DNA of 63,520 nt, the filler included, from Stramenopiles sp. TOSAG23-2 (taxonomy: Eukaryota): the NCBI GenBank assembly GCA_900128395.1. It is 7 parts of 7 records of this genome, joined end to end, with 100 filler letters (N's around TTAATTAATTAA, not from the genome) between each part and the next. Parts side by side here need not be neighbours in the genome. Positions count along the whole stretch, not along the records: positions 27,626 to 55,110 come from LT649416.1; 6 more parts are not named here. One strand, 5' to 3'. The notes beneath the pieces are model-generated. The model saw only the letters and a program-made list of their open reading frames with translations. It ran no database searches and was not told the DNA's origin. Below are positions 1 to 63,520 of the stretch, one piece after another. Made by a program: the position numbers and the translations under genes. How positions within the stretch are numbered: the stretch's first letter is position 1; the number at the start of each line of letters is the position of its first letter.

Positions 1-76
1 TAAAATTTATCCTATGTGTAAAATGGCTGGTCTGATCTTTTTGGCTGCCATATATATATATATATATATATATTCG

Positions 77-162
77 TATAAAATGTTCTCTTACTCATAT
101 ATTATACCGTACATATAAATTTCTTTTACTCCCGTTCATTACCAGGTAACATCTCAAATCAA
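77..162 (+). repeat. Dispersed ~75-bp repeat, copy 1
   Basis: TATAAAATGTTCTCTTACTCATATATTA...ATATAAATTTCTTTTACTCCCGTTCATTA...ACATCTCAAATCAA; matches 27626-27678 and the reverse complement of 30677-30751, with small insertions. Confidence 0.8.
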
Positions 163-388
163 CATATATTATTATATTTTTTGTATATTTTTTATAATTT
201 TTACTCTCTCAATATCATATTTTTTTTAGAGTCAGGTTATGATTTTATGATACCTCGTAATATTTAATTATACACACACACATTTCTCTCTCTGGCTCTC
301 TCCTTTTACCTCTCACCTCTCACAAGACATTATTAGTAACATAATATAATATATATATATCATATTACAATAATGCATGGCGTTCACT

Positions 389-1564
389 CTATGATGTCTT
401 GAAACCTTCTATATGTTTTGTAGGGTTTTCGCATTTTTGATTGCATAATGGGCATTTTTTCGAAGTTAAAAGCCATTGCTCTATACATTTGCTATGGTAA
501 AAATGGCGATCTGAGCAAGGCAAACAAGTAACCATATCACTTGGTTTATACTTTTCTAAACAAACTGTACATTTCTCAGGTGGTGCTAACGATTTCAAAG
601 CCAGTACTTTTATTCTATCTTTGTAATTTTCACTTTTAAATAATTTAACCACATCTAATGAGAAACCTTTCCCACGATCAGTATTGTCGGTACCGTTAAT
701 ATCCATAGCATTCCGTTCAGCTTGTTCATGTGCTATTCTTTCTTGAACTCCTCTCCATGTCCAATAAAAGAAACCTATAAATAAAAACATTATTTGGAAT
801 ACAAATATTAACAATTGTACTCCAAATAATTGCATCATGTATTTATCTTCTTTAGATTGTCCCGGTTTGTCATAATGTCGCAAGATCGTGATTGGAAAAT
901 ATACAAAATTGAAACAATTCACTAAAAATCGAAACTTTCCCGTTGCTTTGTTGATTTTGAAATAAAAGGATTTAATCAACTGACTACGCTTTTCGAGATA
1001 ATATGCATCTATTTCATCAATTCTCATTAAATTGATATTTGATACATCATCATTTAACATACGTATTACTTTTTTCACTACTACTAATCTTTGAACAAAA
1101 GAAAATAACTGGATATATAACGAACAGCCAAACCAAAAGGTTAAGTACCAGCATTGGCTACCAACGAAAATTTGCAACAAAGAGAGTTCAAATTGTTCGC
1201 ATAAATATATTACTGAGAACAATGACATTAATGAAACCAATGTACCTAAAATTGTCGTATGCAATATAAAGTTTAACGCTTGTTTTGGTGCCATTGCATA
1301 GAAAAGATGGGTACTGTTGAAACTAGCCTCTGTAGAGTTTCCGTTGATAGTTGTTCTACTGAAATTGGTGTTGTTATACATATGACCCAGTGCGTTCCCC
1401 GATGGCGTTGTCGGGCTGCTTCTAATACGGCTATCATGGTTTGTTGTTGTGTCGTGCGTTGTTGCTTCTTCTTCTTGTTGTTGTTGTGTCGTATTTCTTC
1501 TACGAGTACTACGAGTACGACGACGTCTTGTATTATTACTATTACGTGTATCAATTAACGACAT
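389..1564 (-). CDS. Transmembrane RING-H2 E3 ubiquitin ligase
   Basis: C-terminal CTVCLE...LPCSDRHFYHSKCIEQWL...CPLC (RING-H2) and 3-4 hydrophobic segments; first ATG at 1564 (MSLIDT). Confidence 0.85.
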   Translation of the reverse strand: MSLIDTRNSNNTRRRRTRSTRRRNTTQQQQEEEATTHDTTTNHDSRIRSSPTTPSGNALGHMYNNTNFSRTTINGNSTEASFNSTHLFYAMAPKQALNFILHTTILGTLVSLMSLFSVIYLCEQFELSLLQIFVGSQCWYLTFWFGCSLYIQLFSFVQRLVVVKKVIRMLNDDVSNINLMRIDEIDAYYLEKRSQLIKSFYFKINKATGKFRFLVNCFNFVYFPITILRHYDKPGQSKEDKYMMQLFGVQLLIFVFQIMFLFIGFFYWTWRGVQERIAHEQAERNAMDINGTDNTDRGKGFSLDVVKLFKSENYKDRIKVLALKSLAPPEKCTVCLEKYKPSDMVTCLPCSDRHFYHSKCIEQWLLTSKKCPLCNQKCENPTKHIEGFKTS

Positions 1565-2744
1565 TTTGAAGTGAAAAATTAAACAAAATGTATATATGTA
1601 TATGAAACGCAGATCAATCAAAAACCGAAGTATCTGCTACAAAATATATAATGTCGTGATATTGGACAAAAACACGTTCGTTGTTTGATATATGTTCTAT
1701 TGTATGTACATATATATTATATATATATATATATCGTTGTAAATACGGTAAAAATATTATTATTTGTTTTGCTCCTCTTTTTAAAATGATGGATATTGAT
1801 GTATATATATATATAATTGCTACTACTAAATACGAAAAATAATAATAATAATAATAATAAAAACCAAACACACAGATGCAGTGTTTCTGTTATATATTCC
1901 AATGCACGCCAATCGTTGAATGAACTGGTTGCACGGCTATCTGTTTTATTATTACGAATTACACACATCTATACTCTCATTTCCACACATTGCACATTGT
2001 GTATTCTAATTATTATTGTGTATAAAGTACATGTAGTGGTGCTAGTATGTATTATATGCCAAAACACACAGAAGAGCATATACTTAGACTACTACTGGCA
2101 TACCAGACATAGCCCTACCAGACACAGTTGTGTGTTATAGTGCTATTACTATGCTAGGTATTTATTTGTTATCATATTTTAATCTTTGTTGTGGATGACG
2201 AGACGACCGACTGCACGACTGGTGGACATAAATAAATACAGTCAATAATTATAATAGTCGTCTATATTTCAATACTATTCAGGTATTAATAGTAGTTATA
2301 AGTATTTCAAGTAAGATTTTTGTGTTTAAGATGTTTCCTAGAGTCAAGACCTGCGTTGCTACCTATACCCGCCTGCTAGGTTTTCTAAATGGTTGAAAGA
2401 TTTTTTAGCAGGGTGATATCATTGGACGAGCAAAGTGTCTAAGCACGTTTTTGGTTTTGTTTTTTGTGATGCTGATGATACCAGCCTTTTTTTTTTTTGG
2501 GCCAGGAGGGTACCGCAGGGCCCATCAAGAAAACATTTGCAGCAAGAGAAATAGAGAGAGAGAGTGAAACCATATAACAGAAGTAAAAACAATCAAAAAT
2601 AATTTAATTATCGATCAAAATAATTCTTGTTTCCTCGTTGGGCGTGTGCTTCCTTACCAAACACCGAAACCCACTAACTGTACACCCACCTTCGTCTAAA
2701 CAAGACACAAAGCCTGTATAAGTAAATTGAAATAAATTAAATTA

Positions 2745-3176
2745 ATGGGTGTAGTCTTTGGTATACAACGGGCTGGGCGATCTAACTATATCCTTGCATC
2801 AAATGGACAACCTTTCTATTTTGAACAGCAGGTGGCTCATATTTGCTGCGTTCCCATTTGTCCAAATCGCTACTATTTAATGACTCCGAAATGGGAAAAT
2901 GGAAAGAAAGCAGGCAATTGCGAGTGGGTAGCCTGCATCTGTTCTTTCCCTCCTCTATGTTGCTTGCAACGTATTTTCGGCTGCATTCCCGGCTGCATTC
3001 CACCTGCAGATGAATACCACGAAAAATTGTTTCGGCGTTTAACTGGTAAAAGGTTGGCACGTGAAAAAAAAACAAAACCTGCCAGCCCACCTGTGGAAGG
3101 TGTCACACCAAACCCCTTGCAGACAGAGAGACTTGAAACTGGTTCTGGAAAAGGTATAGATAACGAAATGAAATGA
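2745..3176 (+). CDS. Small cysteine-rich hypothetical protein
   Basis: 143-aa ATG ORF, higher GC than its flanks, with CC/CxP-rich segments (ICCVPICP, CICSFPPLCCL). Confidence 0.6.
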   Translation: MGVVFGIQRAGRSNYILASNGQPFYFEQQVAHICCVPICPNRYYLMTPKWENGKKAGNCEWVACICSFPPLCCLQRIFGCIPGCIPPADEYHEKLFRRLTGKRLAREKKTKPASPPVEGVTPNPLQTERLETGSGKGIDNEMK

Positions 3177-3381
3177 TAAGTTCTTGAGTTGCTTTCAAAT
3201 CGATATATCTTACTTTTTCTTTAAATCATTTTTTTATATATTATTTGTAAAAAAGTTAAATTTGCACGTGAAAATATGCAGTCCATACGATTTTTGTATT
3301 GGCAACGATAAGACGACAAATGGTTTGTCTATCCTAAAGGAAAATAAAAAAAATTAGAAAAGAAAAAGAAAAAAGGAAAAG

Positions 3382-3622
3382 TATCGTAACAAAATAAAAA
3401 AAGATCCAAAAAAATTATTACCACAAATCGTGCGAAAAGAAAAAATATTTAAAATGAGAGCATAAAATTTTTTTTAATAATTAATTAAAAATATTTTTGT
3501 GACCATCACGTAACCAGAAATTAAAATTAAATTCTTTGTTGAAATTGAAAAAAGACTTATCGTAACAAATTAAATTACTTGTAAATTATTTTGTTTACCA
3601 TTTATCGTGCGAAAAGAAAAAA
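3382..3622. repeat. Degenerate ~176-bp direct duplication
   Basis: TATCGTAACAAA at 3382 and 3558; ATCGTGCGAAAAGAAAAAA at 3427 and 3604. Confidence 0.6.
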
Positions 3623-3910
3623 ATTATAAATCGTGACTGAGGTGGAATATTGACGACGCGCAAATGAAATAATAAGAGCATTAATGCTGTGTAGTGTTAA
3701 GGGTAGTAAAACACAAAAATTTGCGCTTCAAAACAGGGTAGAAATTAGGGGGGTTTTAGGGGTAGCGTAAGAAAGTGGTTGAATGGTGGTTTTGAAATTA
3801 AGTAACATTGTGTGTGTGTGTATTATGCGTGGTTATTTTATATTTCTATTTAATGCACCCTCTCTGAAATTATTGTTTTTTGTGTTTTTTCTAATCTCCC
3901 TCCCCCTCTT

Positions 3911-4957
3911 TTAAACTGCCTTGGATTCAAGCCAATGGATAACATGTCCTTTTCTTAATTTGATTTCTTTCATTAAAAGATAAGCATCTCCCCATTTTAA
4001 CTTACATTTTTCACGAAGGAATTTCTCATTCACTGACGGTAATGCCATGCCACATATCCCTTCATTTTTAAATACGTCTACTACAGTTTCTATTTTAAAG
4101 TCTTTACTAAAATAATAGCTTTCATCTTCGTTTTTTTTTGTAATTTCACCTAACCATTGAATAACATCGTCGACAGTAACTTTCATCATCGCATTGTATT
4201 CTTTTTCAATTTCATCCATTGCTGGGCCTGGAATAACATAAAGATTACTAACAAGTTTGTAAAGAAAGGGGGCTATAGCAAAAATTATTATTGAAACACA
4301 CACAAGAATAATTAAAGTGCTCATATAAGCCCCAAATGTGAAAAAACAGATAACAAGTATAGCCATCACCCACCAAACCACACCAATAATAAACGTACTC
4401 ACTGTAACCAGTACCATCATTGAACCAACTTCCTCGATATACGTTCCAAGTAAATCATCACTAAGACATGATAAACTCATAGTTGAAAAAACTGCAGCCC
4501 CAATGGATACGACGTGAAATGCAATAGATAAGCAAAGGCTAGTGAAATATAATACTATCGTCCATGTTTCATCTAATATTTGTATATCTGCTCCCCAAAA
4601 TCCAGATTTTTTTTCAAAAGCAATATCACCGGGATTTACAATAATCGGTATAGTTATTGTGATAGCCAAAGCAGCTACAAGGCCAATAGTATTTAGTGTC
4701 TCTTTTATTGCTGCAGACTGATCCGCAGAAGTTCCTACAACGGGAGACTTTAAAAATTTTCTAAGCCAAGAAAAACTGACTAAAACTTTTGCCCACGCAC
4801 AACAACCTTTGGGCTTTATTTTCCACGGTTGCTCTTCGTCATCTAACAATCCATCCCCATTTTTATCCAGCAATTCTAAAATTGCACTGTGTTTTGTTGT
4901 TGATTCTTTTTTGTTCTTCTCCCGATCAATTTTTTTCGCTGGTTGCACCGACGTCAT
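3911..4957 (-). CDS. Membrane protein: EF-hand-like loop, ~4 TM (PGG-like), C-terminal SAM-like domain
   Basis: DKNGDGLLDDEE loop; TLNTIGLVAALAITITIPIIVNPG; C-terminal TVDDVIQWL...FKNEGICGMALPSVNEKFLREKCKLKWGD (SAM-like). Confidence 0.65.
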   Translation of the reverse strand: MTSVQPAKKIDREKNKKESTTKHSAILELLDKNGDGLLDDEEQPWKIKPKGCCAWAKVLVSFSWLRKFLKSPVVGTSADQSAAIKETLNTIGLVAALAITITIPIIVNPGDIAFEKKSGFWGADIQILDETWTIVLYFTSLCLSIAFHVVSIGAAVFSTMSLSCLSDDLLGTYIEEVGSMMVLVTVSTFIIGVVWWVMAILVICFFTFGAYMSTLIILVCVSIIIFAIAPFLYKLVSNLYVIPGPAMDEIEKEYNAMMKVTVDDVIQWLGEITKKNEDESYYFSKDFKIETVVDVFKNEGICGMALPSVNEKFLREKCKLKWGDAYLLMKEIKLRKGHVIHWLESKAV

Positions 4958-5630
4958 CTTTTGACAAGTATATATGATTTTAATTGTTGATTATATTTAT
5001 GTATAGACGACTATCAATTATCACAAAAACTGTTATTAATTAAAAAAAAAAGTCCAAATTAATATAAAAGACAAGTCTCGCACATGTAAAAATATATTAT
5101 ACGCCTTGTATCTATGGATAATAATATATATTAAATGAATATTAATATATAATTGCACAAATAAAATACGTGGATTTTAATAATGGTATTACCAGGATTA
5201 CCATGCTTTTTTACAGGCTGTATCGATAAAAATTATAAAGAAAAAAAAAAAGTCTGCAAAAAAACAAAACTCTGAGGCACTGATGGTTGCAAAACGGTTG
5301 CCACCCTACTCGATCCCCTCATCTGCCAAATGCCTCAATTTTTAAAATAGTGCCCATCGTTATTAGACCGGATCTGGTTAGTCAAAATTAATTAAATTAC
5401 TATTTGGCGTAATGCTGTGTTCATACTATCGGAATTAATTAATTTGATAGGTTATTAATATTTTTAACAAATTTTCTTTAAATGGACCCTTAAATCTTCA
5501 TCGTGTAAATCTTATATTTTATATACTAAATCCCACCAAGCATAATAAGCAAATAATTACCAGGTAAAATAAAAACAACAACAAAAAAAATGGAATCTCT
5601 ACATAGACTACATCAATATTTACATCATCT

Positions 5631-5640
5631 CTTCTTTCTT

Positions 5641-5678
<38 letters not shown>

Positions 5679-5692
5679 ACTCTCTCACTCTC
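5631..5692. repeat. (CTTT)n/(CT)n microsatellite
   Basis: Visible pyrimidine repeat upstream of the 5804 ORF. Confidence 0.8.
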
Positions 5693-5803
5693 ATTCAATA
5701 TACCCGGATATCTCCTTTATACTGCAAATTAATATTGTATCAATATAGATTACTTACATATACGGAATAATATATACATATTCGTAACATATTATACAAA
5801 AAT

Positions 5804-8191
5804 ATGAGACGAATTATTAGTGTACAACCATCTTCATCAACAAATAATAATAATAATAATGAGAAAATAATAAATAATAATAATAATACAATACGTAGTT
5901 TATCACCAAATAATATTGGTACGCCGTCTAAACCACCAACTACACCTAGTCATATAATTAATAAAAAGAAGTTAATAGTTGAAAAACAATATAAAAAAAC
6001 AATGACATATCATCCTTATTATCCATTGGATTATTGGTTTATTTTTTTCTTAGGTTTTTTAGTATCATATTTAATTTTTACAGAAGATTCAAGTAATACT
6101 AGTGATAATTATAATAATATATTAAAAGGAACGTCAAAATTATCTAAACATAATAATAATAATAAATATTATCAAAAATTATTATTACGTGAAAAAGAAT
6201 TAATAAATGCAAATAATTTTTTGAAACATACTGTAAATACTTTGCAATCGAGGCTTGAAATGGAATGCAATCATGATATGAAACAGACTACAAATGTAGA
6301 AAAACAAATGATGACACTAAAAACAGAGTTAGAAGGGGCAAAAGAATTTGCACGTCATGCTACTGATACCAAAGCACTTACAAATGCAATGGAAAAAGCT
6401 ATTTTAAATGCAAGATCATCTGCATTAGAAGTAGATACAATGCGTAAAAAATTATTAAATATGAAATCATCATTACCAATAGTAAAAACAGCAACAATGA
6501 AAGAAGAAAAAGATAGTACAATAAAAACAACAACAACAAAAATAAAAGAGAATAATAATAATAATAATAATGATAATAATAATAAAAATAACCAATATGA
6601 CGATAATTTAGATTTTAAAAAAAATATGATATTAAAATCTGTATCGAAAAGAAATGATTTTGATTTAAGTAGATGGTCCATTTGGGATGTACCATTGACT
6701 GAATTATATCGTTATTGGAATTGGCCACCAGGACCAATTGGTTCCATTATTTATGATCAATGGGTATTAGGTGTTACAGAGGAAAATACAGTGGAAAGTA
6801 AACAAGTAGTAGCATTTGCAATAAAAGCAATGTCAAATTTACCAATATTTAAAAAAGCAAATGTTATATATACCATGGATTCTTTGGAAAAGGAAAAAAA
6901 AATTGAAGTCATACGATTTGAACGTAGAATTGAACGTTTTTATGGTATTCATTTCACTGTCCATATACGAATTAAAGACAGTGGTGAAGTATATGCTATT
7001 CATTCACGTCGTCCATTGCAAAAATTAAAATTAGAAAATATTGTCAGCATGCAAAAGGAACGTCCTAAATTAGTGAATATTATTGTAAGCGTTAGTAACA
7101 GAGGAAAAGCTTTATTGAAAATGATAAAGTCATTATTGCCATTTAAAGATGGTATACGATTAGTAGTTGTGGACCATACGAGTACCGATGCAAATTTACG
7201 TGTTATGTTGCGTAAAAGTGGTTTGACCAATTATAAATTTCTATGGGCACCAAAAAGTATGAAAAAATTTTCAAGAGCATTGATGTTAGATTATGGTATA
7301 CGATCGTTAAAAGATGACGAGATATTTTTCACATGCGATGTAGATATGCATGTTCCACATAATTTACATGAAATTGTTGCATTGACGGTTGAAAAAGGTG
7401 CACGTGTATATGCACCAGAAGTATTTCAGTTAAAAGATGGATATAAATTAAAAGCAACTGCAAAATCTGGCAGCTTCTTTGGTTGGGGATATGGTATGAT
7501 AGGTGCATATAAAAGTGATTACGTAAATATTAATGGATATGATTTAAAAAAATTTCGCTATGGATGGGGTGGTGAAGATATTGATTTAATCAATCGTTTC
7601 GTTCGCCATGGGTATACGATTATTCGACCGAGGGAACATGAATTGCTCCATAGATGGCATAAAAAATTATCGTGGAGAAAAGAAAGCCAATGCGATTTTC
7701 ATTGGAGAAAAGGTACATTTTGCGCAACATCACATGATAAACATTCAGATAATATTAATCATAATCATACATGGACATTTAAATTATCCTTTTTAAGAAA
7801 TTGTGATTATGATCAAGACAAAGATTTATTAGGTCAACATGCTGCATCCATTGATATACCGGCTGGTAAATATGAAATGAAATTATTATCAAAATTGCCA
7901 AAAGCAATTGAAATGGAAAATAAGACCGCATTGTCCTCTTCCATGCCTCCACAAGTGCATTTAAAAGCAACTCATGCTGATTTAGCAGATGAGGTAATGG
8001 ACGGTGATGATCAATTGTTTAATTTAACAAATATTGTGTTGGATAATTTAGATGCAAAAACAAATAGTATCATGTTTGAAACATCGGCAAAAGCGACAAG
8101 AATATATTTATGGGTTAGTCCATGTAATTTAGATGAACGAAGGGAGGAAACGGAAGGGGAGGTAGTGAATGTTGCGTTGATTAATGTGTAG
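5804..8191 (+). CDS. Type II membrane glycosyltransferase, chondroitin synthase/CSGALNACT-like (CHGN/GT7 fold)
   Basis: N-terminal TM and coiled-coil stem; VNIIVSVSNR, FSRALMLDYG, FFTCDVD (DxD), GYGMIGAYKSDY, GWGGEDIDL and HRWH motifs. Confidence 0.8.
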   Translation: MRRIISVQPSSSTNNNNNNEKIINNNNNTIRSLSPNNIGTPSKPPTTPSHIINKKKLIVEKQYKKTMTYHPYYPLDYWFIFFLGFLVSYLIFTEDSSNTSDNYNNILKGTSKLSKHNNNNKYYQKLLLREKELINANNFLKHTVNTLQSRLEMECNHDMKQTTNVEKQMMTLKTELEGAKEFARHATDTKALTNAMEKAILNARSSALEVDTMRKKLLNMKSSLPIVKTATMKEEKDSTIKTTTTKIKENNNNNNNDNNNKNNQYDDNLDFKKNMILKSVSKRNDFDLSRWSIWDVPLTELYRYWNWPPGPIGSIIYDQWVLGVTEENTVESKQVVAFAIKAMSNLPIFKKANVIYTMDSLEKEKKIEVIRFERRIERFYGIHFTVHIRIKDSGEVYAIHSRRPLQKLKLENIVSMQKERPKLVNIIVSVSNRGKALLKMIKSLLPFKDGIRLVVVDHTSTDANLRVMLRKSGLTNYKFLWAPKSMKKFSRALMLDYGIRSLKDDEIFFTCDVDMHVPHNLHEIVALTVEKGARVYAPEVFQLKDGYKLKATAKSGSFFGWGYGMIGAYKSDYVNINGYDLKKFRYGWGGEDIDLINRFVRHGYTIIRPREHELLHRWHKKLSWRKESQCDFHWRKGTFCATSHDKHSDNINHNHTWTFKLSFLRNCDYDQDKDLLGQHAASIDIPAGKYEMKLLSKLPKAIEMENKTALSSSMPPQVHLKATHADLADEVMDGDDQLFNLTNIVLDNLDAKTNSIMFETSAKATRIYLWVSPCNLDERREETEGEVVNVALINV

Positions 8192-8296
8192 TGAGTGTAA
8201 AAATAACTGGAGAAAAAATGTGCGTCGTATATGATTTGAAGCGTATTTATATATTCATTTTTGTGTGTTTTCTTAATATGATATGTGTCATACGAA

Positions 8297-8325
8297 TACG
8301 TATCATATCATTGATATGATACGTA
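8297..8325. repeat. Perfect 14-bp inverted repeat between convergent genes
   Basis: TACGTATCATATCA-T-TGATATGATACGTA. Confidence 0.75.
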
Positions 8326-8457
8326 AAAAATGAAATATTGATACATTATGAGATGCATTAAAATTTGTTTTAAATTACACTTCTCTCTCTCTCTGCCTTC
8401 CTCCTCCTTCCTCACTTGTAGTACTACTCGTTTACAATTTTTTTAACACACAAGATT

Positions 8458-9999
8458 TTACAAAAAAAAATCAGCTAAACTACTTGCGATAAAATCAGGA
8501 TGGTTTTTTTCTTCAATTTGTTTTAAATTTTCTTCTAATTTATCCTCCGCTATAACACCACTTAATACTAATAATGTTTTTAAACCACCATTTTTACCAA
8601 ATAAAATATCTGTATCTAACCGATCACCAACCATCATTGTTCGTTCAGGACGTAAATTTTTACTTTTAATAATAATATCTACAAATTCCTTCGATGGTTT
8701 TCCCATATTAATAGGTTTCGTATCAGATGCTACTTCCACTGCACTTACAATTGCACCAGCAGCAGGGGCAACTGTACCAGATGGTAAATAATTTGCACAT
8801 GCATCACGATTTGTTGATAAAAACATACAATTTTGATAACGTATGTACAATGCTGCTACATGTATTTGTAAATAACTAATATCTCCCACGGATACAACAA
8901 CAACACTAACATCTTTATCTAATTGATCAATATCATATGTTTTCATTTCTTTTTGACCTTTATTTCCATGTAATGTACATCCATCAATAATTTCAAAGCC
9001 AGAATGTGTTTTTAATGTCTGTACTAATCCAGGTGTTCCGACAACATAACATTTATTTCGATTAGTCTTATTCTTAACATTTTTTAATACATTATTCTTC
9101 ATATAACGAGCAGTTGCCAATGCAGAATTGTTAATTTGTTCATCATTTTTTATCTTTACAGACATGGAGTTAAATTTCTTTTTATATTGCATTAATGTTT
9201 TTGTTGCATTATTTGATACAAAAAATACTTCTTTTCCCTGTTCATATAATAAATCAACAAATTCTTTTGATTTTTCAATTGCATTTGGTCCACGCCATAT
9301 AACACCATCACAATCAAATATTATTGCATCTAAATCTTTCAATAAAGAAGACGAAACATTAGAAATTTGTTTTATATTATATTTTTCAGCTACCATTTTC
9401 CACGAAGACGATGATGATGATGATCGAACTGCATTATTATTGTTATTATTAATATTCAGTTTACGTTTTTTTGTTTGTCTTGTTGATGAACCATTCTTAT
9501 TTGTAGATTTTTCAATACCAACATATACATGACTCATAGAATCTCTTCCTGTTATTCCTAAAGGCACAGCTATAATTGCATTTGGGTTATCTTTTAAATG
9601 CCAAAAAGTTAAATTATCACTTGTTACATTTAAAAATGAATTTTCAATTAAATATTTTGTTTCTGCAGAATTATTATCATTGTTATTTGAATCACGAACT
9701 GCATTTTCTTTACAACTTTGAAAGATATGAGTATTTAATAATGTTGCTCTATCTTCATCTTTTTCAAAGAAAATTGGATGACAAACTAATTCAATATCTT
9801 GTGATGTTGCTAATAATTCTGTTTTACCAATGCTTTGAAAATATAGACATGCGTTCGGTAAACATGATTGTCGTTTAAATGCTCTTGCTGCTCTGCTGTT
9901 ATTCATCTTCTTTGTGGTTGTTGTTGTTTTGGTTGGTAGTAGTGGTCGGTAGAGGTGGTGTGAATGTAACTTAAACCTGCATTCCTGGCATTCATTCAT
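8458..9999 (-). CDS. HAD IIA phosphatase (phosphoglycolate/4-nitrophenyl phosphatase family) with unknown N-terminal domain
   Basis: FDCDGVIW (motif I), FVSNNAT, MGKPS and MVGDRLDTDILFG motifs; ~200-aa N-terminal extension; exact start uncertain. Confidence 0.85.
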   Translation of the reverse strand: MNECQECRFKLHSHHLYRPLLPTKTTTTTKKMNNSRAARAFKRQSCLPNACLYFQSIGKTELLATSQDIELVCHPIFFEKDEDRATLLNTHIFQSCKENAVRDSNNNDNNSAETKYLIENSFLNVTSDNLTFWHLKDNPNAIIAVPLGITGRDSMSHVYVGIEKSTNKNGSSTRQTKKRKLNINNNNNNAVRSSSSSSSWKMVAEKYNIKQISNVSSSLLKDLDAIIFDCDGVIWRGPNAIEKSKEFVDLLYEQGKEVFFVSNNATKTLMQYKKKFNSMSVKIKNDEQINNSALATARYMKNNVLKNVKNKTNRNKCYVVGTPGLVQTLKTHSGFEIIDGCTLHGNKGQKEMKTYDIDQLDKDVSVVVVSVGDISYLQIHVAALYIRYQNCMFLSTNRDACANYLPSGTVAPAAGAIVSAVEVASDTKPINMGKPSKEFVDIIIKSKNLRPERTMMVGDRLDTDILFGKNGGLKTLLVLSGVIAEDKLEENLKQIEEKNHPDFIASSLADFFL

Positions 10000-10231
10000 T
10001 TTTTAATAATTTTTTTTTTAATAATTAATAATAATAATTGCATCGCCACCCGCAAAAAAAAGTGAATTGTATTAGCATGTAAATACCAGGTGGTAAAGAT
10101 CGAATTCGAACGGCGTATATTGAAGTATCAAAAAAACGAAGAACAATCACAAACACACACACACCAAACAATGTCATAATGGCAACAACACATATATACA
10201 TTGTCAAAAGTAAAAAATAAAGTATTGCCAA

Positions 10232-10657
10232 ATGTTAAACAATATCATACAAATCATGTCAACAATAGTAGTCATTGTACAAAATTCTGGAACAACATCT
10301 GTAAATGGTGAATATTATTATAAAAAAGCAAACGTCATACCACATGGATTTGACATTGTATGTAAACAAAATGGCTGGAATGCCAACGAATTATGGAATA
10401 AATTAAATGGCAACTCCTACTATTTTGAAAAAGAGGATGGAGCATATATATATTATAATAAAGGCGACCAACGATGGTGGATTGATGCTAAAAGTGGTCT
10501 AGGTGTTTATATTGCAGATACTGATGGAAGTGAAGATGCTAAAAAATACCCACCACAAGACGGATATAAAGTATTACAAAATGCAAAATTGCCACTTCCA
10601 ACAGTAATTGTGAAAACAAGGAATAATAATAATAAAGAAGGAAATGAAATGTTGTGA
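10232..10657 (+). CDS. Hypothetical protein (aromatic-rich, probably beta-rich)
   Basis: Protein-like ORF with GTTSVNGEY, YIYYN, RWWID and PPQDGY segments; start may be the second Met (MSTIVV). Confidence 0.65.
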   Translation: MLNNIIQIMSTIVVIVQNSGTTSVNGEYYYKKANVIPHGFDIVCKQNGWNANELWNKLNGNSYYFEKEDGAYIYYNKGDQRWWIDAKSGLGVYIADTDGSEDAKKYPPQDGYKVLQNAKLPLPTVIVKTRNNNNKEGNEML

Positions 10658-10940
10658 AAAAGTTAGATTTGAATTGAAAATAAAAAAATACGAGAGTAAA
10701 AATGTGGGGGAGGTGTGGTAGAGACCATGTTTTGAGTTTAAAATATTTGAATAATCAAATTCTATTATATGAAAAAGAATATATAAATATATTTTACACA
10801 CTCTATACACAAAATTATACTTCGTACTCTGACTGCAGCAGTAGTTTAGACACACGTGGATTTATCCTCTTTCTTATGATATATATAAAAATTATGCATA
10901 TGAAATATTCTTTTTACTTTTTTTTTCAAATTGTTGTGCC

Positions 10941-11894
10941 CTACGTTCTACAATTTTTAATTTCCATGACCAATATACCAGTTGCGCCTAAATCTGTTAA
11001 ATCATCCATCATTTGTGAAGTTTTTTTCTTCAATACCATGACTTGTATAGCATACCATTTATCATCATCATTAACAGCTGATAATGCCATAACAGTTGGT
11101 GCTTTAATACCAGGTGTAATCTTCTTCGCAGCTTCTAAATTTGTACCACTAATATTATATAGCATCATATCATATTTCATAGCTAATTGATAACCTTCAA
11201 AACGTTTTTTAATTTTTGTAATCATACCTGCATGTCTTGTTTTTTTATTACTTATCAATACCGTTTCAGTATTCATAATAATTTCAACAATTTCTAAACC
11301 TGCTGCACGCATTGTTGTACCAGTTTCAACTAAATCAACAATTCCATCTGCTAATCCCAAACCACATGCCGCTTCAACACTACCAGATACATAACTAATT
11401 TTTGTTGTCTCACCACCTGGTATTTTATCAAAAAAATCTTTTGCAAGTTTTGTAAAGGAAGTTACAATACGTTTTCCTACAAGTTCTTTTGCACTTTTAA
11501 TTTCATGTGGTACAGGTGCTTGGACACATAGTTTACATTTTCCTAAACCAAGTTTCATCACTACATTGACATCCGCGCCAGATTCTTCAATAATATCTTC
11601 ACCTGTTATTCCCATATCAACCATACCTTCACCTACATATAAAGCAATATCTTTTGCCGGTAAAAAAACAAGTGTTAATGGCAATGATGTTGATTGTGCA
11701 ATATCCAACCTATTTGGACGAAAAAAATCAATACCAGCACCTTCCAATAATTTTAAACATTTATTATACAAACGTCCTTTTTTTGGAACTGCAAATAAAA
11801 ATCGTTCAGGATCATGCGTTTGAAATGAATTCGAACGTGCTTTGCCTTTCGTTCCTTTTTCTGGACTAATATTCATTCCTGCAAAAGTTGCCAT
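10941..11894 (-). CDS. hisG: ATP phosphoribosyltransferase (long form)
   Basis: FAVPKKGRL, PAKDIALYVGEGMVDMGITGED and GSVEAACGLGLADGIVDLVETGTTMRAAGL motifs, plus C-terminal regulatory domain (LGATGILV). Confidence 0.95.
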   Translation of the reverse strand: MATFAGMNISPEKGTKGKARSNSFQTHDPERFLFAVPKKGRLYNKCLKLLEGAGIDFFRPNRLDIAQSTSLPLTLVFLPAKDIALYVGEGMVDMGITGEDIIEESGADVNVVMKLGLGKCKLCVQAPVPHEIKSAKELVGKRIVTSFTKLAKDFFDKIPGGETTKISYVSGSVEAACGLGLADGIVDLVETGTTMRAAGLEIVEIIMNTETVLISNKKTRHAGMITKIKKRFEGYQLAMKYDMMLYNISGTNLEAAKKITPGIKAPTVMALSAVNDDDKWYAIQVMVLKKKTSQMMDDLTDLGATGILVMEIKNCRT

Positions 11895-11955
11895 TTTGAT
11901 ATGTATGAATAAATGTATATATTATATGATAATTGATTTGTAATGTCTGTGTGGA

Positions 11956-11992
<37 letters not shown>

Positions 11993-12753
11993 AATTTGTA
12001 TGCACAATAGCCTATAGTAATACGATTGATTTTTTAAATGTAATAAAAGTCTTTGTCAATCTCGTTCGTTCATTATCTATTTTTCTTCTATGTTTTCTAT
12101 ATTATCCATAAAACAATATTAATGAAATTAATTAATAGTATATATTTGTTCATAGATATAAGATATTATGTATTATTTTCCCACAATCAATAGTATGTGC
12201 CTGTTATTTTTGGCTTTTTGAAAACCAGTTAGACACAATTTAACTTATATTTTAATTTTGGTCGAGCTGAGATTAGGTTTTATTTGTACTTGTTAGTATA
12301 ATGTAATGATGACGCACTCATTTCATTTTATTATGCTGTATATGCTGATGTCTGATGTCACGCTCGTCAAAAACACAGCAAAAATTAAAATGCTATCTAT
12401 TTTATTCTAATTCAGTGCATGTGGAAAGTGGAAAGTTTCTACGATGCTTAGACTACAAAAGAAATAGGTTTTGCAGCCAATACAGGCAATAGCTCCATAT
12501 CTCACACATGATGACAGTTAAAAAAATTTTTTCATAAAAAAACCAGGTATTATTTCAATTATTATATTTGTACTAATGGCACAATGTGCTAATTGAAATA
12601 AATAATATTGTTATATACAATTGTTTGTTCATAATAAACAAACGCTACGAAATAGCAAGTTTTAGTTAAGAAACACTTGAAGGTAGAACGCCTCTTTGAT
12701 ATCATATATTGCAATATATATAAGTACGATATACTACATATAAATTGACAATT

Positions 12754-15700
12754 ATGCAAGATCGTACCTTGCAACGAAGTTATGTAAAACAAGCAGCAAG
12801 TAGAAAAAATGCATTAAATTTAAGAGAATATCCCACACCTAATCGTGTTAATAATATTAATAATAACAACAACAACAACAATAACAATATGAGAACACCA
12901 CAACCAAGAAGATATGTGCATTTTGAAGAAGATGGTACCCAATATCATTATCCTAGAAGTAATAATAATAAGAACAGCAGTAGCAGCTATCGTCATTCAG
13001 CAGTCAAAGGTAAAAGAACGCGTAATAATAACAATATAGTCATACGCAGTCCAATCGAAGGAGGTGGTATCGGTGTAAATAATATTCAATCATTCTCGCA
13101 TAATACAAATAATATGACTTCGATCCCTGATATTGCACTAACCGACGTTGGACGTCGTTTCCCAACTTTATTTCAACCATCAAAAATACAAGTTGTAAAC
13201 CGAATGGTAAACGTGATTGATCTTGTACCACAACAGTTTCGACATGCAGATACAATTTATTTAACGAATAATCGTTTATCCAACATATCAAACATGGAAC
13301 AATTTAAAAATTTACAAACATTATCGTTAGCTCATAATGAAATAAACAATGTGAATCAATTGAAACCACTAATAAAATGCCCGTTGTTAAAGTATCTAAA
13401 ATTAGAAGGGTGTCCTGTATGCGAAGCCCCGTTTTATCGCTTGCATGTTATACGATTGTTAACAAAGTTAAAGAAATTTAAAGTATTGGATGGAGATGAA
13501 ATTGATCGTAAAGAAAGAATGGCTGCGAAATATGTTATTGAAAAGGAAGGGCAAATGTACAAAAAAATGTTTCATAATTATTGTACAATATATAAATTGA
13601 AACATTTAATTTTTCAATTAAAATTGCATTTAAATTTTCGGCTTGTTAGACTTGGTGAAAATTTACCTTCAAATCTCATTATCATTCCACCAACGATAAG
13701 TTCTTTTCCAAGACATGATGATTCAGGCGATGTTAATATTGATTTATATTTGAAACTTTGGAAGTTCAAGCGTTATGATGTAACTAGCGAATTTAAAATA
13801 TACATTCGAAACAATATCACAAATGGTGTTGTAAAATTTTGGAATCTACTACTAAAAGCAGAATTACAACAGCAACAGCAACAAGAGAAGACATTAGCCA
13901 ATATTTCTAATAATACTCCATATGGCAAAAGATCTAAATCATTACAAAATCGAAACAGTCGTTTGGGAAGATCTTCCTCGAACGTCTTGACTACGACGAC
14001 GATACCGCATACAAAAGCACATAAATTATGGGAAGAAGCATTCTCTGAAATGCAAATAGTACAAGATGGTGCAATAAATAAATTAAAAATGTTATGCCAA
14101 GAATATAAAGTTCAATTAAAGGATATTGAAAATCAAATTGCAGCAAAGGATCCAATGGGATATATTGATCAATTAGAAGAGGAAGAGGAAGAATTAAATA
14201 AAATGATGAGTCCTCGTAGTGGTGGTGGTAGTGGATACAATAAGGGTACTAGTCATATGGATACATCAGTTATAAATGATAATAATAATTCAATAAGCGA
14301 TGCTTTTAATGATAATCAAAACAATGCTAGTAATGGTTTAACAGAACCAGTACCATGGCCTGTACCGAAACCAATAGCATCGCCTAAAAGTAAGCAACGG
14401 GGAAGAAGTATGGAAAATATTGATGACAAGAACGTTCCAATTAAAAATAGCAAAGATAATGATGATCAAAGAAATGAGGAAGAAGAAGAAGATGAAGACG
14501 ATGAAGAATATCGTCAAGATAAAGGTAAATTGTATCTTGAATTATTGGAACAATCTACTCGAAAACAGCGGCGTACACCATCACCACAACATCGACGTAA
14601 TGCAAAAAGTCCAACATCAGGAAAAAAAAGCAAACATGAAAATAATCATATAGACGAGCCTTTAAATGCAAATAGTGCAGTAATGTCGGAGGATAAAATG
14701 TTAACAATGTCTCCTAAGGAAAAGGAAAGATGGGAGCGAACATTACGTAAACATTCACCAGATAATGCATTTGTTGAGAAAAAAGATACTAAAGTATTTA
14801 ATAAACGTCGTAAATCACCATCGCCAACATCGTCAAAAGTAAAATTGAAAAGCAAAAACCTGCAACATAACAAGAAATCACCACGAAATGTAACAAATAA
14901 AAAAGTATCACCATCAACAGCAGCAACCGTTACTAATAATAATACTAATAACAATAAGAAAACTCGATTACTAGTTGAAAAATTATCCATCATGAATGAT
15001 CAGGTTGAAAAGTTACAACATGAACGCGATGTAGCAAACCACAAAGCAAAAGAATATGAAATGCTTTTACACCATTATGTCAAAGGTGAAGATAAGTTAA
15101 AAATGGCAATTGAATTAAACAATACACATATTTTGCAACGTGCATTTTATGGATGGGAAAAAGCAACGAATCATGTAAGAAAGCAACGAATGCATGCGCA
15201 TAAAATACAAAGCAAAAAACAATTTTTATTTATGCAACTGATCTTTGAATCATGGTTTAAATATGCAGAGAACGAAAAGTTAGTAAAACATAAGACATCA
15301 ATTGCCACAAAACATAAATATACAAATATATTATCAAACGCTTTCTTATCATGGCATAGAAAAGTCCAAGAAATATTTCAACATCATAAAGGGACCAAAC
15401 AATTATTAGCAAAAGCATATCTTTTTATACAAAAAAAATGTTTCAAGAAATGGAATTTAGTGTTGGAAGAAGAACGTATTGAAAATGAAAATTTGGTAAA
15501 GTTGGGATATTTGCATATCTTAGGGAGAAGATATTTGAGACAATGGAAGCTAGCAACAAGTGCAGTTGAATTAGACCGTGTTACTAACACTTTAGCAATG
15601 AAACAATACATAGACACATTGCAATTCAATGCCTTTGAAAAATGGAGGCAATTTACATTAGATTCAATTGAGGATAAGCGATATACGTTTGCAAAACACT

Positions 15701-17157
15701 TGAAAAAAACTGTTTTAAAAGTTGGAAATGGATTGGCCGACATTTTCAATCGACGTTATCTTGATAATACTTGTAAATTTATTCTAAAAATCTGGTTTAA
15801 CAAGACTAAATATACAATGCAACGGCTGAAATATGCAAAAATTCTTGGTGATATTCGTAGAAAAAACGAAGTGACAAATTCCTGGTATAAATGGCGTATT
15901 GTAACCTTATCCGAACAATTAACAGCTGTAGGAACGAACATTAAAGCTGAACAAGAAAATGTTCTTAAGTTAAACGATGAAATCACGGATTTGCAAAAAG
16001 AACTTTTTAATAATAAAAAACAAATTGAAATAAAGGAATTACAAATTGAACGGGAAAAAATACTTGCGTTTAAGCAATATGAAGAATTGAATGATGAAGT
16101 AATGGTTTTAAATTTAAGAACGGAAAATAAGGAAAATAAGGCCAAGGTAATATCCCAGGAAGTACAAGAAGCGAAGAAAGGTGTAGAATTTTTAATTCAA
16201 AAAGTAAAAGAGCATAAGAATGAAACTAAATTCTTAGAAGAAGAAAATTCGTTGTTAAATACACACATGAGCGATTTAGAAAAGAGATTAAATGATGAAA
16301 AAATACAGCTTCAACAATCCATAGTGGAAAAAAATAAATTACGCTCACAATTACAATTGATTGAAAAGGCAAAAGATGAGGCAGATAAAGAAGTGGAAAT
16401 ACAACGAAATGAGAATGTAACATTAATAGAAAAAATGAAAAAGATGAGACATAATTGGGAAATAGACATAGACACGTTTAATAAGGAAAAAAATGCAAAT
16501 CGAAAAGTGGTGAAGTCGTTAAAGGGTCAAATAAAAGTCGAAGAAACTGCACGAAAAAAGAAAGAAAAAGAATTTAAAGAGTTCACAGTATCATCCAAAG
16601 TATATCAATTTAAGATGGAGACGCAATTGGAAGAAAGTTTGCAAATGTGCACCATGTTGAAACAGGAATTAGAACAAGTCAGTGTTGAACGAACCTTATT
16701 AGTGCGTGAAAAGGAAAATAGCCAATTGTTAATGCTACATTTACAAAATAAAATGCAAATGGAAGAAGATATGCAAATGGAGGATATTCATTTAAAAACA
16801 AAACGAATGAATAAGCTAGAAGGGGAACGTTTTCAATTACAAAGTAAATATGAAATGTTAATAGCTAGAAATGAGGAACGTGACAAGTTACTAAAAGAGA
16901 AAAATAATGTAATTAGAAATTTAAAACAAGGTTTACAATTAAGCAGCTTAAATAATAATAACGTGGGAAATATCAGCAATAACCAATTCAATGGCAGTGA
17001 AATTAGTAATGATAAAAGTAGTGTAGCAGAATTTTACCAAATGCAAGATACAAATGATGGGTCAGATATGAGTGAAGAGGAAACTGATGAAGCTGAGTTG
17101 AATGCTAAATTGAAAGAGTTGAAAGAAAAAATAGAAGGGAAGATCAGAAATGTGTAA
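12754..17157 (+). CDS. LRR + Sfi1-like repeat + coiled-coil protein (putatively centrosomal/basal body)
   Basis: SDS22/U2A'-type LRRs with LRRcap (PFYRLHVIRLL...LDG); about eight L/I-xxxF-xxW repeats (AFYGW, IFESW, AFLSW, CFKKW, AFEKW); long C-terminal coiled coil. Confidence 0.75.
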   Translation: MQDRTLQRSYVKQAASRKNALNLREYPTPNRVNNINNNNNNNNNNMRTPQPRRYVHFEEDGTQYHYPRSNNNKNSSSSYRHSAVKGKRTRNNNNIVIRSPIEGGGIGVNNIQSFSHNTNNMTSIPDIALTDVGRRFPTLFQPSKIQVVNRMVNVIDLVPQQFRHADTIYLTNNRLSNISNMEQFKNLQTLSLAHNEINNVNQLKPLIKCPLLKYLKLEGCPVCEAPFYRLHVIRLLTKLKKFKVLDGDEIDRKERMAAKYVIEKEGQMYKKMFHNYCTIYKLKHLIFQLKLHLNFRLVRLGENLPSNLIIIPPTISSFPRHDDSGDVNIDLYLKLWKFKRYDVTSEFKIYIRNNITNGVVKFWNLLLKAELQQQQQQEKTLANISNNTPYGKRSKSLQNRNSRLGRSSSNVLTTTTIPHTKAHKLWEEAFSEMQIVQDGAINKLKMLCQEYKVQLKDIENQIAAKDPMGYIDQLEEEEEELNKMMSPRSGGGSGYNKGTSHMDTSVINDNNNSISDAFNDNQNNASNGLTEPVPWPVPKPIASPKSKQRGRSMENIDDKNVPIKNSKDNDDQRNEEEEEDEDDEEYRQDKGKLYLELLEQSTRKQRRTPSPQHRRNAKSPTSGKKSKHENNHIDEPLNANSAVMSEDKMLTMSPKEKERWERTLRKHSPDNAFVEKKDTKVFNKRRKSPSPTSSKVKLKSKNLQHNKKSPRNVTNKKVSPSTAATVTNNNTNNNKKTRLLVEKLSIMNDQVEKLQHERDVANHKAKEYEMLLHHYVKGEDKLKMAIELNNTHILQRAFYGWEKATNHVRKQRMHAHKIQSKKQFLFMQLIFESWFKYAENEKLVKHKTSIATKHKYTNILSNAFLSWHRKVQEIFQHHKGTKQLLAKAYLFIQKKCFKKWNLVLEEERIENENLVKLGYLHILGRRYLRQWKLATSAVELDRVTNTLAMKQYIDTLQFNAFEKWRQFTLDSIEDKRYTFAKHLKKTVLKVGNGLADIFNRRYLDNTCKFILKIWFNKTKYTMQRLKYAKILGDIRRKNEVTNSWYKWRIVTLSEQLTAVGTNIKAEQENVLKLNDEITDLQKELFNNKKQIEIKELQIEREKILAFKQYEELNDEVMVLNLRTENKENKAKVISQEVQEAKKGVEFLIQKVKEHKNETKFLEEENSLLNTHMSDLEKRLNDEKIQLQQSIVEKNKLRSQLQLIEKAKDEADKEVEIQRNENVTLIEKMKKMRHNWEIDIDTFNKEKNANRKVVKSLKGQIKVEETARKKKEKEFKEFTVSSKVYQFKMETQLEESLQMCTMLKQELEQVSVERTLLVREKENSQLLMLHLQNKMQMEEDMQMEDIHLKTKRMNKLEGERFQLQSKYEMLIARNEERDKLLKEKNNVIRNLKQGLQLSSLNNNNVGNISNNQFNGSEISNDKSSVAEFYQMQDTNDGSDMSEEETDEAELNAKLKELKEKIEGKIRNV

Positions 17158-17330
17158 AAAATATGTATGGTGGTGTGCGTGTGTGAGCGTATAGGATTAT
17201 TTTTAAAAATTAGGCGCTCGTCGTAGGTACAATGTTAAAAAAATGTTTTTTCATTAAATTTAAAAAAGGAATTAAATACGGAGCTTCGTCTCTCAAAATA
17301 CGCGAAAATACATTTTTGATTTTTGCATCA

Positions 17331-18052
17331 TCACAAAACATCTCTACCTCGCTTCCTTGAAATTACAGAGTAAACCAAATTAACATATTTAAAACGTTTA
17401 TCAACGTCATCATGGTCGATTAATGATAACAATCCGCCATTTGTTTTACCTAGGTTTGGATCAATACAATGCGTATCTGATATTTGGCGGTACGATTCAT
17501 GCCATCGCTCTAAATCACGTTCTAAGGCCACATCAAGTAATGCAACATTATATGTATTACCAACTAAAGTAATTAAAATATTCATTACGACCAATGCTAT
17601 TAATAAAATAAACAACACAAACACAATAGTTGCAAACCCTGGCCATACACGTTGTGATTGAACTAACGAATCACCAAAATCCCCAAACATAATAAATAAC
17701 ATGCTTTGTAACGAATCAGCAATGGATTCAAATTGTTTCACATCATTACCAAACGATAAATGTTGGGCAAAACTAAATGCAAACACAATCCCAAACATCA
17801 AGAATAAAATTCCTAAAATTTCATCTCTTGCAATAGTTCTCATAATTGCTGCTATTTGTATTCCATACGGATCACCAAGGCTTTTAAATGTTTCTAATAA
17901 TTGAAATACCATTGCAGTCATGCCAATTCCAGCAATCCAATTCAACCATTTTAACTGCAGCAAAATATTTGTAAAATCGGTATATCCATTTGATTGTATC
18001 TCAGTTTGTTGAATTATTTTGAATGTTGTAATCGAGGTCTTAATATCAATCC
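17331..18052 (-). CDS. Polycystin-2/TRP-like cation channel C-terminal fragment (S3 end to S6); 5' part missing or frameshifted
   Basis: FAFSFAQHLSFG...FESIADSLQSMLFIMFGDF pore region and LVVMNILITLVGNTY S6; the frame stays open upstream to about 18052 (WIDIKTS...GYTDF). Confidence 0.7.
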
Positions 18053-18235
18053 ATCATCTGATGTTGATGTTTTTGTTTGCTCTGGTACATCGTATTTCTT
18101 TGCTTTATCATTGTCATCTCCTTTATCTTTCTTGTTATTTCCTTTTAATAATGTATTTTTTCCATCGCATTTTATTATAAATAACGAAGGTATTATTATT
18201 AATATAAATATTATTTTCATGATATATCTATTCAT
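18014..18235 (-). CDS. Signal-peptide-bearing N-terminal fragment, out of frame with the channel fragment
   Basis: MKIIFILIIIPSLFIIKCDG signal-like segment followed by a hydrophilic stretch; overlaps the PKD frame. Confidence 0.4.
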   Translation of the reverse strand: MNRYIMKIIFILIIIPSLFIIKCDGKNTLLKGNNKKDKGDDNDKAKKYDVPEQTKTSTSDDGLILRPRLQHSK

Positions 18236-18599
18236 GTTTTTCTATATATTTATATATATAGTTGCGGATATACAAACAACACTATATTCAATGGATCTAT
18301 ATTACAATACAAGACGACGAGACACAATATCACTTATAGCACACACGGTTTGCGATCGTTTATCTCATTTTTTGATTTCTGCACACATGCAGTAATGAAC
18401 GTCATTGATACAATTATATATATATTATGCAATATATATCTACATTCCCCCTTTTATAATGTAACCTCCTCCCTTCTACCTTTTTTTGATCCAAAATCAA
18501 TAGTGAGTAGTTATAAAAATTAACATCGACACACCAGCTGTTTAGAGTAAATAATCCCGACGATATAAATTTTTACTTAGCCGGCCAGTCGAGATTTTT

Positions 18600-18927
18600 G
18601 GTACAATTGTTTAGTATACTTAAAAACACTATATTGACCTATCAAACACACAAATTAATCGAATTTCGGTACAATTGTTTAGTATACTTAAACACTATAT
18701 TGACCCAAATTAATCGAATTTCGGTACAATTGTTTAGTATACTTAAACACTATATTGACCGATCAAATACACACAAAACACAAATATCGAATTTCGAATT
18801 TCGGTACAATTGTTTAGTATACTTAAAAACACTATATTGACCTATCAAACACACAAATTAATCGAATTTCGGTACAATTGTTTAGTATACTTAAAACACT
18901 ATATTGACCTATCAAATACACACAAAT
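18600..18927. repeat. Minisatellite, 5 units of 55-80 bp
   Basis: Core GGTACAATTGTTTAGTATACTTAAA(AA)CACTATATTGACC at 18600, 18668, 18723, 18803 and 18871. Confidence 0.9.
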
Positions 18928-19224
18928 ACGATGAAAGACGACTCTTCTATAATAATAAGCCTCATCATAGAATAATAATAGATTTGAATCGCTACAATTA
19001 TTAATATAGCAAAAATAATATGTAAAAGACAAACAAACAAAAGTACTAGACACACGTACAGACATTTCAACACTTGTTACACATATGTTTGAATAGATAC
19101 AAATTCATACATAGTAATAAAACAACATTCCGTTCCTCCCATCGTTTTCCATTGTTGATTTTTGTATAATATAATAATATTCTTGTTTGTTTTTGTTTTT
19201 GCTTACAAAATCTTTGTTGAAAAA

Positions 19225-22200
19225 ATGACAACTGTTTTTTTGAAAGATTTAGAAAAGAATCATCAATATTATGAAAAAAATACACGTCGATTTTTTCAAA
19301 GTAATGGCGAAATTGTAATTGCAGATGGTAAAATTGTTGGATATGGTTCAGATGAAGAATCAAATAGTAGATTATACCATAATGTACATGGTGATGGGGA
19401 TGAAGAGGATTTAGATGAAAATGAAGCAAAAGTTGCTGTAGACGCATATGCTAAAAAGTTAAAAGTTCCACCACCTAATTATAAGTTCCCAGACAATGCG
19501 GATGGTCAACAGAGTGAGAGCGACGATGATATAAATGATCCATGGCCAGACAACTTAACAAATGGCCAGTGGGACCCAAAGAAACGTTTTTATGCTTCTC
19601 TTAACGATGAATCGTTTTATAAAATGGCAAAGAAACATGGATTAAATCCAACCAGATTATTAAAAAGCCATAAAGACTTTTATCCAGCACATTTACGGTT
19701 ACATTCAAAATTACAAGCAGGTACTCTAATTGATATGCGACTATATGACCGATACGATGAAGCTACAACAGAACTTGCCGAAGAAAGAGCACAAGAATTA
19801 GATCAATCTAAAAATTCTAAAACTAAAAAGAAAAATGAAAAGAAAACAAGAAATTCTAATATAAGACGTAGTAGTGCACGAACAGCTAAAAATAAAAGTG
19901 TCAAATATGCCGAATGGAATTCTGATGATGATGATGTACCCATGGAATCCGAATCTGAATCAGAAGAGGAAGAAGAGAGTGAATATGACGAGGACTCGTC
20001 GGAAGAGGAGGAGGAGGAATCTTCATCGGGTGATGAAGATGAATCAAGTGATTATGAAGAAAAAAGTTTAAAAAAAAGCAAAGGTAAAGGAAAAGCAACT
20101 ACTCGGAAAACATCAAAACGCCCGGTTAGAAAAGCATCATTAAGAACAAGAGAAAAAAATAAAAATGTTGAATCATCATCGGAGGAAGATGATGAGGATT
20201 CTTCGTCATCGTTTGATGATGAAGATGTAAAAAAAAAGAAGAAAAAGAAGAAAGAAACAATGGAAGACGATTTTGTAGTAGAAATTCATATAGATTTAGT
20301 ATTAGGTGTTGAAAAACATTCAATGGCAGAATGGAAGGAAAAATGTAAACATATGACGACGACACATATTACCAATGGTTCTATATTTCGCCAAAAAAAA
20401 CGAACGTTCCGTGAAGGTGAATTGGAATTGCAAACAGAAGAGCGCTATTTAATTAAATGGAAAAATTATTCCTATTTGCATGCAAGCTGGGAAACCATTG
20501 AGGATATTCATACTATGTGCGATGGGACATCTGCAAAAAAGCTTGATAAGTATATTGATGGTCTGGAAAATAAAAAAACCGTGCCTTCCGATAAATTTCC
20601 TGTAGCTGAAAGAATAATAGCAATGGATAAAAGGGAAAAATGGTATGATGTGAATAATCCACCCTGTGAAATTTGTCATGAGTATGAAGATACAGAGGAT
20701 AATCCAGCGGTACTTTGTGATGGCTGTTCTTTCGGTTGTGGTCATATACAATGTTTAAAACTGAAAGCTGTACCAGATGGTGAATGGTTTTGTGGGAAAT
20801 GTACAAAGAAAAAGAAATTGACTGATGATAAATTGCCTGTTCCATTTACGTTACAATATGATCATAAAATGGTATATGTAAAATGGGAAGGAATGCCTTA
20901 TTCTGCGTCAACATGGGAGCACGTTGCCGATGTTGCAGACGATCATTTGGTGGAAGAATTTGTTAGAGTATCTAAATATCCAAAGCAAATAAAGAAAAGT
21001 AAAAAGTTAAAGCCTGAGCAATATTTACAACTTGTAGAAAATGAAAAATATAAAAACGATAATAAATTACGTTCGTATCAAGTAGAAAGTGTTAAGTGGA
21101 TGGTTTGGAATTATATTCATGGCCGTAGCAGTTTATTAGCGGATGAAATGGGTTTGGGAAAAACTGTACAAACTGTTGCGTTTTTGAATCAATTGCGACA
21201 GCACCATGGATCATATGGCGGGCCGTTTTTGGTTGTAGCACCTCTTTCAACCATACCACATTGGATACGTGAATTTCGTGCTTGGACCGATATGAATGCA
21301 GTTATTTTACATGGTGATCCAGCGTCTCGTGACATTATATACAAGTACGAGTGGAGGTTTTTAGATCCGGAAAGAAATTATGTAAAATTAGGTTCTGCGA
21401 CGGATTTAAAGTTTGACGTCATCATTACTACATACGAAGGCATTAACATGTCATATAATCAATTGAAACGGGTGAATTGGAAAGTCCTTGTTGTCGACGA
21501 GGCACATCGTTTGAAAAATAGACGAAGCAAATTGATGGAGCAATTTAATCATTTCAAATTTGATAAAACATTATTGTTAACTGGGACGCCGATACAAAAT
21601 TCAATGAAAGAACTTTGGTCGCTTTTAAATTTTATAGCCCCTGGGGCATTTGGTACGGAAGAAACATTTGATGAGAAGTTTGGAAATATGACATCTGCAA
21701 AGGAAATTGATGAATTGCATCAAATGATTGAAAAATTCTTTTTAAGGCGTCTAAAAGGGGATGTGGAGCATATTCCACCACGAGAAGAAACTATCATCGA
21801 AGTAGAGCTTACCATCGAACAGAAACGGTATTACAGAGCAATTTATGAGCAAAATCGTAAATACTTATATCGGGGTTTAAAAAATGTCAGTAAACCTAGT
21901 CTAATGAATATCTCGATGGAGTTGCGGAAATGTTGCAACCATCCTTTCCTAATACGTGGTGCTGAACAAGCGATGTTGGCCCAAGCGAAAACAAAAATTA
22001 CTGCAAATGAAATGCTTATACAAGCTTGTGGTAAGTGTGTTCTATTGGACAAATTGTTGCCGAAATTAAAAGCAGATGGGCATAGGGTGTTGATTTTCTC
22101 GCAAATGGTTCGAATGCTTGACATTTTAGCGGATTATTTAAATTATCGTGGATATTCTTACGCTAGCGTAGATGGAAGGCAACGTGGCAACGATCGCCAA

Positions 22201-24885
22201 AAAGCCATTGATAGGTTTACGAATGATTCATCTGTATTAGTCATGCTATTGTCTACACGTGCTGGGGGGCTTGGGATCAACTTAATAAGCGCGGATACTG
22301 TTATAATATATGATAGTGATTGGAATCCACAAAATGACATACAAGCCATGGCACGTTGTCATCGAATTGGTCAGACAAAGCAAGTACAAGTTTATCGATT
22401 GCTGTCTTCAAATACGTATGAAATGCAAATGTTTCAAGCGGCATCGAAAAAATTAGGACTAGATCAAGCTGTATTGAATAAATTAGAAGAAGAAGGCGCG
22501 CAAGGTGCGGCAAAAGCGATAGAAAATAGCAGTTCATCAAGATCTACTTCCCCTGACGAAGCGAAAGAGTTGCAAAAGAAACGTGCCATGATAGGCTTAC
22601 AAAAAGGAGCTGGTAGTAAAAATCAACCAAAAACATTGAAAGAAAACAGTAAAAAAGATGTCGAAAGTTTATTGCGACATGGGGCGTACAATATGTTACG
22701 TGACGATGATGATGAGAGAAGTAAAACATTTTGTGAAGCAGATATTGAAGACATTTTAAAAACATCGACTAGAAAAATTCATGCTGCGCCTGGTAGTAAC
22801 CAAAATGGTAATGCTGGAATGGGTCAAACTGGTTCAAAGTTTTCTCGAGCTACGTTTGTTTCTGAAGGTGCTGGTTCAGTTGCGATCGATGATCCAGATT
22901 TTTGGAAGAAAATTATTGGTTTGGAAGATGTTGAACAACGTGCTACAAATGTAATTTTGTCTGGCAAGCGTAGACGAACGAAAGTGAAATCATATCGTGA
23001 GGAAGATAGTTTTGCTGATATTGATAAAGCTATAAGGGACAATAGAGAAGGCAAGGACGGTGATTCTTATGATTTTGATCCAGATGATGATTTGGATGTT
23101 GGTGAAGATTTAGAGGACGAGGAAGAACATTCTTCCATTAAATCAAAGTGGTTTTCAATTGTGAAAGATCGACTATTAACGTTTGGTTGGGGACGATGGG
23201 ATGAAATTAGCAAAGATTTAATTGCAAGCACGGCTTCGTCTTCATCATCGTCTGGGGGATCGAATAGAAGGGGGAAGCCAACAATGTTTGATATTCAAGC
23301 TGCATCTATTACATGGATTGCAATTTGGGCAATATCTGCTTCGTCGGGAGAAGGGCGCCCTGATGATGCACATTTAGCAGCAATTCAAAAAGGTAAGAGA
23401 AAGGCAAATGCGCCACCACCCTTAGAGACAACAAGTAAGACAAATAATAATAAGAAAGTTAAGGCAGATATGATGGACATTGATAAAGATAAGAAAAAGG
23501 ACGAAGAAGAGGAAGAGAAGGAAGAGGAAGAAGAAGAGGAGGAAGAGGAAGAAGAAGAGGAGGAAAATCCTTTAATAACTAAACTGACAAAATGGTTGCC
23601 AGATGATGCATTATCAGCTGTGCAATCTATACCATACATACTTGATGCAAATCAAGATCGTTTACGTGTCATTGTGCAAAATAAAATTACTCAGGATGAT
23701 ATCTCTTTGCGAAAAATTGAATTGGCATTGAAATTGCAACCTGGAAATTTGTCTTCATGGTTAGGAAAACGCTTAAGCCGATTTTCAACTTCGAGACTAT
23801 TGCCCAAGCTTCACAAATGGCTTTCTTCGACAATTGAAGATAAGTTGCGATGGCGGGTGCAAGCGGAGATTTTAAGAAGCAAGTCAAATACACGTACTGT
23901 TGCGGATCAAGCGAATTTAAATGAGGCAGAATTACACTTATTTGTTTACAAAAAGCGTGCTACCCTAGCGGCAACTAAATCGTGGGGATTGCCAAGTCTG
24001 CCAGCAGCATTTCAGAAATATTGCAAGTTTCCCACCTCAAATATCTCACGAGCCTTCAAACTCAATGCAAAAGAGATATTGAGTAGTTGGAAAATTATTT
24101 TACAAAATAACAAAAATAATTCTAACGTCGTTGCGTTGGAATCATTGGATCAAATTCCTGTGCCAATTGAATTTGGGAAATATATCAGTTTAGACCATAA
24201 TTCACCACAGCAATGTCGCAGATTCATCCAATCAATAAATAATTTCTTTTTTGTAAATGAAATTATAAGGGAAAAAAATATGGAAGAAATGTTACAACAA
24301 GCCCCAAGTGTCAAAGCAAAGAAAACTGCTGATGGTGATTCAGATGGCATGTCATGGATTCCTGTTGTTACTAATAAAAGATTTAAATTGCCCCATCCAA
24401 AATGGAGCAAAATTTGTGATGCAATTTTATTAATAGCTGTAGAAAAATATGGTCATACGAGACAAACGTTGGATAAATTACAACGGTATTTTTCTACCTC
24501 AAAGTCATGGTACCAAGTTATTGGTGATAATGTTGGAAAATATTTTGCTGGCATATGCTCGGAAATAGAAAGTGGATTGGTTACTTCAAAAGAACCTACG
24601 ACTACCACCACCACCACCACCACTACTACTACTACTACTTCTGTAAATGGGGAAGCAGTAGTTATGAAATGGCAAGATATTCGGAGTCGCTTTAACGCAG
24701 TAGTAGCGACGTATTTTGTTGGGAAACAGCGAAAACAGAAAAAGTTGAACGACCGTAAGAAAAAGTTGAACGACCGTACAAAACAGGATTTGAAACGAAT
24801 ATGGAGCAGGAAGAAAACGTTTATGAAACGTCTAATCATTCGTTTGAAGGGGAATCGCATACTAGGACCGAAATGGCTTGTATGA
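19225..24885 (+). CDS. CHD-family chromatin remodeller (chromo-chromo, PHD, SNF2 ATPase, helicase C), main ORF
   Basis: YLIKWKNYSYLHASWE and VYVKWEGMPYSASTWE chromodomains; PHD finger; LADEMGLGKT, DEAH, ELRKCCNHPFLI and DSDWNPQNDIQAMARCHRIGQ motifs. Confidence 0.92.
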   Translation: MTTVFLKDLEKNHQYYEKNTRRFFQSNGEIVIADGKIVGYGSDEESNSRLYHNVHGDGDEEDLDENEAKVAVDAYAKKLKVPPPNYKFPDNADGQQSESDDDINDPWPDNLTNGQWDPKKRFYASLNDESFYKMAKKHGLNPTRLLKSHKDFYPAHLRLHSKLQAGTLIDMRLYDRYDEATTELAEERAQELDQSKNSKTKKKNEKKTRNSNIRRSSARTAKNKSVKYAEWNSDDDDVPMESESESEEEEESEYDEDSSEEEEEESSSGDEDESSDYEEKSLKKSKGKGKATTRKTSKRPVRKASLRTREKNKNVESSSEEDDEDSSSSFDDEDVKKKKKKKKETMEDDFVVEIHIDLVLGVEKHSMAEWKEKCKHMTTTHITNGSIFRQKKRTFREGELELQTEERYLIKWKNYSYLHASWETIEDIHTMCDGTSAKKLDKYIDGLENKKTVPSDKFPVAERIIAMDKREKWYDVNNPPCEICHEYEDTEDNPAVLCDGCSFGCGHIQCLKLKAVPDGEWFCGKCTKKKKLTDDKLPVPFTLQYDHKMVYVKWEGMPYSASTWEHVADVADDHLVEEFVRVSKYPKQIKKSKKLKPEQYLQLVENEKYKNDNKLRSYQVESVKWMVWNYIHGRSSLLADEMGLGKTVQTVAFLNQLRQHHGSYGGPFLVVAPLSTIPHWIREFRAWTDMNAVILHGDPASRDIIYKYEWRFLDPERNYVKLGSATDLKFDVIITTYEGINMSYNQLKRVNWKVLVVDEAHRLKNRRSKLMEQFNHFKFDKTLLLTGTPIQNSMKELWSLLNFIAPGAFGTEETFDEKFGNMTSAKEIDELHQMIEKFFLRRLKGDVEHIPPREETIIEVELTIEQKRYYRAIYEQNRKYLYRGLKNVSKPSLMNISMELRKCCNHPFLIRGAEQAMLAQAKTKITANEMLIQACGKCVLLDKLLPKLKADGHRVLIFSQMVRMLDILADYLNYRGYSYASVDGRQRGNDRQKAIDRFTNDSSVLVMLLSTRAGGLGINLISADTVIIYDSDWNPQNDIQAMARCHRIGQTKQVQVYRLLSSNTYEMQMFQAASKKLGLDQAVLNKLEEEGAQGAAKAIENSSSSRSTSPDEAKELQKKRAMIGLQKGAGSKNQPKTLKENSKKDVESLLRHGAYNMLRDDDDERSKTFCEADIEDILKTSTRKIHAAPGSNQNGNAGMGQTGSKFSRATFVSEGAGSVAIDDPDFWKKIIGLEDVEQRATNVILSGKRRRTKVKSYREEDSFADIDKAIRDNREGKDGDSYDFDPDDDLDVGEDLEDEEEHSSIKSKWFSIVKDRLLTFGWGRWDEISKDLIASTASSSSSSGGSNRRGKPTMFDIQAASITWIAIWAISASSGEGRPDDAHLAAIQKGKRKANAPPPLETTSKTNNNKKVKADMMDIDKDKKKDEEEEEKEEEEEEEEEEEEEEENPLITKLTKWLPDDALSAVQSIPYILDANQDRLRVIVQNKITQDDISLRKIELALKLQPGNLSSWLGKRLSRFSTSRLLPKLHKWLSSTIEDKLRWRVQAEILRSKSNTRTVADQANLNEAELHLFVYKKRATLAATKSWGLPSLPAAFQKYCKFPTSNISRAFKLNAKEILSSWKIILQNNKNNSNVVALESLDQIPVPIEFGKYISLDHNSPQQCRRFIQSINNFFFVNEIIREKNMEEMLQQAPSVKAKKTADGDSDGMSWIPVVTNKRFKLPHPKWSKICDAILLIAVEKYGHTRQTLDKLQRYFSTSKSWYQVIGDNVGKYFAGICSEIESGLVTSKEPTTTTTTTTTTTTTTSVNGEAVVMKWQDIRSRFNAVVATYFVGKQRKQKKLNDRKKKLNDRTKQDLKRIWSRKKTFMKRLIIRLKGNRILGPKWLV
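24755..24786 (+). other. Candidate 32-nt spliceosomal intron
   Basis: GTAAGA...AAACAG; removing it joins the two CHD ORFs in frame (…KKLNDR-FETNMEQ…). Confidence 0.4.
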
Positions 24886-26270
24886 CCTGTGGTGCGTCAA
24901 ATTTGATTGGTGGCCAGTGCCCTGCGTGTAAAAAATCGCGCTCTGATGCGGACACAACACTATCTGGTATTCCAATGTCGGAAATTAACTTTTCGTATTC
25001 AAAGTTGAATGTATCTCCAAGAAAACTGTTCACCTTGTCGACATGCCCAAAAACGAAGGTACCAGTGGTAACCTCTATTGATGATGTACGGTGTCCGTCC
25101 GGGTTGTATCCTGGTGACTATTTGATAAAAGTTAATGAAATTAATGTTATTAAAAGTAAATTGAATATAGAAGAAATTTATGCGCTTCTAGATAAAGTTG
25201 ATGTTACCAACCTTTTGACTTTTACGTGTGAGTTATCTATGCATGATCAAACTCAAGTAATAAAAGAAGTAGCAATCGATATCATGAAGAGTGAAATTAA
25301 TATTGCACAAAAATATTTACAAGCGAATGTGAATCAGGTAAATAATTATAACAGCCAATATAGAAAAATACATGATAACGTAATCGCATTAAAAGATGCA
25401 ATAGAAACTGGAAAGATGGTTGAATCAGTCCAGTTGCCAAATGCTGCAGCGGAGAAACGACGTAAAAAGAGGAAAAAAGCGGAGCCAACCATACAAAACA
25501 ACAATATAACGACATCCGAAGTTGCAAGTACAAATGATAACTACCGCCAGGGTCGTTGGACAAAAGAAGAAAAGGATATGTATTTACTCGGTTTGGAACA
25601 GCATGGAAACGATTTGAGAGCAATACAGCTCATGATACCCACCAGATCTCTTACACAGATAACTGGGCATGCAGTAAATTTAGCGAAATCGCGGGCGGAT
25701 GAACAGGTGCAAGCACACAAACGGAGGAAAAAAAGACAAGCCGGAAAACTGGCAAGTATTTGTAATCATTTCGAATGCAATCGGCCAGTATTTGGATTTA
25801 AATTCTGTAAATATCATGTTCGTACAAATATTAACCGCAATCTAGTAGAGAATTTTGCGAGTATTTTAGAAGGTGAATTTGACATAAATCCATATCCAAC
25901 AGATGAAGATTGCGTTCGTTTGCAATCATTGACAAATATGTCTTGTAAAAACGTACGTGTATGGTTCGAAGACAAAAGTAGACGTGATCTTATAGAAAAG
26001 AAACGATTGCAAGAAGAACATTTGTTAGAAATTCGACGGAGAAATGAAGCAGATCGCCTTGAGGTTCAGTATCAGCGTATAAAGATGCTTCAACAAGCAT
26101 CATCCGAAGGTAGCTCTAAGCCGAAACAAAAAAAATATAGAACAAAACCGAAACTAAATGGCAATAATAGGATTCGTTCGTCATATCAAATGGCTGGATT
26201 AATACCATTGAATATGGACGCATTCGCACATCTTGATCGAGATAAAGAAGTTACAATCATTGATGATTAA
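24787..26270 (+). CDS. Probable C-terminal exon of the CHD gene: Zn ribbon, PDZ-like, Myb/SANT, C3H finger, homeodomain-like
   Basis: CMTC..CPAC; GLYPGDYLIKVNE; GRWTKEEKDMYLLGLEQHGND...IPTRSLTQITGHA; CNHFEC...FCKYH; FDINPYPTDED...VRVWFEDK. Overlaps the main ORF in the -1 frame. Confidence 0.7.
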
Positions 26271-27237
26271 TTCTTACGAAAGTTCGTACGCACGGCGTAT
26301 CATATGTATTGTGTGTGTGTGTGTGTAAATGTGATAAAGTAAAATCTACTGAAGATTTTAATCAAGATCAAATACTTGTGTATGATATCATATCATATCA
26401 TAGTATAAATGCGCGCGTGTAATTCATTGGAGTGAAACGGAACATGAGAAATTTTTAGTTGCTATAAAATTATATGAAAATGATAAGAAAAAATGGAAAC
26501 ACGTTGCAGCATATATTGGTACACGTACTGCACATCAATGCCGTGGTCATTTTAGTGCATATAGCGGGAACCGATATAAGACAAATTTGTTGAAACGGGA
26601 TACAATAATTGATGGTGGTGGTGGTGGTGAGGAGTGAGGAGTGAGAGAAGAGTGAGAGGAAAGAGTGAGAGGAGTGAAGGAGGTGTGTATAATATGTGTA
26701 TGTGCGGAAAATTTTGTATAAAATTATAAACACACACACATGTACGAAAAATTAATAACATTTATAAAATAACTATAAGCTGGTATTTTTAAAATTAATA
26801 TTCGTAATATTTTTGATGATGAAAATACAATTTTTTTAAATGAAAATATCATATAATATTTTTTTATTGTGAGTATACACATAAGCAGTTATCGATAACT
26901 GTTTACGGAAAAATGGGGATTGTGTAAAAATTTTGTTCGTGTTGCTTTACTTGTTATTGTCGTAAAAAGAAAAAAGTAGGGAAACTTATCATCGGTGGTT
27001 GGAAACTGAAAACAACATAAATTTACCAGCGTCACCAGGGGAAAAAGAATGAAAGTAAATGAAAATGAGAATAAATACAAAAGTTAAAAATGATATGTAA
27101 TATTACTTCATCCTTGACGATGAAAGATGAAAAAGGAAGAAGAAGAAGAGGAGAGGATTATGATTGGAGCCAGGGAAAGACTCGAAAGCTCCAAGGAAAG
27201 ATGTCCAATTCTCTTCTTCTTTTATTTATTCTGAGAT

Positions 27238-27525
27238 TTATATAATATATTTCAATTTTAATTCATTTGCTTCATCTAATCTACCTTGTTGTTTCAATAA
27301 TTTTACAAGATTTTTAGCGGAATATCTTGTAACCGGGTGATTTATTCCGTGTATTTCTTCCTGACCACGTAAATCTCGTTCAAACAATGGTATCGCTTCA
27401 TTTATTTTACCTTGTGTTTTTAATAAATCAGCAAGATTGTATACAGAATTTAATGTATCTGAATGTTTTAGTCCTAACATTTCTTCTTGACCTTCTAATG
27501 CACGTTTATATAATAATTCAGCTTC
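27238..27525 (-). CDS. Kinesin-light-chain-type TPR protein, C-terminal fragment
   Basis: EAELLYKRALEGQEEMLGLKHSDTLNSVYNLADLLKTQGKINEAIPLFER repeats; cut by the contig end. Confidence 0.8.
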   Translation of the reverse strand, partial: EAELLYKRALEGQEEMLGLKHSDTLNSVYNLADLLKTQGKINEAIPLFERDLRGQEEIHGINHPVTRYSAKNLVKLLKQQGRLDEANELKLKYII

Positions 27526-27625
27526 NNNNNNNNNNNNNNNNNNNNNNNNNNNNNNNNNNNNNNNNNNNNTTAATTAATTAANNNNNNNNNNNNNNNNNNN
27601 NNNNNNNNNNNNNNNNNNNNNNNNN
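27526..27625. other. Artificial contig linker
   Basis: 44 N + TTAATTAATTAA + 44 N. Confidence 0.98.
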
Positions 27626-27678
27626 TCATATATTAAAATATATAAATTTCTTTTACTCCCGTTCATTAACATCTCAAA
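27626..27678 (+). repeat. Dispersed ~75-bp repeat, copy 2 (truncated by contig start)
   Basis: Matches the reverse complement of about 30681-30733. Confidence 0.8.
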
Positions 27679-27686
27679 ATACTACC

Positions 27687-28818
27687 TTGTTGAAACAAGC
27701 ATGTAAAAACCAATGTTCCGGCCATGGTACATGCGATCTTTCCAACATGATCAAGAAAGGCAACATGTGCTTCAAATGTAACTGTGTTAAAAACTGGTAT
27801 GGCGAGGATTGCAGTCAAATGAAACCACCAAGTGATGATATTAATGAAAAATGCAACATGGCTAACCATGATTGTGGTTCCGGCGGCAAAGTAGATGAAA
27901 AAAGCTGTAAATGTATCTGTGGAAAATGTAGAACTGGTAAATTCTGTACAACTGTTAAGAAAACAGCAGAATGTGCTGAGTTCAAAGAAGATGATTTCAA
28001 GAACGTAAATAAAAAAGTTATTAATAAAGGGGGTGATGATGATTTAAAACCTCCTGATGCAAACAAGGCAGCAACGTTAGATGCACCTGCAAAAGATTCT
28101 GCTGCAAATATACAAATTCCAGCAAAATATAAAAAAGATCTTGAAAACAAATTAGGAGACTTAGTAGCGGAAGGTAAAAACTTTGATGAAAAAGCAAAAG
28201 GTTGACCAAGATGAGAAAAAAGTGAAAGCTGATTTCGAATCGATTCAATCCGGTGCTATGATTGAAATGGCTAGTAAAAAAGAATGCGAGAAAGGATGTG
28301 AGGAAAATGGTGTCTGTCTGAAAAATGGTGTATGTGACTGTAATCCTGGATTCAAAGGCAAAGCATGTAGTAAAAAAATCCCTTGCCCAAATGGATGTAG
28401 TGGACGTGGTAAATGCCACAGGGCACAATGCTTTTGCCACCCAGGTTTCTCAGGCAAAGATTGCACAAAAGTGGACAGTAGTTTTAGTCCACAAGCAACA
28501 ATAGCACAAGCAACAAATACAGTAGCAGCATCATTAAAAGCAGCAGCAGCAGCACCACCAGCAACAACCCATGTTGAGAAAAAATCAGATGCATGGCATA
28601 CAAGTGGCGTTATCATACTTGGAAGCGCCATGTTCACCATCGGTGTTGTTGCAGGATTATTTAGTAAATTTATCAGTGATAAAAGAAAACGTAGCGAGGC
28701 GAAGAAAATATTGGAGGAAACAAACCATGGCGATTTTGAAGACGATTCAATGCGTAACGTATTGTATTCATCCTTGGCAAGCCCACCAATGCCTATGCCT
28801 CCAACGGTTGGATTGTAA
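27687..28818 (+). CDS. EGF-like (tenascin-type) repeat single-pass membrane protein; 5'-partial, +1 frameshift near 28190-28199
   Basis: CKNQCSGHGTC, CNPGFKGKACS and CPNGCSGRGKC...CHPGFSGKDC EGF repeats; TM GVIILGSAMFTIGVVAGLF; two ORFs join by dropping one A. Confidence 0.8.
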
Positions 28819-29300
28819 TTACTGTTAAACACATTTTAAAAGAGTCGAAAATATAAAAAATTATTTATAAAAAATCCCAATAATACTAAAAATAGAAATA
28901 CTGAAATTTTTTAATAATTTTTTATAAAATGTATATACCCGTGTTCCTAAAATGCCTTGTTTGTATTTTTATACGCGCGCGATGCATGTACGTATATTAT
29001 ATATACACTCTCCCACTGTGTATCAATCGTTCTCTAGATGTACATGTGTAATATTTTAAAATACGCTTCCTGTCTTTTGCTTCTTGTTGTTTTTTGCATG
29101 CTTGTGGTGGTTGCCTATATGCTGGTTTTTTGTTGTTGCGCATAATGCATAATAACAATGATGGTTAATAATTGAAATAATACAAAGTATATATATTAAT
29201 ATGATATTAATAAAAATAGACAAATAGAAAAATTATTAATAATAAATCATTTATATATATTTATGTAATATGAAACAAAAAACCAAATACAGAGTAAAAC

Positions 29301-30395
29301 ATGGCGACACCATTTACGGAAACAGAAATAAATTCAGCAATTGAATCATTAATTGCTTTGGAACCTACTTTTAGCGAGAATGCTGAACAATATACAGCTC
29401 TATTAAAACAATATGCACATTTATCACATAAACAATGGAATGTAACAGAGAATTGTTCAAATGAATTAGCAAAATTAATTGGAGATGTAGACGCTACATT
29501 ATTTCAAACGCTCTTTAAAAGAGTGCTGAGCGGTGGTAATTGGGCTGGTGCAATGGAGGCAAAAATAAATAGAAACAAGAACGATAAGAATAAGAAACCA
29601 TGGGTAGTATTAGTAACAGGGCTTAATGGTATTCGTAAGACCACTTCAATTTATCAAAAATTTTTCAAAAAATTATTATCAGAAGCAATTGTCACTCCAA
29701 CAACAACAACAACGACGATAGTAAATATTGATGATTTACCTGACGGAAACAATTCATTTTTCAGGCAATTAGATTACATGTTAGCAACATTAGCAAATAA
29801 CGAATTTAAAGGATTATACACTGATTTTTCGGATAAGCCCGTTGCAGACTATAGTAAACAGAAAGCAAGTATATTTAAAAGATATAGAATGTTAGCTGAA
29901 ATGCTTGGCATATACTTGATGAAAACTTGTAAAAAACATGGGATGAATGTAATGGTAGAAACTAGTGGACGTGATGTAGCAATGTTTAAATATATTGAGC
30001 ATATCTTTCCAGAGAACGATTTATATAATAAACTAGTTTTACATTTTACGATCAATGATTTGAAACATGCAGAAACAAGTGTTGATAGTAGAATGTTAAA
30101 AGAGATGTCTAATGGAAAAGCTGCACTTTCTTCTAATACTACCGATCGAAATAAAATTATTGAAGCCAATGCCGGTGGACCATATGGATCGGAAGTATTA
30201 CATGATGTACAAGCTGCTTCTGATAAAGTATGGGAATCTATTTTAGATAATAGCGCAGGTGTTGGTGATGGTTGGCACAAGGCTAGTTTCCTTGTCAATG
30301 GGAATGAGGATCCAAATAAATGGACAATATGCGCATGCAATAATGAGAAAATAAACGAGGAAAAACAAGTCTACGGATTTGAACCTTTATCTTGA
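29301..30395 (+). CDS. P-loop kinase, zeta-toxin-like
   Basis: KPWVVLVTGLNGIRKTT (variant Walker A) and NVMVETSG (Walker-B region typical of zeta-like kinases). Confidence 0.65.
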   Translation: MATPFTETEINSAIESLIALEPTFSENAEQYTALLKQYAHLSHKQWNVTENCSNELAKLIGDVDATLFQTLFKRVLSGGNWAGAMEAKINRNKNDKNKKPWVVLVTGLNGIRKTTSIYQKFFKKLLSEAIVTPTTTTTTIVNIDDLPDGNNSFFRQLDYMLATLANNEFKGLYTDFSDKPVADYSKQKASIFKRYRMLAEMLGIYLMKTCKKHGMNVMVETSGRDVAMFKYIEHIFPENDLYNKLVLHFTINDLKHAETSVDSRMLKEMSNGKAALSSNTTDRNKIIEANAGGPYGSEVLHDVQAASDKVWESILDNSAGVGDGWHKASFLVNGNEDPNKWTICACNNEKINEEKQVYGFEPLS

Positions 30396-30676
30396 TAATG
30401 CCTTATATGTATAGCTATGATATATATTATAATGTAGGTACTAAAAAAATTACGAAGCGTACGAAGTATGGCATAGCGGGCCATTAATTAAATTCTTGTT
30501 TTTTTAAATACCTTTGGTATATATATTTAATATTTTAAAATATTTATATATATATATATGATTTACAAACTTTATGAAGGAGTAGCTTCTTCACCTTAAC
30601 TGTAAATCACAGACAGAGGAAGAATCTTTTGAATACTATCATTTAAATAATTTACTAAACTTTATATAAATCATTT

Positions 30677-30751
30677 TTGATTTGAGATGTTAATGAACGG
30701 GAGTAAAAGAAATTTATATATTTTAATATATGAGTAAGAGAACATTTTATA
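30677..30751 (-). repeat. Dispersed ~75-bp repeat, copy 3
   Basis: Reverse complement of the sequences at 77-162 and 27626-27678. Confidence 0.8.
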
Positions 30752-31006
30752 TGATGTAAATATAATATACACGAATAACACACACCGAAAATGTATCCAT
30801 AAAAAGATATGAAAGATATATCATGTATACGTACGAGCTCGTACAGTACGAAGTTCGCCCGGCCTGACGTATACGACTCGTATGCATATATTTTAATAGT
30901 AAACATGGCACACTTTCTCTCTTTCTCTCCCTCTCTCAACACACTTTTGTACTCTCTTCAAACCATCACATGTATAATCACATACATTTTTTTATCTGTG
31001 TGCAAA

Positions 31007-32368
31007 TTATTTCTTTTTCTTCTGTTCCATTTTCAATTTTTCTTTATATTCATCAGCAGCTGCTAAACGTTCTAACAAAGTGGGGTGACTGTGATGATAC
31101 ATTGAATGCAACCAATCTGGGTTAAAATCTGATTTATTTGCTTTACTGATCAATTTCAAACTACTATTAATATCATACCCAAGATATACAGCATAACGAT
31201 CTGCGCTAAATTCTAATTGGCGTACGAAAAAGTTTTGAATTACACTCCAGGTAGGCATTATAGCCATAGAATAAACGGCTAAAAAACAATGTAATTTTAA
31301 AAATGTTGTTGCATAATTTTCATTTGTTAAATCGTCTGTAAAACCAAAGCTGGTTACAACACTTGGTACATTTTGCATGAAGCCAAATGAAAAAAACATT
31401 AAAAAGAAATTGATCATACTCATTCCTAATAACATCCAATTATGATTCATAATACTATGTCCAATTTCATGCCCAACAACTGCTTTAATTCTCTCAACAT
31501 CATCATTTAAATCTTTTACTAATGTATCATAAATTACAATACGTTTGGAGCAAAAAAAGCCAGCAACATATGCATTTGAGTGCGAGCTTTGTTTACTACC
31601 ATCAACCATAAAAGCATTCTTACAATCAAGACCAGTTTGTCCAATCAATTCATCAATGCCAGTTTTTAATTCACCATCTTCCAATGGTGTAAATTTATTA
31701 AAAAGTGGTGCAAATACTATTGGATATAGTGTATTCATTACAAGTGCAAATATGGTAATAAATACCCATAGATAAAACCAAGCATTTGGCCCTGCCCACA
31801 TAATAATATATAACATACCAACATTTAGTAATCCACCAATTACTTGATTCATAAGAAATCCCTTTACAGTATCTCCAGCAAAACTGCCAATGGTATGTTT
31901 ATTAAATCCAAATTTTTCCTCAATATGGAATGTAATTAAAAGTGCTACTGGTAAACCTACAAGTTGTTCAATAACGGAGGAATAAAGTGAAAATGCCAAC
32001 ACTTGTGCTAATGTATTCCCTGGCATAAGTTCCGAACTTTTTTCCCAAATAGTTGGCCAATACATGATAACTACTAAACTAGTAATTGTGGAATATGTAT
32101 CCGTCAGAAAACCATATCCATTTTTATACATATTGTAATCATATGATTTTTGATATTCATCCTTGGTCACAATACCTTTCAACTCTGGTATATATCCCTT
32201 TTTCAATGCAAAACGTTTTCGTAAGCGTAAATACGATTCTATTACAAAGAAAAAACCTACGGTGTAAATCAAATTCATTCGAAAATCAATATCATTCACA
32301 TATTTTGAGTTAAACAACTCTTCAATAGTTTCTAACATTTGGGTCAGTTGAGTGGCCATTATTATCAT
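31007..32368 (-). CDS. STE24: CAAX prenyl protease 1 (peptidase M48A)
   Basis: TFHIEEKFGFNK, APLFNKFTPLEDGEL, DGSKQSSHSNAY, KRIVIYDTL, HEIGH zinc motif, EFSADRYA and HSHPTLLERL. Confidence 0.93.
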   Translation of the reverse strand: MIIMATQLTQMLETIEELFNSKYVNDIDFRMNLIYTVGFFFVIESYLRLRKRFALKKGYIPELKGIVTKDEYQKSYDYNMYKNGYGFLTDTYSTITSLVVIMYWPTIWEKSSELMPGNTLAQVLAFSLYSSVIEQLVGLPVALLITFHIEEKFGFNKHTIGSFAGDTVKGFLMNQVIGGLLNVGMLYIIMWAGPNAWFYLWVFITIFALVMNTLYPIVFAPLFNKFTPLEDGELKTGIDELIGQTGLDCKNAFMVDGSKQSSHSNAYVAGFFCSKRIVIYDTLVKDLNDDVERIKAVVGHEIGHSIMNHNWMLLGMSMINFFLMFFSFGFMQNVPSVVTSFGFTDDLTNENYATTFLKLHCFLAVYSMAIMPTWSVIQNFFVRQLEFSADRYAVYLGYDINSSLKLISKANKSDFNPDWLHSMYHHSHPTLLERLAAADEYKEKLKMEQKKKK

Positions 32369-32958
32369 TAAATATATATATTACGTCAATATAATTTAAT
32401 ATATATAAATATATATATATATACTTGCTTTAATTTAGTATAGAGTAAAGAGAAGAATGTACAATATTAACAGATACTGTAATCAATATATTTGTATTTA
32501 GATTGTTAAAACTATAAGAAGAAGAAAGATCCTTATAAGGATCTTATATTATATTATACCAGGTATATATTGGATCTTCTATGCACCTATAATAGCCAAC
32601 CTATATTTAGTTTGTTTGTTTGATATGAGGGCACATGTGGGGTTTGTAAAAATTTGTTTAAATAATAATATACTAAGAAGTATAATTACCTATGAAGTTA
32701 ATAAAAATGTTTTTTTTTACACTTCTCAATGTGCCAATAAATATTTGATGATGTCACACATGTGTTGAAATAATATATAAAACACATTTTGATTCATATT
32801 AATATTTTTCAAATAATCTCTCTCTTCTCTAATTCATTTGTTTCTGTCTATATATATACTATACGTATATATATATACACACACATTGTAAAATAACATA
32901 AACGAAAATCATTTTTTTAATATTTTTTTCTAAAAATAAATTTCACGAATAATAAAAT

Positions 32959-35900
32959 CTAATAATGTTGAACATCCAGATTCTGACCAACGATCGATCC
33001 AATATTAGCAAATGCTTCATCGATTTCGGAACTGCTAGATATTTCAATGATTTCACCAATGCATTTATCCGCATTAGAGTTTGCAACATGTCGCATATCA
33101 TCTAATGCCTGCTTTTCCGTAACACCAACGGATAAAATAACGATATTGATTCTTAGTCGTTTGATTAAATTGCCGACTTGAGCAGGAGTAAATTTCTTTG
33201 ACTTATTGTCTTCCCCATCACTAACACATACAATCCATGAATCTACTTTTTTATTGTTGATGGAACCTTCCTTCAACATTTCAATCGCAGCACCTAATCC
33301 ATCCCACAATGCAGTGGCACGGCTTGGTTTTGATAAGTTGGCAATGATATCATATAATTTATCCTTATCACCTGTTAATTCGCACATTGTAGTTACACTT
33401 GAATTAAATCTAATAACAGCAGCTTTATCCATCCCTTGATACATATGGTCTCTAACTACACTAGTAATACCCTCACGTGCTCTGCGTATTTTACCACCCG
33501 ACATACTGCCACTATAATCAACGACGAATATGACATCTTTTGGATTTCCACCTCCAGTGGCTCCTTTATTTTTTGCTAATTCTTCTGCATAAGATTGGCA
33601 AAATTTCACAGACAATCGTTCAAAATTTCGATTGACAACGGCTTCCATTCTAATAAAGATTTGTGCAATAGTATATTTTTTAGTTCGCTGACTGCATGAT
33701 AATGCTTCTTTGAACAAACTTAATGCTTGCATATCATGCCGTTTTTGTGGATCATTTGCCATCATAGTTGCAGCATCAATCAAACCGTTTTGAAATGCTT
33801 GAAATAATTCTTCTTCTTCTTGATACTGAGACTTAGAACGTTTAAGCTGGTCTCTAGTCATTCCTTGAAGTCTTTCTGCTGTTAATTCAGCATGTTCAAA
33901 CATTGCAACACGGTTACGCAATATATTTAATTGCCCCATAACTTTTTTTTCAGCAAGTTGATATTGACCCAAACCAAATAAAACTTCGCCATATAAACCA
34001 ACTCTAGCACTGTACCCAAGTAAGTTATTCGTATTTGTATCTAACATCAATGCTTGCTCGAGCATAATTTTAGCTTGATTGTATTTATTTAACTGCGCTG
34101 TGTCGACAAGTAATTGCGAATAATGATGTAAACGGGCTGCTAATTTATCAGCCATGTCATTACCAATTAAACGTTTTGGAATTCTTACGTCTTGATCTTC
34201 ATCAATTCTTGCCGAATCATCTGAACTTTGCTGTTGCATGACGGGATCCATCATGATTGGAGCTACGGCCATTGGCTGCCCTTTCCCACTTTGCTGCCCA
34301 CCACCTCTAGTTTGCAATTCAATCCCACCTGGATTGATAGGAACAACGAATTCCTCATCATCTTTCCCATTATTATTCAATAAGGAATTCCATATCTCGT
34401 TTCCATTGTCAATTGAAAGTTTATAAAAATTTTCCGCATCTGCGTATGCTCGCATATTCTGTTTCTCACTTTGCAACCATATTTTGTGGGAAATGACACC
34501 TAAATTGAACGTAGCAATTCCTTCCCCTCTTACATTGGACAAAGATTTAAACATATTTCTAGCTTCATCGTATATCATAAATGCCGATTTCAAATCGTTT
34601 TTCGCAGCACTCTCAGAACCAAACCGTAATGCCATTAACATATGCTCAAAACTTTCTTTCATCATGGACACTTCTTTACAACCTTCATCCTCTGGTTTAA
34701 TTAAATCATTCACATGAAGTTCAAATCTACCAACCTCACCACGATTTTTTTTCCCTCCACGCCTTTTATTCGGTTGACGAGCATCCGCCTCGTCTCTTGC
34801 AATATCCCTAATAATCAAATCGATAACACGAGTTAAAGATTGTACTGGTAACACAACAAAATGCGCAACTTCAACTTGCATCCAAATAAAAATAAGCGAA
34901 GAGACAACAACCATAGCGATAAATATGCCAACTTGAGTTTCTACTATAGAGGCTATCAACTTTTCAACTTGCGTAGCTGGTAATCGTATATCGGTATCCG
35001 GGACTACAAATGCTAATGTGTATTTTGGTGTTTTCACCGGTGCATATGCAATATGCCATACATTATCACTTTTATTATATGTACCTAATGAAGGTACTGT
35101 TAATGGATCAATCAATCTTTTATATATGTCATTTACAAATGCCGTAGCTTCAAAATCATTAGCACTTTTAAATTCCCATCGGATTAATTGAGTATTACCA
35201 CTATCAATATCAGCAGCGGCTAATCCAGGATAAACAACTAATTTCCCAGCATCTTCTATATTTGGTTTACCATATTCTTCATATTTATAACCTTGATCTG
35301 CTGTTACTAAATATGCATATCCATGTTGCAATACTTTTGCCGATAAGACAATTTGAGCCAAACGTGCAATAGAAACATCATACCCAACAACAGCTAAAAG
35401 TTTGTTGTTATTATCATAAATCGGTGTCGATACGGTAATAACCAATTCATCTGTCGTCGCATCAACGTATGGTGGTGTTACCATCGTTTTCCCAGCTTGC
35501 TCACATTGCCAATACCATGGACGATGCCTTGGATCATAGCCACTGCGTGTTATGCCATCCCTTGCTGATTTTCGATCTTTAGTTACTCGACCTGCGGAAT
35601 GTCCATATGGAAATGTACGAAAGACGCCATGCCCATGTGTTCCAATATACATAAATTCAATTGCTTCATTGGACAGAAAAGTTTGTTGAAACAATTCACT
35701 TATATACGAAGTTAATTTAATCTCTTCAAGAAGGGCACTGTCTAAATTCTTAACATCGCGAAATTCATATGCTGGATCTGGTACGCATGGAGTGCCTTTA
35801 CCCCCTTCACAGTTACCTGTAGCACCTCCTTGGGATGGACCCATTTTCCCCGTTGCTCGTGGATGCGGCCAATAGATACCAGTCGTTTTTAACGAGATAG

Positions 35901-36432
35901 TTAATTTTTCAGCACTTGTAACTTGCCCAGCACCTTCCACGACACGGCCAGCAGTTAATGGAATTTCTGGATCAAACCAACAATTTTTTAATACATTTTG
36001 GTTCTGTATTTGGGAACATACATTCGAATTGGGAGGGGGGCTTTGTTCAATTAGCTTCATATCATATTGCAATTTATTAACTTCAGTAAGTGACACAGGT
36101 AATGTAAATTGGTATCCACCTTCCGGCATAACATTATTTGTTGCTGAAAATTTTTTATTCAATATTTTTGTGGCAAAGTCTTGTGCCATATTTGCCTCAT
36201 CAAACATTTGTCCCATAATCTCTTCAGCAAATCCAGCTTGTGCAATAGCAAGACGTTGCAATGACTCCGTTTCTTCCTTCTCTAATGATTTCACAACTGG
36301 TACCATCCATTTCGTAGCATTTAATTCAATTAAACTAACACTGACAGCTATAATAATGATAATTCCAGTTAACAAGGGGACACCCGTAGCCACACGTAGA
36401 ATAGTTTTTAACGAGTTGTTCTGTAAACACAT
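32959..36432 (-). CDS. Receptor A: TM-dCache(amino-acid motif)-TM-HAMP-like-TPR-vWA
   Basis: N-terminal TM; YDPRHRPWY...PPYVD...VVGYDVS; TM2 then LPVQSLT...EVSMMKESFEHML (HAMP-like); TPR-like helices; vWA with DYSGS, T and SDGED (MIDAS). Confidence 0.85.
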   Translation of the reverse strand: MCLQNNSLKTILRVATGVPLLTGIIIIIAVSVSLIELNATKWMVPVVKSLEKEETESLQRLAIAQAGFAEEIMGQMFDEANMAQDFATKILNKKFSATNNVMPEGGYQFTLPVSLTEVNKLQYDMKLIEQSPPPNSNVCSQIQNQNVLKNCWFDPEIPLTAGRVVEGAGQVTSAEKLTISLKTTGIYWPHPRATGKMGPSQGGATGNCEGGKGTPCVPDPAYEFRDVKNLDSALLEEIKLTSYISELFQQTFLSNEAIEFMYIGTHGHGVFRTFPYGHSAGRVTKDRKSARDGITRSGYDPRHRPWYWQCEQAGKTMVTPPYVDATTDELVITVSTPIYDNNNKLLAVVGYDVSIARLAQIVLSAKVLQHGYAYLVTADQGYKYEEYGKPNIEDAGKLVVYPGLAAADIDSGNTQLIRWEFKSANDFEATAFVNDIYKRLIDPLTVPSLGTYNKSDNVWHIAYAPVKTPKYTLAFVVPDTDIRLPATQVEKLIASIVETQVGIFIAMVVVSSLIFIWMQVEVAHFVVLPVQSLTRVIDLIIRDIARDEADARQPNKRRGGKKNRGEVGRFELHVNDLIKPEDEGCKEVSMMKESFEHMLMALRFGSESAAKNDLKSAFMIYDEARNMFKSLSNVRGEGIATFNLGVISHKIWLQSEKQNMRAYADAENFYKLSIDNGNEIWNSLLNNNGKDDEEFVVPINPGGIELQTRGGGQQSGKGQPMAVAPIMMDPVMQQQSSDDSARIDEDQDVRIPKRLIGNDMADKLAARLHHYSQLLVDTAQLNKYNQAKIMLEQALMLDTNTNNLLGYSARVGLYGEVLFGLGQYQLAEKKVMGQLNILRNRVAMFEHAELTAERLQGMTRDQLKRSKSQYQEEEELFQAFQNGLIDAATMMANDPQKRHDMQALSLFKEALSCSQRTKKYTIAQIFIRMEAVVNRNFERLSVKFCQSYAEELAKNKGATGGGNPKDVIFVVDYSGSMSGGKIRRAREGITSVVRDHMYQGMDKAAVIRFNSSVTTMCELTGDKDKLYDIIANLSKPSRATALWDGLGAAIEMLKEGSINNKKVDSWIVCVSDGEDNKSKKFTPAQVGNLIKRLRINIVILSVGVTEKQALDDMRHVANSNADKCIGEIIEISSSSEIDEAFANIGSIVGQNLDVQHY

Positions 36433-37301
36433 TTTCTTCTTTTTTATTTCAACAAATTTAGTTAAAGCGTAATGCAGTAATGTAGTAATTTGTATTTGTT
36501 ATATGCGTTCGTTTGTCAACATATATATAACGTCTCTCCTCTCGCGATATAGTCTTTCTTTAATTATCCTCTTTTTCTAGTTATTTATTCAAAATGTATA
36601 ACCTAGATAACCGGGTGGTGGTGCATAATAGCGATACATTAAAGTGCGTGATGATACATGGGTGCAAAAAAGTGCTCTTCCGTGTGAGGTTAAATTTTGG
36701 TGAGCGTTTAATTCTATTAATACTGTGTTCATGTTAAAAAGCACTATAAACGAAAACCCAAAACAAATTAAATTAAAAATTTCGAATTTTTCTAGAAGAA
36801 TCTGTTTGGTGACACAACAACGTGCATAAAAATTTGACTTTATTGTAAAATAACTTTTTGTATTAATACTATGTCTACTATATAATACTGACAAAAAGTA
36901 CGATTGGTTTTGCAATAAATAATATATTTGAAATTTCCATAAAATTCAAATTGGCCCCTATTATGCACATATAATACATCTGTATTTATTGGTTATTATT
37001 GGGGTATAGTTCATAGTGCCATACCAGGCATACAAACATATATATATATATATATACTATAGACTATACAATTTTTGAATAAATCTAGTAGAATAAAAAG
37101 GGATAATTAGAAAAATAAGATTATAAGATATATACATATATATAAAACCGTATTATATAGTAGAATATATATATTTATATTTTTTGTTGTTGTTAAAATA
37201 TCAATCATTTACTGACATTTAAAAAAAAAACGTATTACAGGTATATAATAAAAAATATCATTTTGAAAGAATAAATAAATATATAATTATTATATCTAAA
37301 C

Positions 37302-39157
37302 ATGGCAAACCGAAGAAAAAAAGAGAACAATCAATACAAACAAAAAAATTTGTGGGTGCATAAGTGTCAATTTACGAAATTACACTATCAAACAACAAAT
37401 CAGTACCGGTCTTATATCAGTCTCGTTTATCATATTACTTTCCTTGTGCTTGGTCAGTATTATATCAATTGTTGATCTTGGAAACCAAACTTCAAAAGCG
37501 GCCATGGACAATTTAAGATTACAGATCGAAACAAATGCTAGAAATTTCTCTACGTTAAATGCAGATGAAATCAGTGCCACTTTGCAACGCAGGGCAGCTG
37601 CAGCAAATTTGATTGCATATGCTATGAGTGATTTTTACTTAGCCACGGAACTAACATTTGATAAGGATGCGATATCCTACTTTGATGAACAAGTGACAGC
37701 TGGTTCACCAGTCCCAGGGGTTACGTTTAATAAGAACGATAATAACTTTCCATTGTATAAAACAAAGGAAACATCGAGTTATTATATACCTAAAACAACT
37801 AATACTACAGCAGGCACACCAGCGCGAGCACGATTGAATGGTTGCTATTTACCAAAAGGAGATACGCTTCGACAATATGGAACTCCAATGGATGAGTCAG
37901 GTTGTAAAGAGTTAACAACGGTGTTAGCAAGTGACCCATTGTTGGTGAAACAAATTCAACGTAGCGTAAAAATCAATCGTTACTTTAAAGATTTTTCAAA
38001 AAAAATTCCTGATATCTATGCAATATACTTTGGCTTCCGTTCATCTGGCCTATTTAGACAGTTCCCTGGGAGTAATGACAACTCAGACGGAAACACTCCA
38101 CGTACGTATGATCCAAGAAAGCGACCATGGTATTTAGATGCAATGAATGGAAAGAAATACGCATCAAGTACAACAGGGGCATGGTTTGGCCAAACGATTA
38201 TTACAGCACCATATCAAGATTTTTGGAGTAAAGTATGGATGGTAACAGTTGCAAAAGCAGTTTACGATGACGTCAAAAATTTAGTAGGTGTATTAGGAAT
38301 TGATGTTAGCATCAAAACCATACAAGATGAAATTCTTAAAGTACATTTCTTAGAATCAGGTTATGTTATATTGACTGAATCTGCATCGAGATCAGCAAGC
38401 AATATGAAAGAAAGACTTGTCGTTTCTGCGCCAAATTTTGAAAGTTACGTTACAAATGGAAATGTATATTTTAAAGATGTACTGCCATCCGTTGCAAGCA
38501 ATTCCACGTTATTCAATAGTTTGTGGTCGGAAACAAATGTCAAATATTACTCAGAACGGGAAAATGATGAAGAAAAAAACTATTTACTTGCATATAGCAG
38601 TGCTGGCAGCACAATGTTTCGTGAACGGTATACTGTTTTTATAGTTATTCCGGAAGGGGAAGCATTAGGCGTTTTGCCAACATTAGAAAAAACAATTCTT
38701 GAAACAATAGAGGAAGTTGTTGGAATTGTCAGCGCAACTTCCATTACTACTGGTCTTGTCACTTTATTGATAATTATTACGGTAACAAATTCGATATCAA
38801 AGCCTGTACAAGCAATGGTTCAAATAGCTCAATCCATTGTCAAAGGTGCAGCTGAACAGAATTTAGTGAAAGACTTTGAAAGACAAGAACGAGCAATGAA
38901 AGCAGTACGTGATTATGCCGGAGTGAAAGAAGGCTTTACAAATGCTGATGCAGGAAGGAGAAAAAATTAATAATGAGATGCAATTATTGGCAAGGAGTTT
39001 TTTGACGATGACTAGTGGTTTGAAACGAGATGCCAATCGAGAGAAAGCACTTGTTAAGCATCCAATTAATCCATATCACATGGATCAAGAAAGTGAATTT
39101 ATGGGTGATTTTATAGATCAAAATTTAGCAGTGGAAGTTGAAGCAAAACAAATGTAA
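37302..39157 (+). CDS. Receptor B: TM-dCache(amino-acid motif)-TM-HAMP-like with short tail; two +1 frameshifts in A-runs (37316-37322, 38961-38966)
   Basis: Reconstructed MANRRK-RTINTNKKICGC...TM1; YDPRKRPWY...APYQD...VLGIDVS; TM2-SISKPVQAMVQIA...NEMQLLARSFLTM. Confidence 0.8.
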
Positions 39158-39503
39158 TTTAACATGTGGAGTTTTTTTTTAGAGGAGATTTAAAGCGAAT
39201 GATCAAACTACGAACTCCAGTTCGTATATTGGAATATATATTTTTTACGGAATATATGATATTAGAAATGTTTAATTTTTTTAATTACGTCCCGTAAAAA
39301 ACAAAAGTAAAAAATATTAACACAGATACGCGAGAGTATTTATTATAAAAATCTACGACGTATGTGTATGATATTTGTAATACAAAGTGTATCATACGTA
39401 CTCGTATATATCATATCATACGCTTCAGTATCATACAATACCGAATATATTTTAATAAATATTTTAAAAAATCAGTGCACATATTTCCCGCCTCCCCGTT
39501 TTT

Positions 39504-41106
39504 TTATTTTTTATCCTCTTTTCTATCTTCTTCTTCGGTATCAAAACAACGAAGATTTTCCCTCACTTTCCCCGCTGCTACCCATTCATTTATAAAATCG
39601 TTTTTAGCCTCCTTTGATATATGTGCATTGAATCGTATATCGACTGTGGTTACACTTGTACTATTTAATGCATATGCTTTTAAAGCATCGAAACCTTCCA
39701 TACCAATCATATTACCACTCAATTCAATTTCTTCCAATGCCATTACATCTTCATTGTCTAACTTAACCAATTCGTTCACCAATGCTATTATACCATCTGA
39801 ACTAATGTCATTTTCTCTCAAATCCAATCTCGTCAGATTTCTAAAGCAAGGAGACTTTTCATCATCTGCAAGTGCAGCTGCAAGACTTTTAACCCCACCA
39901 TTGCCAATGTTATTACCTGCAATTGATAAGTCATCGAGCCTGGCTGTGTACGACATGCCTTGCAATATGGCATCAAAACCTTCTTCATTCATATTAATAA
40001 ACATCAAATTCAATATTCTTAACTTGTTGCATCGCTGAATGATTTTAAATAAGACTTTGCATCCCACCGGTCCAAGAGGATTTTTGCTTAAATTTAATAT
40101 TTCAAGGTTCCTCCAGTCACAATTTGAATCTAAAATAGTCTCTAAACCATATGGATCAACGTGGTTGTCTGATAAATTCAACATATTTAAATTTAAAACG
40201 TTTTTCAATATGAATTTAATTGTATCGCAATCTCTATTAATAATATTTTTCCCCGACAAATCCATGACATCATAATGACCACCTTCTAATTCTTTCTCAT
40301 TCGGTTTGCCAATCAACTGCCTGATTTTCCTCTGTTGTTTCTTAAGAAATGGGCGTTCCCATAAATATACTGAATATAAATGACAAAATACCATAAGCCA
40401 TGATATAATCAACGTTGGATACCAGAATAAGCCTATGATATTGTTCAATCCTTGATCGACCTTTGCATTCCTAAAAAAATCTTCACACCCATCCTCTACT
40501 GCTTCTTCTGAACATGCATTGAACATACCCCTTTTCCAAAAAAGATTGCTTTCATCGGCCATATGTTTCGGCATATGGCCCATAAAGACTGCAAAAATAA
40601 CAATCCAAACTAAGTTGAAAGACAGGATAACGCCTTTATAAACTATATTTTCCCCACTTTGATTTAAATAAAACCCGCCAAATAAAAACACAAAGCCACT
40701 TTGGATTACAGAAATGATCATTGCAACATCGTGGAAAATCATGATGGGAACATAAATGAAACCCATGAAGGCTAACAATGGTAAATGGATACATGTTAGC
40801 GTAGCGATTAGAATTAAAGTTGTTTCGATTTTCATCGCTTTGCGTCTCTGTTGGAAAAATGCAGTTGAAGTTAATCTCGCAAGAGTACTACTTAATCTCG
40901 CACGAATACCATCATCAATTTCATTATCACCATTTGCTAACTCTGCTTCTAAGATTACCCTTTCGTAATTTGTTTCTATAACAAAAATTTCTAATACTGC
41001 TATTAGCACCCTTTGCCAACATTTCTGGCCATAGATAGAACTTTCTACTAACATATGCTCTAATTTCCAAAGCAACATACCTATAGAAAATTCTATTAAT
41101 GCTAAT
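39504..41106 (-). CDS. Giant gene part 3: further TMs plus RI-like leucine-rich repeats
   Basis: LNLSDNHVDPYG, LNLSKNPLGPVG, LSIAGNNIGNGG, LDLRENDISSDG; overlaps part 2 in the +1 frame. Confidence 0.75.
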
Positions 41107-44100
41107 TATCAATAAGTTTAGGCAATATAATAAAACAAAAAGAGGGGGATTTAAAATATTTTGGATGAAAATATAGAAAAACCAAAACACGACTGGAAAA
41201 ACAAGTCGAAAATACTTTGAATGTGGCTCCATGTCGTCGTCTAGTATCCTTCTATCATTTTCCATTTGTGCATTAGGGAAAAGTTCATTATCTCTTTTCT
41301 TAACACAACATTTACAACCAAAGATGTGAACAAAAACACGCATTGGTTGGTAAAAAGGAAAGGTCAAGATGTGCATAATGGCGAATGGAAATGCAAGCGG
41401 TATGACCAACAATCTATTATACCATTCAACCTTATTATCTCCAGTACATTTTATTACCTTCCATACCTCTGGTAAATACATGCCATTTACCCCCGACATT
41501 TCCAAGTAACCTAAAACACCAGAAAAAACTATAAAGACAAACATAAATGCCTCTATTGCAAGTATTACTAACCCGAAAGAAAACCCTGCAATACCAACAA
41601 TAATTTGTACAACTATCATAAAAGATTTCCCAAGACATGGCATTAATGTTTCAATAGCAAAGTGTCCCAATGCCAGCGGGAAATATTGGAAAAACAGAAA
41701 ATGTTTAGTTGGAAATCCAACTTCACCATATTCTTTGAGTCGCTTATCTTTATATTTTTTATTATATTTTTGACTTGTTGCTTCACGCAAAAGCACAGTT
41801 GATCCACACAGCACATATTGTATTGGCATTGTTGCCAACCAAACTACAGACACAATAAAATATGCAGGAATTAGTGAGCCAGCATGGACTATGCCGCCTT
41901 TAAAGCTGAGACCATCTTCGAAGCAAGGGCCATATGGAGTGATCGAAATCACAATCAATAAAGGAATACAGATGCACCCACAAATTATTGCAAAAATAAT
42001 TGCAATGCCATATGCCATTCCTTTTAAAAATATTTTAATTACAACATCATAAGAAAACCATTTAAGTTGCCTCCAAAAAATAGAGAAGAAAAGTACATGT
42101 AAGTTCAATATAGAAGATGTGGATACTTGCATAATGAGCACGGATGGATCTGGGCTCAGCGCAGTCTCCATATTCTTCTCTACACCCATATGTACATCAT
42201 ACGCCATTTTGACAATATGTGGCTCAATATCTTGATATTTCTCAATATAATTAGCGTATACATCCTTTTCGACTTCATCATCGCCATCTTTACCAATGGC
42301 ATGTGGTACTACCTTTTCCTTGCTGCGCCCTTTATATTTACCACAGCAAATTGCTCTCCATGCTGCAACAACTATACCTTTCTCATCATTACTTTTTGCA
42401 AAACAAAAACAATAAAGGAACATCAACGGGAAAATAGCTAAGTTTGTGAACGGGTATATATGGAGTAAAATGGCGTACATGAAAAGGGCAAGTATTGTTG
42501 GGATAAGATCCCGTTTTTTGTCTTTAACGTTTCCAACACTTTCTATGAAAGTCCCAATCAATAGAACATTGGAACAAATTACAATACTCATGGCCAATGA
42601 TAAGGAGCCAGCAATTAATCCAAAAACAAGCAATATTAATCCAACGCATAAATAATATAATAATGAACCAAACAATTGGCCGATATTTTTGCCACATTTA
42701 CAGGTCGTATTTAGAATATCATTTAATCGTTCTGCCAAATGTTTCCATACTATATTCCAAATTTTATTCTCGAACGTTATGTTTGGATCAAAAAAATCAT
42801 TAAATAATTGAAATTTACAAACCAAAAGATTCAAAACAACCCCCAACAAGAAAAACGTAAAGAAATAAAATACAAATTGTATCGTTATTAATGTTGCATT
42901 GAACGCTATTTTAAACAAATTGGAACGAATATTTAATTTATCAGACTTCTTTAATCTGTTTGATTGCAACACCACTTTTAGTGCCTCTACAGTTTTTGCC
43001 ATGTCTTTTTCATTTGCTAAATATACTTTTGACAACAGCGCCTCATCAAACATGTTTAGTTCTAACAAAGCAAGATAGGCTTTATTGGAAGATATGCTTT
43101 TGTCGTCTTCCTCTTTTTCTCCATCTTCAATTGTATCTGCTTTGTCAGTAGTATCTGATAGCTCTTCTTCTACGTCAATATTGTCAAGATTTAGCATGGT
43201 TTCTTTCTCGTGCTTAAATTTTGACTTTACTTCCTTGAATTCTTTATATGCGCGCTTCGAGTTTTTAATCCACGTTCGCCATTGAATACAACCGAGTCTA
43301 ATAATTAATGACATAATACACATTGATACATAAAAGATGATTCTTACTGGAAGATAATATAGACTAAAAATCAAAAATTTCCCTGTAACATCGCGAATAA
43401 GGAATATCATTACAATTTTTGTTCCTTTCAAAAATTTTGATATAACCCAAATCGTACCAACGATAGTATGCACTATAATTTTACCAAGCATGGTAAAACA
43501 GTTGCTAGGAATCGCATAAAATTTCTGATAAAGACGTATCTCCTCAAGTCTGTTATCCAAACATTTTGCAATCTGTTTGTTTGTACGATTGCAAATAATT
43601 TTTTCCAGCCTCTTCAGAACGGCGTTTTGAGCTGTTTGCCTTAACCTGCTACGTCCAATCGAATTTGCATTAATAAAATCTGGTGTCTTTTTTAATTCTA
43701 GATACATCAGTGCCCCATACAATTTAAATATTGGTTCTTTTTTCTTCGTATTAAATTTATCACCATTATTTTCCATAAAGTCTATCAAAGCATTTTTATC
43801 ATTGTTTCTAAGTTTTTTTCTTTTGTGGCACCAACCAAGATCAAACATTAATTTTTTGAATTGTATACAGGTAATACATATCATAATTGTCATAAACAAT
43901 TGGAACGGAAAAACGATCAGGAAAAGAACACTTTCAAGGAACCATGGGATAAGAACCGCAAAGAATATTTTACTATATCTACCCGTGTCCGGATCTTTCA
44001 TGTCCTTATAATACTCCAACAGATTTCCACTGACAAAAACGACTATTACCATTGGAAATTGTATAATCACACAAAGAAACGTTACAATCCCACTTATTAC

Positions 44101-47100
44101 ATACACAATAATCCAGCCCATGTTTAGCAATATATTTTCTGCAAACCATTTTGAAAAATATACTAAAAATTCCTTGATCCAAAAAGAGATATCACCAATA
44201 TCTTCACTTCTACCATCTAAAGTTAGCATAAAATACTTGAATACACTTTCAAAAACTCGTTTATCCAATGGTATGGTTGCATCTGACAATTCATTAATCA
44301 GTAACCTGACATGCGTCAAATTGAAAAATATGAAGAGGGCCATTACCAATTGAAACGGTAAATATAGATAAAACAACACCGTAAGAACAAAATAACGAAC
44401 TAAAACCTCATTGTTCCATGGCATGGTAATTTCTAGAAAACGCTCAAATAATGTATCTTTGTCCTCCTCCTCCTCGCCTTCTTCCACCTCTGGTTTAGCT
44501 CCTTCAATAAAAAGTTGCTTCCATGCTTTAGACCAAAACAGTCTACCACAACAAGTAGTAAATAACATAATTATGGTCAGTAACCATAATGGTGACAAAA
44601 CCAGAAAGGCAATAAAAGAAAAGACACCTGCCAAGAAATTTAACGTGATGATGTAGAAAAGATTTCCATAAAATTCAAACCATGTCAACAACGCAACCCG
44701 TATCATGTCATCGAATGCTTTTCCTTCATCCTTTCCGGAAGCAAGGAAAATCTTTTGCACGCGTTCACGTGGCAGGATTTCCATTGCCAACAGTCTTTCC
44801 ATAGCAGCACCATCTTTGGTTAGCTTCCGTAATATATTAGTTTGCGCAGCTAATTCATTTTCACTTGACTTGGCATTATCCCCTTTCCCTTCATTGTCGT
44901 TCTCCTCTATTTTCTTTTCCTCGTCAGTCTCCGTTCCATCTTCAATATCAATGGTTTCATGATCCGAATCTTTCGGTCCAAACACTGTGCGGCGTATTGT
45001 AGTACTAGTCACAAATAACAGTGATGGTTTATTATTGTTTTCAAAAAAATGATCTTCTACACCATCTATGAATTCCATTAAATTGAAAATCGTACACGCA
45101 ATGACAATTGCCATTGCGATTTCAATTACAAATGATACAACTACGCATGTTAATGCCAAAATGAAACATAATATTCCAATTAGAGATATTACCATCGCAA
45201 CAATTGTATCAAAAACGTACAGCTTGAAGCAAGCACCAGCATTTTTCAAGCCCTTAGGACCTTCTTTGGCAACAGCAGCTTTGTACTTAATCATGACATT
45301 ATAAATATCTTTCATAATGCTTGCAAATTCACTCCCTATTACCCCAAAGCGTATTATCCATTTTTGATAAAGTGTTGTTCCCGGATCACAAAATAAGTTT
45401 TTACAAAGTCTTGGTATCCTATAGAAACTTAAAAAAATCACCACTAACATTAAAAGTTGACATGGGAGGACGAAAGCGAAAAATATAATAGTTAGAAACA
45501 AATACTCTACAGCAGAGAACATGTACCTGTGACTATTACTTAAATTCTTTCTCTTCAATTTGTTAACTAATTCCATACGATAAGGCCCCAAACAAACGAT
45601 TAGGCCGCTTATAACATTAAAAATACACATACAAGATACAGGGATCCATGACAATATAACAAGTAAAAGCCTTGAAGTCGAATTAAGAAAATAAATTGGA
45701 ACAATTGAATATAAACGTACATCTGTAAATCGTTCAAACCATCGATAGATATGTTCCGTATACTGTTTACGTATTTCAAAAGTCGATTGTTTCCGAATGA
45801 TTTCCATGTCCATCGTCTCTTCTATCTTCTCTTCGTCGGTGTTCGTTGGTTCTTTTTCCTTTTTTTCTTTATTTAATGTCTTCTTGTCTCGTTTTGGTTT
45901 CACAAATATTATTTTTTTGTTTCTCTTTTCAGTCCCATTTACCAGTTTGTAAATCGCCTTTGTCAGATCTTCAATATCATCTTCGACTTCCTGCTTATTT
46001 TCTTGGTTACTTATTAATATGCCTAAGCTTAAAAAGCGACCAATAAGATCAAATACTTGTGCTAAGAGAAACAATATAACTTCTAAGAAAAAATACGAAC
46101 CAATATGAATAAAAACCACAACAAGCATAATACTACGTATTATTCTCCAAGTAAAAACATACATTGCAACAATGAAACACTGCGGTATGATAATATACAT
46201 TTTTTCCATCCTACTTGATTCTTTGCTAAATAATTTTTCTAGGCATCGTTTAAATTCCACGTGTAGAGGCGAGGTAGCGATTAAAACGATTAAAAAAACA
46301 AATTCAACTGGCATCCAAAGCCATTGCAAGAAATATGTTTCGAGAAAATACTTTACAATGATAGACAATCTTGTAAATGGTAATGCTAGACTATATGGTT
46401 CGTAACCAGGTTTTTTGCCCTCCTCTACCAACTCATCGTAGCAATATTTCCATGTAATATGTTCATTCGGACCGAAAAAATAATACACGACCTCGCCGGG
46501 AGAAGGAATTAAAATTAAGATAAACAATACCGCACCAACTACATGCAACACAATTTGTACGACGCACCATGCTACGATTGCAATGTCAAATATAACTGAA
46601 GCACAAAACATTTTGGGAATGAGAACAAACCAAGCGTAAAAGTTAAGCGTTAGCCATTCGTTACACTTCCCTATAAACAGAGGCATTGTTAACATATTTA
46701 CGTGCGTTTTTTTAATTTCACTTAACGTTTTAGTACGATTGTATCCATTCTTGATATATACTTCAATGATCTCATCGTCCGTGATAGATTTCGTATAAGG
46801 CTTGAAATTAAGAACAAGTATATCTTTGCCTTCCTCCACCTTCTTTACGTCCGCTATTTTTGCATCCGTTAATTTCGAATCAACGGATATTGCCTTTGTT
46901 TTTTCATCTTCGTCGTTTGCTGTAGCATTGAACACATCCTTACTTTTCAATTCAATCCCTACAACTTGAGTCTCCGCATTTGTATTAGTAGTATTTTTGT
47001 CGTTGTTATCTCTTCCGAACCAAAAAGACTGTTCCTTGCTAACTTCAGAATATTCTTCTTTCCCTAAGATACACGTATACACTAGCATAATCATTTCAAT

Positions 47101-48804
47101 TGGGATCCATACCAAAGAAAAACTTGCGAAGATTATTAACAATGGCAGGTAAAGCACAAATATTATGAAATCGATAAGACTAAATAAAAATCTAGAAATT
47201 ACAGCAAACAGGCGTTCATTGAACGTGAAACGATTATACTTCATATCTAAAATAAATATTATATTTCCAAAATGCCATGGATTCAAGAAAGGTGTTACAA
47301 AGGCTAGCGGCACTGATACTAAGATCACCAAATCTTGGGCTATATTTATAAATAACATTGCAGGGAATGTAAAAAATATAAATACCCAACCAACAATTGG
47401 CTCCATCCAATTTTTATTTCGGAGGGCGCCAAACGTTGAGTCCTCACGATACCAATTGTAATTAAAATAAATCGGATTAGTAACTGCCAATAATAATAAG
47501 CAAACGCCAATCACAATAAAATATGCAGCAATTGCTGGAAAGAAAATAAAAATGAGGAAGCGTCGAAGTGCAATTAAACCATGAGTCCAAACGAACTTAA
47601 ACAATTTGTCTTCTCGATCCATATCCTTTGCATTCTTGTAATTCTTGACAAACTCAAAATAGTTATCCGTATCATAAATCGAGGTTATCAAAATAAGCGA
47701 AATGAAAAAAATATACGATGGAATCAAGAAGATATGAGCAAGCGCCTCACAAAAGTACGCGGTAGTTCCGAAGACGTATTTCCAAAACCAATCTCCTATT
47801 TTTTCCTCTGGTTTTATAATCAAATGTGCTTTTTTATTCATTATCTCATTCCTCCAGGCATCATATTCCACAGGACTTAGCCAAATGACGATTACCATGC
47901 AACTTTGTAATAAAAATAAACACAATAAAATTGGGGAAAATATGACCAGACTAAGTAGTTTTATCTGATGCATTAACTTTCCCTTTCCATCCCGTACAAA
48001 ACAACACATTGATATGGCGTATATAATAACCAAAACGATAAATACGATGAAGTAAACCCACCAAGGTATACATGGAAAATACCAAATGTCCATCTCACTT
48101 TTAAAATTTCCGCTGGATGGTACCGGTTGTGGGCATATACCTGCTAGTATTTTATTGGAGTTGCTTACATTTCCAGCTTTCAGCGACTGTGCGTAACATG
48201 AATGGACAGGCTCTTGACATCTAAAGTTTGTCCTTGTCGTAAATCGCGTTTCATCCTGTTCTGTTATAGGATTCTTGTATTTATAATGAATCAATGTAGC
48301 GTAGGAATTATCATCACTACATTTTCGCCCGTACAGGCACTCATTAAATGGGAAAATTTCGTTTGTGCATGTATCAATCTTCTCCATTCTTGCACATGGT
48401 GGATCAGCGCAGTGATAGCTGTTGTGGGGGGGATCTTCTTCATCGTCTATTTTGCAAGAATCTTCACTAGATTCATGCTTTGCTTTATCTTGTATGATTA
48501 AAATTGCGTTGGAGCCTGGGATACGTTTAGCTATTAGACCGTCACGTTTCTCATTTTTTACGATCATTTGCTCTGCGATTTGACTGGTCTCTAAGAATTC
48601 CATAGTGGACAAATCTTTGCAAAAACTATTCCCCCAATTTAAAGATCTTGCAACACATTTTTCCAATTTACCAATAGTAGGGGAACCAGTATCTCCTAAT
48701 AAAGCTTTGAATTTTTCTATCTCAGGGTGGTATATTAACGCACCACTTAAATCGACGACATAATATTGTGAAGAATCTGGTTTATAATGTTGCCCCCCCC
48801 CCAC
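40927..48804 (-). CDS. Giant gene part 2: end of second dCache, Cys-rich stalk, very long repetitive polytopic membrane region with UBA/CUE-like modules
   Basis: YYVVDLSGALIYHP continues the Cache domain across a G10 frameshift; dozens of hydrophobic segments separated by acidic loops. Confidence 0.75.
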   Translation of the reverse strand: MGGGQHYKPDSSQYYVVDLSGALIYHPEIEKFKALLGDTGSPTIGKLEKCVARSLNWGNSFCKDLSTMEFLETSQIAEQMIVKNEKRDGLIAKRIPGSNAILIIQDKAKHESSEDSCKIDDEEDPPHNSYHCADPPCARMEKIDTCTNEIFPFNECLYGRKCSDDNSYATLIHYKYKNPITEQDETRFTTRTNFRCQEPVHSCYAQSLKAGNVSNSNKILAGICPQPVPSSGNFKSEMDIWYFPCIPWWVYFIVFIVLVIIYAISMCCFVRDGKGKLMHQIKLLSLVIFSPILLCLFLLQSCMVIVIWLSPVEYDAWRNEIMNKKAHLIIKPEEKIGDWFWKYVFGTTAYFCEALAHIFLIPSYIFFISLILITSIYDTDNYFEFVKNYKNAKDMDREDKLFKFVWTHGLIALRRFLIFIFFPAIAAYFIVIGVCLLLLAVTNPIYFNYNWYREDSTFGALRNKNWMEPIVGWVFIFFTFPAMLFINIAQDLVILVSVPLAFVTPFLNPWHFGNIIFILDMKYNRFTFNERLFAVISRFLFSLIDFIIFVLYLPLLIIFASFSLVWIPIEMIMLVYTCILGKEEYSEVSKEQSFWFGRDNNDKNTTNTNAETQVVGIELKSKDVFNATANDEDEKTKAISVDSKLTDAKIADVKKVEEGKDILVLNFKPYTKSITDDEIIEVYIKNGYNRTKTLSEIKKTHVNMLTMPLFIGKCNEWLTLNFYAWFVLIPKMFCASVIFDIAIVAWCVVQIVLHVVGAVLFILILIPSPGEVVYYFFGPNEHITWKYCYDELVEEGKKPGYEPYSLALPFTRLSIIVKYFLETYFLQWLWMPVEFVFLIVLIATSPLHVEFKRCLEKLFSKESSRMEKMYIIIPQCFIVAMYVFTWRIIRSIMLVVVFIHIGSYFFLEVILFLLAQVFDLIGRFLSLGILISNQENKQEVEDDIEDLTKAIYKLVNGTEKRNKKIIFVKPKRDKKTLNKEKKEKEPTNTDEEKIEETMDMEIIRKQSTFEIRKQYTEHIYRWFERFTDVRLYSIVPIYFLNSTSRLLLVILSWIPVSCMCIFNVISGLIVCLGPYRMELVNKLKRKNLSNSHRYMFSAVEYLFLTIIFFAFVLPCQLLMLVVIFLSFYRIPRLCKNLFCDPGTTLYQKWIIRFGVIGSEFASIMKDIYNVMIKYKAAVAKEGPKGLKNAGACFKLYVFDTIVAMVISLIGILCFILALTCVVVSFVIEIAMAIVIACTIFNLMEFIDGVEDHFFENNNKPSLLFVTSTTIRRTVFGPKDSDHETIDIEDGTETDEEKKIEENDNEGKGDNAKSSENELAAQTNILRKLTKDGAAMERLLAMEILPRERVQKIFLASGKDEGKAFDDMIRVALLTWFEFYGNLFYIITLNFLAGVFSFIAFLVLSPLWLLTIIMLFTTCCGRLFWSKAWKQLFIEGAKPEVEEGEEEEDKDTLFERFLEITMPWNNEVLVRYFVLTVLFYLYLPFQLVMALFIFFNLTHVRLLINELSDATIPLDKRVFESVFKYFMLTLDGRSEDIGDISFWIKEFLVYFSKWFAENILLNMGWIIVYVISGIVTFLCVIIQFPMVIVVFVSGNLLEYYKDMKDPDTGRYSKIFFAVLIPWFLESVLFLIVFPFQLFMTIMICITCIQFKKLMFDLGWCHKRKKLRNNDKNALIDFMENNGDKFNTKKKEPIFKLYGALMYLELKKTPDFINANSIGRSRLRQTAQNAVLKRLEKIICNRTNKQIAKCLDNRLEEIRLYQKFYAIPSNCFTMLGKIIVHTIVGTIWVISKFLKGTKIVMIFLIRDVTGKFLIFSLYYLPVRIIFYVSMCIMSLIIRLGCIQWRTWIKNSKRAYKEFKEVKSKFKHEKETMLNLDNIDVEEELSDTTDKADTIEDGEKEEDDKSISSNKAYLALLELNMFDEALLSKVYLANEKDMAKTVEALKVVLQSNRLKKSDKLNIRSNLFKIAFNATLITIQFVFYFFTFFLLGVVLNLLVCKFQLFNDFFDPNITFENKIWNIVWKHLAERLNDILNTTCKCGKNIGQLFGSLLYYLCVGLILLVFGLIAGSLSLAMSIVICSNVLLIGTFIESVGNVKDKKRDLIPTILALFMYAILLHIYPFTNLAIFPLMFLYCFCFAKSNDEKGIVVAAWRAICCGKYKGRSKEKVVPHAIGKDGDDEVEKDVYANYIEKYQDIEPHIVKMAYDVHMGVEKNMETALSPDPSVLIMQVSTSSILNLHVLFFSIFWRQLKWFSYDVVIKIFLKGMAYGIAIIFAIICGCICIPLLIVISITPYGPCFEDGLSFKGGIVHAGSLIPAYFIVSVVWLATMPIQYVLCGSTVLLREATSQKYNKKYKDKRLKEYGEVGFPTKHFLFFQYFPLALGHFAIETLMPCLGKSFMIVVQIIVGIAGFSFGLVILAIEAFMFVFIVFSGVLGYLEMSGVNGMYLPEVWKVIKCTGDNKVEWYNRLLVIPLAFPFAIMHILTFPFYQPMRVFVHIFGCKCCVKKRDNELFPNAQMENDRRILDDDMEPHSKYFRLVFPVVFWFFYIFIQNILNPPLFVLLYCLNLLIISINRIFYRYVALEIRAYVSRKFYLWPEMLAKGANSSIRNFCYRNKLRKGNLRSRVSKW

Positions 48805-51800
48805 ACTGCTTTATCAAATATAGATTTTAATGTTTCTACACTAAAATCTAAACCAGCGACTCCAGCAACAGTCTTATTTTCATCACTTAACACAGCAACC
48901 GATAAAGTCGAACACGGTTTTTTACTAAAGGTATCTATGTAAGTCGACAAACATGTCCACGTGGGATATTCTACGCTACGCATGTACCATGGCCGTTTTC
49001 TAGGATCGTAAAAGCGTGATTCGGGTGCGCCAGTCAATTTTCGGAAAACACCATTCGTTGTTCCAAAATATTTAGCAATGACCGATGTCCCTAAACCTGG
49101 ACGTTCTTTCCAACATTTTTCAACGGAGCGAGTTAAGAAAATATCTTCCAGTACACGAGGTCTTACCATTTTTTCAAAATCAAGACGTGCATCAAGCTCA
49201 TCGCTATTAATTAAGTCATTATACCGAGTTACGCGATCTACGCTTTCCTTTATTGAATGTCCTCGGTCCAAATCCCCTTGTTGAATATATAGGTACGGAT
49301 CACGATATGCACTGGATGCCAATTTCCAAACGCTTTCCTCAAACGTAACATTCGTCTGCGTATAATACCCTTCACAAGTAGGGAACCCAGAGTCAAAATA
49401 TGTATTAGGCGTTGGTACAACGTCTACACGATGGTACCAATCTTTGTAGTCCTTGCTTAATTTTGTCTGTGCATTGGTAACACTTCCAGGTTCAATGACA
49501 CGAATTTTTGCATCTTGATCTTCCAATACGAATGCCACGCTAAATTCAACCTTATCAACTTTCTTCCAATATATGTTTGCGCAAAATGTTAAATGCGTTG
49601 CTCCTTCCGCCGATGTCCCTCGTGGCATTAGCATTTGCATTTTTACGTATTTCGAACCGCTACCGCCAGCAGTCATGCTGTTACGAATTTCATTGATAAA
49701 AGTTTGATCCACGCCTTTTGAACTGTCCCAACTAGATGCAATCCCATCACATGATTGTAAAATCATCAAATCTTTGATATCCACAAATTTTGGATTTTTG
49801 CCATTTTTATCCTCAGGGGATGGCAGCGAGGGGTGATAAAGAACCCTGCCAGAAAAATCAATTAAGAACCCAAATGATTTTTTACCGTGATTTTTTGCAT
49901 CTGCTAAATCTTTGAAAATATCAGCAACTGCTAAATCAATGCCTGCAACACCAAAATAACGTTCTTGATCTTGCAAAATAAACGTTTCGTTTTTGGACAC
50001 ATCTTTATTCATATACATTGGTACTGCCCCGGTTATGACTACGCCTAAGCCTGAAAAATCGAAATATGGTAATGTCAAACGTACTCCTCCTTGTTGTGAT
50101 TCATACAAGTAATTCCCTGTCTCGTAGTAGGTGCCCATTTTGGACATCAAATCGCCAAAATTTTCATCCTTCACAAACACAGGTTTTATTACGGACATAT
50201 CTGAAATTTCAGATTGATATTCTTCCACGCCTGCACCTAATAAGAAGTTAAAGAGATCAGGTGGAGTTGCCATTTCACCGCTTAATTTTTCAATTAAAGC
50301 TTCTACTTGTTCGAAATTTTCTGTAACGCCTTCTTTCCCTGTTTTTGGCAATGTTGGAGCGCCATCTGTTAAAAATATAATAGCTGACTTACGAGAACTT
50401 AATGTTTTTCTTGAATTTAAATATTCAAATGCCGTAGTAAATGCAGCATGGTAATTTGTTTTGCCATTAGGTGCAATAGTCTCGATAAAATGGTTTAAAA
50501 ACTCTTTGTTGTGATGATTTGCTGGTGCTAAATTTCTAGTGCCTTCTTCTATCGATCCTCTGTAATCGATTGTTTTGCGAGCACCGGCCGTGCAAACATA
50601 ATCAAATGGATCACTTTCCAATTTGCTTTTCCATAATTTATTTTCTAGACTATTAGGATCTTCAAGGCAGCACAAATAGGCGTCTCCACGCCCGCGGCAA
50701 TGGCGGGCATCTTCCAGTTTGAAAGCTTTGTAATCCTTATTATTATTGCAAGTAGTAGCACCACAACAGTCAGAATTATCACACAAATCAACCCTGCAGT
50801 TGCGGGGTCCAGTCGTTGGAAAATGCACTACATCACTAAACGATATAACTGCAACACGATCATCATCATTCAACGTTTTTAAAACTTGTTTGGCAGCTTT
50901 TTTTGCATATTTCATACGATCGTACTCCAACATACTACCACTGCTGTCGATGATGATGACAATATCTTTTGGTTCACCAGCAGCTTTAACATACCATGGT
51001 CGTGTACGTGGATCATATGCAGGAATATCCGTTAAAAAATACAACCAAACCCACATAAGTAATAGCGGCAAGGCAAATCCAACCAACCAATATGCAGTGC
51101 ATTTTTTGCCCAGGCCTCTACCACCTGTTGTAGCTTCATCATCACCATCATCATTATTCTTATCTAAAACAACTTTATTTATCTGTGGAAAAATCACAAA
51201 AGTTGAGATGTAAAATAATGAAAAGATAGAAAGGGCCCAAAATACAATTACGGCAATTAACCCCCCGGACATTTCTTGTCCAAAATTATTTGAACCATTC
51301 GCATCAATAAATTCGCCATCTTCTGTTATATCACGCCGAAACCCTACTAACAATGCCAATGTAAAAGGAACGTAATCAAGCCAAAACAATAAAAGAGCAA
51401 TCCATGCCATAGCCCTTTTCTCATATAATTGACCAGTTTCAATAGTTTCAGATTGAAAATGGACCAAATCTTCCTCAGCAAGCGTCTCATCATCGTTCTC
51501 ATTTTCTTCTTCTCTTTCATGATCCCTATCACCACGCACTTTAAAAGTTTCTTTTTTCAGTTTAAATGTTTTTTGTTCATTGGTCATCGCTCGTAATTCT
51601 CGACTGGGCATTTTCATCAACCGTTTTCCATTTTCACTTTTTCCAATCAAAATTATGCCATAATAATCTTTGATGAAATAAATCCACCATATATGGAAAA
51701 TTATTGTTGGCAACACAAGTAGCGTTAAAGCAAATATCAATACACGAAATGTCGGTGTAAAATTGCGGCCAGTAGATATGCCTAGTATTCTATCCCTTCG

Positions 51801-52499
51801 AGCGGGGTATCGCCTGTGATAGCCGGAAGTCGATGAAACATATTGCCATTTAATTGTTTTCGCAGTTTCAAAATTTTCTTTAAATACTTCATCCAGTTTC
51901 GCTTCTTTACACGCTGCTTCAAATCGAAGTAAATTTAAATGTGAACTAAATATATCATCGGTTTTCTGGGGGTAAATCTCTGTATACCATGGTAAATTTG
52001 CACATGAATGTTTCGGATCGACTGAGGAGTAAAATGCATCGTTGTACCGCGCCTCGTGATCGTTAAAGTCTTGACATAGATCAATTGTCCAAATGGCATC
52101 TCTTCCTTCTTTGGCATACATTTCGTTCGCTTTTTTATCTATAAAGTCAAAATTTGTATTATACTGGTCCTCTAATTTATTTTTCAAATTTGTTAACGGA
52201 GTAATTAACTTCTGTTCAATGGTAGTTGCAACATGCGCTGCCATATCTTCAAGTATACGCGTACCATTTACATTATTCGAAATGTATTTTGCATCGTTTG
52301 AATAAGTATTTTGCAAGACGTTGGTACATAGTTGCTCACGTGATAATTTTTTTAAATCAGCAGATATTTTATCAGCAATCTCATTGATTTGTGTAAAACT
52401 AGAATAACTTGGAGCACAAGACACGATTGTTGTTTTTATTATTATTATAGTTAAAATAATAACTAAATGTTTTAGACTACAATGGTGAACTGGCGACAT
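48747..52499 (-). CDS. Giant gene part 1: alpha2delta/CACHD1-like ectodomain (signal peptide, dCache with inserted vWA, second dCache) plus 4-TM insert
   Basis: LDEVFKENF...IKWQYVSSTSGYHRRYPA; YDPRTRPWY-KDIVIIIDSSGSM...FLTDG; TLPYFD...GVAGIDL; GFLIDFSGRVLYHP; second YDPRKRPWY...YID...GVAGLDF. Confidence 0.85.
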   Translation of the reverse strand: MSPVHHCSLKHLVIILTIIIIKTTIVSCAPSYSSFTQINEIADKISADLKKLSREQLCTNVLQNTYSNDAKYISNNVNGTRILEDMAAHVATTIEQKLITPLTNLKNKLEDQYNTNFDFIDKKANEMYAKEGRDAIWTIDLCQDFNDHEARYNDAFYSSVDPKHSCANLPWYTEIYPQKTDDIFSSHLNLLRFEAACKEAKLDEVFKENFETAKTIKWQYVSSTSGYHRRYPARRDRILGISTGRNFTPTFRVLIFALTLLVLPTIIFHIWWIYFIKDYYGIILIGKSENGKRLMKMPSRELRAMTNEQKTFKLKKETFKVRGDRDHEREEENENDDETLAEEDLVHFQSETIETGQLYEKRAMAWIALLLFWLDYVPFTLALLVGFRRDITEDGEFIDANGSNNFGQEMSGGLIAVIVFWALSIFSLFYISTFVIFPQINKVVLDKNNDDGDDEATTGGRGLGKKCTAYWLVGFALPLLLMWVWLYFLTDIPAYDPRTRPWYVKAAGEPKDIVIIIDSSGSMLEYDRMKYAKKAAKQVLKTLNDDDRVAVISFSDVVHFPTTGPRNCRVDLCDNSDCCGATTCNNNKDYKAFKLEDARHCRGRGDAYLCCLEDPNSLENKLWKSKLESDPFDYVCTAGARKTIDYRGSIEEGTRNLAPANHHNKEFLNHFIETIAPNGKTNYHAAFTTAFEYLNSRKTLSSRKSAIIFLTDGAPTLPKTGKEGVTENFEQVEALIEKLSGEMATPPDLFNFLLGAGVEEYQSEISDMSVIKPVFVKDENFGDLMSKMGTYYETGNYLYESQQGGVRLTLPYFDFSGLGVVITGAVPMYMNKDVSKNETFILQDQERYFGVAGIDLAVADIFKDLADAKNHGKKSFGFLIDFSGRVLYHPSLPSPEDKNGKNPKFVDIKDLMILQSCDGIASSWDSSKGVDQTFINEIRNSMTAGGSGSKYVKMQMLMPRGTSAEGATHLTFCANIYWKKVDKVEFSVAFVLEDQDAKIRVIEPGSVTNAQTKLSKDYKDWYHRVDVVPTPNTYFDSGFPTCEGYYTQTNVTFEESVWKLASSAYRDPYLYIQQGDLDRGHSIKESVDRVTRYNDLINSDELDARLDFEKMVRPRVLEDIFLTRSVEKCWKERPGLGTSVIAKYFGTTNGVFRKLTGAPESRFYDPRKRPWYMRSVEYPTWTCLSTYIDTFSKKPCSTLSVAVLSDENKTVAGVAGLDFSVETLKSIFDKAVWGGGNIINQILHNIMSSI

Positions 52500-53319
52500 T
52501 ATTTGTTTATATTTGTTTGTTTCTTTCTAAAATCGTTAAAATCGTTTTTTATAGCTTTTCTATTTCTTACTTTAATTATATATATGTAAGCCGCTCTTTT
52601 GTGGGTGTGTGGGTGTTTACAGAATGTGCATATATGGTGTACATACGTAGTAGTAAGTGGGAAAGGGGAAATGGGTTTTTTCTTTCCAAGGGGGTACTAT
52701 ACTAACAAGTATAAACACGAAATTTAAAAATCAAATTTTTTTTTGTTTATAATCTTGTTTGTGATAATCCAATGATATTACTATATACGTTAAAATTTAA
52801 ATTTAAAAATACTTTCACTTATCCCCATTTAGTGCGTACGCGTCGTTTACCTATCAAAAAAATATTATAATCTGATATAATGCTATAATGCTATATTGCT
52901 GTATTAATATATTATAATATAACACACATCATCACCCACAACTGGCCAACCTAAAATAAAAACCCCCAAAAAAAACAACACCCTACTCTGGCAAGCGCAG
53001 AGTCTTCCCTAACAACACCCCAACAAGAAGATATTAGCACATTAATATTAATAATTATATGTATCGATATAGAATAGTATACATACAAAATATAAAACAT
53101 ATAACAAAAATAATATATATATATACATATATATATACATACATTCAATACAAAATAAAACTAACAATCTCTCTTTTTCTCTCTTCCAACAACAACAACA
53201 ACAACAAACTAAATAAAAAATAGAATCAAACAAGCAACATTAGATCGAGCATTATTAATATACAAACGTATAGCAAAATTAGATACATACATACATACAG
53301 ATACTTTTTCTATTGTGCA

Positions 53320-55026
53320 ATGTCTGATAATACTGAACAACAAGAAGAACCAATGTATGCTCTTGGAATTGATTCTTCCACGCAATCTTGTTCAGCTGTA
53401 ATAATTGATTTAAAAAATAAAAATGTTATCATAGAAGAGTCTATTAATTTTGGACAATCGTTGCCGCAATATAATGCACCACAAGGTTTTATTGTTAATA
53501 ATGATATTCCAAATGAGTTTCACTCAAATCCATTAATGTGGTTAGATGCGCTTGATTTATTAATGGAAAAGTTAAAAGCAGAATGTGATTTGTCTAAAGT
53601 GAAATTTATATCTGGTGCTGGTCAACAGCATGGCTCTGTTTATTTAAATTCAACATGGTTTGATACTATAAAAAATTTAAATCATGAGCAAACGTTAAGT
53701 TTACAAATAAAACCATGTTTGTCTAGAGATTCGTCACCAATTTGGATGGATACGTCAACGTTAAGAGAATGCCAAGAAATTGCGAAGGAAGTTGGCAATA
53801 GTGAAAAAGTATGTGAATTATCTGGATCGATACCAACAGAACGTTTTACAGGGCCACAAATTCGTAAATTTTACAAAGAAAGTGCTTCAAATTACGAAAA
53901 TACGAGTAGAATACATTTAGTCTCTTCGTTTATTGGTAGTATAATTGCAGGTATAGATTCGCCGATAGACGTAGGGGATGGCGCAGGAATGAATTTAATG
54001 AATATAAAACAATTCGATTGGGATGAAACTTTATTAAATGCAACTGCACCAAATTTAAAGTTAAAATTACCTTCCATTTGCAATGAAAATTTAAATATAA
54101 GCTCTTCTGTTTCTAGCTATTTTATCAATAAGTATGGATTTTCAAATGATTGCAATGTTGTTCTATTTACTGGCGATAACCCTTCGTCCTTAGTTGGTAT
54201 GGGTGCTACTTCAACTGGTAAAGTTGTTATCAGTTTAGGTACAAGTGATACTTTTTTTGCTGCAATGAAAGATCCATGCACGGATCCAAATGGTAGTGGC
54301 CATGTATTTGGAAATGCTATAGAATTGAATCCTACTACATCGTCCTCAAACGATGACATATCAAAGTATATGACCTTGCAATGCTTTCTAAATGGTTCAT
54401 TAGCACGTGAAAAAGTAAAAGATCGTTTTCAAATGTCATGGGATGATTTTTCCAATGCATTATCTTCAACAAATATTGGAAATAATAAAAATATAATGTT
54501 GCCATTTTTTGGAAATGAGATAAGTCCAAAAATAATCGGGGATAACATTGAACCCATACTTTCTGGTACGGAAGATTTTAAAAATTGGAAAAATGCCAAT
54601 GAAGCAATACGTGCATGTGTGGAATGTCAAATTATTAATATGAAATGTTGTGTGAAATGGATGAATTTGTCACCAACACATATCTTTTTAACTGGTGGTG
54701 CAAGTGAAAATAATAATATTGCACAGATTGTAGCAAATATATTTCAGGCACGTGTATCTAGATTACAATCAAGTAGTTCATGTGGATTGGGTGGTGCTAT
54801 TAGAGCAGCTTCATGTAGCAGTAGTAATAATGATGGCAACAAATTATATGAAATGATTGAATTGCAAAATATTTATTGTAAGTTTGATCCAAATAAAGAT
54901 GTATTACCATCATCATCAAATGGTGATAGTGACAATAATGTGAAGGCTACTTACGATGATTTGTGTAATTCATATGTAGAGTTATTATTATCAACACAAA
55001 AAGAGGGAGGTTGGAGTAAAGTGTAA
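53320..55026 (+). CDS. xylB: Xylulose kinase (FGGY family, eukaryote-type)
   Basis: LGIDSSTQS, ISGAGQQHGSVY, SPIWMDTST, ERFTGPQIRKF, GDNPSSL, ISLGTSDT and TGGASEN motifs. Confidence 0.9.
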   Translation: MSDNTEQQEEPMYALGIDSSTQSCSAVIIDLKNKNVIIEESINFGQSLPQYNAPQGFIVNNDIPNEFHSNPLMWLDALDLLMEKLKAECDLSKVKFISGAGQQHGSVYLNSTWFDTIKNLNHEQTLSLQIKPCLSRDSSPIWMDTSTLRECQEIAKEVGNSEKVCELSGSIPTERFTGPQIRKFYKESASNYENTSRIHLVSSFIGSIIAGIDSPIDVGDGAGMNLMNIKQFDWDETLLNATAPNLKLKLPSICNENLNISSSVSSYFINKYGFSNDCNVVLFTGDNPSSLVGMGATSTGKVVISLGTSDTFFAAMKDPCTDPNGSGHVFGNAIELNPTTSSSNDDISKYMTLQCFLNGSLAREKVKDRFQMSWDDFSNALSSTNIGNNKNIMLPFFGNEISPKIIGDNIEPILSGTEDFKNWKNANEAIRACVECQIINMKCCVKWMNLSPTHIFLTGGASENNNIAQIVANIFQARVSRLQSSSSCGLGGAIRAASCSSSNNDGNKLYEMIELQNIYCKFDPNKDVLPSSSNGDSDNNVKATYDDLCNSYVELLLSTQKEGGWSKV

Positions 55027-55110
55027 AACATACGATTCATAACTGTATTATATATATTTTAATTTACGCATAATTTATTGTTTTAATTTACTCATGATAA
55101 TTCCTACTAG

Positions 55111-55210
55111 NNNNNNNNNNNNNNNNNNNNNNNNNNNNNNNNNNNNNNNNNNNNTTAATTAATTAANNNNNNNNNNNNNNNNNNNNNNNNNNNNNNNNNN
55201 NNNNNNNNNN
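55111..55210. other. Artificial contig linker
   Basis: 44 N + TTAATTAATTAA + 44 N. Confidence 0.98.
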
Positions 55211-55280
55211 TCATATTTATTAGACATTAATAGATATAGGTCTGCATAGTTAGTTAAAATTTTTTACATTATTTTATTAG

Positions 55281-55517
55281 ACATTAAAGCATGATATAGT
55301 GTTACGGGTATGGAAGACAAGAGGGAAACGGATCGCTGACGTACAATTTATAGGGACGAAGGAGAATGTCCTTGCCGATGCTTTATCAAGATTTGATATG
55401 GAAACATTCAACAAAATAACTAACAATTTACCATTTAATCTCGTGGAACTTCAGATACAAAACAGAATTACAGTAGACTGGACGAGAGCCGTAGAAGAGA
55501 TGATGAAGTACACTTAG
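55281..55517 (+). CDS. Retroelement RNase H C-terminal fragment
   Basis: IGTKENVLADALSR (N-x-x-ADALSR motif). Confidence 0.7.
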   Translation, partial: TLKHDIVLRVWKTRGKRIADVQFIGTKENVLADALSRFDMETFNKITNNLPFNLVELQIQNRITVDWTRAVEEMMKYT

Positions 55518-55522
55518 ATCCT

Positions 55523-56500
55523 GTGAATACGAAGAAAGGCTTAGGTACGGCTTTAAGAAACTGGGAGACCTTCTGTAAAGAGTTTAATTTCAATAACCGT
55601 CTAGATTTTACGGGTAGTTTCCAAGAGAGGCGACTGCAAACGATCCGTCTGTGTAACTGGTTACAGTGGAACACATTACGAAAGAGTAAGACTAGTGAGA
55701 AGAAAGCAATGACGTCGGCTGCATCCTTTCTGACATACGTATATAATTTGCAAGCGGCACACCAGCGGGAGGGCCGTGAGTGGAAGATCACGTACGAGTT
55801 TCACTTAATGAAGAAGCGCTTGAAAAGACAATACGGATGGGGGGGGCGTAGGAAGCTGCCCTTGTTCATATCGATGATAGACAAGTTGGAATCGACGGGG
55901 GCCTTGATTTTGCATATAGGAGACGACACGCAAGTGATTACGATTATGTTGATGACAGTGTTCGGACTAATGAGAATTTCGGAAGTATTAGATCTTAAAG
56001 TAAAAAATGTTCGAGAGACACAAGTGAACCAAACACAAGCATTGATGCTGACGCTCGAGGACAGTAAGACAATGAAACGAAACAGAGGAAAGCCAGAGAT
56101 AGTCATGCTAGTAGAACGAGAAGGTACGTCCAGGTGGTGCCCATACAAACTATTGAGGGACAAAGTTCGAAGTATGAAAGCGGCAAACATAAATGGAAAG
56201 ATATTCACAATGCCTCGGAGGAGATATAGCGATAAATTAAGGAAGGCACTGAGCCTGATAGGTTTCGACAGCAAATTGTACGATACACATAGTGGCAGAA
56301 TAGGTGGTGCCACTATGTTGTGGGAGAAGGGTATATCGATGGAGCAGATAAAAGCATATGGTAGGTGGCAATCGGACTGCTGGTTATGGTATTGCAGAAG
56401 ATTGAGCACGGATTATGTGAAACTTAGCAGAGCAATAGGTAGTTCAACAACAGTTAGTAGTGAACTAGTATCTCAGCTGATATGGGTGTCACAAGAGTGA
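55523..56500 (+). CDS. Tyrosine recombinase (integrase)
   Basis: GLMRISEV (R), SKT (K), HSGRIGGAT (HxxR), GRWQSD (W) and WYCR (Y); the frame is open upstream to about 55439. Confidence 0.88.
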   Translation: MNTKKGLGTALRNWETFCKEFNFNNRLDFTGSFQERRLQTIRLCNWLQWNTLRKSKTSEKKAMTSAASFLTYVYNLQAAHQREGREWKITYEFHLMKKRLKRQYGWGGRRKLPLFISMIDKLESTGALILHIGDDTQVITIMLMTVFGLMRISEVLDLKVKNVRETQVNQTQALMLTLEDSKTMKRNRGKPEIVMLVEREGTSRWCPYKLLRDKVRSMKAANINGKIFTMPRRRYSDKLRKALSLIGFDSKLYDTHSGRIGGATMLWEKGISMEQIKAYGRWQSDCWLWYCRRLSTDYVKLSRAIGSSTTVSSELVSQLIWVSQE

Positions 56501-56793
56501 GAGTAGGAGTGAGAGTAGGAGTAGCACAGGAGCTGCTACACACGGCGTTGTATGGTGTATGAATGATAGTTATGGGTTGGAAGGCAGCATATTCAGCTCC
56601 ATGAGCTGGGCCATAAATCATCATTCATATGCCAACAAACACAACGTTGTATTAGAGAGTAAATTAAATTAAATTAAGGAAGTAAGCTTGAGTAGTCAGT
56701 AAGGTATATTTAGTTTACCTATCGCCGATTGTAAATAATTCTATATTATTTGCATCATGCAATCGAGGCCAAATAATTAATTTATTTACAGAG

Positions 56794-56893
56794 NNNNNNN
56801 NNNNNNNNNNNNNNNNNNNNNNNNNNNNNNNNNNNNNTTAATTAATTAANNNNNNNNNNNNNNNNNNNNNNNNNNNNNNNNNNNNNNNNNNNN
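56794..56893. other. Artificial contig linker
   Basis: 44 N + TTAATTAATTAA + 44 N. Confidence 0.98.
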
Positions 56894-58476
56894 ATTGGAG
56901 CCTTGAAGGAGGCGGTGAATTGTTTAGCACAAGCACTTGCAGTTGGAACAGAACATGCGAATCGGCCACTATGGCTTGGTTTGCTTTCATATGCAAAGTA
57001 TTCAATAGGAGAGAGTATCAAAGGTGCAAATTTGGCCCTGGATGGTTTAGAGCTGCTTGGGGATGAAACATTACTGCCACAAAAACACAGCCAATTGAGC
57101 GTTGATATGCTTGTAAGGGAATATGGTGAATGTGATGATGTACCTAAGAAAGTAAACGTACAGGGCATCCCTGCATTGCAAGAAGCAAGGCGGTATTTGC
57201 TGTTTGCTTGTGCTAGAGGATCTTCAAACATTTGGTTTCCGGAGTCGATAGTTGCAAGAATGAAAGGTAAATATAACCTTGATGATCAAGCAGTGTATCT
57301 ACAATCGGAATGGTGGACATTTACCGCTTTAAAACAGGTGTATGAAGAGGGTGATATTGATATGTGGGCGGACCTACATTGTGATATGGCACAAGCATTT
57401 AATCGAAGTACAGAAAAGCCTGAACAAGGACGTCAAATATGCAGAAAATGTCAAACTCTAAGTGCAGATACTAGATTGAAACCACACCTGCGATCTAGAT
57501 GTATTTCCCAACCATTTATTTGGTATCCGGCAATTGCGCCGGAGTTCGTAAAAAATCAAATGAATTTCCTGGATTCTTCATATGATTTAGTGAAAGGCAA
57601 CATGAAATATGCTAATAATGCGCATAATCATATTCGCCAACTAATTGCAGCAGCAATCTCCGTCGGAGATATAAAATTAAGCGAAGTTTATCGCAAAAGG
57701 TTGCTTACGATCAAGTGTGACACAGAAGCATTGGAGGATCAAAAGTATCGTATCGAAGATCAAAATTTAGGTAATATTTATCAAGGGCACCTGATAAATG
57801 CTAACCTTCGTGGATTTGCTGACTTAGATGAAAAATTGGCTGCATTAGAGAAGAAGTATAGCAGGAAAAGTAATTTTAGCTTTGGACTGCATGCAATGAA
57901 AGGCTATTTGTCATTGTTAAATGATGAAATTGATACCGCCAAATTATATGTTGCAAAGAATTTTGTAAAAAGAATGATAGGATTTTTGGGCCAATTTTTT
58001 ACACATGTTGAATATTTTTTCTCTTTTGCAGTAGATACTGCATTAATAATGAATATACTGCAACCAGAAGATGGTAAGTTGCGCCCAACATTTGCAATAT
58101 ATTTTATAAACTATTAACAAATTAATTTACATATTACTATACTATAGAGGAGTGGAAAGATATTCTTCGCACTGCACGAACTCGGTATGAAATGTTTGAA
58201 ACAAAAATTCCAGGAACATTTCGAGTGTCCGGTCCAGCATGGGTTGCAGAAATAAGTTTGAGGTTAAAAGATCGACCTGTGAAAAATATGGTTGAAAAAC
58301 TGGAAAAAGCTATTGAATACGGAGAAGAATTAGGATGTTTACCTGTTGATGTTTTCATTGCCAAATTATTTTTTTCAAAGTATAAAAATGATAAAGATGG
58401 TGTGAAGCAAGTAATCGCTACATTTGAAAAGATGGGCCATAAATTAAGACAATTGCATGCAGAAAGAATTTTAAAA
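56894..58476 (+). CDS. Internal fragment of an alpha-helical (TPR-like) protein, two exons (56894-58073, 58148-58476)
   Basis: Long open frames on both sides of the intron, in frame after splicing (…PEDE-EWKDILRTARTRYEMF…). Confidence 0.65.
58074..58147 (+). other. 74-nt GT-AG spliceosomal intron
   Basis: GTAAGT donor, AT-rich body, TAG acceptor; splicing restores the frame. Confidence 0.85.
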
Positions 58477-58576
58477 NNNNNNNNNNNNNNNNNNNNNNNN
58501 NNNNNNNNNNNNNNNNNNNNTTAATTAATTAANNNNNNNNNNNNNNNNNNNNNNNNNNNNNNNNNNNNNNNNNNNN
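58477..58576. other. Artificial contig linker
   Basis: 44 N + TTAATTAATTAA + 44 N. Confidence 0.98.
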
Positions 58577-59252
58577 AATGTTTATCTCGGATCTAACAGT
58601 CGCACGGCACCACTATTTTTTATAATTAGTATCCCCTTGGCACTAGCGAAAACTTATCTTTGGCACCTTGACTATAGACATTTTTTTATTTTTATTTTAA
58701 TATCCAAGAAGAGCACAAGATGCCATAAACATACTTATTATTACTTTTTAATATTATAATATTAATACCTGTGTCCAGCTGTGTGTTTTATTTTAAAATG
58801 GAACAATTCTGTTTAGTACACGATTTGTAATATCCATCACAAATCACATACAACATACAACTCGTTACTCGATTTTTTGATCATATAGGAACCGTCATTA
58901 GTATATGTAAATATGTACTTAATATATTTTAAAAGTATTAGGGCACAAGCGGTTTTCCATTTTGTATTAAATCTTCATTCATAATGCTATTCCCCTTGTA
59001 TTATTATATATTACCACCTGGTGCTGTGTGGTGGTATATTACAGAAGTGAAGTGAAGTTGTAGCTGAAAAATTTTCATTTTTTTCAGAGAGAAAAAAAAG
59101 GGGAAATATTGCAAGAAGCAAGAATGCAAGAATGTATTTACTACTAATTATAAAATGAAATGAAAAATATGATGGTGTAGAAAGTAGAATGTAGAAGGTG
59201 CAGGTATATATATATATATTATAGATAGAAGTAAGATAAGATAAGTGTAAAC

Positions 59253-60158
59253 ATGAGAGATATGAAGAATTATTATTATAATTATTATTGTGTATGTTTG
59301 ATTGTTGCATTGATATGTATATCAGTGAATAATATTGTCGTTGGTACTACTGATGGTGTTGAGCAGAAACCACGTTGTAAAGGGAAAGGGCATGGATATA
59401 CAAATCGAATAAGCAAAGGGAAATGTAAAACGATAGATAGAAACGCATGTAGAAAGGTTGGAAAACAAGACGAAAACAATAACGGATTCTTAGACTCTGA
59501 TGAATGGTCCACGATGAACAGACCAACAAATCATCCAGGGGGTTGTTTTTTCTTTTTAGGAAAAGGGAGACACTATAGAAAGACGTCATATAATAATCCT
59601 AAGAAAATGGAGATTGCTAAACGGTTGGGATTGCTTTCGAAGAGAGTTTCACCAGGAGATAATTGGGACGAGGACGATTACGATTCCAAAAAAGACAACA
59701 TTTTAGCACTCATCAAATTCACAGACGCTCCCCCCACTGCCTTCCGCCAACCTATATGTAAAGAGGAAATCTGCCGCATTTGTCCAGAAGGTACCTTTAG
59801 CAGCAATGAAGACGTGAAGTGTGTTGAGTGTCCTCCTGGAAAATATCAAGGGACCCCTGGACAAACATCTTGCAAATTATGTCCTGAAAATACTTACCAT
59901 ACGAAAAAAGGGGCAGTTGGAAACAAAATGTGTTTGTCCTGCCAATCCGGTAGATATGCAAGCAAAGATAGGACGCATTGTGATAGTTTCAAAATAGCAA
60001 AAAGTATCTATGGTATATTAAAAAGATTAGATAAGCAAAAAGAAGAACAAAATGATTTATCCATTAAAAATTCACGTTTATGGCAACAATATAAAATACG
60101 TTTAAAACATGATAAATTAATGCAACAACGGAAATCAAAAGATGATAAAAAAATCTTA
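59253..60158 (+). CDS. Secreted Cys-rich protein with GCC2/GCC3 (ephrin-receptor-like) repeats, 3'-partial
   Basis: Signal-like N-terminus; CRICPEGTFS, CVECPPGKYQ, CKLCPENTY and CLSCQSGRY repeats. Confidence 0.75.
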
Positions 60159-60258
60159 NNNNNNNNNNNNNNNNNNNNNNNNNNNNNNNNNNNNNNNNNN
60201 NNTTAATTAATTAANNNNNNNNNNNNNNNNNNNNNNNNNNNNNNNNNNNNNNNNNNNN
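60159..60258. other. Artificial contig linker
   Basis: 44 N + TTAATTAATTAA + 44 N. Confidence 0.98.
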
Positions 60259-60776
60259 GTTATAACACACACAATATATATATACACATTTTGTCTTTTA
60301 CTATAAAACTGTATATATCCGGATACTTTTTTGTTTTTGTATAATCCAATCTTAATTTAAATTATTGATTGTTTTTTTTTTGATGATATATAATATGATG
60401 AGATGAATCCTCCATCATCATCTTATTCCTATTGCTGGATTGCAACTATTCCCAATAAATAATAAACAACTCGCAAACTCGCTCCGCTCGATCCTGTCAC
60501 TATTTAAAACGATACACTATTGATTTTTTGAAAAACAGAAAGATAATAATATTATATACACATAGCATTATCCCTATCAGACGACTGTATTCTTTATGAT
60601 AGGATTAATATTTTATTATTATATATTATTATTATATACTTACAACTATACTTGTTTAACTTCCTCTGATGGGCTGTGCCCTGGTGTAAAAGACTTTATG
60701 ATGATAGAGATATTCGTAATTTTTAAAAATCTTGTAAAAAATGATGACATAGTTTAATTATGATGATGCATAAATT

Positions 60777-61232
60777 TTAAATAAACCCATCCTCATCTCC
60801 ATCTTTCACAACATTGTCTTTCTTATTTTCACTAAGTATTGGGGGAGGAGGGATATTTTTACGTCTATACAAAGGAATAACACGCACTTCTTGTTCATTA
60901 GATGATCCTTGTTTCCCCAACATTTCTTTGCGCAATCTAGCTTTCTCCTTTCTCCTACGCTGCAATAATAACGATGCTCTTCTTTTTCTATCATTTTTGA
61001 ATTCTTTAAATTCTTCTTCATTTTTCTTTGCAATAATTTGCAATGCATCCAATCTCTCGTTAAGATGTTGCTGTATGTTGACTAAATCTTGAAGTTCTTT
61101 ATTTTTTAATTTTAAATCTAAGATTTTGTTTTCAATTTCTTGTATTCTCTTTTTTTTCTCTTCCATTTCAATCGCAGTTGTCGCGCTTTGTTCTTTTATT
61201 TGCTTTAATATGGATGAAGTTCCAGATCCCAT
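60777..61232 (-). CDS. Small coiled-coil protein with N-myristoylation motif
   Basis: MGSGTS start (MGxxxS) and heptad-rich charged body. Confidence 0.6.
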   Translation of the reverse strand: MGSGTSSILKQIKEQSATTAIEMEEKKKRIQEIENKILDLKLKNKELQDLVNIQQHLNERLDALQIIAKKNEEEFKEFKNDRKRRASLLLQRRRKEKARLRKEMLGKQGSSNEQEVRVIPLYRRKNIPPPPILSENKKDNVVKDGDEDGFI

Positions 61233-61840
61233 AGTTTTATAATATTATATACAGGGTGTATGAATAGATATAGACGATTATGACTAAAATGTAAATTTAT
61301 ATTATATATCTAGAATATATATAATAATTTGCATTTTTACTAAACAACTGCTTGCAACAACTATATGACATAAATATATATTGTATGTACTTACAATATA
61401 TGTGTGATATGTGTACATTGAGTATTATAGCACGATGATGATATGATCATAATTTGTCTATCAGTTTAGACCTTATTAGACTAAATTAGTACAATTAGTA
61501 TATGAGTATACATATAATTGTACCTTTTTGATGATAGGTCAAGGTGCATAGGAGAAAATATCATCAAATTTTTTTCTCAAAAAAAAAAGGAGTGCTTGGA
61601 GTGCAAAAGGCAAAAGGTGATTGAATAAACCATTGAAGCTATGATTGAAATGCACAAATTAAAATGATGATATGATTTAGATTGATTGGTATAAAAAATA
61701 AAAAAAAAATGTAAAATGCAAATGCAAATTTGAAATTCAACAAAATTATTAATAACAGAATCGTGTGAGTATACTTATACTGGTATATGTATGGATCAAT
61801 GACATAATATATACATACATGCACATAACGAATTATTAAG

Positions 61841-61940
61841 NNNNNNNNNNNNNNNNNNNNNNNNNNNNNNNNNNNNNNNNNNNNTTAATTAATTAANNNN
61901 NNNNNNNNNNNNNNNNNNNNNNNNNNNNNNNNNNNNNNNN
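61841..61940. other. Artificial contig linker
   Basis: 44 N + TTAATTAATTAA + 44 N. Confidence 0.98.
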
Positions 61941-61984
61941 AACTTGATTGAAAAGAAGAAAATGTCGATATATATTCTCTTCAA

Positions 61985-63341
61985 CTATACGTACCTATGC
62001 ATTGACGTGAAAAAGAAAAAAAAGGCAACAAAATGTACACCCCAATCACATTCTTTAAACACTTTAATTGGTGTTAATGTACCACACGTAGCAGTAATTG
62101 CAGCACCAATTAATGATAAAATCCATAATATTATCATCCATGACATCCAATATGCAGATTCATGTAAACCCATCATACGCATTGTACCAACAATACGTGC
62201 ACGTTTTTCTCCAGTAATCGTATTGATAATGATCAATGTACCAATTAATGTACTCATCAAATTGTTCATTTCCACCATCTGCTTTGTCATTTTCTTCATG
62301 CAAATCACGTATTGGTTTAATCGTAACATCAACATTGACGGTATCACCATGATGTGATATAATCGCTTCATTTAATAAATTTTGTAAACCAACATGATGC
62401 CATGGTTCATTTGCACGATATCCATATGGACCAAGTACCGTACTATTCACGACTAATGTATACGTACTACCAGTTGGATCATTTTCATAATCAAAAAATA
62501 ATGCTGTATCCAAACGACCTAAATGTTTACGCATAAATGTAGAAATTTCAACATTACTTTTCATACCAACGATATCGGCACCATCTGGTAATGTATTATA
62601 TCGTGAACCAGTAACAAATTTCACATCTGAAGCAGAATTTACACCTGTTTTTAATATCCAATCGGAATTTCCTGCATTTGCATTAGCTGTTGTTGATGAT
62701 GATTGTTTTACTGCTGCTGCTTCACGTGTTTTCATACCAGCATTTGTTGTAAATATTTGCATAATATTATCAGTAGTTGGATTACTTGGACCATACATAA
62801 TTGTCACACATGATGGATTTTGTCCATCTATTTGTCCATAAAAATCAAATACTTGGCAACGTGTTGGTAATAATTCATAATCGGTTAATGGTTCAATGAC
62901 ATGTTCTTTCATGACTTCATCATTTAACAATGATAAAATTAATATTAATATTCCAGGTGCAAATAATAATATAAATAATGTAAACAAACGCCTTTTAAAT
63001 ACCCGNNNNNNNNNNNNNTTTTTAGTTAATAATGCATCTTCTTGTGCAATCCAAGCATATGTTAATGGGTATTTTTCTTGTAATGATTTGTTTTGATTAT
63101 GGAAGTTGTTGTTGTTGTTGTTGTTATCATTATTATTCGTTGGCACAATGTTGGCATTTAATCCTTGTGATTGCTGTTGTTGTTGTTGTTGTGATTTCAT
63201 CATTGTTGTTAATGGTATAACACGTCTTGAGTTAGTATTAAATTGATGATTATTACTATTGTTTGTTGTGGTTGTTATTAAATTACTATTTATATTTTTA
63301 TCTCTATTATTATTATGATTAATTTGTTGTAAAAACGCCAC
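61985..63341 (-). CDS. ABCA-subfamily transporter, N-terminal fragment (frame break near 62250, 13-N gap at 63006-63018)
   Basis: KRRLFTLFILLFAP TM1, large exoplasmic loop, then ITGEKRARIVGTMRMMGLHESAYWMSW (ABCA EK...MGL...YW signature); likely GTACGT donor at about 61994. Confidence 0.75.
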
Positions 63342-63520
63342 CTTCTCTTTTTATATTTAAATATTATACGGTTGATAATATTTTTGTTTGTTGTTTATGT
63401 ATGTATATATATATATATATAATTATAATATGTTGAAATAAATTTTGGAACTAATTTTTGTACTAAATTTTACGTAGTGCTAAATAATTAAATAATTAAT
63501 TAATTTAAAATTATCGAAAA

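What the first reader, a model, noticed from the sequence alone, without database searches (positions are those of the whole stretch)
32959..39157. Head-to-head pair of chemoreceptor-like receptors: one with TPR-vWA output, one with none (possible heterodimer)
Seen: both genes read TM-dCache-TM-HAMP-like and diverge from a shared 869-bp intergenic region (36433-37301). Receptor A continues into TPR and vWA; receptor B stops about 45 aa after HAMP helix 2. Established: HAMP is a dimeric four-helix bundle and dCache receptors signal as dimers. Inference: a bidirectional promoter could co-express an obligate A/B heterodimer, with B as co-receptor or dominant-negative modulator.
Basis: partly seen in the sequence, partly recalled or inferred. 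Interest (0 to 1): 0.75.

Follow-up and report, generated by a model that had tools for sequence, protein, structure and literature searches.

The report
Asgard-type two-subunit sensor in protist
A marine protist carries two neighbouring genes for a bacterial-style membrane sensor, one with a protein-docking tail and one without, and the same two partners sit side by side in Asgard archaea and are fused into one protein in other protists, so they probably form one two-subunit amino-acid receptor that eukaryotes may have inherited from their archaeal ancestor.

Summary
The pair is real. A (1157 aa) is TM-dCache-TM-HAMP-TPR-vWA. B is TM-dCache-TM-HAMP with a tail of about 41 aa. B's two frameshifts are absent from RNA contigs of two studies and from two further contigs, so B is intact (617 aa) in the population. 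Both subunits keep the full dCache amino-acid motif; A's vWA keeps MIDAS.

The pairing is ancient. B-type follows A-type in 75 of 75 Asgard loci with room, lies next to A-type in 2 of 2 giant-virus contigs, and is fused B-then-A in this genome's paralog and in 17 of 150 representatives. Asgard-only profiles sort 44 of 44 eukaryotic modules by role. Eukaryotic A nests among Asgard A. Best reading: an A/B heterodimer with one enzyme-free output (0.75, inferred).

Head-to-head orientation is not the conserved feature, and 869 bp is ordinary spacing here, so a special bidirectional promoter is unsupported.

My paper searches found no description, and the family contradicts a published claim that every eukaryotic dCache_1 protein has an inserted VWA. 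This scan found the system before, on Asgard DNA (three notes). New here is an unfused eukaryotic pair whose B is intact in RNA data.

The parts
32959..36432 (-). Receptor subunit A, 1157 aa, single open frame: TM-dCache_1-TM-HAMP-TPR-vWA
   Evidence: P0001 is 98% identical, 115 members
35377..35538 (-). A: dCache amino-acid-binding motif Y299, R304, W306, Y322, D352
   Evidence: motif definition from PMC8915833
34615..34935 (-). A: TM2 (residues 500-518) and HAMP-like helix-connector-helix with a long connector insert
   Evidence: low confidence in the single-chain model
33553..34614 (-). A: TPR-type helical repeats with one disordered insert
   Evidence: TPR Pfam hits in co-linear relatives
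32983..33540 (-). A: cytoplasmic vWA domain with complete MIDAS (D972, S974, S976, T1040, D1072)
   Evidence: each residue kept in 116-118 of 118 aligned relatives
36433..37301 (.). 869-bp divergent intergenic region, 25% GC; ordinary spacing for this window
37302..39157 (+). Receptor subunit B, 617 aa in the population: TM-dCache_1-TM-HAMP-short tail, no output domain
37342..37348 (+). A7 run with one base more than in the other samples that cover it (first frameshift in this assembly)
   Evidence: X3, X5; L077, L078
38107..38304 (+). B: dCache amino-acid-binding motif Y270, R275, W277, Y305, D335 (P0028 numbering)
38722..39031 (+). B: TM2 and HAMP (helix 2 lies beyond the second frameshift)
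38961..38966 (+). A6 run with one base more than in the other samples that cover it (second frameshift in this assembly)
   Evidence: X3, X5; L077, L078
39068..39079 (+). B tail N-P-Y-H motif; N-[PS]-[FY] is kept in most eukaryotic and giant-virus B modules
   Evidence: 24 of 28 such modules, counted from the printed segments; 0 of 28 Asgard B by the script's four-letter pattern

Best explanation
A and B are the two unlike subunits of one plasma-membrane receptor. SHOWN here: domain order, intact B in the population, full dCache amino-acid motif in both subunits, intact MIDAS in A's vWA, no enzyme domain in either, conserved pairing, natural B-A fusions, and A/B role identity shared with Asgard archaea. 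FROM ESTABLISHED KNOWLEDGE (recalled): dCache_1 receptors signal as dimers, and HAMP folds only as a two-chain four-helix bundle. INFERRED: (1) A and B pair through their stalks, TM helices and one mixed HAMP bundle. (2) An amino acid binding in either or both distal Cache pockets shifts TM2 and the HAMP. (3) Because only A continues, the dimer carries a single TPR-vWA arm; the HAMP change repositions the TPR solenoid and switches access to the vWA metal site, recruiting or releasing a cytoplasmic partner instead of making a second messenger. (4) B's N-P-[FY] tail is a eukaryotic addition that either clamps onto A's last TPR repeats or serves as a sorting signal. The family most likely came vertically from the Asgard ancestor of eukaryotes (about 0.65). 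The two extra bases in this assembly are most likely amplification or assembly errors, or at most a private allele of the source.
For: B intact: RNA contigs of two studies (X3 37174-39419, 0 substitutions; X5 37136-39255) lack exactly the two bases, as do contigs L077 and L078; P0028 is a 618-aa full-length B with 67 members, and the near-full-length relatives at 41-68% identity also stop shortly after HAMP. Pairing: B-type directly after A-type in 55 of 60 Thorarchaeota-type loci, the other 5 ending at or within 134 bases of a contig end, and in 20 of 20 more divergent Asgard loci, gaps 2-14 nt; adjacent in 2 of 2 giant-virus contigs with a full A. Fusion: this genome's paralog L015 encodes a B-like then an A-like module; 17 of the 150 best representatives are long two-module B-A chains, falling at three places in the A tree. 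Role identity: profiles built only from Asgard ectodomains assign 44 of 44 eukaryotic modules by role (window A 183 vs 120 bits; B 172 vs 103) and 4 of 4 giant-virus modules. The AlphaFold model of the natural fusion fragment P0178 has both HAMP halves at pLDDT 78-91 and isolated two-residue strands at the B tail (147-148) and in A's TPR (946-947) (coordinates not seen). Origin: eukaryotic A modules form one clade (SH-aLRT 98.3) inside Asgard A; named members span stramenopiles, Trimastix, a chytrid and an 'ANDGO' locus tag; the best hit of Trimastix A is a Heimdallarchaeota protein, E 5e-64.
Against: Neighbourhood and fusion show functional coupling; they do not fix the stoichiometry, and a fused chain could itself dimerise. 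The Asgard loci are related, so 75 of 75 is far fewer independent events. The B side of the tree is weak (B clade 76.3, eukaryotic B 32.9; not monophyletic), and there are many long branches. One member of a cluster that lies in the Asgard clade next to eukaryotes is labelled Deltaproteobacteria (P0206); most representatives are unnamed and bacteria were not surveyed genome-wide. X1, the possible source, carries both extra bases. The Asgard propeller partner was not found in this genome with one query, so the output partner in the protist is open. Most Asgard subunits lack the motif arginine, so the ligand class is not constant across the family. No other protist genome showed the unfused pair in synteny: L082 has only 1 kb upstream and no A match there.
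Confidence: 0.75

Rival explanations
1. A/A and B/B are separate homodimers that work together in a higher-order array, as mixed chemoreceptor clusters do; B broadens ligand range and signals laterally to A.
For: Most known dCache-HAMP receptors are homodimers (recalled). Adjacency and fusion are also compatible with a dimer of fused chains.
Against: Asgard B ends a few residues after HAMP helix 2 in 47 of 48 complete Thorarchaeota-type copies, leaving no cytoplasmic surface for array contacts of the chemoreceptor kind; fusion order is B then A in all 15 fusions scored; A- and B-specific ectodomain features persist from Asgard to protists.
Confidence: 0.13
2. B is a decoy or dominant-negative subunit that titrates active A/A dimers.
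For: B has no output domain and is a separate gene here, so it could be regulated apart from A.
Against: A fixed 1:1 fusion (L015; 17 of 150 representatives) would silence the receptor for good; Asgard gene gaps of 2-16 nt suggest coupled, near-equal synthesis; B keeps all five ligand residues in 14 of 14 eukaryotic copies aligned.
Confidence: 0.07
3. B is a pseudogene and the head-to-head pair is a local duplication remnant.
For: Two frameshifts in the window, also present in run X1.
Against: Both are absent from X3, X5, L077 and L078; A and B are not sister sequences but belong to lineages split before the Asgard-eukaryote divide; other homopolymer frame breaks occur in this window.
Confidence: 0.02
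4. On origin only: the pair reached protists by horizontal transfer (from Asgard archaea, unsampled bacteria or through giant viruses) and spread sideways, rather than descending from the last eukaryotic common ancestor.
For: Two giant-virus contigs carry the pair; distribution among named eukaryotes is sparse; one Deltaproteobacteria label; weak backbone support within eukaryotes.
Against: All named eukaryotic, fused and giant-virus A sequences fall in one 106-tip clade (FastTree 0.99), next to an Asgard clade with a Hodarchaeales-named member; the giant-virus copies nest inside that clade; 27 presumably bacterial dCache receptors score at most 96 bits on the Asgard profiles against about 200 for A and B.
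Confidence: 0.3

Closest known systems
dCache_1AA chemoreceptors PctA/PctB/PctC (Pseudomonas aeruginosa), Mlp24/Mlp37 (Vibrio cholerae)
   Same: TM-dCache_1-TM-HAMP input; complete AA motif in A and B; top solved ligand-binding-domain matches by fold and by profile.
   Different: No MCP signalling domain; the output is TPR plus MIDAS-vWA on one subunit only; two fixed, unlike subunits.
dCache_1 sensor histidine kinases, diguanylate cyclases, Ser/Thr kinases and phosphatases (PMC8915833, Fig. 6 legend read)
   Same: Same sensor and HAMP relay.
   Different: No enzymatic domain in A or B.
Calcium-channel alpha2delta subunits and CACHD1
   Same: Eukaryotic dCache_1 with AA motif plus a vWA domain; profile hits at E about 1e-22.
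   Different: There the VWA is extracellular and inserted inside a nested double dCache (PMC8915833). Here the Cache is uninterrupted and flanked by two TMs, and the vWA lies after TM2, HAMP and TPR, on the cytoplasmic side.
Asgard dCache-HAMP-TPR-vWA receptor pair noted earlier by this scan (e1-5517776, e1-5477299, e1-5646273; unpublished AI notes)
   Same: The same family; A and B of this window are its eukaryotic A-type and B-type members.
   Different: Here eukaryotic, unfused, head-to-head, both subunits with the motif arginine, B with an N-P-Y tail; no propeller or arginine decarboxylase gene among the window's ORFs scanned.
Obligate heterodimeric receptors with one signalling subunit, e.g. 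GABA-B (recalled, no call)
   Same: Works like it: two related subunits, one output.
   Different: No homology; a different membrane and output architecture.

Membership tests
dCache_1AA amino-acid sensors | dCache_1 domain | tested here: met
   PF02743 on B 48.7 bits (cut-off 45) and on A 44.1 bits, E 2.4e-11 (45.2 with neighbours); fold matches to PctA/Mlp24
dCache_1AA amino-acid sensors | AA motif YxxxxRxW ... Y ... D | tested here: met
   A: Y299 R304 W306 Y322 D352; B: Y270 R275 W277 Y305 D335. In B the W-to-Y spacing is 28, longer than the 13-17 given for prokaryotes
dCache_1AA amino-acid sensors | Binds amino acids | not testable with these tools
   needs thermal shift or calorimetry
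Methyl-accepting chemoreceptors | Cytoplasmic MCPsignal hairpin | tested here: not met
   no such Pfam hit on A, B or P0028; TPR-vWA in its place
HAMP-containing receptors | HAMP directly after TM2 | tested here: inconclusive
   no direct Pfam hit on A or B; hits on aligned Asgard B and Trimastix A; co-linear profiles; helix-connector-helix at pLDDT 78-91 in the fusion model
alpha2delta / CACHD1 | VWA inserted inside a nested double dCache, extracellular | tested here: not met
   A's vWA starts at residue 965, after TM2; the Cache is uninterrupted; B has no vWA
Asgard-eukaryote Cache-HAMP-TPR-vWA pair (undescribed) | Full-length co-linear homology of A to Asgard A-type | tested here: met
   ESM Atlas Thorarchaeota cluster 0.98
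Asgard-eukaryote Cache-HAMP-TPR-vWA pair (undescribed) | Adjacent or fused output-less B-type partner | tested here: met
   B scores 172 vs 103 bits on Asgard B vs A ectodomain profiles
Asgard-eukaryote Cache-HAMP-TPR-vWA pair (undescribed) | Linked beta-propeller gene as in Asgard loci | tested here: inconclusive
   not found with one query in an incomplete genome
MIDAS-type vWA domains | DxSxS ... T ... D | tested here: met

The most novel reading that the evidence does not exclude
The last eukaryotic common ancestor had a prokaryote-style, two-subunit dCache-HAMP amino-acid receptor inherited from Asgard archaea, which signals with no enzyme at all, through a ligand-switched TPR-vWA(MIDAS) docking arm on one subunit. 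It survives, split or fused several times over, in stramenopiles, metamonads, a jakobid and a chytrid, and has been picked up by giant viruses. This window holds an unfused copy in an uncultured marine protist.
Probability: 0.45. Interest if true: 0.92.

Novelty: new variant of a known kind. Interest (0 to 1): 0.8.

Why it matters
How protists sense dissolved amino acids is largely open (my knowledge, no call). Gumerov et al. 2022 (PMC8915833) state that all eukaryotic dCache_1 proteins carry an inserted VWA, that the domain came from bacteria, and that dCache_1AA proteins were not detected in fungi. This family has an uninterrupted Cache, nests among Asgard sequences and includes a chytrid protein with the first half of the motif. 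If the reading holds, it adds a surface receptor to the inventory that eukaryotes took from archaea and a new, enzyme-free output for HAMP signalling. It is directly testable: both ectodomains can be expressed for ligand screens, and cultivable protists carry members.

Tried and rejected
Intron explanation for B's second frame break (a 49-nt GT..AG stretch at 38906-38954 would fit): rejected, the RNA contigs cross it with one missing base and no joint. Special bidirectional promoter: no support, the spacing is ordinary and the orientation varies across loci. RNA cover of A: X3 covered only 35928-36511 and X5 next to nothing; a filter drops records, so this is no evidence either way. That A is in RNA runs is inferred from word shares of 0.75-0.83 over 32500-39400 in 16 RNA runs, of which B's contig explains about a third. 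DNA run X2 did not cover B. Runs X21-X24 held next to no words. GenBank phages: no match to P0019. Atlas look-up of B was not possible. The fold search of the fusion model was dominated by vWA and Cache domains, and no listed chain has the whole architecture; this is not evidence of a new fold. Literature: seven searches answered plus one on HAMP heterodimers; by their listings none describes this family. One search on amplification artefacts timed out, so the idea that whole-genome amplification adds bases in homopolymers is recalled only. The first treekit run gave no answer; the trees are FastTree and a fast IQ-TREE run with SH-like support only, with no AU test or mixture model.
Full report
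OBSERVATION. Gene A runs from ATG 36432 to 32959 on the minus strand as one open frame of 1157 aa. It has hydrophobic helices at 17-35 and 500-518, and Pfam hits to dCache_1 (E 2.4e-11) and VWA (E 1.5e-15). Gene B starts at ATG 37302 and ends at TAA 39157; in the window its frame breaks at an A7 run (37342) and an A6 run (38961). Pfam finds dCache_1 on B. HAMP and TPR are not hit directly on either gene. They are assigned through relatives, through a profile alignment of the two families that runs from TM1 to the end of HAMP helix 2, and through the model of A (mean pLDDT 68, HAMP region under 50).

B IS INTACT IN THE POPULATION. Twenty of 24 listed runs hold 0.75 or more of the sampled words of 32500-39400, 16 of them RNA. 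I laid 4 of them. X3 and X5, RNA runs of two studies, each give one contig across all of B, and each lacks one base at 37342 and one at 38961; X3 has no substitution in 2244 letters. X1, the possible source, keeps both bases; X2 did not cover B. Contigs L077 (6.4 kb, with A and B head-to-head as here) and L078 also lack both bases. P0028 is a full-length B of 618 aa with 67 members; 12 further B relatives were listed, and the 9 aligned with it share an almost invariant HAMP helix 2 and tail and end there. No joint was seen, which rules out an intron at either site. Two other genes in the window break at homopolymers, so an amplification or assembly error is likelier than a private allele; I could not tell these apart.

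THE PAIRING IS ANCIENT. A's relatives include 11 archaeal-type proteins of 742-963 aa, five named Thorarchaeota or Promethearchaeota; seven were aligned and are co-linear with A from TM1 to the C-terminus. A scan of GTDB returned 60 such loci. In 55 a TM-Cache-TM-HAMP gene follows on the same strand, 49 of them 6-16 nt away; the other 5 loci end at or within 134 bases of A's end. Of 48 complete copies, 47 stop a few residues after HAMP helix 2; L053 has an extension. A profile of A matched 137 of 400 genomes of that phylum. I picked 20 of the more divergent loci, from 19 genomes; all 20 have A then B, 2-14 nt apart, 3 with extra C-terminal domains on B. These loci share ancestry and are not 75 independent events. 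Two giant-virus contigs hold a full A, and both have a B-type gene beside it: head-to-head in L171 (23% identity to window A), B then A in L174.

FUSIONS. A paralog in this genome (L015, G000:C3550) encodes a B-like module followed by an A-like module, about 1613 aa across one GT..AG intron that splits the Cache motif. Among the 150 best representatives of an exhaustive profile search, 17 are 1356-2134 aa long with two receptor modules before TPR-vWA, and P0178 is a fragment of another; one is from Mallomonas annulata. To avoid circularity I built profiles from Asgard sequences only (26 A, 28 B) and cut them at TM2. They assigned 44 of 44 eukaryotic modules by role: 5 A, 6 B, both modules of 15 fusions (P0171, P0172 and P0178 were left out) and 3 pieces of L015, and 4 of 4 giant-virus modules. 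Twenty-seven presumably bacterial dCache receptors reached at most 96 bits, with no A/B preference, against 206 and 197 for A and B. In the tree of 159 A-type sequences the fusions lie at three places, with weak backbone support, which suggests more than one fusion event.

STRUCTURE HINT. AlphaFold on the natural fusion fragment P0178 (B's TM2-HAMP-tail plus all of A) gave pLDDT 82 and pTM 0.53, with both HAMP halves at 78-91. Isolated two-residue strands appear at the B tail (147-148) and in A's last TPR region (946-947) and may pair with each other; I saw no coordinates, and the alignment differs from that, so this is a lead only. N-[PS]-[FY] follows HAMP helix 2 in 24 of 28 eukaryotic and viral B modules (counted from the segments printed), and the script's related pattern found 0 of 28 Asgard B. 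NPF and NPxY are also known endocytic motifs (recalled), which is a second possible role.

LIGAND AND OUTPUT. Both subunits carry all five residues of the amino-acid motif defined in PMC8915833. The arginine is present in 14 of 14 eukaryotic B but only 3 of 36 Asgard B rows, where it is mostly acidic; Asgard loci often lie next to a PLP-dependent decarboxylase of the Orn/Arg family and a beta-propeller gene. An amine ligand in Asgard and an amino acid in the protist is an inference. The vWA MIDAS residues are each kept in 116-118 of 118 sequences, which argues for a metal-dependent docking site. One propeller query found nothing in this incomplete genome.

ORIGIN. In a 68-module IQ-TREE run (fast, LG+F+G4, SH-aLRT), A plus B separate from the 11 outgroup receptors at 99.3; A is a clade at 92.4, with all eukaryotic and viral A at 98.3 inside Asgard A; B is weak (76.3; eukaryotic B 32.9), and B was not monophyletic under FastTree. 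Window A and B are not sisters. In the larger FastTree, a 106-tip clade (0.99) holds every named eukaryote and lies next to an 11-tip clade of Asgard loci with a Hodarchaeales-named protein (support 0.54 for that pairing, 1.0 with one more tip). A's nearest named relative is from the stramenopile Platysulcus tardus (0.997). Other named members are Trimastix marina, the chytrid Irineochytrium annulatum, a locus tag ANDGO (Andalucia godoyi, recalled) and Heimdall-, Odin- and Hodarchaeal proteins. Against a clean picture: one cluster member in the Asgard clade is labelled Deltaproteobacteria, most tips are unnamed, and bacteria were not surveyed genome-wide.

The 869-bp gap is like the window's other divergent gaps (846, 859, 1303, 820 bp), and orientation differs among operon, tandem, head-to-head and fused forms. 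What is kept is the partnership, not the promoter geometry.

LITERATURE. I read parts 1-4 of 5 of PMC8915833 (all main text) and searched its supplements for six terms (first places only, so an architecture row could be missed). It says all eukaryotic dCache_1 proteins have an inserted VWA and traces them to transfer from bacteria; this family does not fit. Of PMC5847659 I saw 8 passages; none mentions this system. Other papers were seen as listings only; none describes it. Subscription journals are mostly not searched. Three earlier notes of this scan describe the same pair from Thorarchaeota DNA; my reading was recorded before I saw them, they are not independent support, and one led me to scan viral contigs.

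VERDICT. A real and conserved two-subunit receptor family, most likely an A/B heterodimer with a single enzyme-free TPR-vWA output (0.75). Known input, undescribed output and pairing: a new variant of a known kind, interest 0.8.

Noticed in passing
window 40927-52526 (-): A very long gene with an alpha2delta/CACHD1-like N-terminus (VWA_N, VWA, dCache_1) that seems to continue across a frame break at a G run near 48800 into a 2627-aa hydrophobic frame with no Pfam hit. A third dCache gene within 2 kb of B, of the other (inserted-VWA) type.
   Followed up: partly
window about 28190 and about 24760-24885: Two further frame breaks: one at a short A/G run between ORFs with EGF repeats, one at a near-tandem 20-nt repeat at the end of a chromodomain SNF2 helicase ORF. 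They suggest indel errors in this assembly.
   Followed up: partly
L016:1-4749 (+) (G000:C2302): A 1582-aa frame with a weak dCache_1 hit near its start, followed by what looks by eye like an EF-hand and ion-channel repeats: possibly a Cache sensor fused to a two-pore-type channel.
   Followed up: no
L021:6502-7941 and L021:12384-14234; similar in many of L017-L076 and L151-L170: Asgard pairs are often flanked by a beta-propeller gene with a zinc ribbon and by an Orn/Arg-family decarboxylase; most Asgard subunits have an acidic residue in place of the motif arginine.
   Followed up: partly
P0083 (2134 aa), residues 89-269: A fused B-A receptor with an N-terminal PARP-like catalytic domain (E 5e-11): an enzyme added on the cytoplasmic N-terminus.
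   Followed up: no
L157:4063-5697, L158:7110-8860, L163:293-2290: Three Asgard B subunits carry C-terminal additions (zinc ribbon/RING-like or HEAT repeats), so B's tail can gain domains.
   Followed up: no
L171:5651-10457 and L174:5808-10214: Giant-virus contigs encode a complete A/B receptor pair nested among eukaryotic sequences: possibly captured host sensors.
   Followed up: partly
window 55439-56500 (+): A 353-aa frame with a weak tyrosine-recombinase (Phage_integrase) hit, E 0.006, next to assembly gaps.
   Followed up: no

What the first reader, a model, noticed from the sequence alone, without database searches (positions are those of the whole stretch)
39504..52499. ~4,300-aa fusion: alpha2delta-like sensor + giant polytopic membrane body + LRR
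Seen: three overlapping minus-strand ORFs join with one base change each (G10 tract at 48793-48802; an apparent extra base at or downstream of 41106), and the second Cache domain continues across the first break. The product reads signal peptide, alpha2delta-like Cache/vWA/Cache, Cys-rich stalk, about 2,600 aa of TM-rich sequence, then RI-like LRRs. Established: alpha2delta proteins are normally single-anchor auxiliary subunits of a separate channel. Inference: here the sensor is covalently attached to its own membrane machine, possibly a ligand-regulated channel or scaffold.
Basis: partly seen in the sequence, partly recalled or inferred. Interest (0 to 1): 0.8.

Follow-up and report, generated by a model that had tools for sequence, protein, structure and literature searches.

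The report
Giant amino-acid-sensor membrane protein gene
Three broken reading frames are really one roughly 4,330-residue gene of a marine microbial eukaryote, joining a calcium-channel-alpha2delta-like amino-acid-sensing outer domain to a huge membrane body with no known relatives and an inner leucine-rich-repeat domain; its function is still unknown.

Summary
Three overlapping minus-strand ORFs (1250, 2625 and 524 aa) are one gene. The breaks are a G10 run (48793-48802) and a T5 run (40983-40987).

- **Intact elsewhere.** A 4,326-aa uninterrupted protein (P0006, 96-99% identical) reads through both breaks. An 11-kb contig (L001) has G8. All 4 of 4 laid runs (3 RNA libraries, 1 DNA) have T4.
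- **Conserved architecture.** A 4,018-aa relative (P0027) is colinear end to end at 23-34% identity.
- **Layout.** Signal peptide; alpha2delta/CACHD1-like VWA_N, MIDAS-VWA and two dCache_1 modules, both with the full amino-acid-binding motif; Cys-rich stalk; about 2,570 aa with 29 hydrophobic regions; ribonuclease-inhibitor-type LRR.
A conserved 4-helix membrane insertion splits the first dCache module and ends 5 residues before its ligand-binding motif.
- **Membrane body.** No relatives in Pfam, PDB sequences, the ESM Atlas or 1.84 billion representatives, apart from fragments of the same protein.
- **Limits.** Both AlphaFold runs failed (pLDDT 33-37).

Most likely this is an amino-acid-sensing receptor coupled to its own membrane machine. 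Whether that machine is a channel or a scaffold is untested. It is a new variant of a known kind. Interest 0.62.

The parts
39504..52499 (-). Whole gene: 12,996 nt including the stop. About 4,330 codons once the two homopolymer breaks are read through.
   Evidence: ORFs. Colinear with the uninterrupted P0006 (4,326 aa) at 98.9%, 97.5% and 95.7% identity for the three ORFs.
52413..52475 (-). N-terminal hydrophobic region of a probable signal peptide (aa 9-29).
   Evidence: Hydropathy; coordinates. Cleavage is inferred, not predicted by a dedicated tool.
51801..52169 (-). VWA_N (Pfam PF08399), aa 111-233. This is the stalk and first part of the alpha2delta-type ectodomain.
   Evidence: 45.2 bits against a cutoff of 34.7. 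Aligns to alpha2delta-1 residues 8-221.
51033..51749 (-). Insertion of four hydrophobic helices (aa ~251-489) with an 86-aa charged loop, between VWA_N and the YxxxxRxWY motif.
   Evidence: Hydropathy. In the alpha2delta-1 alignment, chain residues 221 and 233 correspond to query residues 234 and 492. Conserved in P0027, including the motifs KDYYGI, ETGQxY, GLIAxIVxW, NDDGD and F-TDIP-x-YDPR.
50991..51017 (-). First amino-acid-binding motif, N-terminal part: YDPRTRPWY (aa 495-503). It starts 5 residues after the fourth inserted helix.
   Evidence: Sequence. Motif definition YxxxxRxWY from PMC8915833. Aligned to alpha2delta-1 'YDVRRRPWY'.
50220..50966 (-). VWA domain (approximate limits) with MIDAS DSSGS (50934-50948), LTDG (50352-50375) and a lineage-specific Cys-rich insert.
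   Evidence: Pfam VWA_2 55.7 bits and VWA 38.8 bits. Alpha2delta-1 alignment. The Cys-rich insert is absent from P0027.
49926..50072 (-). First dCache_1, C-terminal part of the amino-acid motif (Tyr in LPYFDF ... Asp in GIDLAV).
   Evidence: Both residues align to the Tyr and Asp of alpha2delta-1 'VYLDA...GVDV'. Conserved in P0027.
48840..49010 (-). Second dCache_1 distal module with the complete motif: YDPRKRPWY, then Y, 30 residues, D.
   Evidence: Pfam dCache_1 40.8 bits (below the cutoff of 45). PDB PctA dCache E 2.5e-9 and CACHD1 E 1.5e-15. Spacing counted from the sequence.
48793..48802 (-). Break 1: G10 run (C10 on the + strand). In-frame relatives have G8.
   Evidence: The L001 alignment shows two extra G in the window. 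An RNA-library contig (X16 record 15) and a DNA contig (X2 record 23) bridge it.
48118..48456 (-). Cys-rich juxtamembrane stalk.
   Evidence: Eight Cys are invariant between P0006 and P0027 (C1361 to C1474). Coordinates.
40359..48087 (-). Membrane body of about 2,570 aa. It has 29 hydrophobic regions (21 of them 34-64 aa long) separated by charged loops of up to about 140 aa, and weak internal repeats of a ~50-aa unit with a central P-x-Q/E.
   Evidence: Hydropathy. Repeat profile and cross-validated control. Homologous and colinear with P0027 at 23-29% identity. No family match.
40983..40987 (-). Break 2: T5 run (A5 on the + strand). All other samples have T4.
   Evidence: P0006 reads through it. 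One letter is left out at 40983 in 4 of 4 laid runs.
39552..40274 (-). C-terminal ribonuclease-inhibitor-type leucine-rich repeats (about 8 repeats of ~28 aa).
   Evidence: Pfam LRR_6 48.4 bits against a cutoff of 23.4. Profile against the PDB: ribonuclease inhibitor E 4e-18, plus LRRC34, DRC5 and NLR LRRs.

Best explanation
This is one real, expressed, intron-free gene of an unidentified marine microbial eukaryote. The two frame breaks in the window are homopolymer-length differences peculiar to this assembly: miscalls, or less likely lesions private to that strain.

The product is a receptor-like membrane protein of about 4,330 aa.
- Outside the cell, it has an alpha2delta/CACHD1-type module: two nested dCache_1 domains and a MIDAS-bearing VWA. 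Both dCache distal modules keep the complete amino-acid-binding motif.
- The first ligand-binding module is split by four membrane helices. The last helix ends 5 residues before the carboxylate-binding Tyr/Arg/Trp.
- A Cys-rich stalk then leads into an orphan membrane body of 29 hydrophobic regions.
- The chain ends in a presumably cytosolic RI-type LRR.

Proposed mechanism (inferred): binding of a free amino acid or similar small ligand closes the dCache pocket(s). The movement passes directly to the inserted helices and the post-stalk helix, and so to the membrane body. The body changes state and signals through the cytosolic loops and the LRR docking platform.

Shown: gene unity, domain identities, motif conservation, conservation of the whole architecture in a distant relative, and presence in RNA libraries.
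Inferred: topology, ligand class, coupling, and output.

My odds by step: single gene about 0.95; amino-acid-type sensor ectodomain about 0.8; coupling mechanism as described about 0.35.
For: **One gene**
- P0006 (4,326 aa) and P0001 read through the breaks.
- L001 has G8 where the window has G10. The other two indels against L001 are in frame (6 and 15 nt). pN/pS is 0.40, from 19 synonymous and 29 non-synonymous differences.
- T4 rather than T5 in 4 of 4 laid runs.
- Contigs from RNA libraries bridge both breaks, including one 4,884-nt contig covering 39499-44386. No splice joints appear in the RNA-library contigs.
- The stretch is held in 20 of 24 listed runs from 13 studies, 6 of them RNA libraries from 4 studies, all marine or seawater.

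**Architecture conserved**
- P0027 (4,018 aa) is colinear: 34% identity over 1,912 aa, 24% over 1,015 aa (E 8e-59), 29% over 183 aa, and 23% over 798 aa (E 2e-36).

**Ectodomain identity**
- Pfam VWA_N and VWA.
- PDB alpha2delta-1 E 1.5e-19 (2e-25 by profile), CACHD1 E 1.5e-15, PctA dCache E 2.5e-9.
- Nearest ESM Atlas clusters are alpha2delta and CACHD1, score 0.93.
- The AA_motif (YxxxxRxWY plus Y...D, PMC8915833) is present twice, and MIDAS DxSxS is intact. Both features are conserved in P0027.

**4-TM insertion**: position and conservation shown.

**LRR of RI type**.
Against: - No ligand, topology or output was tested.
- dCache_1 scores 40.8 bits, below Pfam's gathering cutoff of 45.
- Spacing in the first Y...D half-motif is 42 residues, longer than the ~27-34 quoted in PMC8915833. 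By my count on the alignment, the aligned alpha2delta-1 stretch has 40.
- The membrane body has no detectable similarity to any channel, transporter or signalling family.
- Both AlphaFold2 models were unusable: pLDDT 36.5 and 33.1.
- Flank-charge analysis does not settle the topology.
- Contigs from RNA libraries can contain carried-over DNA (warning).
Confidence: 0.55

Rival explanations
1. Ligand-gated channel or transporter of a new kind. The 4-helix insertion, alone or with the body, perhaps as an oligomer, forms a conduction path gated directly by amino-acid binding. This parallels ionotropic glutamate receptors, whose ligand-binding domain is split by the pore helices.
For: A ligand-binding module is interrupted by membrane helices, and the carboxylate-binding motif starts 5 residues after helix 4. 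The insertion is conserved in P0027. Many hydrophobic units carry a conserved mid-segment P-x-Q/E, i.e. polar residues inside the membrane. The iGluR comparison is recalled knowledge, not tested here.
Against: There is no similarity to any channel or transporter family in Pfam or PDB sequences. No charged residues are conserved in the four inserted helices between P0006 and P0027 (reading). No structure is available.
Confidence: 0.18
2. Adhesion, scaffold or membrane-shaping protein. The MIDAS-VWA binds an extracellular protein or matrix ligand. The many 34-64-aa hydrophobic segments are helical hairpins that shape or stiffen a membrane domain, such as a flagellar or feeding structure. The LRR ties it to the cytoskeleton or axoneme.
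For: 21 of 29 hydrophobic regions are 34-64 aa long, many with a central Pro. This resembles monotopic or tight hairpins of reticulon or oleosin type (the analogy is recalled, and PMC12687448 was seen only as a search listing). The MIDAS motif is intact. Among the closest LRR matches are the axonemal proteins LRRC34, DRC5 and RSP15.
Against: Both amino-acid-binding motifs are fully conserved across 34%-identity relatives, which points to small-ligand sensing. LRR similarity is generic RI-type: ribonuclease inhibitor itself is the best profile match. The hairpin topology is not shown.
Confidence: 0.2
3. In the window's own strain the gene is a genuine recent pseudogene with two real frameshifts, although it is intact in the wider population.
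For: The window differs from every other source at both homopolymers.
Against: Both lesions sit in homopolymer runs, the classic site of sequencing and assembly miscalls. Apart from them, the window copy has no stop codon in about 4,330 codons and is 96-99% identical to P0006. pN/pS against L001 is 0.40. The record is a fragmentary assembly of contigs joined by artificial linkers.
Confidence: 0.1
4. The ORFs are three separate genes, or are joined in vivo by introns or by programmed ribosomal frameshifting.
For: The ORFs overlap. A GTATGT...AG stretch of 40 nt near 41090-41051 would give the right frame shift for break 2 (my reading).
Against: Relatives encode the junctions in frame in DNA. 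P0006 translates straight through the putative 40-nt intron. RNA-library contigs are colinear with the DNA and show no joints. A single dCache domain spans break 1.
Confidence: 0.02

Closest known systems
Voltage-gated calcium channel alpha2delta subunits (CACNA2D1-4)
   Same: VWA_N, a VWA with a perfect MIDAS motif, and nested dCache_1 domains in the same order. The YxxxxRxWY and Y...D ligand motif lies in the first dCache. PDB alpha2delta-1 is the best match: E 1.5e-19, or 2e-25 by profile.
   Different: - alpha2delta proteins are about 1,100 aa, with a single lipid or TM anchor, and serve a separate channel (recalled).
- Here the module is interrupted by four membrane helices and followed by about 2,860 further residues.
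- VGCC_alpha2 (PF08473) is not detected.
- Here the second dCache also keeps the amino-acid motif.
CACHD1 and the 'double-AA_motif' protist dCache_1AA proteins described in PMC8915833
   Same: Two dCache_1 domains plus a VWA. CACHD1 aligns over residues 655-1258 at E 1.5e-15. Having the motif in both dCache domains matches the ancestral-like 'double-AA_motif' group described in section 12 of the paper.
   Different: CACHD1_C (PF27776) is not detected. CACHD1 is a single-pass protein of about 1,100-1,290 aa. The sections I read do not mention a polytopic fusion. The paper's datasets (supplements) could not be opened and may list similar proteins.
Bacterial dCache_1AA chemoreceptors such as PctA
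   Same: The same ligand-binding motif and fold family: PctA E 2.5e-9 to the second dCache. The logic is also shared: an extracellular sensor passes a signal through adjacent membrane helices (PMC8915833 passages).
   Different: The bacterial receptors have two flanking TM helices and a defined cytosolic output (MCP, kinase, cyclase). Here there is no known output domain, only an orphan body and an LRR.
Ionotropic glutamate receptors (functional analogy only)
   Same: An amino-acid-binding domain is split in sequence by inserted membrane helices, so that pocket closure can pull on them.
   Different: No sequence relationship was detected. The binding fold differs (dCache, not periplasmic-binding-protein type), and no pore loop is recognisable. 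The analogy is recalled, not tested.
Piezo and LRRC8 (architectural analogies only)
   Same: Piezo is a very large membrane protein built from many weakly repeated helical units. LRRC8 is a membrane domain followed by a cytosolic LRR.
   Different: No Pfam or PDB-sequence match to either. The unit here is a ~50-aa hydrophobic segment with a central P-x-Q/E, not a 4-TM Piezo repeat. Both comparisons are recalled.

Membership tests
alpha2delta / CACHD1-type VWA-dCache ectodomain | VWA_N (PF08399) above the gathering score | tested here: met
   45.2 bits against a cutoff of 34.7 in ORF1; 36.5 bits in P0006.
alpha2delta / CACHD1-type VWA-dCache ectodomain | VWA domain inserted after YxxxxRxWY, with MIDAS DxSxS...T..D | tested here: met
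   VWA_2 55.7 bits. DSSGS and LTDG are present and are conserved as DTSGS and LTDG in P0027. The region aligns to alpha2delta-1 residues 233-296.
alpha2delta / CACHD1-type VWA-dCache ectodomain | dCache_1 (PF02743) above the gathering score | tested here: inconclusive
   40.8-41.6 bits against a cutoff of 45. Supported instead by PDB matches to PctA (E 2.5e-9) and CACHD1 (E 1.5e-15).
alpha2delta subunits proper | VGCC_alpha2 (PF08473) region, size of about 1,100 aa, and a single C-terminal anchor | tested here: not met
   PF08473 is not found at E<=5. The protein is about 4,330 aa, with 4+29 hydrophobic regions.
alpha2delta subunits proper | Association with a separate CaV alpha1 subunit | not testable with these tools
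   No genome of the organism is held.
dCache_1AA amino-acid sensors (PMC8915833) | AA_motif: YxxxxRxWY plus Y[x~27-34]D | tested here: met
   Second dCache: YDPRKRPWY plus Y, 30 residues, D. First dCache: YDPRTRPWY plus a Tyr and Asp aligned to those of alpha2delta-1, but 42 residues apart. Both are conserved in P0027. Actual ligand binding was not tested.
Ribonuclease-inhibitor-type LRR (LRR_6) | LRR_6 above the gathering score, and similarity to RI | tested here: met
   48.4 bits against a cutoff of 23.4. Ribonuclease inhibitor E 4e-18 by profile.
Known channel or transporter families (voltage-gated-like, Piezo, iGluR, LRRC8 and others) | Any Pfam or PDB-sequence match in the membrane body | tested here: not met
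   No Pfam family in P0006 residues 1470-4060 at E<=5. No PDB sequence match in that region at E<=0.01 (41 matches), nor among the best 60 of 102 profile matches at E<=1. The ESM Atlas gave no usable hit.

The most novel reading that the evidence does not exclude
This is a new class of ligand-gated membrane machine. An amino-acid-binding dCache pocket, split by its own four membrane helices in an iGluR-like design that arose independently, directly gates or drives a giant orphan membrane body. That would give marine protists a self-contained amino-acid-activated channel or transducer. It would also show what alpha2delta-type sensors did before they became accessory subunits of calcium channels.
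Probability: 0.15. Interest if true: 0.88.

Novelty: new variant of a known kind. Interest (0 to 1): 0.62.

Why it matters
The function of alpha2delta and CACHD1 proteins and of eukaryotic dCache domains outside animals is largely unknown. [quoted passage not shown]

In this gene the same sensor, with both amino-acid pockets and the MIDAS site intact, is hard-wired into a membrane body. One pocket is also physically interrupted by membrane helices. That offers a natural single-chain system for asking how alpha2delta-type ligand binding is passed to a membrane partner.

The membrane body is a large protein family without known relatives. It is found so far only in marine metagenomes and in marine RNA libraries from several studies, so it probably belongs to a widespread plankton organism.

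A practical point: the apparent three-gene structure is an assembly-level artefact. Annotators of this record should merge the ORFs.

Tried and rejected
**Structure prediction**
- AlphaFold2 on 1,171 aa of the membrane body (alignment A3, 10 rows): pLDDT 36.5, pTM 0.24.
- AlphaFold2 on ectodomain aa 31-1230 (alignment A4, 5 rows): pLDDT 33.1, pTM 0.32.
- Both are unusable, so no fold search was run.

**Searches for relatives of the membrane body**
- ESM Atlas: no usable hit.
- HMMER over 1.84 billion representatives with body residues 1040-2239 of ORF2: 11 hits, all fragments of 62-384 aa at 66-99% identity. It did not return P0027, although P0027 matches that region in a pairwise comparison.
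- Repeat-unit profile (A2) against longer proteins, 113-2000 aa only: 8 hits. Seven carry no Pfam annotation and look like fragments of the same family. One (P0031, 354 aa) carries Lactamase_B/HAGH_C and was not followed up.
- Metagenome scan: 3 loci only.

**Internal repeats**
- Self-BLAST gave nothing.
- Segment phmmer gave only weak body repeats.
- In cross-validation, first-half units hit the second half at 17.3, 6.3, 6.2, 5.8, 4.0 and 3.8 bits (P0006) and 9.8, 8.1, 3.1 and 2.8 bits (P0027). The best of 14 reversed or shuffled controls scored 2.4 bits. The repeat is real but weak.

**Other features**
- EF-hand in a P0027 loop: below threshold (17.8 bits against 25) and not conserved in P0006.
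- Flank-charge (positive-inside) analysis of the hydrophobic regions: inconclusive.

**Alternative readings of the breaks**
- A 40-nt GTATGT...AG intron at break 2, and programmed frameshifting: rejected.

**Giant-virus origin**
- The AAAATTGA motif has 9 matches against 16.7 expected. Gene content is that of a cellular eukaryote.

**Read cover**
- The upstream intergenic bin 52543-53000 has next to no cover in the three RNA libraries but has cover in the DNA run.

**Closed or unavailable**
- No whole genome is held, so paralogues, a CaV alpha1 gene and the organism's identity could not be examined.
- Taxonomy is unresolved beyond 'marine microbial eukaryote'.
- The supplements of PMC8915833 (Dataset S3, Figs S16-S17) are closed and may list related architectures.

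**Literature**
- Searches found no description of this architecture.
Full report
**Observation.** The window holds three overlapping minus-strand ORFs: 52499-48747 (1250 aa), 48804-40927 (2625 aa) and 41078-39504 (524 aa). The gene strand is 35% G+C, so a stop is expected in 7.7% of codons. The chance of frames this long staying open is 10^-43, 10^-91 and 10^-18. The first overlap contains a G10 run at 48793-48802. The second contains a T5 run at 40983-40987.

**The three ORFs are one gene.**
- A search with ORF2 found a single cluster. Its members include P0001 (2,680 aa) and P0006 (4,326 aa, on a 22.8-kb contig).
- P0006 is colinear with ORF1 (98.9% identity), ORF2 (97.5%) and ORF3 (95.7%) and reads through both breaks.
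- At break 1 the relatives read '...KAVWGGQQYKPDSSQYYVVDLSG...'. At break 2 they read '...ANSSIRNF|VIETNYERV...'.
- At the DNA level, locus L001 is 99.1% identical over 8 kb. It differs by three indels: 6 nt and 15 nt, both in frame, and 2 nt in the G run (window G10, L001 G8).
- The 48 substitutions split into 19 synonymous and 29 non-synonymous, giving pN/pS 0.40.
- Laying contigs of three RNA libraries and one DNA run shows one letter left out at 40983 in 4 of 4 runs. Contigs bridge both breaks: X16 record 15 and X2 record 23 across break 1, and X12 record 1, X16 record 11 and X20 record 25 across break 2.
- One RNA-library contig of 4,884 nt is colinear over 39499-44386. The RNA-library contigs show no splice joints.
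- RNA libraries can carry DNA, so this shows continuity and presence, not proof of a single transcript.
- The stretch occurs in 20 of 24 listed runs from 13 studies, all marine or seawater. Six of those rows are RNA libraries, from 4 studies.

The breaks are therefore peculiar to this assembly. The assembly is itself a chain of contigs joined by artificial N44-TTAATTAATTAA-N44 linkers. The gene's true contig is 27626-55110.

**Architecture is conserved at a distance.** A search with the ectodomain among proteins of 2,379-7,571 aa found one further protein, P0027 (4,018 aa). It carries Pfam VWA_N, VWA_2, dCache_1 and LRR_6. P0027 comes from an organism of quite different amino-acid composition. 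It aligns end to end:

| P0006 region | Identity | Length | E-value |
|---|---|---|---|
| 37-1844 | 34% | 1,912 aa | 0 |
| 1906-2900 | 24% | 1,015 aa | 8e-59 |
| 3197-3360 | 29% | 183 aa | 4e-8 |
| 3541-4311 | 23% | 798 aa | 2e-36 |

The fusion is therefore not a one-off.

**Ectodomain.**
- Pfam finds VWA_N (45.2 bits; cutoff 34.7), VWA and VWA_2. It also finds dCache_1, slightly below cutoff (40.8 against 45).
- Against PDB sequences the best matches are alpha2delta-1 (E 1.5e-19; 2e-25 with a two-sequence profile), CACHD1 (E 1.5e-15 over residues 655-1258) and the PctA dCache (E 2.5e-9).
- The nearest ESM Atlas clusters are animal alpha2delta and CACHD1 (score 0.93).
- PMC8915833 (passages and section 12 read) defines the amino-acid-binding motif as YxxxxRxWY plus Y[x~27-34]D. 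It describes ancestral-like 'double-AA_motif' eukaryotic proteins.
- In P0006 numbering, the first dCache has Y495-R500-W502-Y503, plus Y810 and D853. The last two align to the Tyr and Asp of alpha2delta-1 but lie 42 residues apart.
- The second dCache has Y1162-R1167-W1169-Y1170 plus Y1185, 30 residues, D1216.
- The MIDAS motif is DSSGS, followed later by LTDG.
- All of these are conserved in P0027.
- VGCC_alpha2 and CACHD1_C are not detected.

The alpha2delta-1 alignment places chain residues 8-221 on query residues 15-234, and chain residues 233-296 on query residues 492-556. The intervening 257 residues contain four hydrophobic helices (247-277, 363-387, 409-440, 467-492) and an 86-aa charged loop. 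The fourth helix ends 5 residues before Y495. The insertion is conserved in P0027, including loop motifs. An even number of helices keeps both flanks outside the cell. One amino-acid pocket is therefore split by, and sits directly on, a membrane helix bundle.

**Membrane body and C-terminus.**
- After a stalk with eight invariant Cys come about 2,570 residues with 29 hydrophobic regions in P0006 and 28 in P0027.
- In P0006, 21 of these regions are 34-64 aa long (18 in P0027). That is enough for two helices each, so the helix count lies somewhere between 29 and about 52.
- They are grouped in clusters separated by charged loops of 85-141 aa.
- An iterated profile picks out 17 (P0006) and 21 (P0027) copies of a ~50-aa unit with a mid-segment P-x-Q/E.
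- In a cross-validated test, units from the first half recognise the second half above all 14 reversed or shuffled controls, but only weakly.
- The body matches nothing in Pfam at E<=5, in PDB sequences or in the ESM Atlas.
- An exhaustive HMMER search of 1.84 billion representatives gave 11 hits, all fragments of the same protein at 66-99% identity. The repeat-unit profile gave 8 hits, mostly such fragments.
- The C-terminal ~260 aa are RI-type LRRs: LRR_6 at 48.4 bits and ribonuclease inhibitor at E 4e-18.
- Both AlphaFold2 attempts failed (pLDDT 36.5 and 33.1), so no fold comparison was possible.

**Context.** The organism is a eukaryote. Genes on the true contig include a Ste24 CAAX protease and an FGGY kinase. 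CHD/SNF2 and homeodomain/Myb genes lie on an unlinked piece of the record.
- G+C is about 32%, ORFs are long and apparently free of introns, and there is no sign of a giant-virus promoter motif.
- No genome is held.
- On the same contig, two adjacent genes also encode dCache_1 sensors with the complete amino-acid motif but no VWA insertion. The locus is thus a small cluster of amino-acid-type sensors.
- The FGGY-kinase neighbour is syntenic in L001.

**Interpretation.**
- Shown: one gene; an alpha2delta/CACHD1-type ectodomain with two intact amino-acid motifs and MIDAS; a conserved 4-helix insertion; an orphan membrane body; an RI-type LRR; conservation of all of this in a relative at 23-34% identity; presence in marine RNA libraries.
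- Inferred: the ectodomain binds free amino acids or similar ligands, and pocket closure is passed through the inserted helices and the post-stalk helix to the body. The output is either a change in conductance or transport (iGluR-like logic, probability about 0.15-0.2) or signalling and scaffolding through the cytosolic loops and LRR.
- An adhesion or membrane-shaping role built on hairpin segments is a serious rival (about 0.2).

**Verdict.** This is a new variant of a known kind: an alpha2delta-type sensor in an architecture that I found no description of in three literature searches. The closed supplements of PMC8915833 may bear on that point. Interest 0.62.

Noticed in passing
window 27526-27625, 55111-55210, 56794-56893, 58477-58576, 60159-60258, 61841-61940: Six identical spacers, N44-TTAATTAATTAA-N44 (a six-frame stop linker). 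The window is a chain of separate contigs, and the pieces after 55210 are each about 1,583 bp. Genes before 27526 and after 55210 are not physically linked to the giant gene.
   Followed up: partly
window 32959-36432 (-) and 37444-38970 (+): Two neighbouring genes encode bacterial-style dCache_1 sensors with the full amino-acid motif (YDPRHRPWY and YDPRKRPWY, each followed by Y, 29 residues, D) but no VWA inserted in the dCache. The first has a VWA at its far C-terminus, after a TM helix. PMC8915833 section 12 says all eukaryotic dCache_1 proteins have a VWA insertion, so these look like exceptions.
   Followed up: partly
window 27687-28818 (+): Cys-rich EGF-like ORFs (172 and 211 aa) overlap at 28183-28205 in different frames. 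This may be another gene split by a frame error in this assembly.
   Followed up: no
window 19162-24885 and 24801-26270 (+): A CHD-type remodeller ORF (chromo, PHD, SNF2) overlaps by 85 nt an ORF with Myb and homeodomain matches. No homopolymer is visible in the overlap. Whether this is one gene or two is unclear.
   Followed up: partly
L001 8013-8252 of its coding part (contig end): The 11-kb contig ends in an inverted copy of its own preceding 240 bp (a fold-back chimera). That explains why P0001 stops at 2,680 aa.
   Followed up: yes
P0027 residues 3158-3193: One cytosolic-looking loop of the distant relative has a sub-threshold EF-hand (DKDGDGKVTMETL; 17.8 bits against a cutoff of 25). It is only partly conserved in P0006 (KDGDD).
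   Followed up: partly
window 49600-49850 approx. (ORF1 aa ~565-650): A Cys-rich insert inside the VWA domain is present in the window, P0001 and P0006 but absent from P0027. P0006 is 2 aa shorter than the window within it.
   Followed up: no
P0031 (354 aa): A protein annotated with Lactamase_B/HAGH_C scored 74 bits against the hydrophobic repeat-unit profile. This may be a chimeric gene call or a chance match.
   Followed up: no

What the first reader, a model, noticed from the sequence alone, without database searches (positions are those of the whole stretch)
51021..51800. Four-TM cassette inserted inside the dCache domain, right before the ligand-binding motif
Established: in alpha2delta proteins RxYP is followed within a short loop by YDxRxRPWY. 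Seen: here about 260 aa separate RRYPA from YDPRTRPWY and contain four hydrophobic helices (VLIFALTLLVLP..., AWIALLLFWL..., GLIAVIVFWALSIF..., YWLVGFALPLLLMWVWLYFL) with two charged loops. The even TM count keeps both Cache halves on the same side of the membrane. Inference: ligand binding could be coupled directly to a membrane bundle and cytoplasmic loops, an unusual transduction route.
Basis: partly seen in the sequence, partly recalled or inferred. Interest (0 to 1): 0.75.

Follow-up and report, generated by a model that had tools for sequence, protein, structure and literature searches.

The report
Membrane bundle inside amino-acid sensor domain
In marine bacteria-eating flagellates, a relative of the calcium-channel subunit that binds gabapentin in humans carries four extra membrane-spanning helices inside its amino-acid-binding domain, which may give that sensor its own direct link across the membrane.

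Summary
The insert is real. A stop-free 261-aa stretch with exactly four hydrophobic helices separates RRYPA from YDPRTRPWY; 12 ordinary homologues have 7-19 aa there. DNA and RNA contigs bridge both edges and none skips the insert. A 39%-identical orthologue, matching a MAST-4 stramenopile protein, has the same four helices at the same site. An AlphaFold model closes the split Cache and superposes on alpha2delta-1/CACHD1 in one piece (Z 21-25). The insert replaces the beta2-alpha3 pocket loop, and helix 4 ends five residues before the first binding tyrosine. Both amino-acid motifs and the MIDAS are intact in both orthologues. The gene is larger than the window shows: two homopolymer frameshifts hide a 4,326-aa protein with about 38 further helices and a C-terminal LRR. 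The insert matches no known family. That it relays ligand binding is inference (about 45%); a pure membrane anchor is nearly as likely. Eight paper searches found no description, and the scan holds no note on other DNA. Verdict: new variant of a known kind, interest 0.7.

The parts
39504..52499 (-). Whole gene, about 4,330 aa: leader, alpha2delta-like ectodomain with the 4-TM insert, Cys-rich stalk, about 38 further hydrophobic helices, C-terminal LRR. Split into three ORFs in this assembly.
   Evidence: P0019 (4326 aa) matches the three ORFs in order at 98.9, 97.4 and 85.4%; P0014 (4018 aa) is colinear
52410..52499 (-). N-terminal hydrophobic leader, probable signal peptide (aa 1-30)
   Evidence: KD 2.28 at aa 12-30; similar segment in P0014; no dedicated predictor was available
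51801..52169 (-). N-terminal half of the dCache1 distal module (Pfam VWA_N, aa 111-233), ending in WQYVSSTSGYHRRYPA
   Evidence: PF08399 E 1.8e-11; aligns to human alpha2delta-1 up to residue 221; model pLDDT 83-88
51018..51800 (-). 261-aa insert (aa 234-494) replacing the beta2-alpha3 loop
   Evidence: bridged by contigs; conserved in P0014, P0037, P0038, P0041
51675..51743 (-). TM1 (aa 253-275), inferred outside to inside, followed by conserved KDYYGI
   Evidence: KD 2.41; helix in both models; the IKDYYGI stretch is 6 of 7 identical in P0014
51411..51674 (-). Loop 1 (aa 276-363), highly charged, inferred cytoplasmic; conserved ETGQxY near its end
   Evidence: 17 K/R and 21 D/E; ETGQxY in P0001, P0014, P0038; most variable part against P0041, 60 of 78 identical
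51342..51410 (-). TM2 (aa 364-386), inferred inside to outside
   Evidence: KD 2.14; helix in models
51192..51266 (-). TM3 (aa 412-436), best-conserved helix (SxGLIAxIVxW)
   Evidence: KD 2.40; 10 of 25 identical in P0014, 10 of 24 in P0037
51096..51191 (-). Loop 3 (aa 437-468), inferred cytoplasmic, with a conserved acidic NDD(D)GD patch
   Evidence: present in P0001, P0014, P0037
51033..51095 (-). TM4 (aa 469-489), joined by five residues (TDIPA) to Y495
   Evidence: KD 2.03; aa 490-503 are 12 of 14 identical in P0014 and 13 of 14 in P0037
50991..51017 (-). N-terminal part of amino-acid motif 1, YDPRTRPWY (Y495, R500, W502)
   Evidence: motif definition from PMC8915833
50130..50966 (-). VWA domain (about aa 512-790) with complete MIDAS (D518, S520, S522, T681, D712) and a Cys-rich insertion
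   Evidence: Pfam VWA/VWA_2; MIDAS residues identical in P0014; fold match
49935..50066 (-). C-terminal part of amino-acid motif 1 (Y812 ... D855)
   Evidence: aligns to the human Y and D; identical in P0014
48846..49010 (-). Amino-acid motif 2 in dCache2 (Y1164, R1169, W1171, Y1187, D1218)
   Evidence: Pfam dCache_1; matches PctA/PctB chains; identical in P0014
48793..48802 (-). G10 run: assembly frameshift between the first and second ORF
   Evidence: 2 or 8 letters shorter in all 4 runs laid; P0013 and P0019 read through in one frame
40927..48804 (-). Second ORF: end of dCache2, Cys-rich stalk, polytopic body with degenerate internal repeats
   Evidence: 35 KD peaks; no Pfam family; repeats up to 25 bits against 8.0 in shuffles
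40983..40987 (-). T run: inferred second assembly frameshift
   Evidence: P0019 changes from the second to the third ORF's frame at NSSIRNF/VIETNYE; not checked on reads
39504..40983 (-). Third ORF: last four hydrophobic helices and RNI-like LRR tail
   Evidence: LRR_6 E 5.3e-13; matches the P0014 C-terminus at E 1.4e-34

Best explanation
Shown: the gene encodes a single protein of about 4,330 aa whose alpha2delta/CACHD1-type ectodomain has a conserved four-helix hydrophobic cassette in place of the short beta2-alpha3 loop of the first dCache. Strongly inferred: the helices cross the membrane out-in-out-in-out, both Cache halves meet outside, and the dCache1 pocket is held right on the bilayer because TM4 ends five residues before Y495. 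Inferred mechanism: the protein is an amino-acid-sensing membrane receptor with two pockets and two routes. In the nested alpha2delta layout only dCache2 leads on to a membrane helix; dCache1 has none. The cassette supplies one. Pocket closure on a small amino acid would move the loop ends and so TM4/TM1, and the bundle would pass this to the conserved cytoplasmic patches (KDYYGI, ETGQxY, NDDGD) or sideways, through the conserved TM3 face, to the protein's own polytopic body and LRR tail. A plausible use is prey or nutrient sensing in a phagotrophic flagellate.
For: Insert real and conserved: (synonymous:non-synonymous 5:1 against L003 and 7:3 against L004; read variants 5 synonymous, 1 conservative). 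Even count. Positive-inside K+R in:out 9:4 and 11:6 (15-residue flanks) for P0001 and P0014. Sequons N78 and N1050 are conserved on either side of the insert. One rigid superposition of 476-504 residues on alpha2delta-1/CACHD1, more than the 404 at most that the post-insert part could give. All five motif residues of both pockets and the MIDAS are identical in the 39% orthologue. The TM4-to-motif linker is the best-conserved part next to the insert, 12-13 of 14. The replaced loop lines the pocket in alpha2delta-1 (W225; 10.1101/2022.12.05.519047). Cache1 and VWA face the alpha1 extracellular loops, so the membrane side (PMC10761187; PMC9901441). The same genome fuses a dCache to a two-repeat channel, so direct dCache-to-membrane-effector coupling has local precedent.
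Against: There are no functional data. TM2 and TM4 are poorly conserved in sequence (3 of 23 and 4 of 21 identical to P0014), as expected of an anchor. The W225 equivalent is lost (D/Q), the Y219 equivalent differs between orthologues (R/I), and bulky Y220 and F815 may narrow pocket 1. The positive-inside bias is weak for P0001 with 25-residue flanks (13:9). [quoted passage not shown]
Confidence: 0.45

Rival explanations
1. Anchor or scaffold only. The four helices pin dCache1 and VWA to the membrane and pack against the protein's own polytopic body, doing the job that the CaV alpha1 loops do for alpha2delta. Any signal goes through dCache2 and the stalk, or starts with VWA-MIDAS adhesion to prey.
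For: Helix number and spacing are conserved but TM2 and TM4 sequences are not. The W225 equivalent is lost. dCache2 and the post-insert region are better conserved (48-53%) than the insert (34%). A large body with an LRR tail offers a complete output without the insert.
Against: Pocket 1 keeps all five motif residues, and the five-residue link to TM4 is nearly invariant. Short motifs on the inferred cytoplasmic face are conserved across lineages, which a pure anchor would not obviously need.
Confidence: 0.35
2. CaV accessory subunit. The ectodomain binds a separate four-repeat calcium channel through MIDAS as alpha2delta does, and the cassette acts like a tethered membrane subunit that contacts the channel.
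For: The genome encodes four-repeat channels, one with an EEEE filter (L007). This gene is the only VWA_N match found in the assembly. MIDAS is complete.
Against: The insert sits in the Cache1 face that meets alpha1 in known structures and may obstruct it (inference). The protein already carries about 38 helices of its own. The insert matches no known channel-subunit family (inconclusive).
Confidence: 0.12
3. The helices are real but the topology differs: some are re-entrant or lie on the surface, or the leader is an uncleaved anchor, so the arrangement is not a simple four-pass bundle.
For: No dedicated topology predictor was run. The positive-inside bias is modest. TM2 carries an Asp and a Pro, and TM4 a Pro.
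Against: Four peaks of 1.78-2.52 recur in three sequences with nothing in between. Models give four long helices. Conserved sequons lie on both sides.
Confidence: 0.06
4. Artefact: an intron, an assembly chimera or a non-coding insertion read in frame by chance.
For: The assembly has frameshift errors elsewhere in this gene. RNA contigs may contain DNA, and no silent control stretch was laid.
Against: The frame is open over 783 nt. Independent assemblies L003 and L004 carry it. Both edges are bridged. It is conserved at 34% identity in a species whose DNA is 52% GC.
Confidence: 0.02

Closest known systems
Voltage-gated calcium channel alpha2delta-1 (CACNA2D1; PDB 8IF3, 7MIX, 8FD7)
   Same: Leader, nested double dCache with VWA inserted in dCache1, complete MIDAS, amino-acid motif in dCache1; best sequence hit E 1.2e-22; model superposes at Z 21-22, rmsd 3.3-3.8 over about 500 residues.
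   Different: An 11-residue beta2-alpha3 linker carrying the pocket Trp, against 257 residues with four hydrophobic helices here. Alpha2delta-1 ends in a GPI anchor (PMC9901441); this protein goes on into about 38 helices and an LRR. Here motif 2 is also intact.
CACHD1 (PDB 8S7C, 9EQ6)
   Same: Top structural match (Z 25.0, rmsd 3.8, 476 residues); intact motif in dCache2; transmembrane protein.
   Different: No membrane cassette inside dCache1; motif kept in the second dCache (PMC8915833); one membrane helix (recalled).
Protist 'double-AA_motif' dCache_1AA proteins of Gumerov et al. 2022 (PMC8915833)
   Same: Both pockets keep YxxxxRxW ... Y ... D. The paper places such proteins near the root of the eukaryotic tree and lists two MAST-4 proteins.
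   Different: In the passages, section 12 and supplement rows that I saw, no membrane insertion inside a dCache is described; the MAST-4 orthologue (protein_1263) is not in Dataset S3.
Bacterial dCache_1AA chemoreceptors (PctA, PctB)
   Same: Same motif; dCache2 matches at E 4e-8.
   Different: Their signal passes through the helix C-terminal to the domain (PMC8915833), not through helices inserted beside the pocket.

Membership tests
alpha2delta/CACHD1-type double dCache-VWA protein | VWA inserted in dCache1, which is nested in dCache2 | tested here: met
   Pfam order VWA_N, VWA, dCache_1; colinear alignment to alpha2delta-1; superposition of model aa 72-1005. The dCache2 modules were not modelled.
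alpha2delta/CACHD1-type double dCache-VWA protein | Cleaved signal peptide and extracellular location | tested here: inconclusive
   Hydrophobic leader in both orthologues and conserved sequons; no signal-peptide predictor
alpha2delta/CACHD1-type double dCache-VWA protein | Complete MIDAS (DxSxS, T, D) | tested here: met
   D518, S520, S522, T681, D712, identical in P0014
alpha2delta subunit proper | Short beta2-alpha3 loop with the pocket Trp (W225 rabbit) | tested here: not met
   261-aa insert; D or Q at the equivalent place
alpha2delta subunit proper | C-terminal GPI anchor or single hydrophobic tail | tested here: not met
   P0019 has 38 KD peaks after the ectodomain, then LRR
alpha2delta subunit proper | Binds and modulates a CaV alpha1 subunit | not testable with these tools
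   A candidate EEEE channel exists in the genome; binding was not tested
alpha2delta subunit proper | Cleavage into disulfide-linked alpha2 and delta | not testable with these tools
   needs the protein
dCache_1AA amino-acid sensor | Motif YxxxxRxW ... Y ... D in the distal module | tested here: met
   Pocket 1: Y495, R500, W502, Y812, D855. Pocket 2: Y1164, R1169, W1171, Y1187, D1218. All identical in P0014; definition
dCache_1AA amino-acid sensor | Pocket assembles in 3D although split | tested here: inconclusive
   Both halves superpose together on solved structures, but side-chain geometry could not be read, and the alignment favours the known fold
dCache_1AA amino-acid sensor | Binds amino acids | not testable with these tools
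   needs calorimetry or thermal shift
Known four-helix membrane families (claudin/CACNG, tetraspanin, pannexin/connexin, Cys-loop receptor membrane domain) | Profile or fold match of the insert | tested here: inconclusive
   Pfam gives only DUF6637 at E 0.031. The model of the insert alone has pLDDT 43, and its best Z is 8.8 to designed bundles, with pannexin-2 at 7.4, all within the noise range for helical bundles

The most novel reading that the evidence does not exclude
This is the first example of a dCache sensor wired to the membrane from inside the domain: a 4,300-aa stramenopile receptor in which the ancestor-like alpha2delta pocket (the gabapentin-site equivalent) drives its own four-helix bundle, which gates or signals through an unclassified, repeat-built body of about 38 helices with an LRR tail. 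It would be a CaV-independent, possibly ligand-gated channel or receptor of a new class, used by an abundant marine grazer to sense amino acids or prey.
Probability: 0.25. Interest if true: 0.9.

Novelty: new variant of a known kind. Interest (0 to 1): 0.7.

Why it matters
What amino-acid binding to eukaryotic dCache domains does is an open question (PMC8915833 says their function in eukaryotes is unknown), partly because dCache1 in alpha2delta has no membrane helix of its own. This protein is a natural construct in which the pocket loop is replaced by a membrane bundle. It shows that the loop tolerates a 260-residue polytopic insertion. It makes coupling from this pocket directly testable. 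It also extends the alpha2delta scaffold from accessory subunit to the head of a giant polytopic protein in marine stramenopile grazers. If the bundle is only an anchor, it is still an unusual topology: a soluble domain split by four membrane passes.

Tried and rejected
Intron or alternative splicing: no contig joint skips the insert. One joint in X2 (47931 to 52433, 20 letters on its short side) does not match its edges and is probably foreign. Contigs drop rare forms, so a minor skipped isoform is not excluded. Origin of the insert by copying from the protein's own body: a four-sequence profile of the insert gave no positive score on either body in the printed rows (the first rows of that table were cut from the print). 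Paralogues: the insert, the post-insert region and a body stretch each matched only this locus; these searches are lower bounds. Wider distribution: among 7,736 candidates of 687-2188 aa, 11 hits, none covering the insert; among 3,686 longer ones, 2 hits, both with it; phmmer over 1.84 billion representatives gave 5 hits, 3 in the insert and 2 ordinary dCache proteins; the profile search gave 3; the metagenome scan gave 3 loci. The representative search missed P0014's own insert, so absence elsewhere is weak evidence. The ESM Atlas gave nothing for the insert or a body stretch. The fold search of the insert alone was uninformative. I could not model the protein without its insert, read model coordinates, or find in print where the beta2-alpha3 loop itself lies relative to the membrane. 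No complex prediction was sent: the candidate partners are too large and a pass would not have been decisive. YYGI as a sorting signal and NDDGD as a calcium site were considered from recalled motifs and are untested. A Piezo-like reading of the body (similar helix count, recalled) has no support from Pfam or the Atlas and was not folded.

Full report
Observation. The minus-strand ORF 48747-52499 (1250 aa, P0001) has a hydrophobic leader, Pfam VWA_N at aa 111-233, VWA from 512 and dCache_1 at 1163-1232. RRYPA (229-233) and YDPRTRPWY (495-503) are 261 aa apart. The stretch has no stop in frame, against 8-28 in each other frame, and its GC3 (0.284) is like that of the flanks. Human alpha2delta-1 aligns up to aa 234 and again from 492, with 11 residues between in the human chain. 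In 12 of 13 non-insert homologues examined the gap is 7-19 aa (one gave no motif match), against 258-263 in the three insert-bearing proteins. The two neighbouring dCache genes of the window have normal short spacing. Four hydropathy peaks of 2.03-2.41 are followed by a fifth-best of 0.26; the same pattern holds in P0041 and P0014. There are three loops, of about 87, 25 and 32 aa.

Not an artefact. I laid 4 of the 24 listed runs, two DNA and two RNA, all kept as contigs. The upstream edge (51800) is bridged by a DNA contig (X3, 51381-51959) and an rRNA-depleted RNA contig (X15, 51530-51960). The downstream edge (51020) is bridged by two DNA contigs (X2, X3) and a poly(A) RNA contig (X20, 50637-51630). 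No joint skips the insert. RNA libraries can hold DNA and I laid no silent control, so transcription is likely, not shown. Two independent assemblies carry the whole insert, with 5 synonymous to 1 non-synonymous change (L003) and 7 to 3 (L004); of 6 listed read variants inside it, 5 are synonymous and one is K to R. The decisive result is P0014, a 4018-aa protein 39% identical over the ectodomain, with four hydrophobic helices at the same site. Its cluster holds a protein labelled Stramenopile-MAST_4, whose residues 3057-6964 match it at 93-99%. DNA of that lineage is 52% GC against 34-40% for the window gene, so these are different species. The window organism is therefore probably a MAST-4-like marine stramenopile (inference; the holders are marine samples). 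Fragments P0037 and P0038 add one or two intermediate lineages.

The protein is larger than the ORF. A G10 run at 48793-48802 is 2 or 8 letters shorter in all four runs, and either restores the frame. P0013 and P0019 read through it. P0019 (4326 aa) matches the three window ORFs in order and changes frame again at a T run near 40985; that second break I infer from the protein only. The full layout is leader, ectodomain with insert, Cys-rich stalk, 38 further hydropathy peaks, and LRR_6 repeats. The body has no Pfam family and contains degenerate internal repeats (best off-diagonal 25 bits against 8.0 in ten shuffled targets).

Topology and fold. K+R counts next to the helices favour loops 1 and 3 inside: 9:4 for P0001 and 11:6 for P0014 with 15-residue flanks, but only 13:9 and 15:7 with 25. 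Sequons NGT (N78) and NVT (N1050) are conserved in both orthologues, one on each side of the insert. AlphaFold2 on aa 72-1005 with 14 sequences gave mean pLDDT 63: 83-88 for the Cache part before the insert, 82-92 just after the motif, and 55-67 for four long helices at aa 249-280, 355-393, 412-450 and 466-490. Foldseek ranks alpha2delta-1 and CACHD1 first (E 1e-23 to 1e-14). VIA-align superposes 476-504 residues in one piece at rmsd 3.3-3.8 and Z 21-25. The part after the insert could give at most 404 of these for human alpha2delta-1, so at least 100 come from before it: the split domain closes in the model. Two limits apply: the alignment held ordinary alpha2delta rows, which favour the known fold, and I had no coordinates, so pocket geometry and membrane placement are unmeasured. 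The insert alone modelled poorly (pLDDT 43) and matched nothing above the noise for helical bundles (best Z 8.8).

Functional residues. Gumerov et al. define the amino-acid motif as YxxxxRxW plus Y...D (PMC8915833; passages, section 12 and supplement rows seen). Both pockets are complete here, and identical in P0014, as is the MIDAS. Chen et al. (10.1101/2022.12.05.519047; parts 1-2 of 3 read) name the loop before the motif the beta2-alpha3 loop and show that its W225 helps to hold the ligand carboxylate. By the alignment the insert replaces this loop; the Trp is lost, V209 is Tyr (as in the gabapentin-insensitive isoforms) and A455 is Phe in both orthologues. Pocket 1 should thus be small, or partly blocked (inference). 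Reviews place VWA and Cache1 against the extracellular loops of alpha1 (PMC10761187 and PMC9901441, passages; PMC5655503 and 10.1101/2022.10.03.510667, passages). This is the membrane side, so helices leaving this module can reach the bilayer; I found no text placing this exact loop. Conservation within the insert is patchy: overall 34% against 38% for VWA_N and 48-53% downstream. It peaks at KDYYGI after TM1, ETGQxY before TM2, the first half of TM3, NDDGD in loop 3, and the link from TM4 to the motif (12-13 of 14), and is low in TM2 and TM4.

Mechanism. In bacteria the signal leaves a dCache through the helix C-terminal to it. In the nested eukaryotic layout dCache1 has no such helix. Here TM4 ends five conserved residues before Y495 and TM1 starts about 20 after the strand that floors the pocket, so the pocket is tied to a membrane bundle. 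My best reading (0.45) is a two-pocket amino-acid receptor in which the cassette relays occupancy of pocket 1 to its cytoplasmic patches or to the body. Nearly as likely (0.35), the cassette only anchors and orients the head. A CaV accessory role (0.12) is possible, since the genome encodes an EEEE four-repeat channel and this is the only VWA_N match found. Against signalling, amino acids alone did not change alpha2delta-1 surface expression in one study (PMC9901441 section 14). For it, this genome also fuses a dCache to a two-repeat channel.

Novelty. The ectodomain belongs to a known kind; the protein is not an alpha2delta subunit proper, failing on the loop and on the C-terminus. Eight full-text searches (listings and abstract starts seen, apart from the papers named above) showed no report of membrane helices inside a dCache or of this protein. 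The library lacks most subscription papers. Dataset S3 of Gumerov et al. lists two MAST-4 proteins, not the orthologue. Their alignment figures (S11, S16) are pictures that I could not see, and bioRxiv supplements were closed, so an unremarked insertion there is not excluded. The scan's own index has no look-alike on other DNA. Verdict: a real, conserved, apparently lineage-restricted four-pass insertion in the pocket loop of a giant alpha2delta-like protein; new variant of a known kind; interest 0.7.

Noticed in passing
L011:28-4749 + (G000:C2302): A 1573-aa ORF with TM, dCache (YNPKQRPWY), TM, EF-hands and two Ion_trans repeats: a dCache sensor fused in one frame to a two-pore-channel-like protein. 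The dCache score is below Pfam's cut-off. It may be a ligand-gated channel and deserves its own look.
   Followed up: partly
window 39504-48804 (-): Body of the same protein: about 38 hydrophobic helices, no Pfam or Atlas match, degenerate internal repeats around P0019 aa 2300-2370, 2696-2740, 2790-2890 and 3200-3256, then an LRR tail; P0014 has a weak EF-hand in this region.
   Followed up: partly
window 32959-36432 (-) and 37444-38970 (+); L012 (G000:C3550): Two neighbouring dCache genes with ordinary loop spacing. The first has TM-dCache-TM and a C-terminal, apparently cytoplasmic VWA. L012 has a similar layout with TPR repeats before the VWA, next to another dCache-like ORF. These differ from the VWA-inside-dCache rule stated in PMC8915833.
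   Followed up: partly
L007 (G000:C732:18300-23800) and L006 (G000:C1661): Four-repeat channels in one open frame each; L007 has an EEEE calcium-type filter.
   Followed up: partly
window about 50560-50810 (-), aa 565-645: Cys-rich insertion inside the VWA domain (8 Cys), largely absent from P0014 and of low confidence in the model.
   Followed up: no
window 53320-55026 (+): FGGY-family carbohydrate kinase, divergently placed upstream of the gene.
   Followed up: no
window 55523-56500 (+): ORF with a weak tyrosine-recombinase match (PF00589, E 0.005) after an assembly gap; possibly part of a mobile element.
   Followed up: no
P0031: The 6964-aa MAST-4 record has about 3,050 extra N-terminal residues that match neither the window nor P0014; probably a gene-model fusion.
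   Followed up: no
window gaps such as 55111-55210: The window is several contigs joined by N runs with a short spacer; the gene lies wholly inside one contig.
   Followed up: yes
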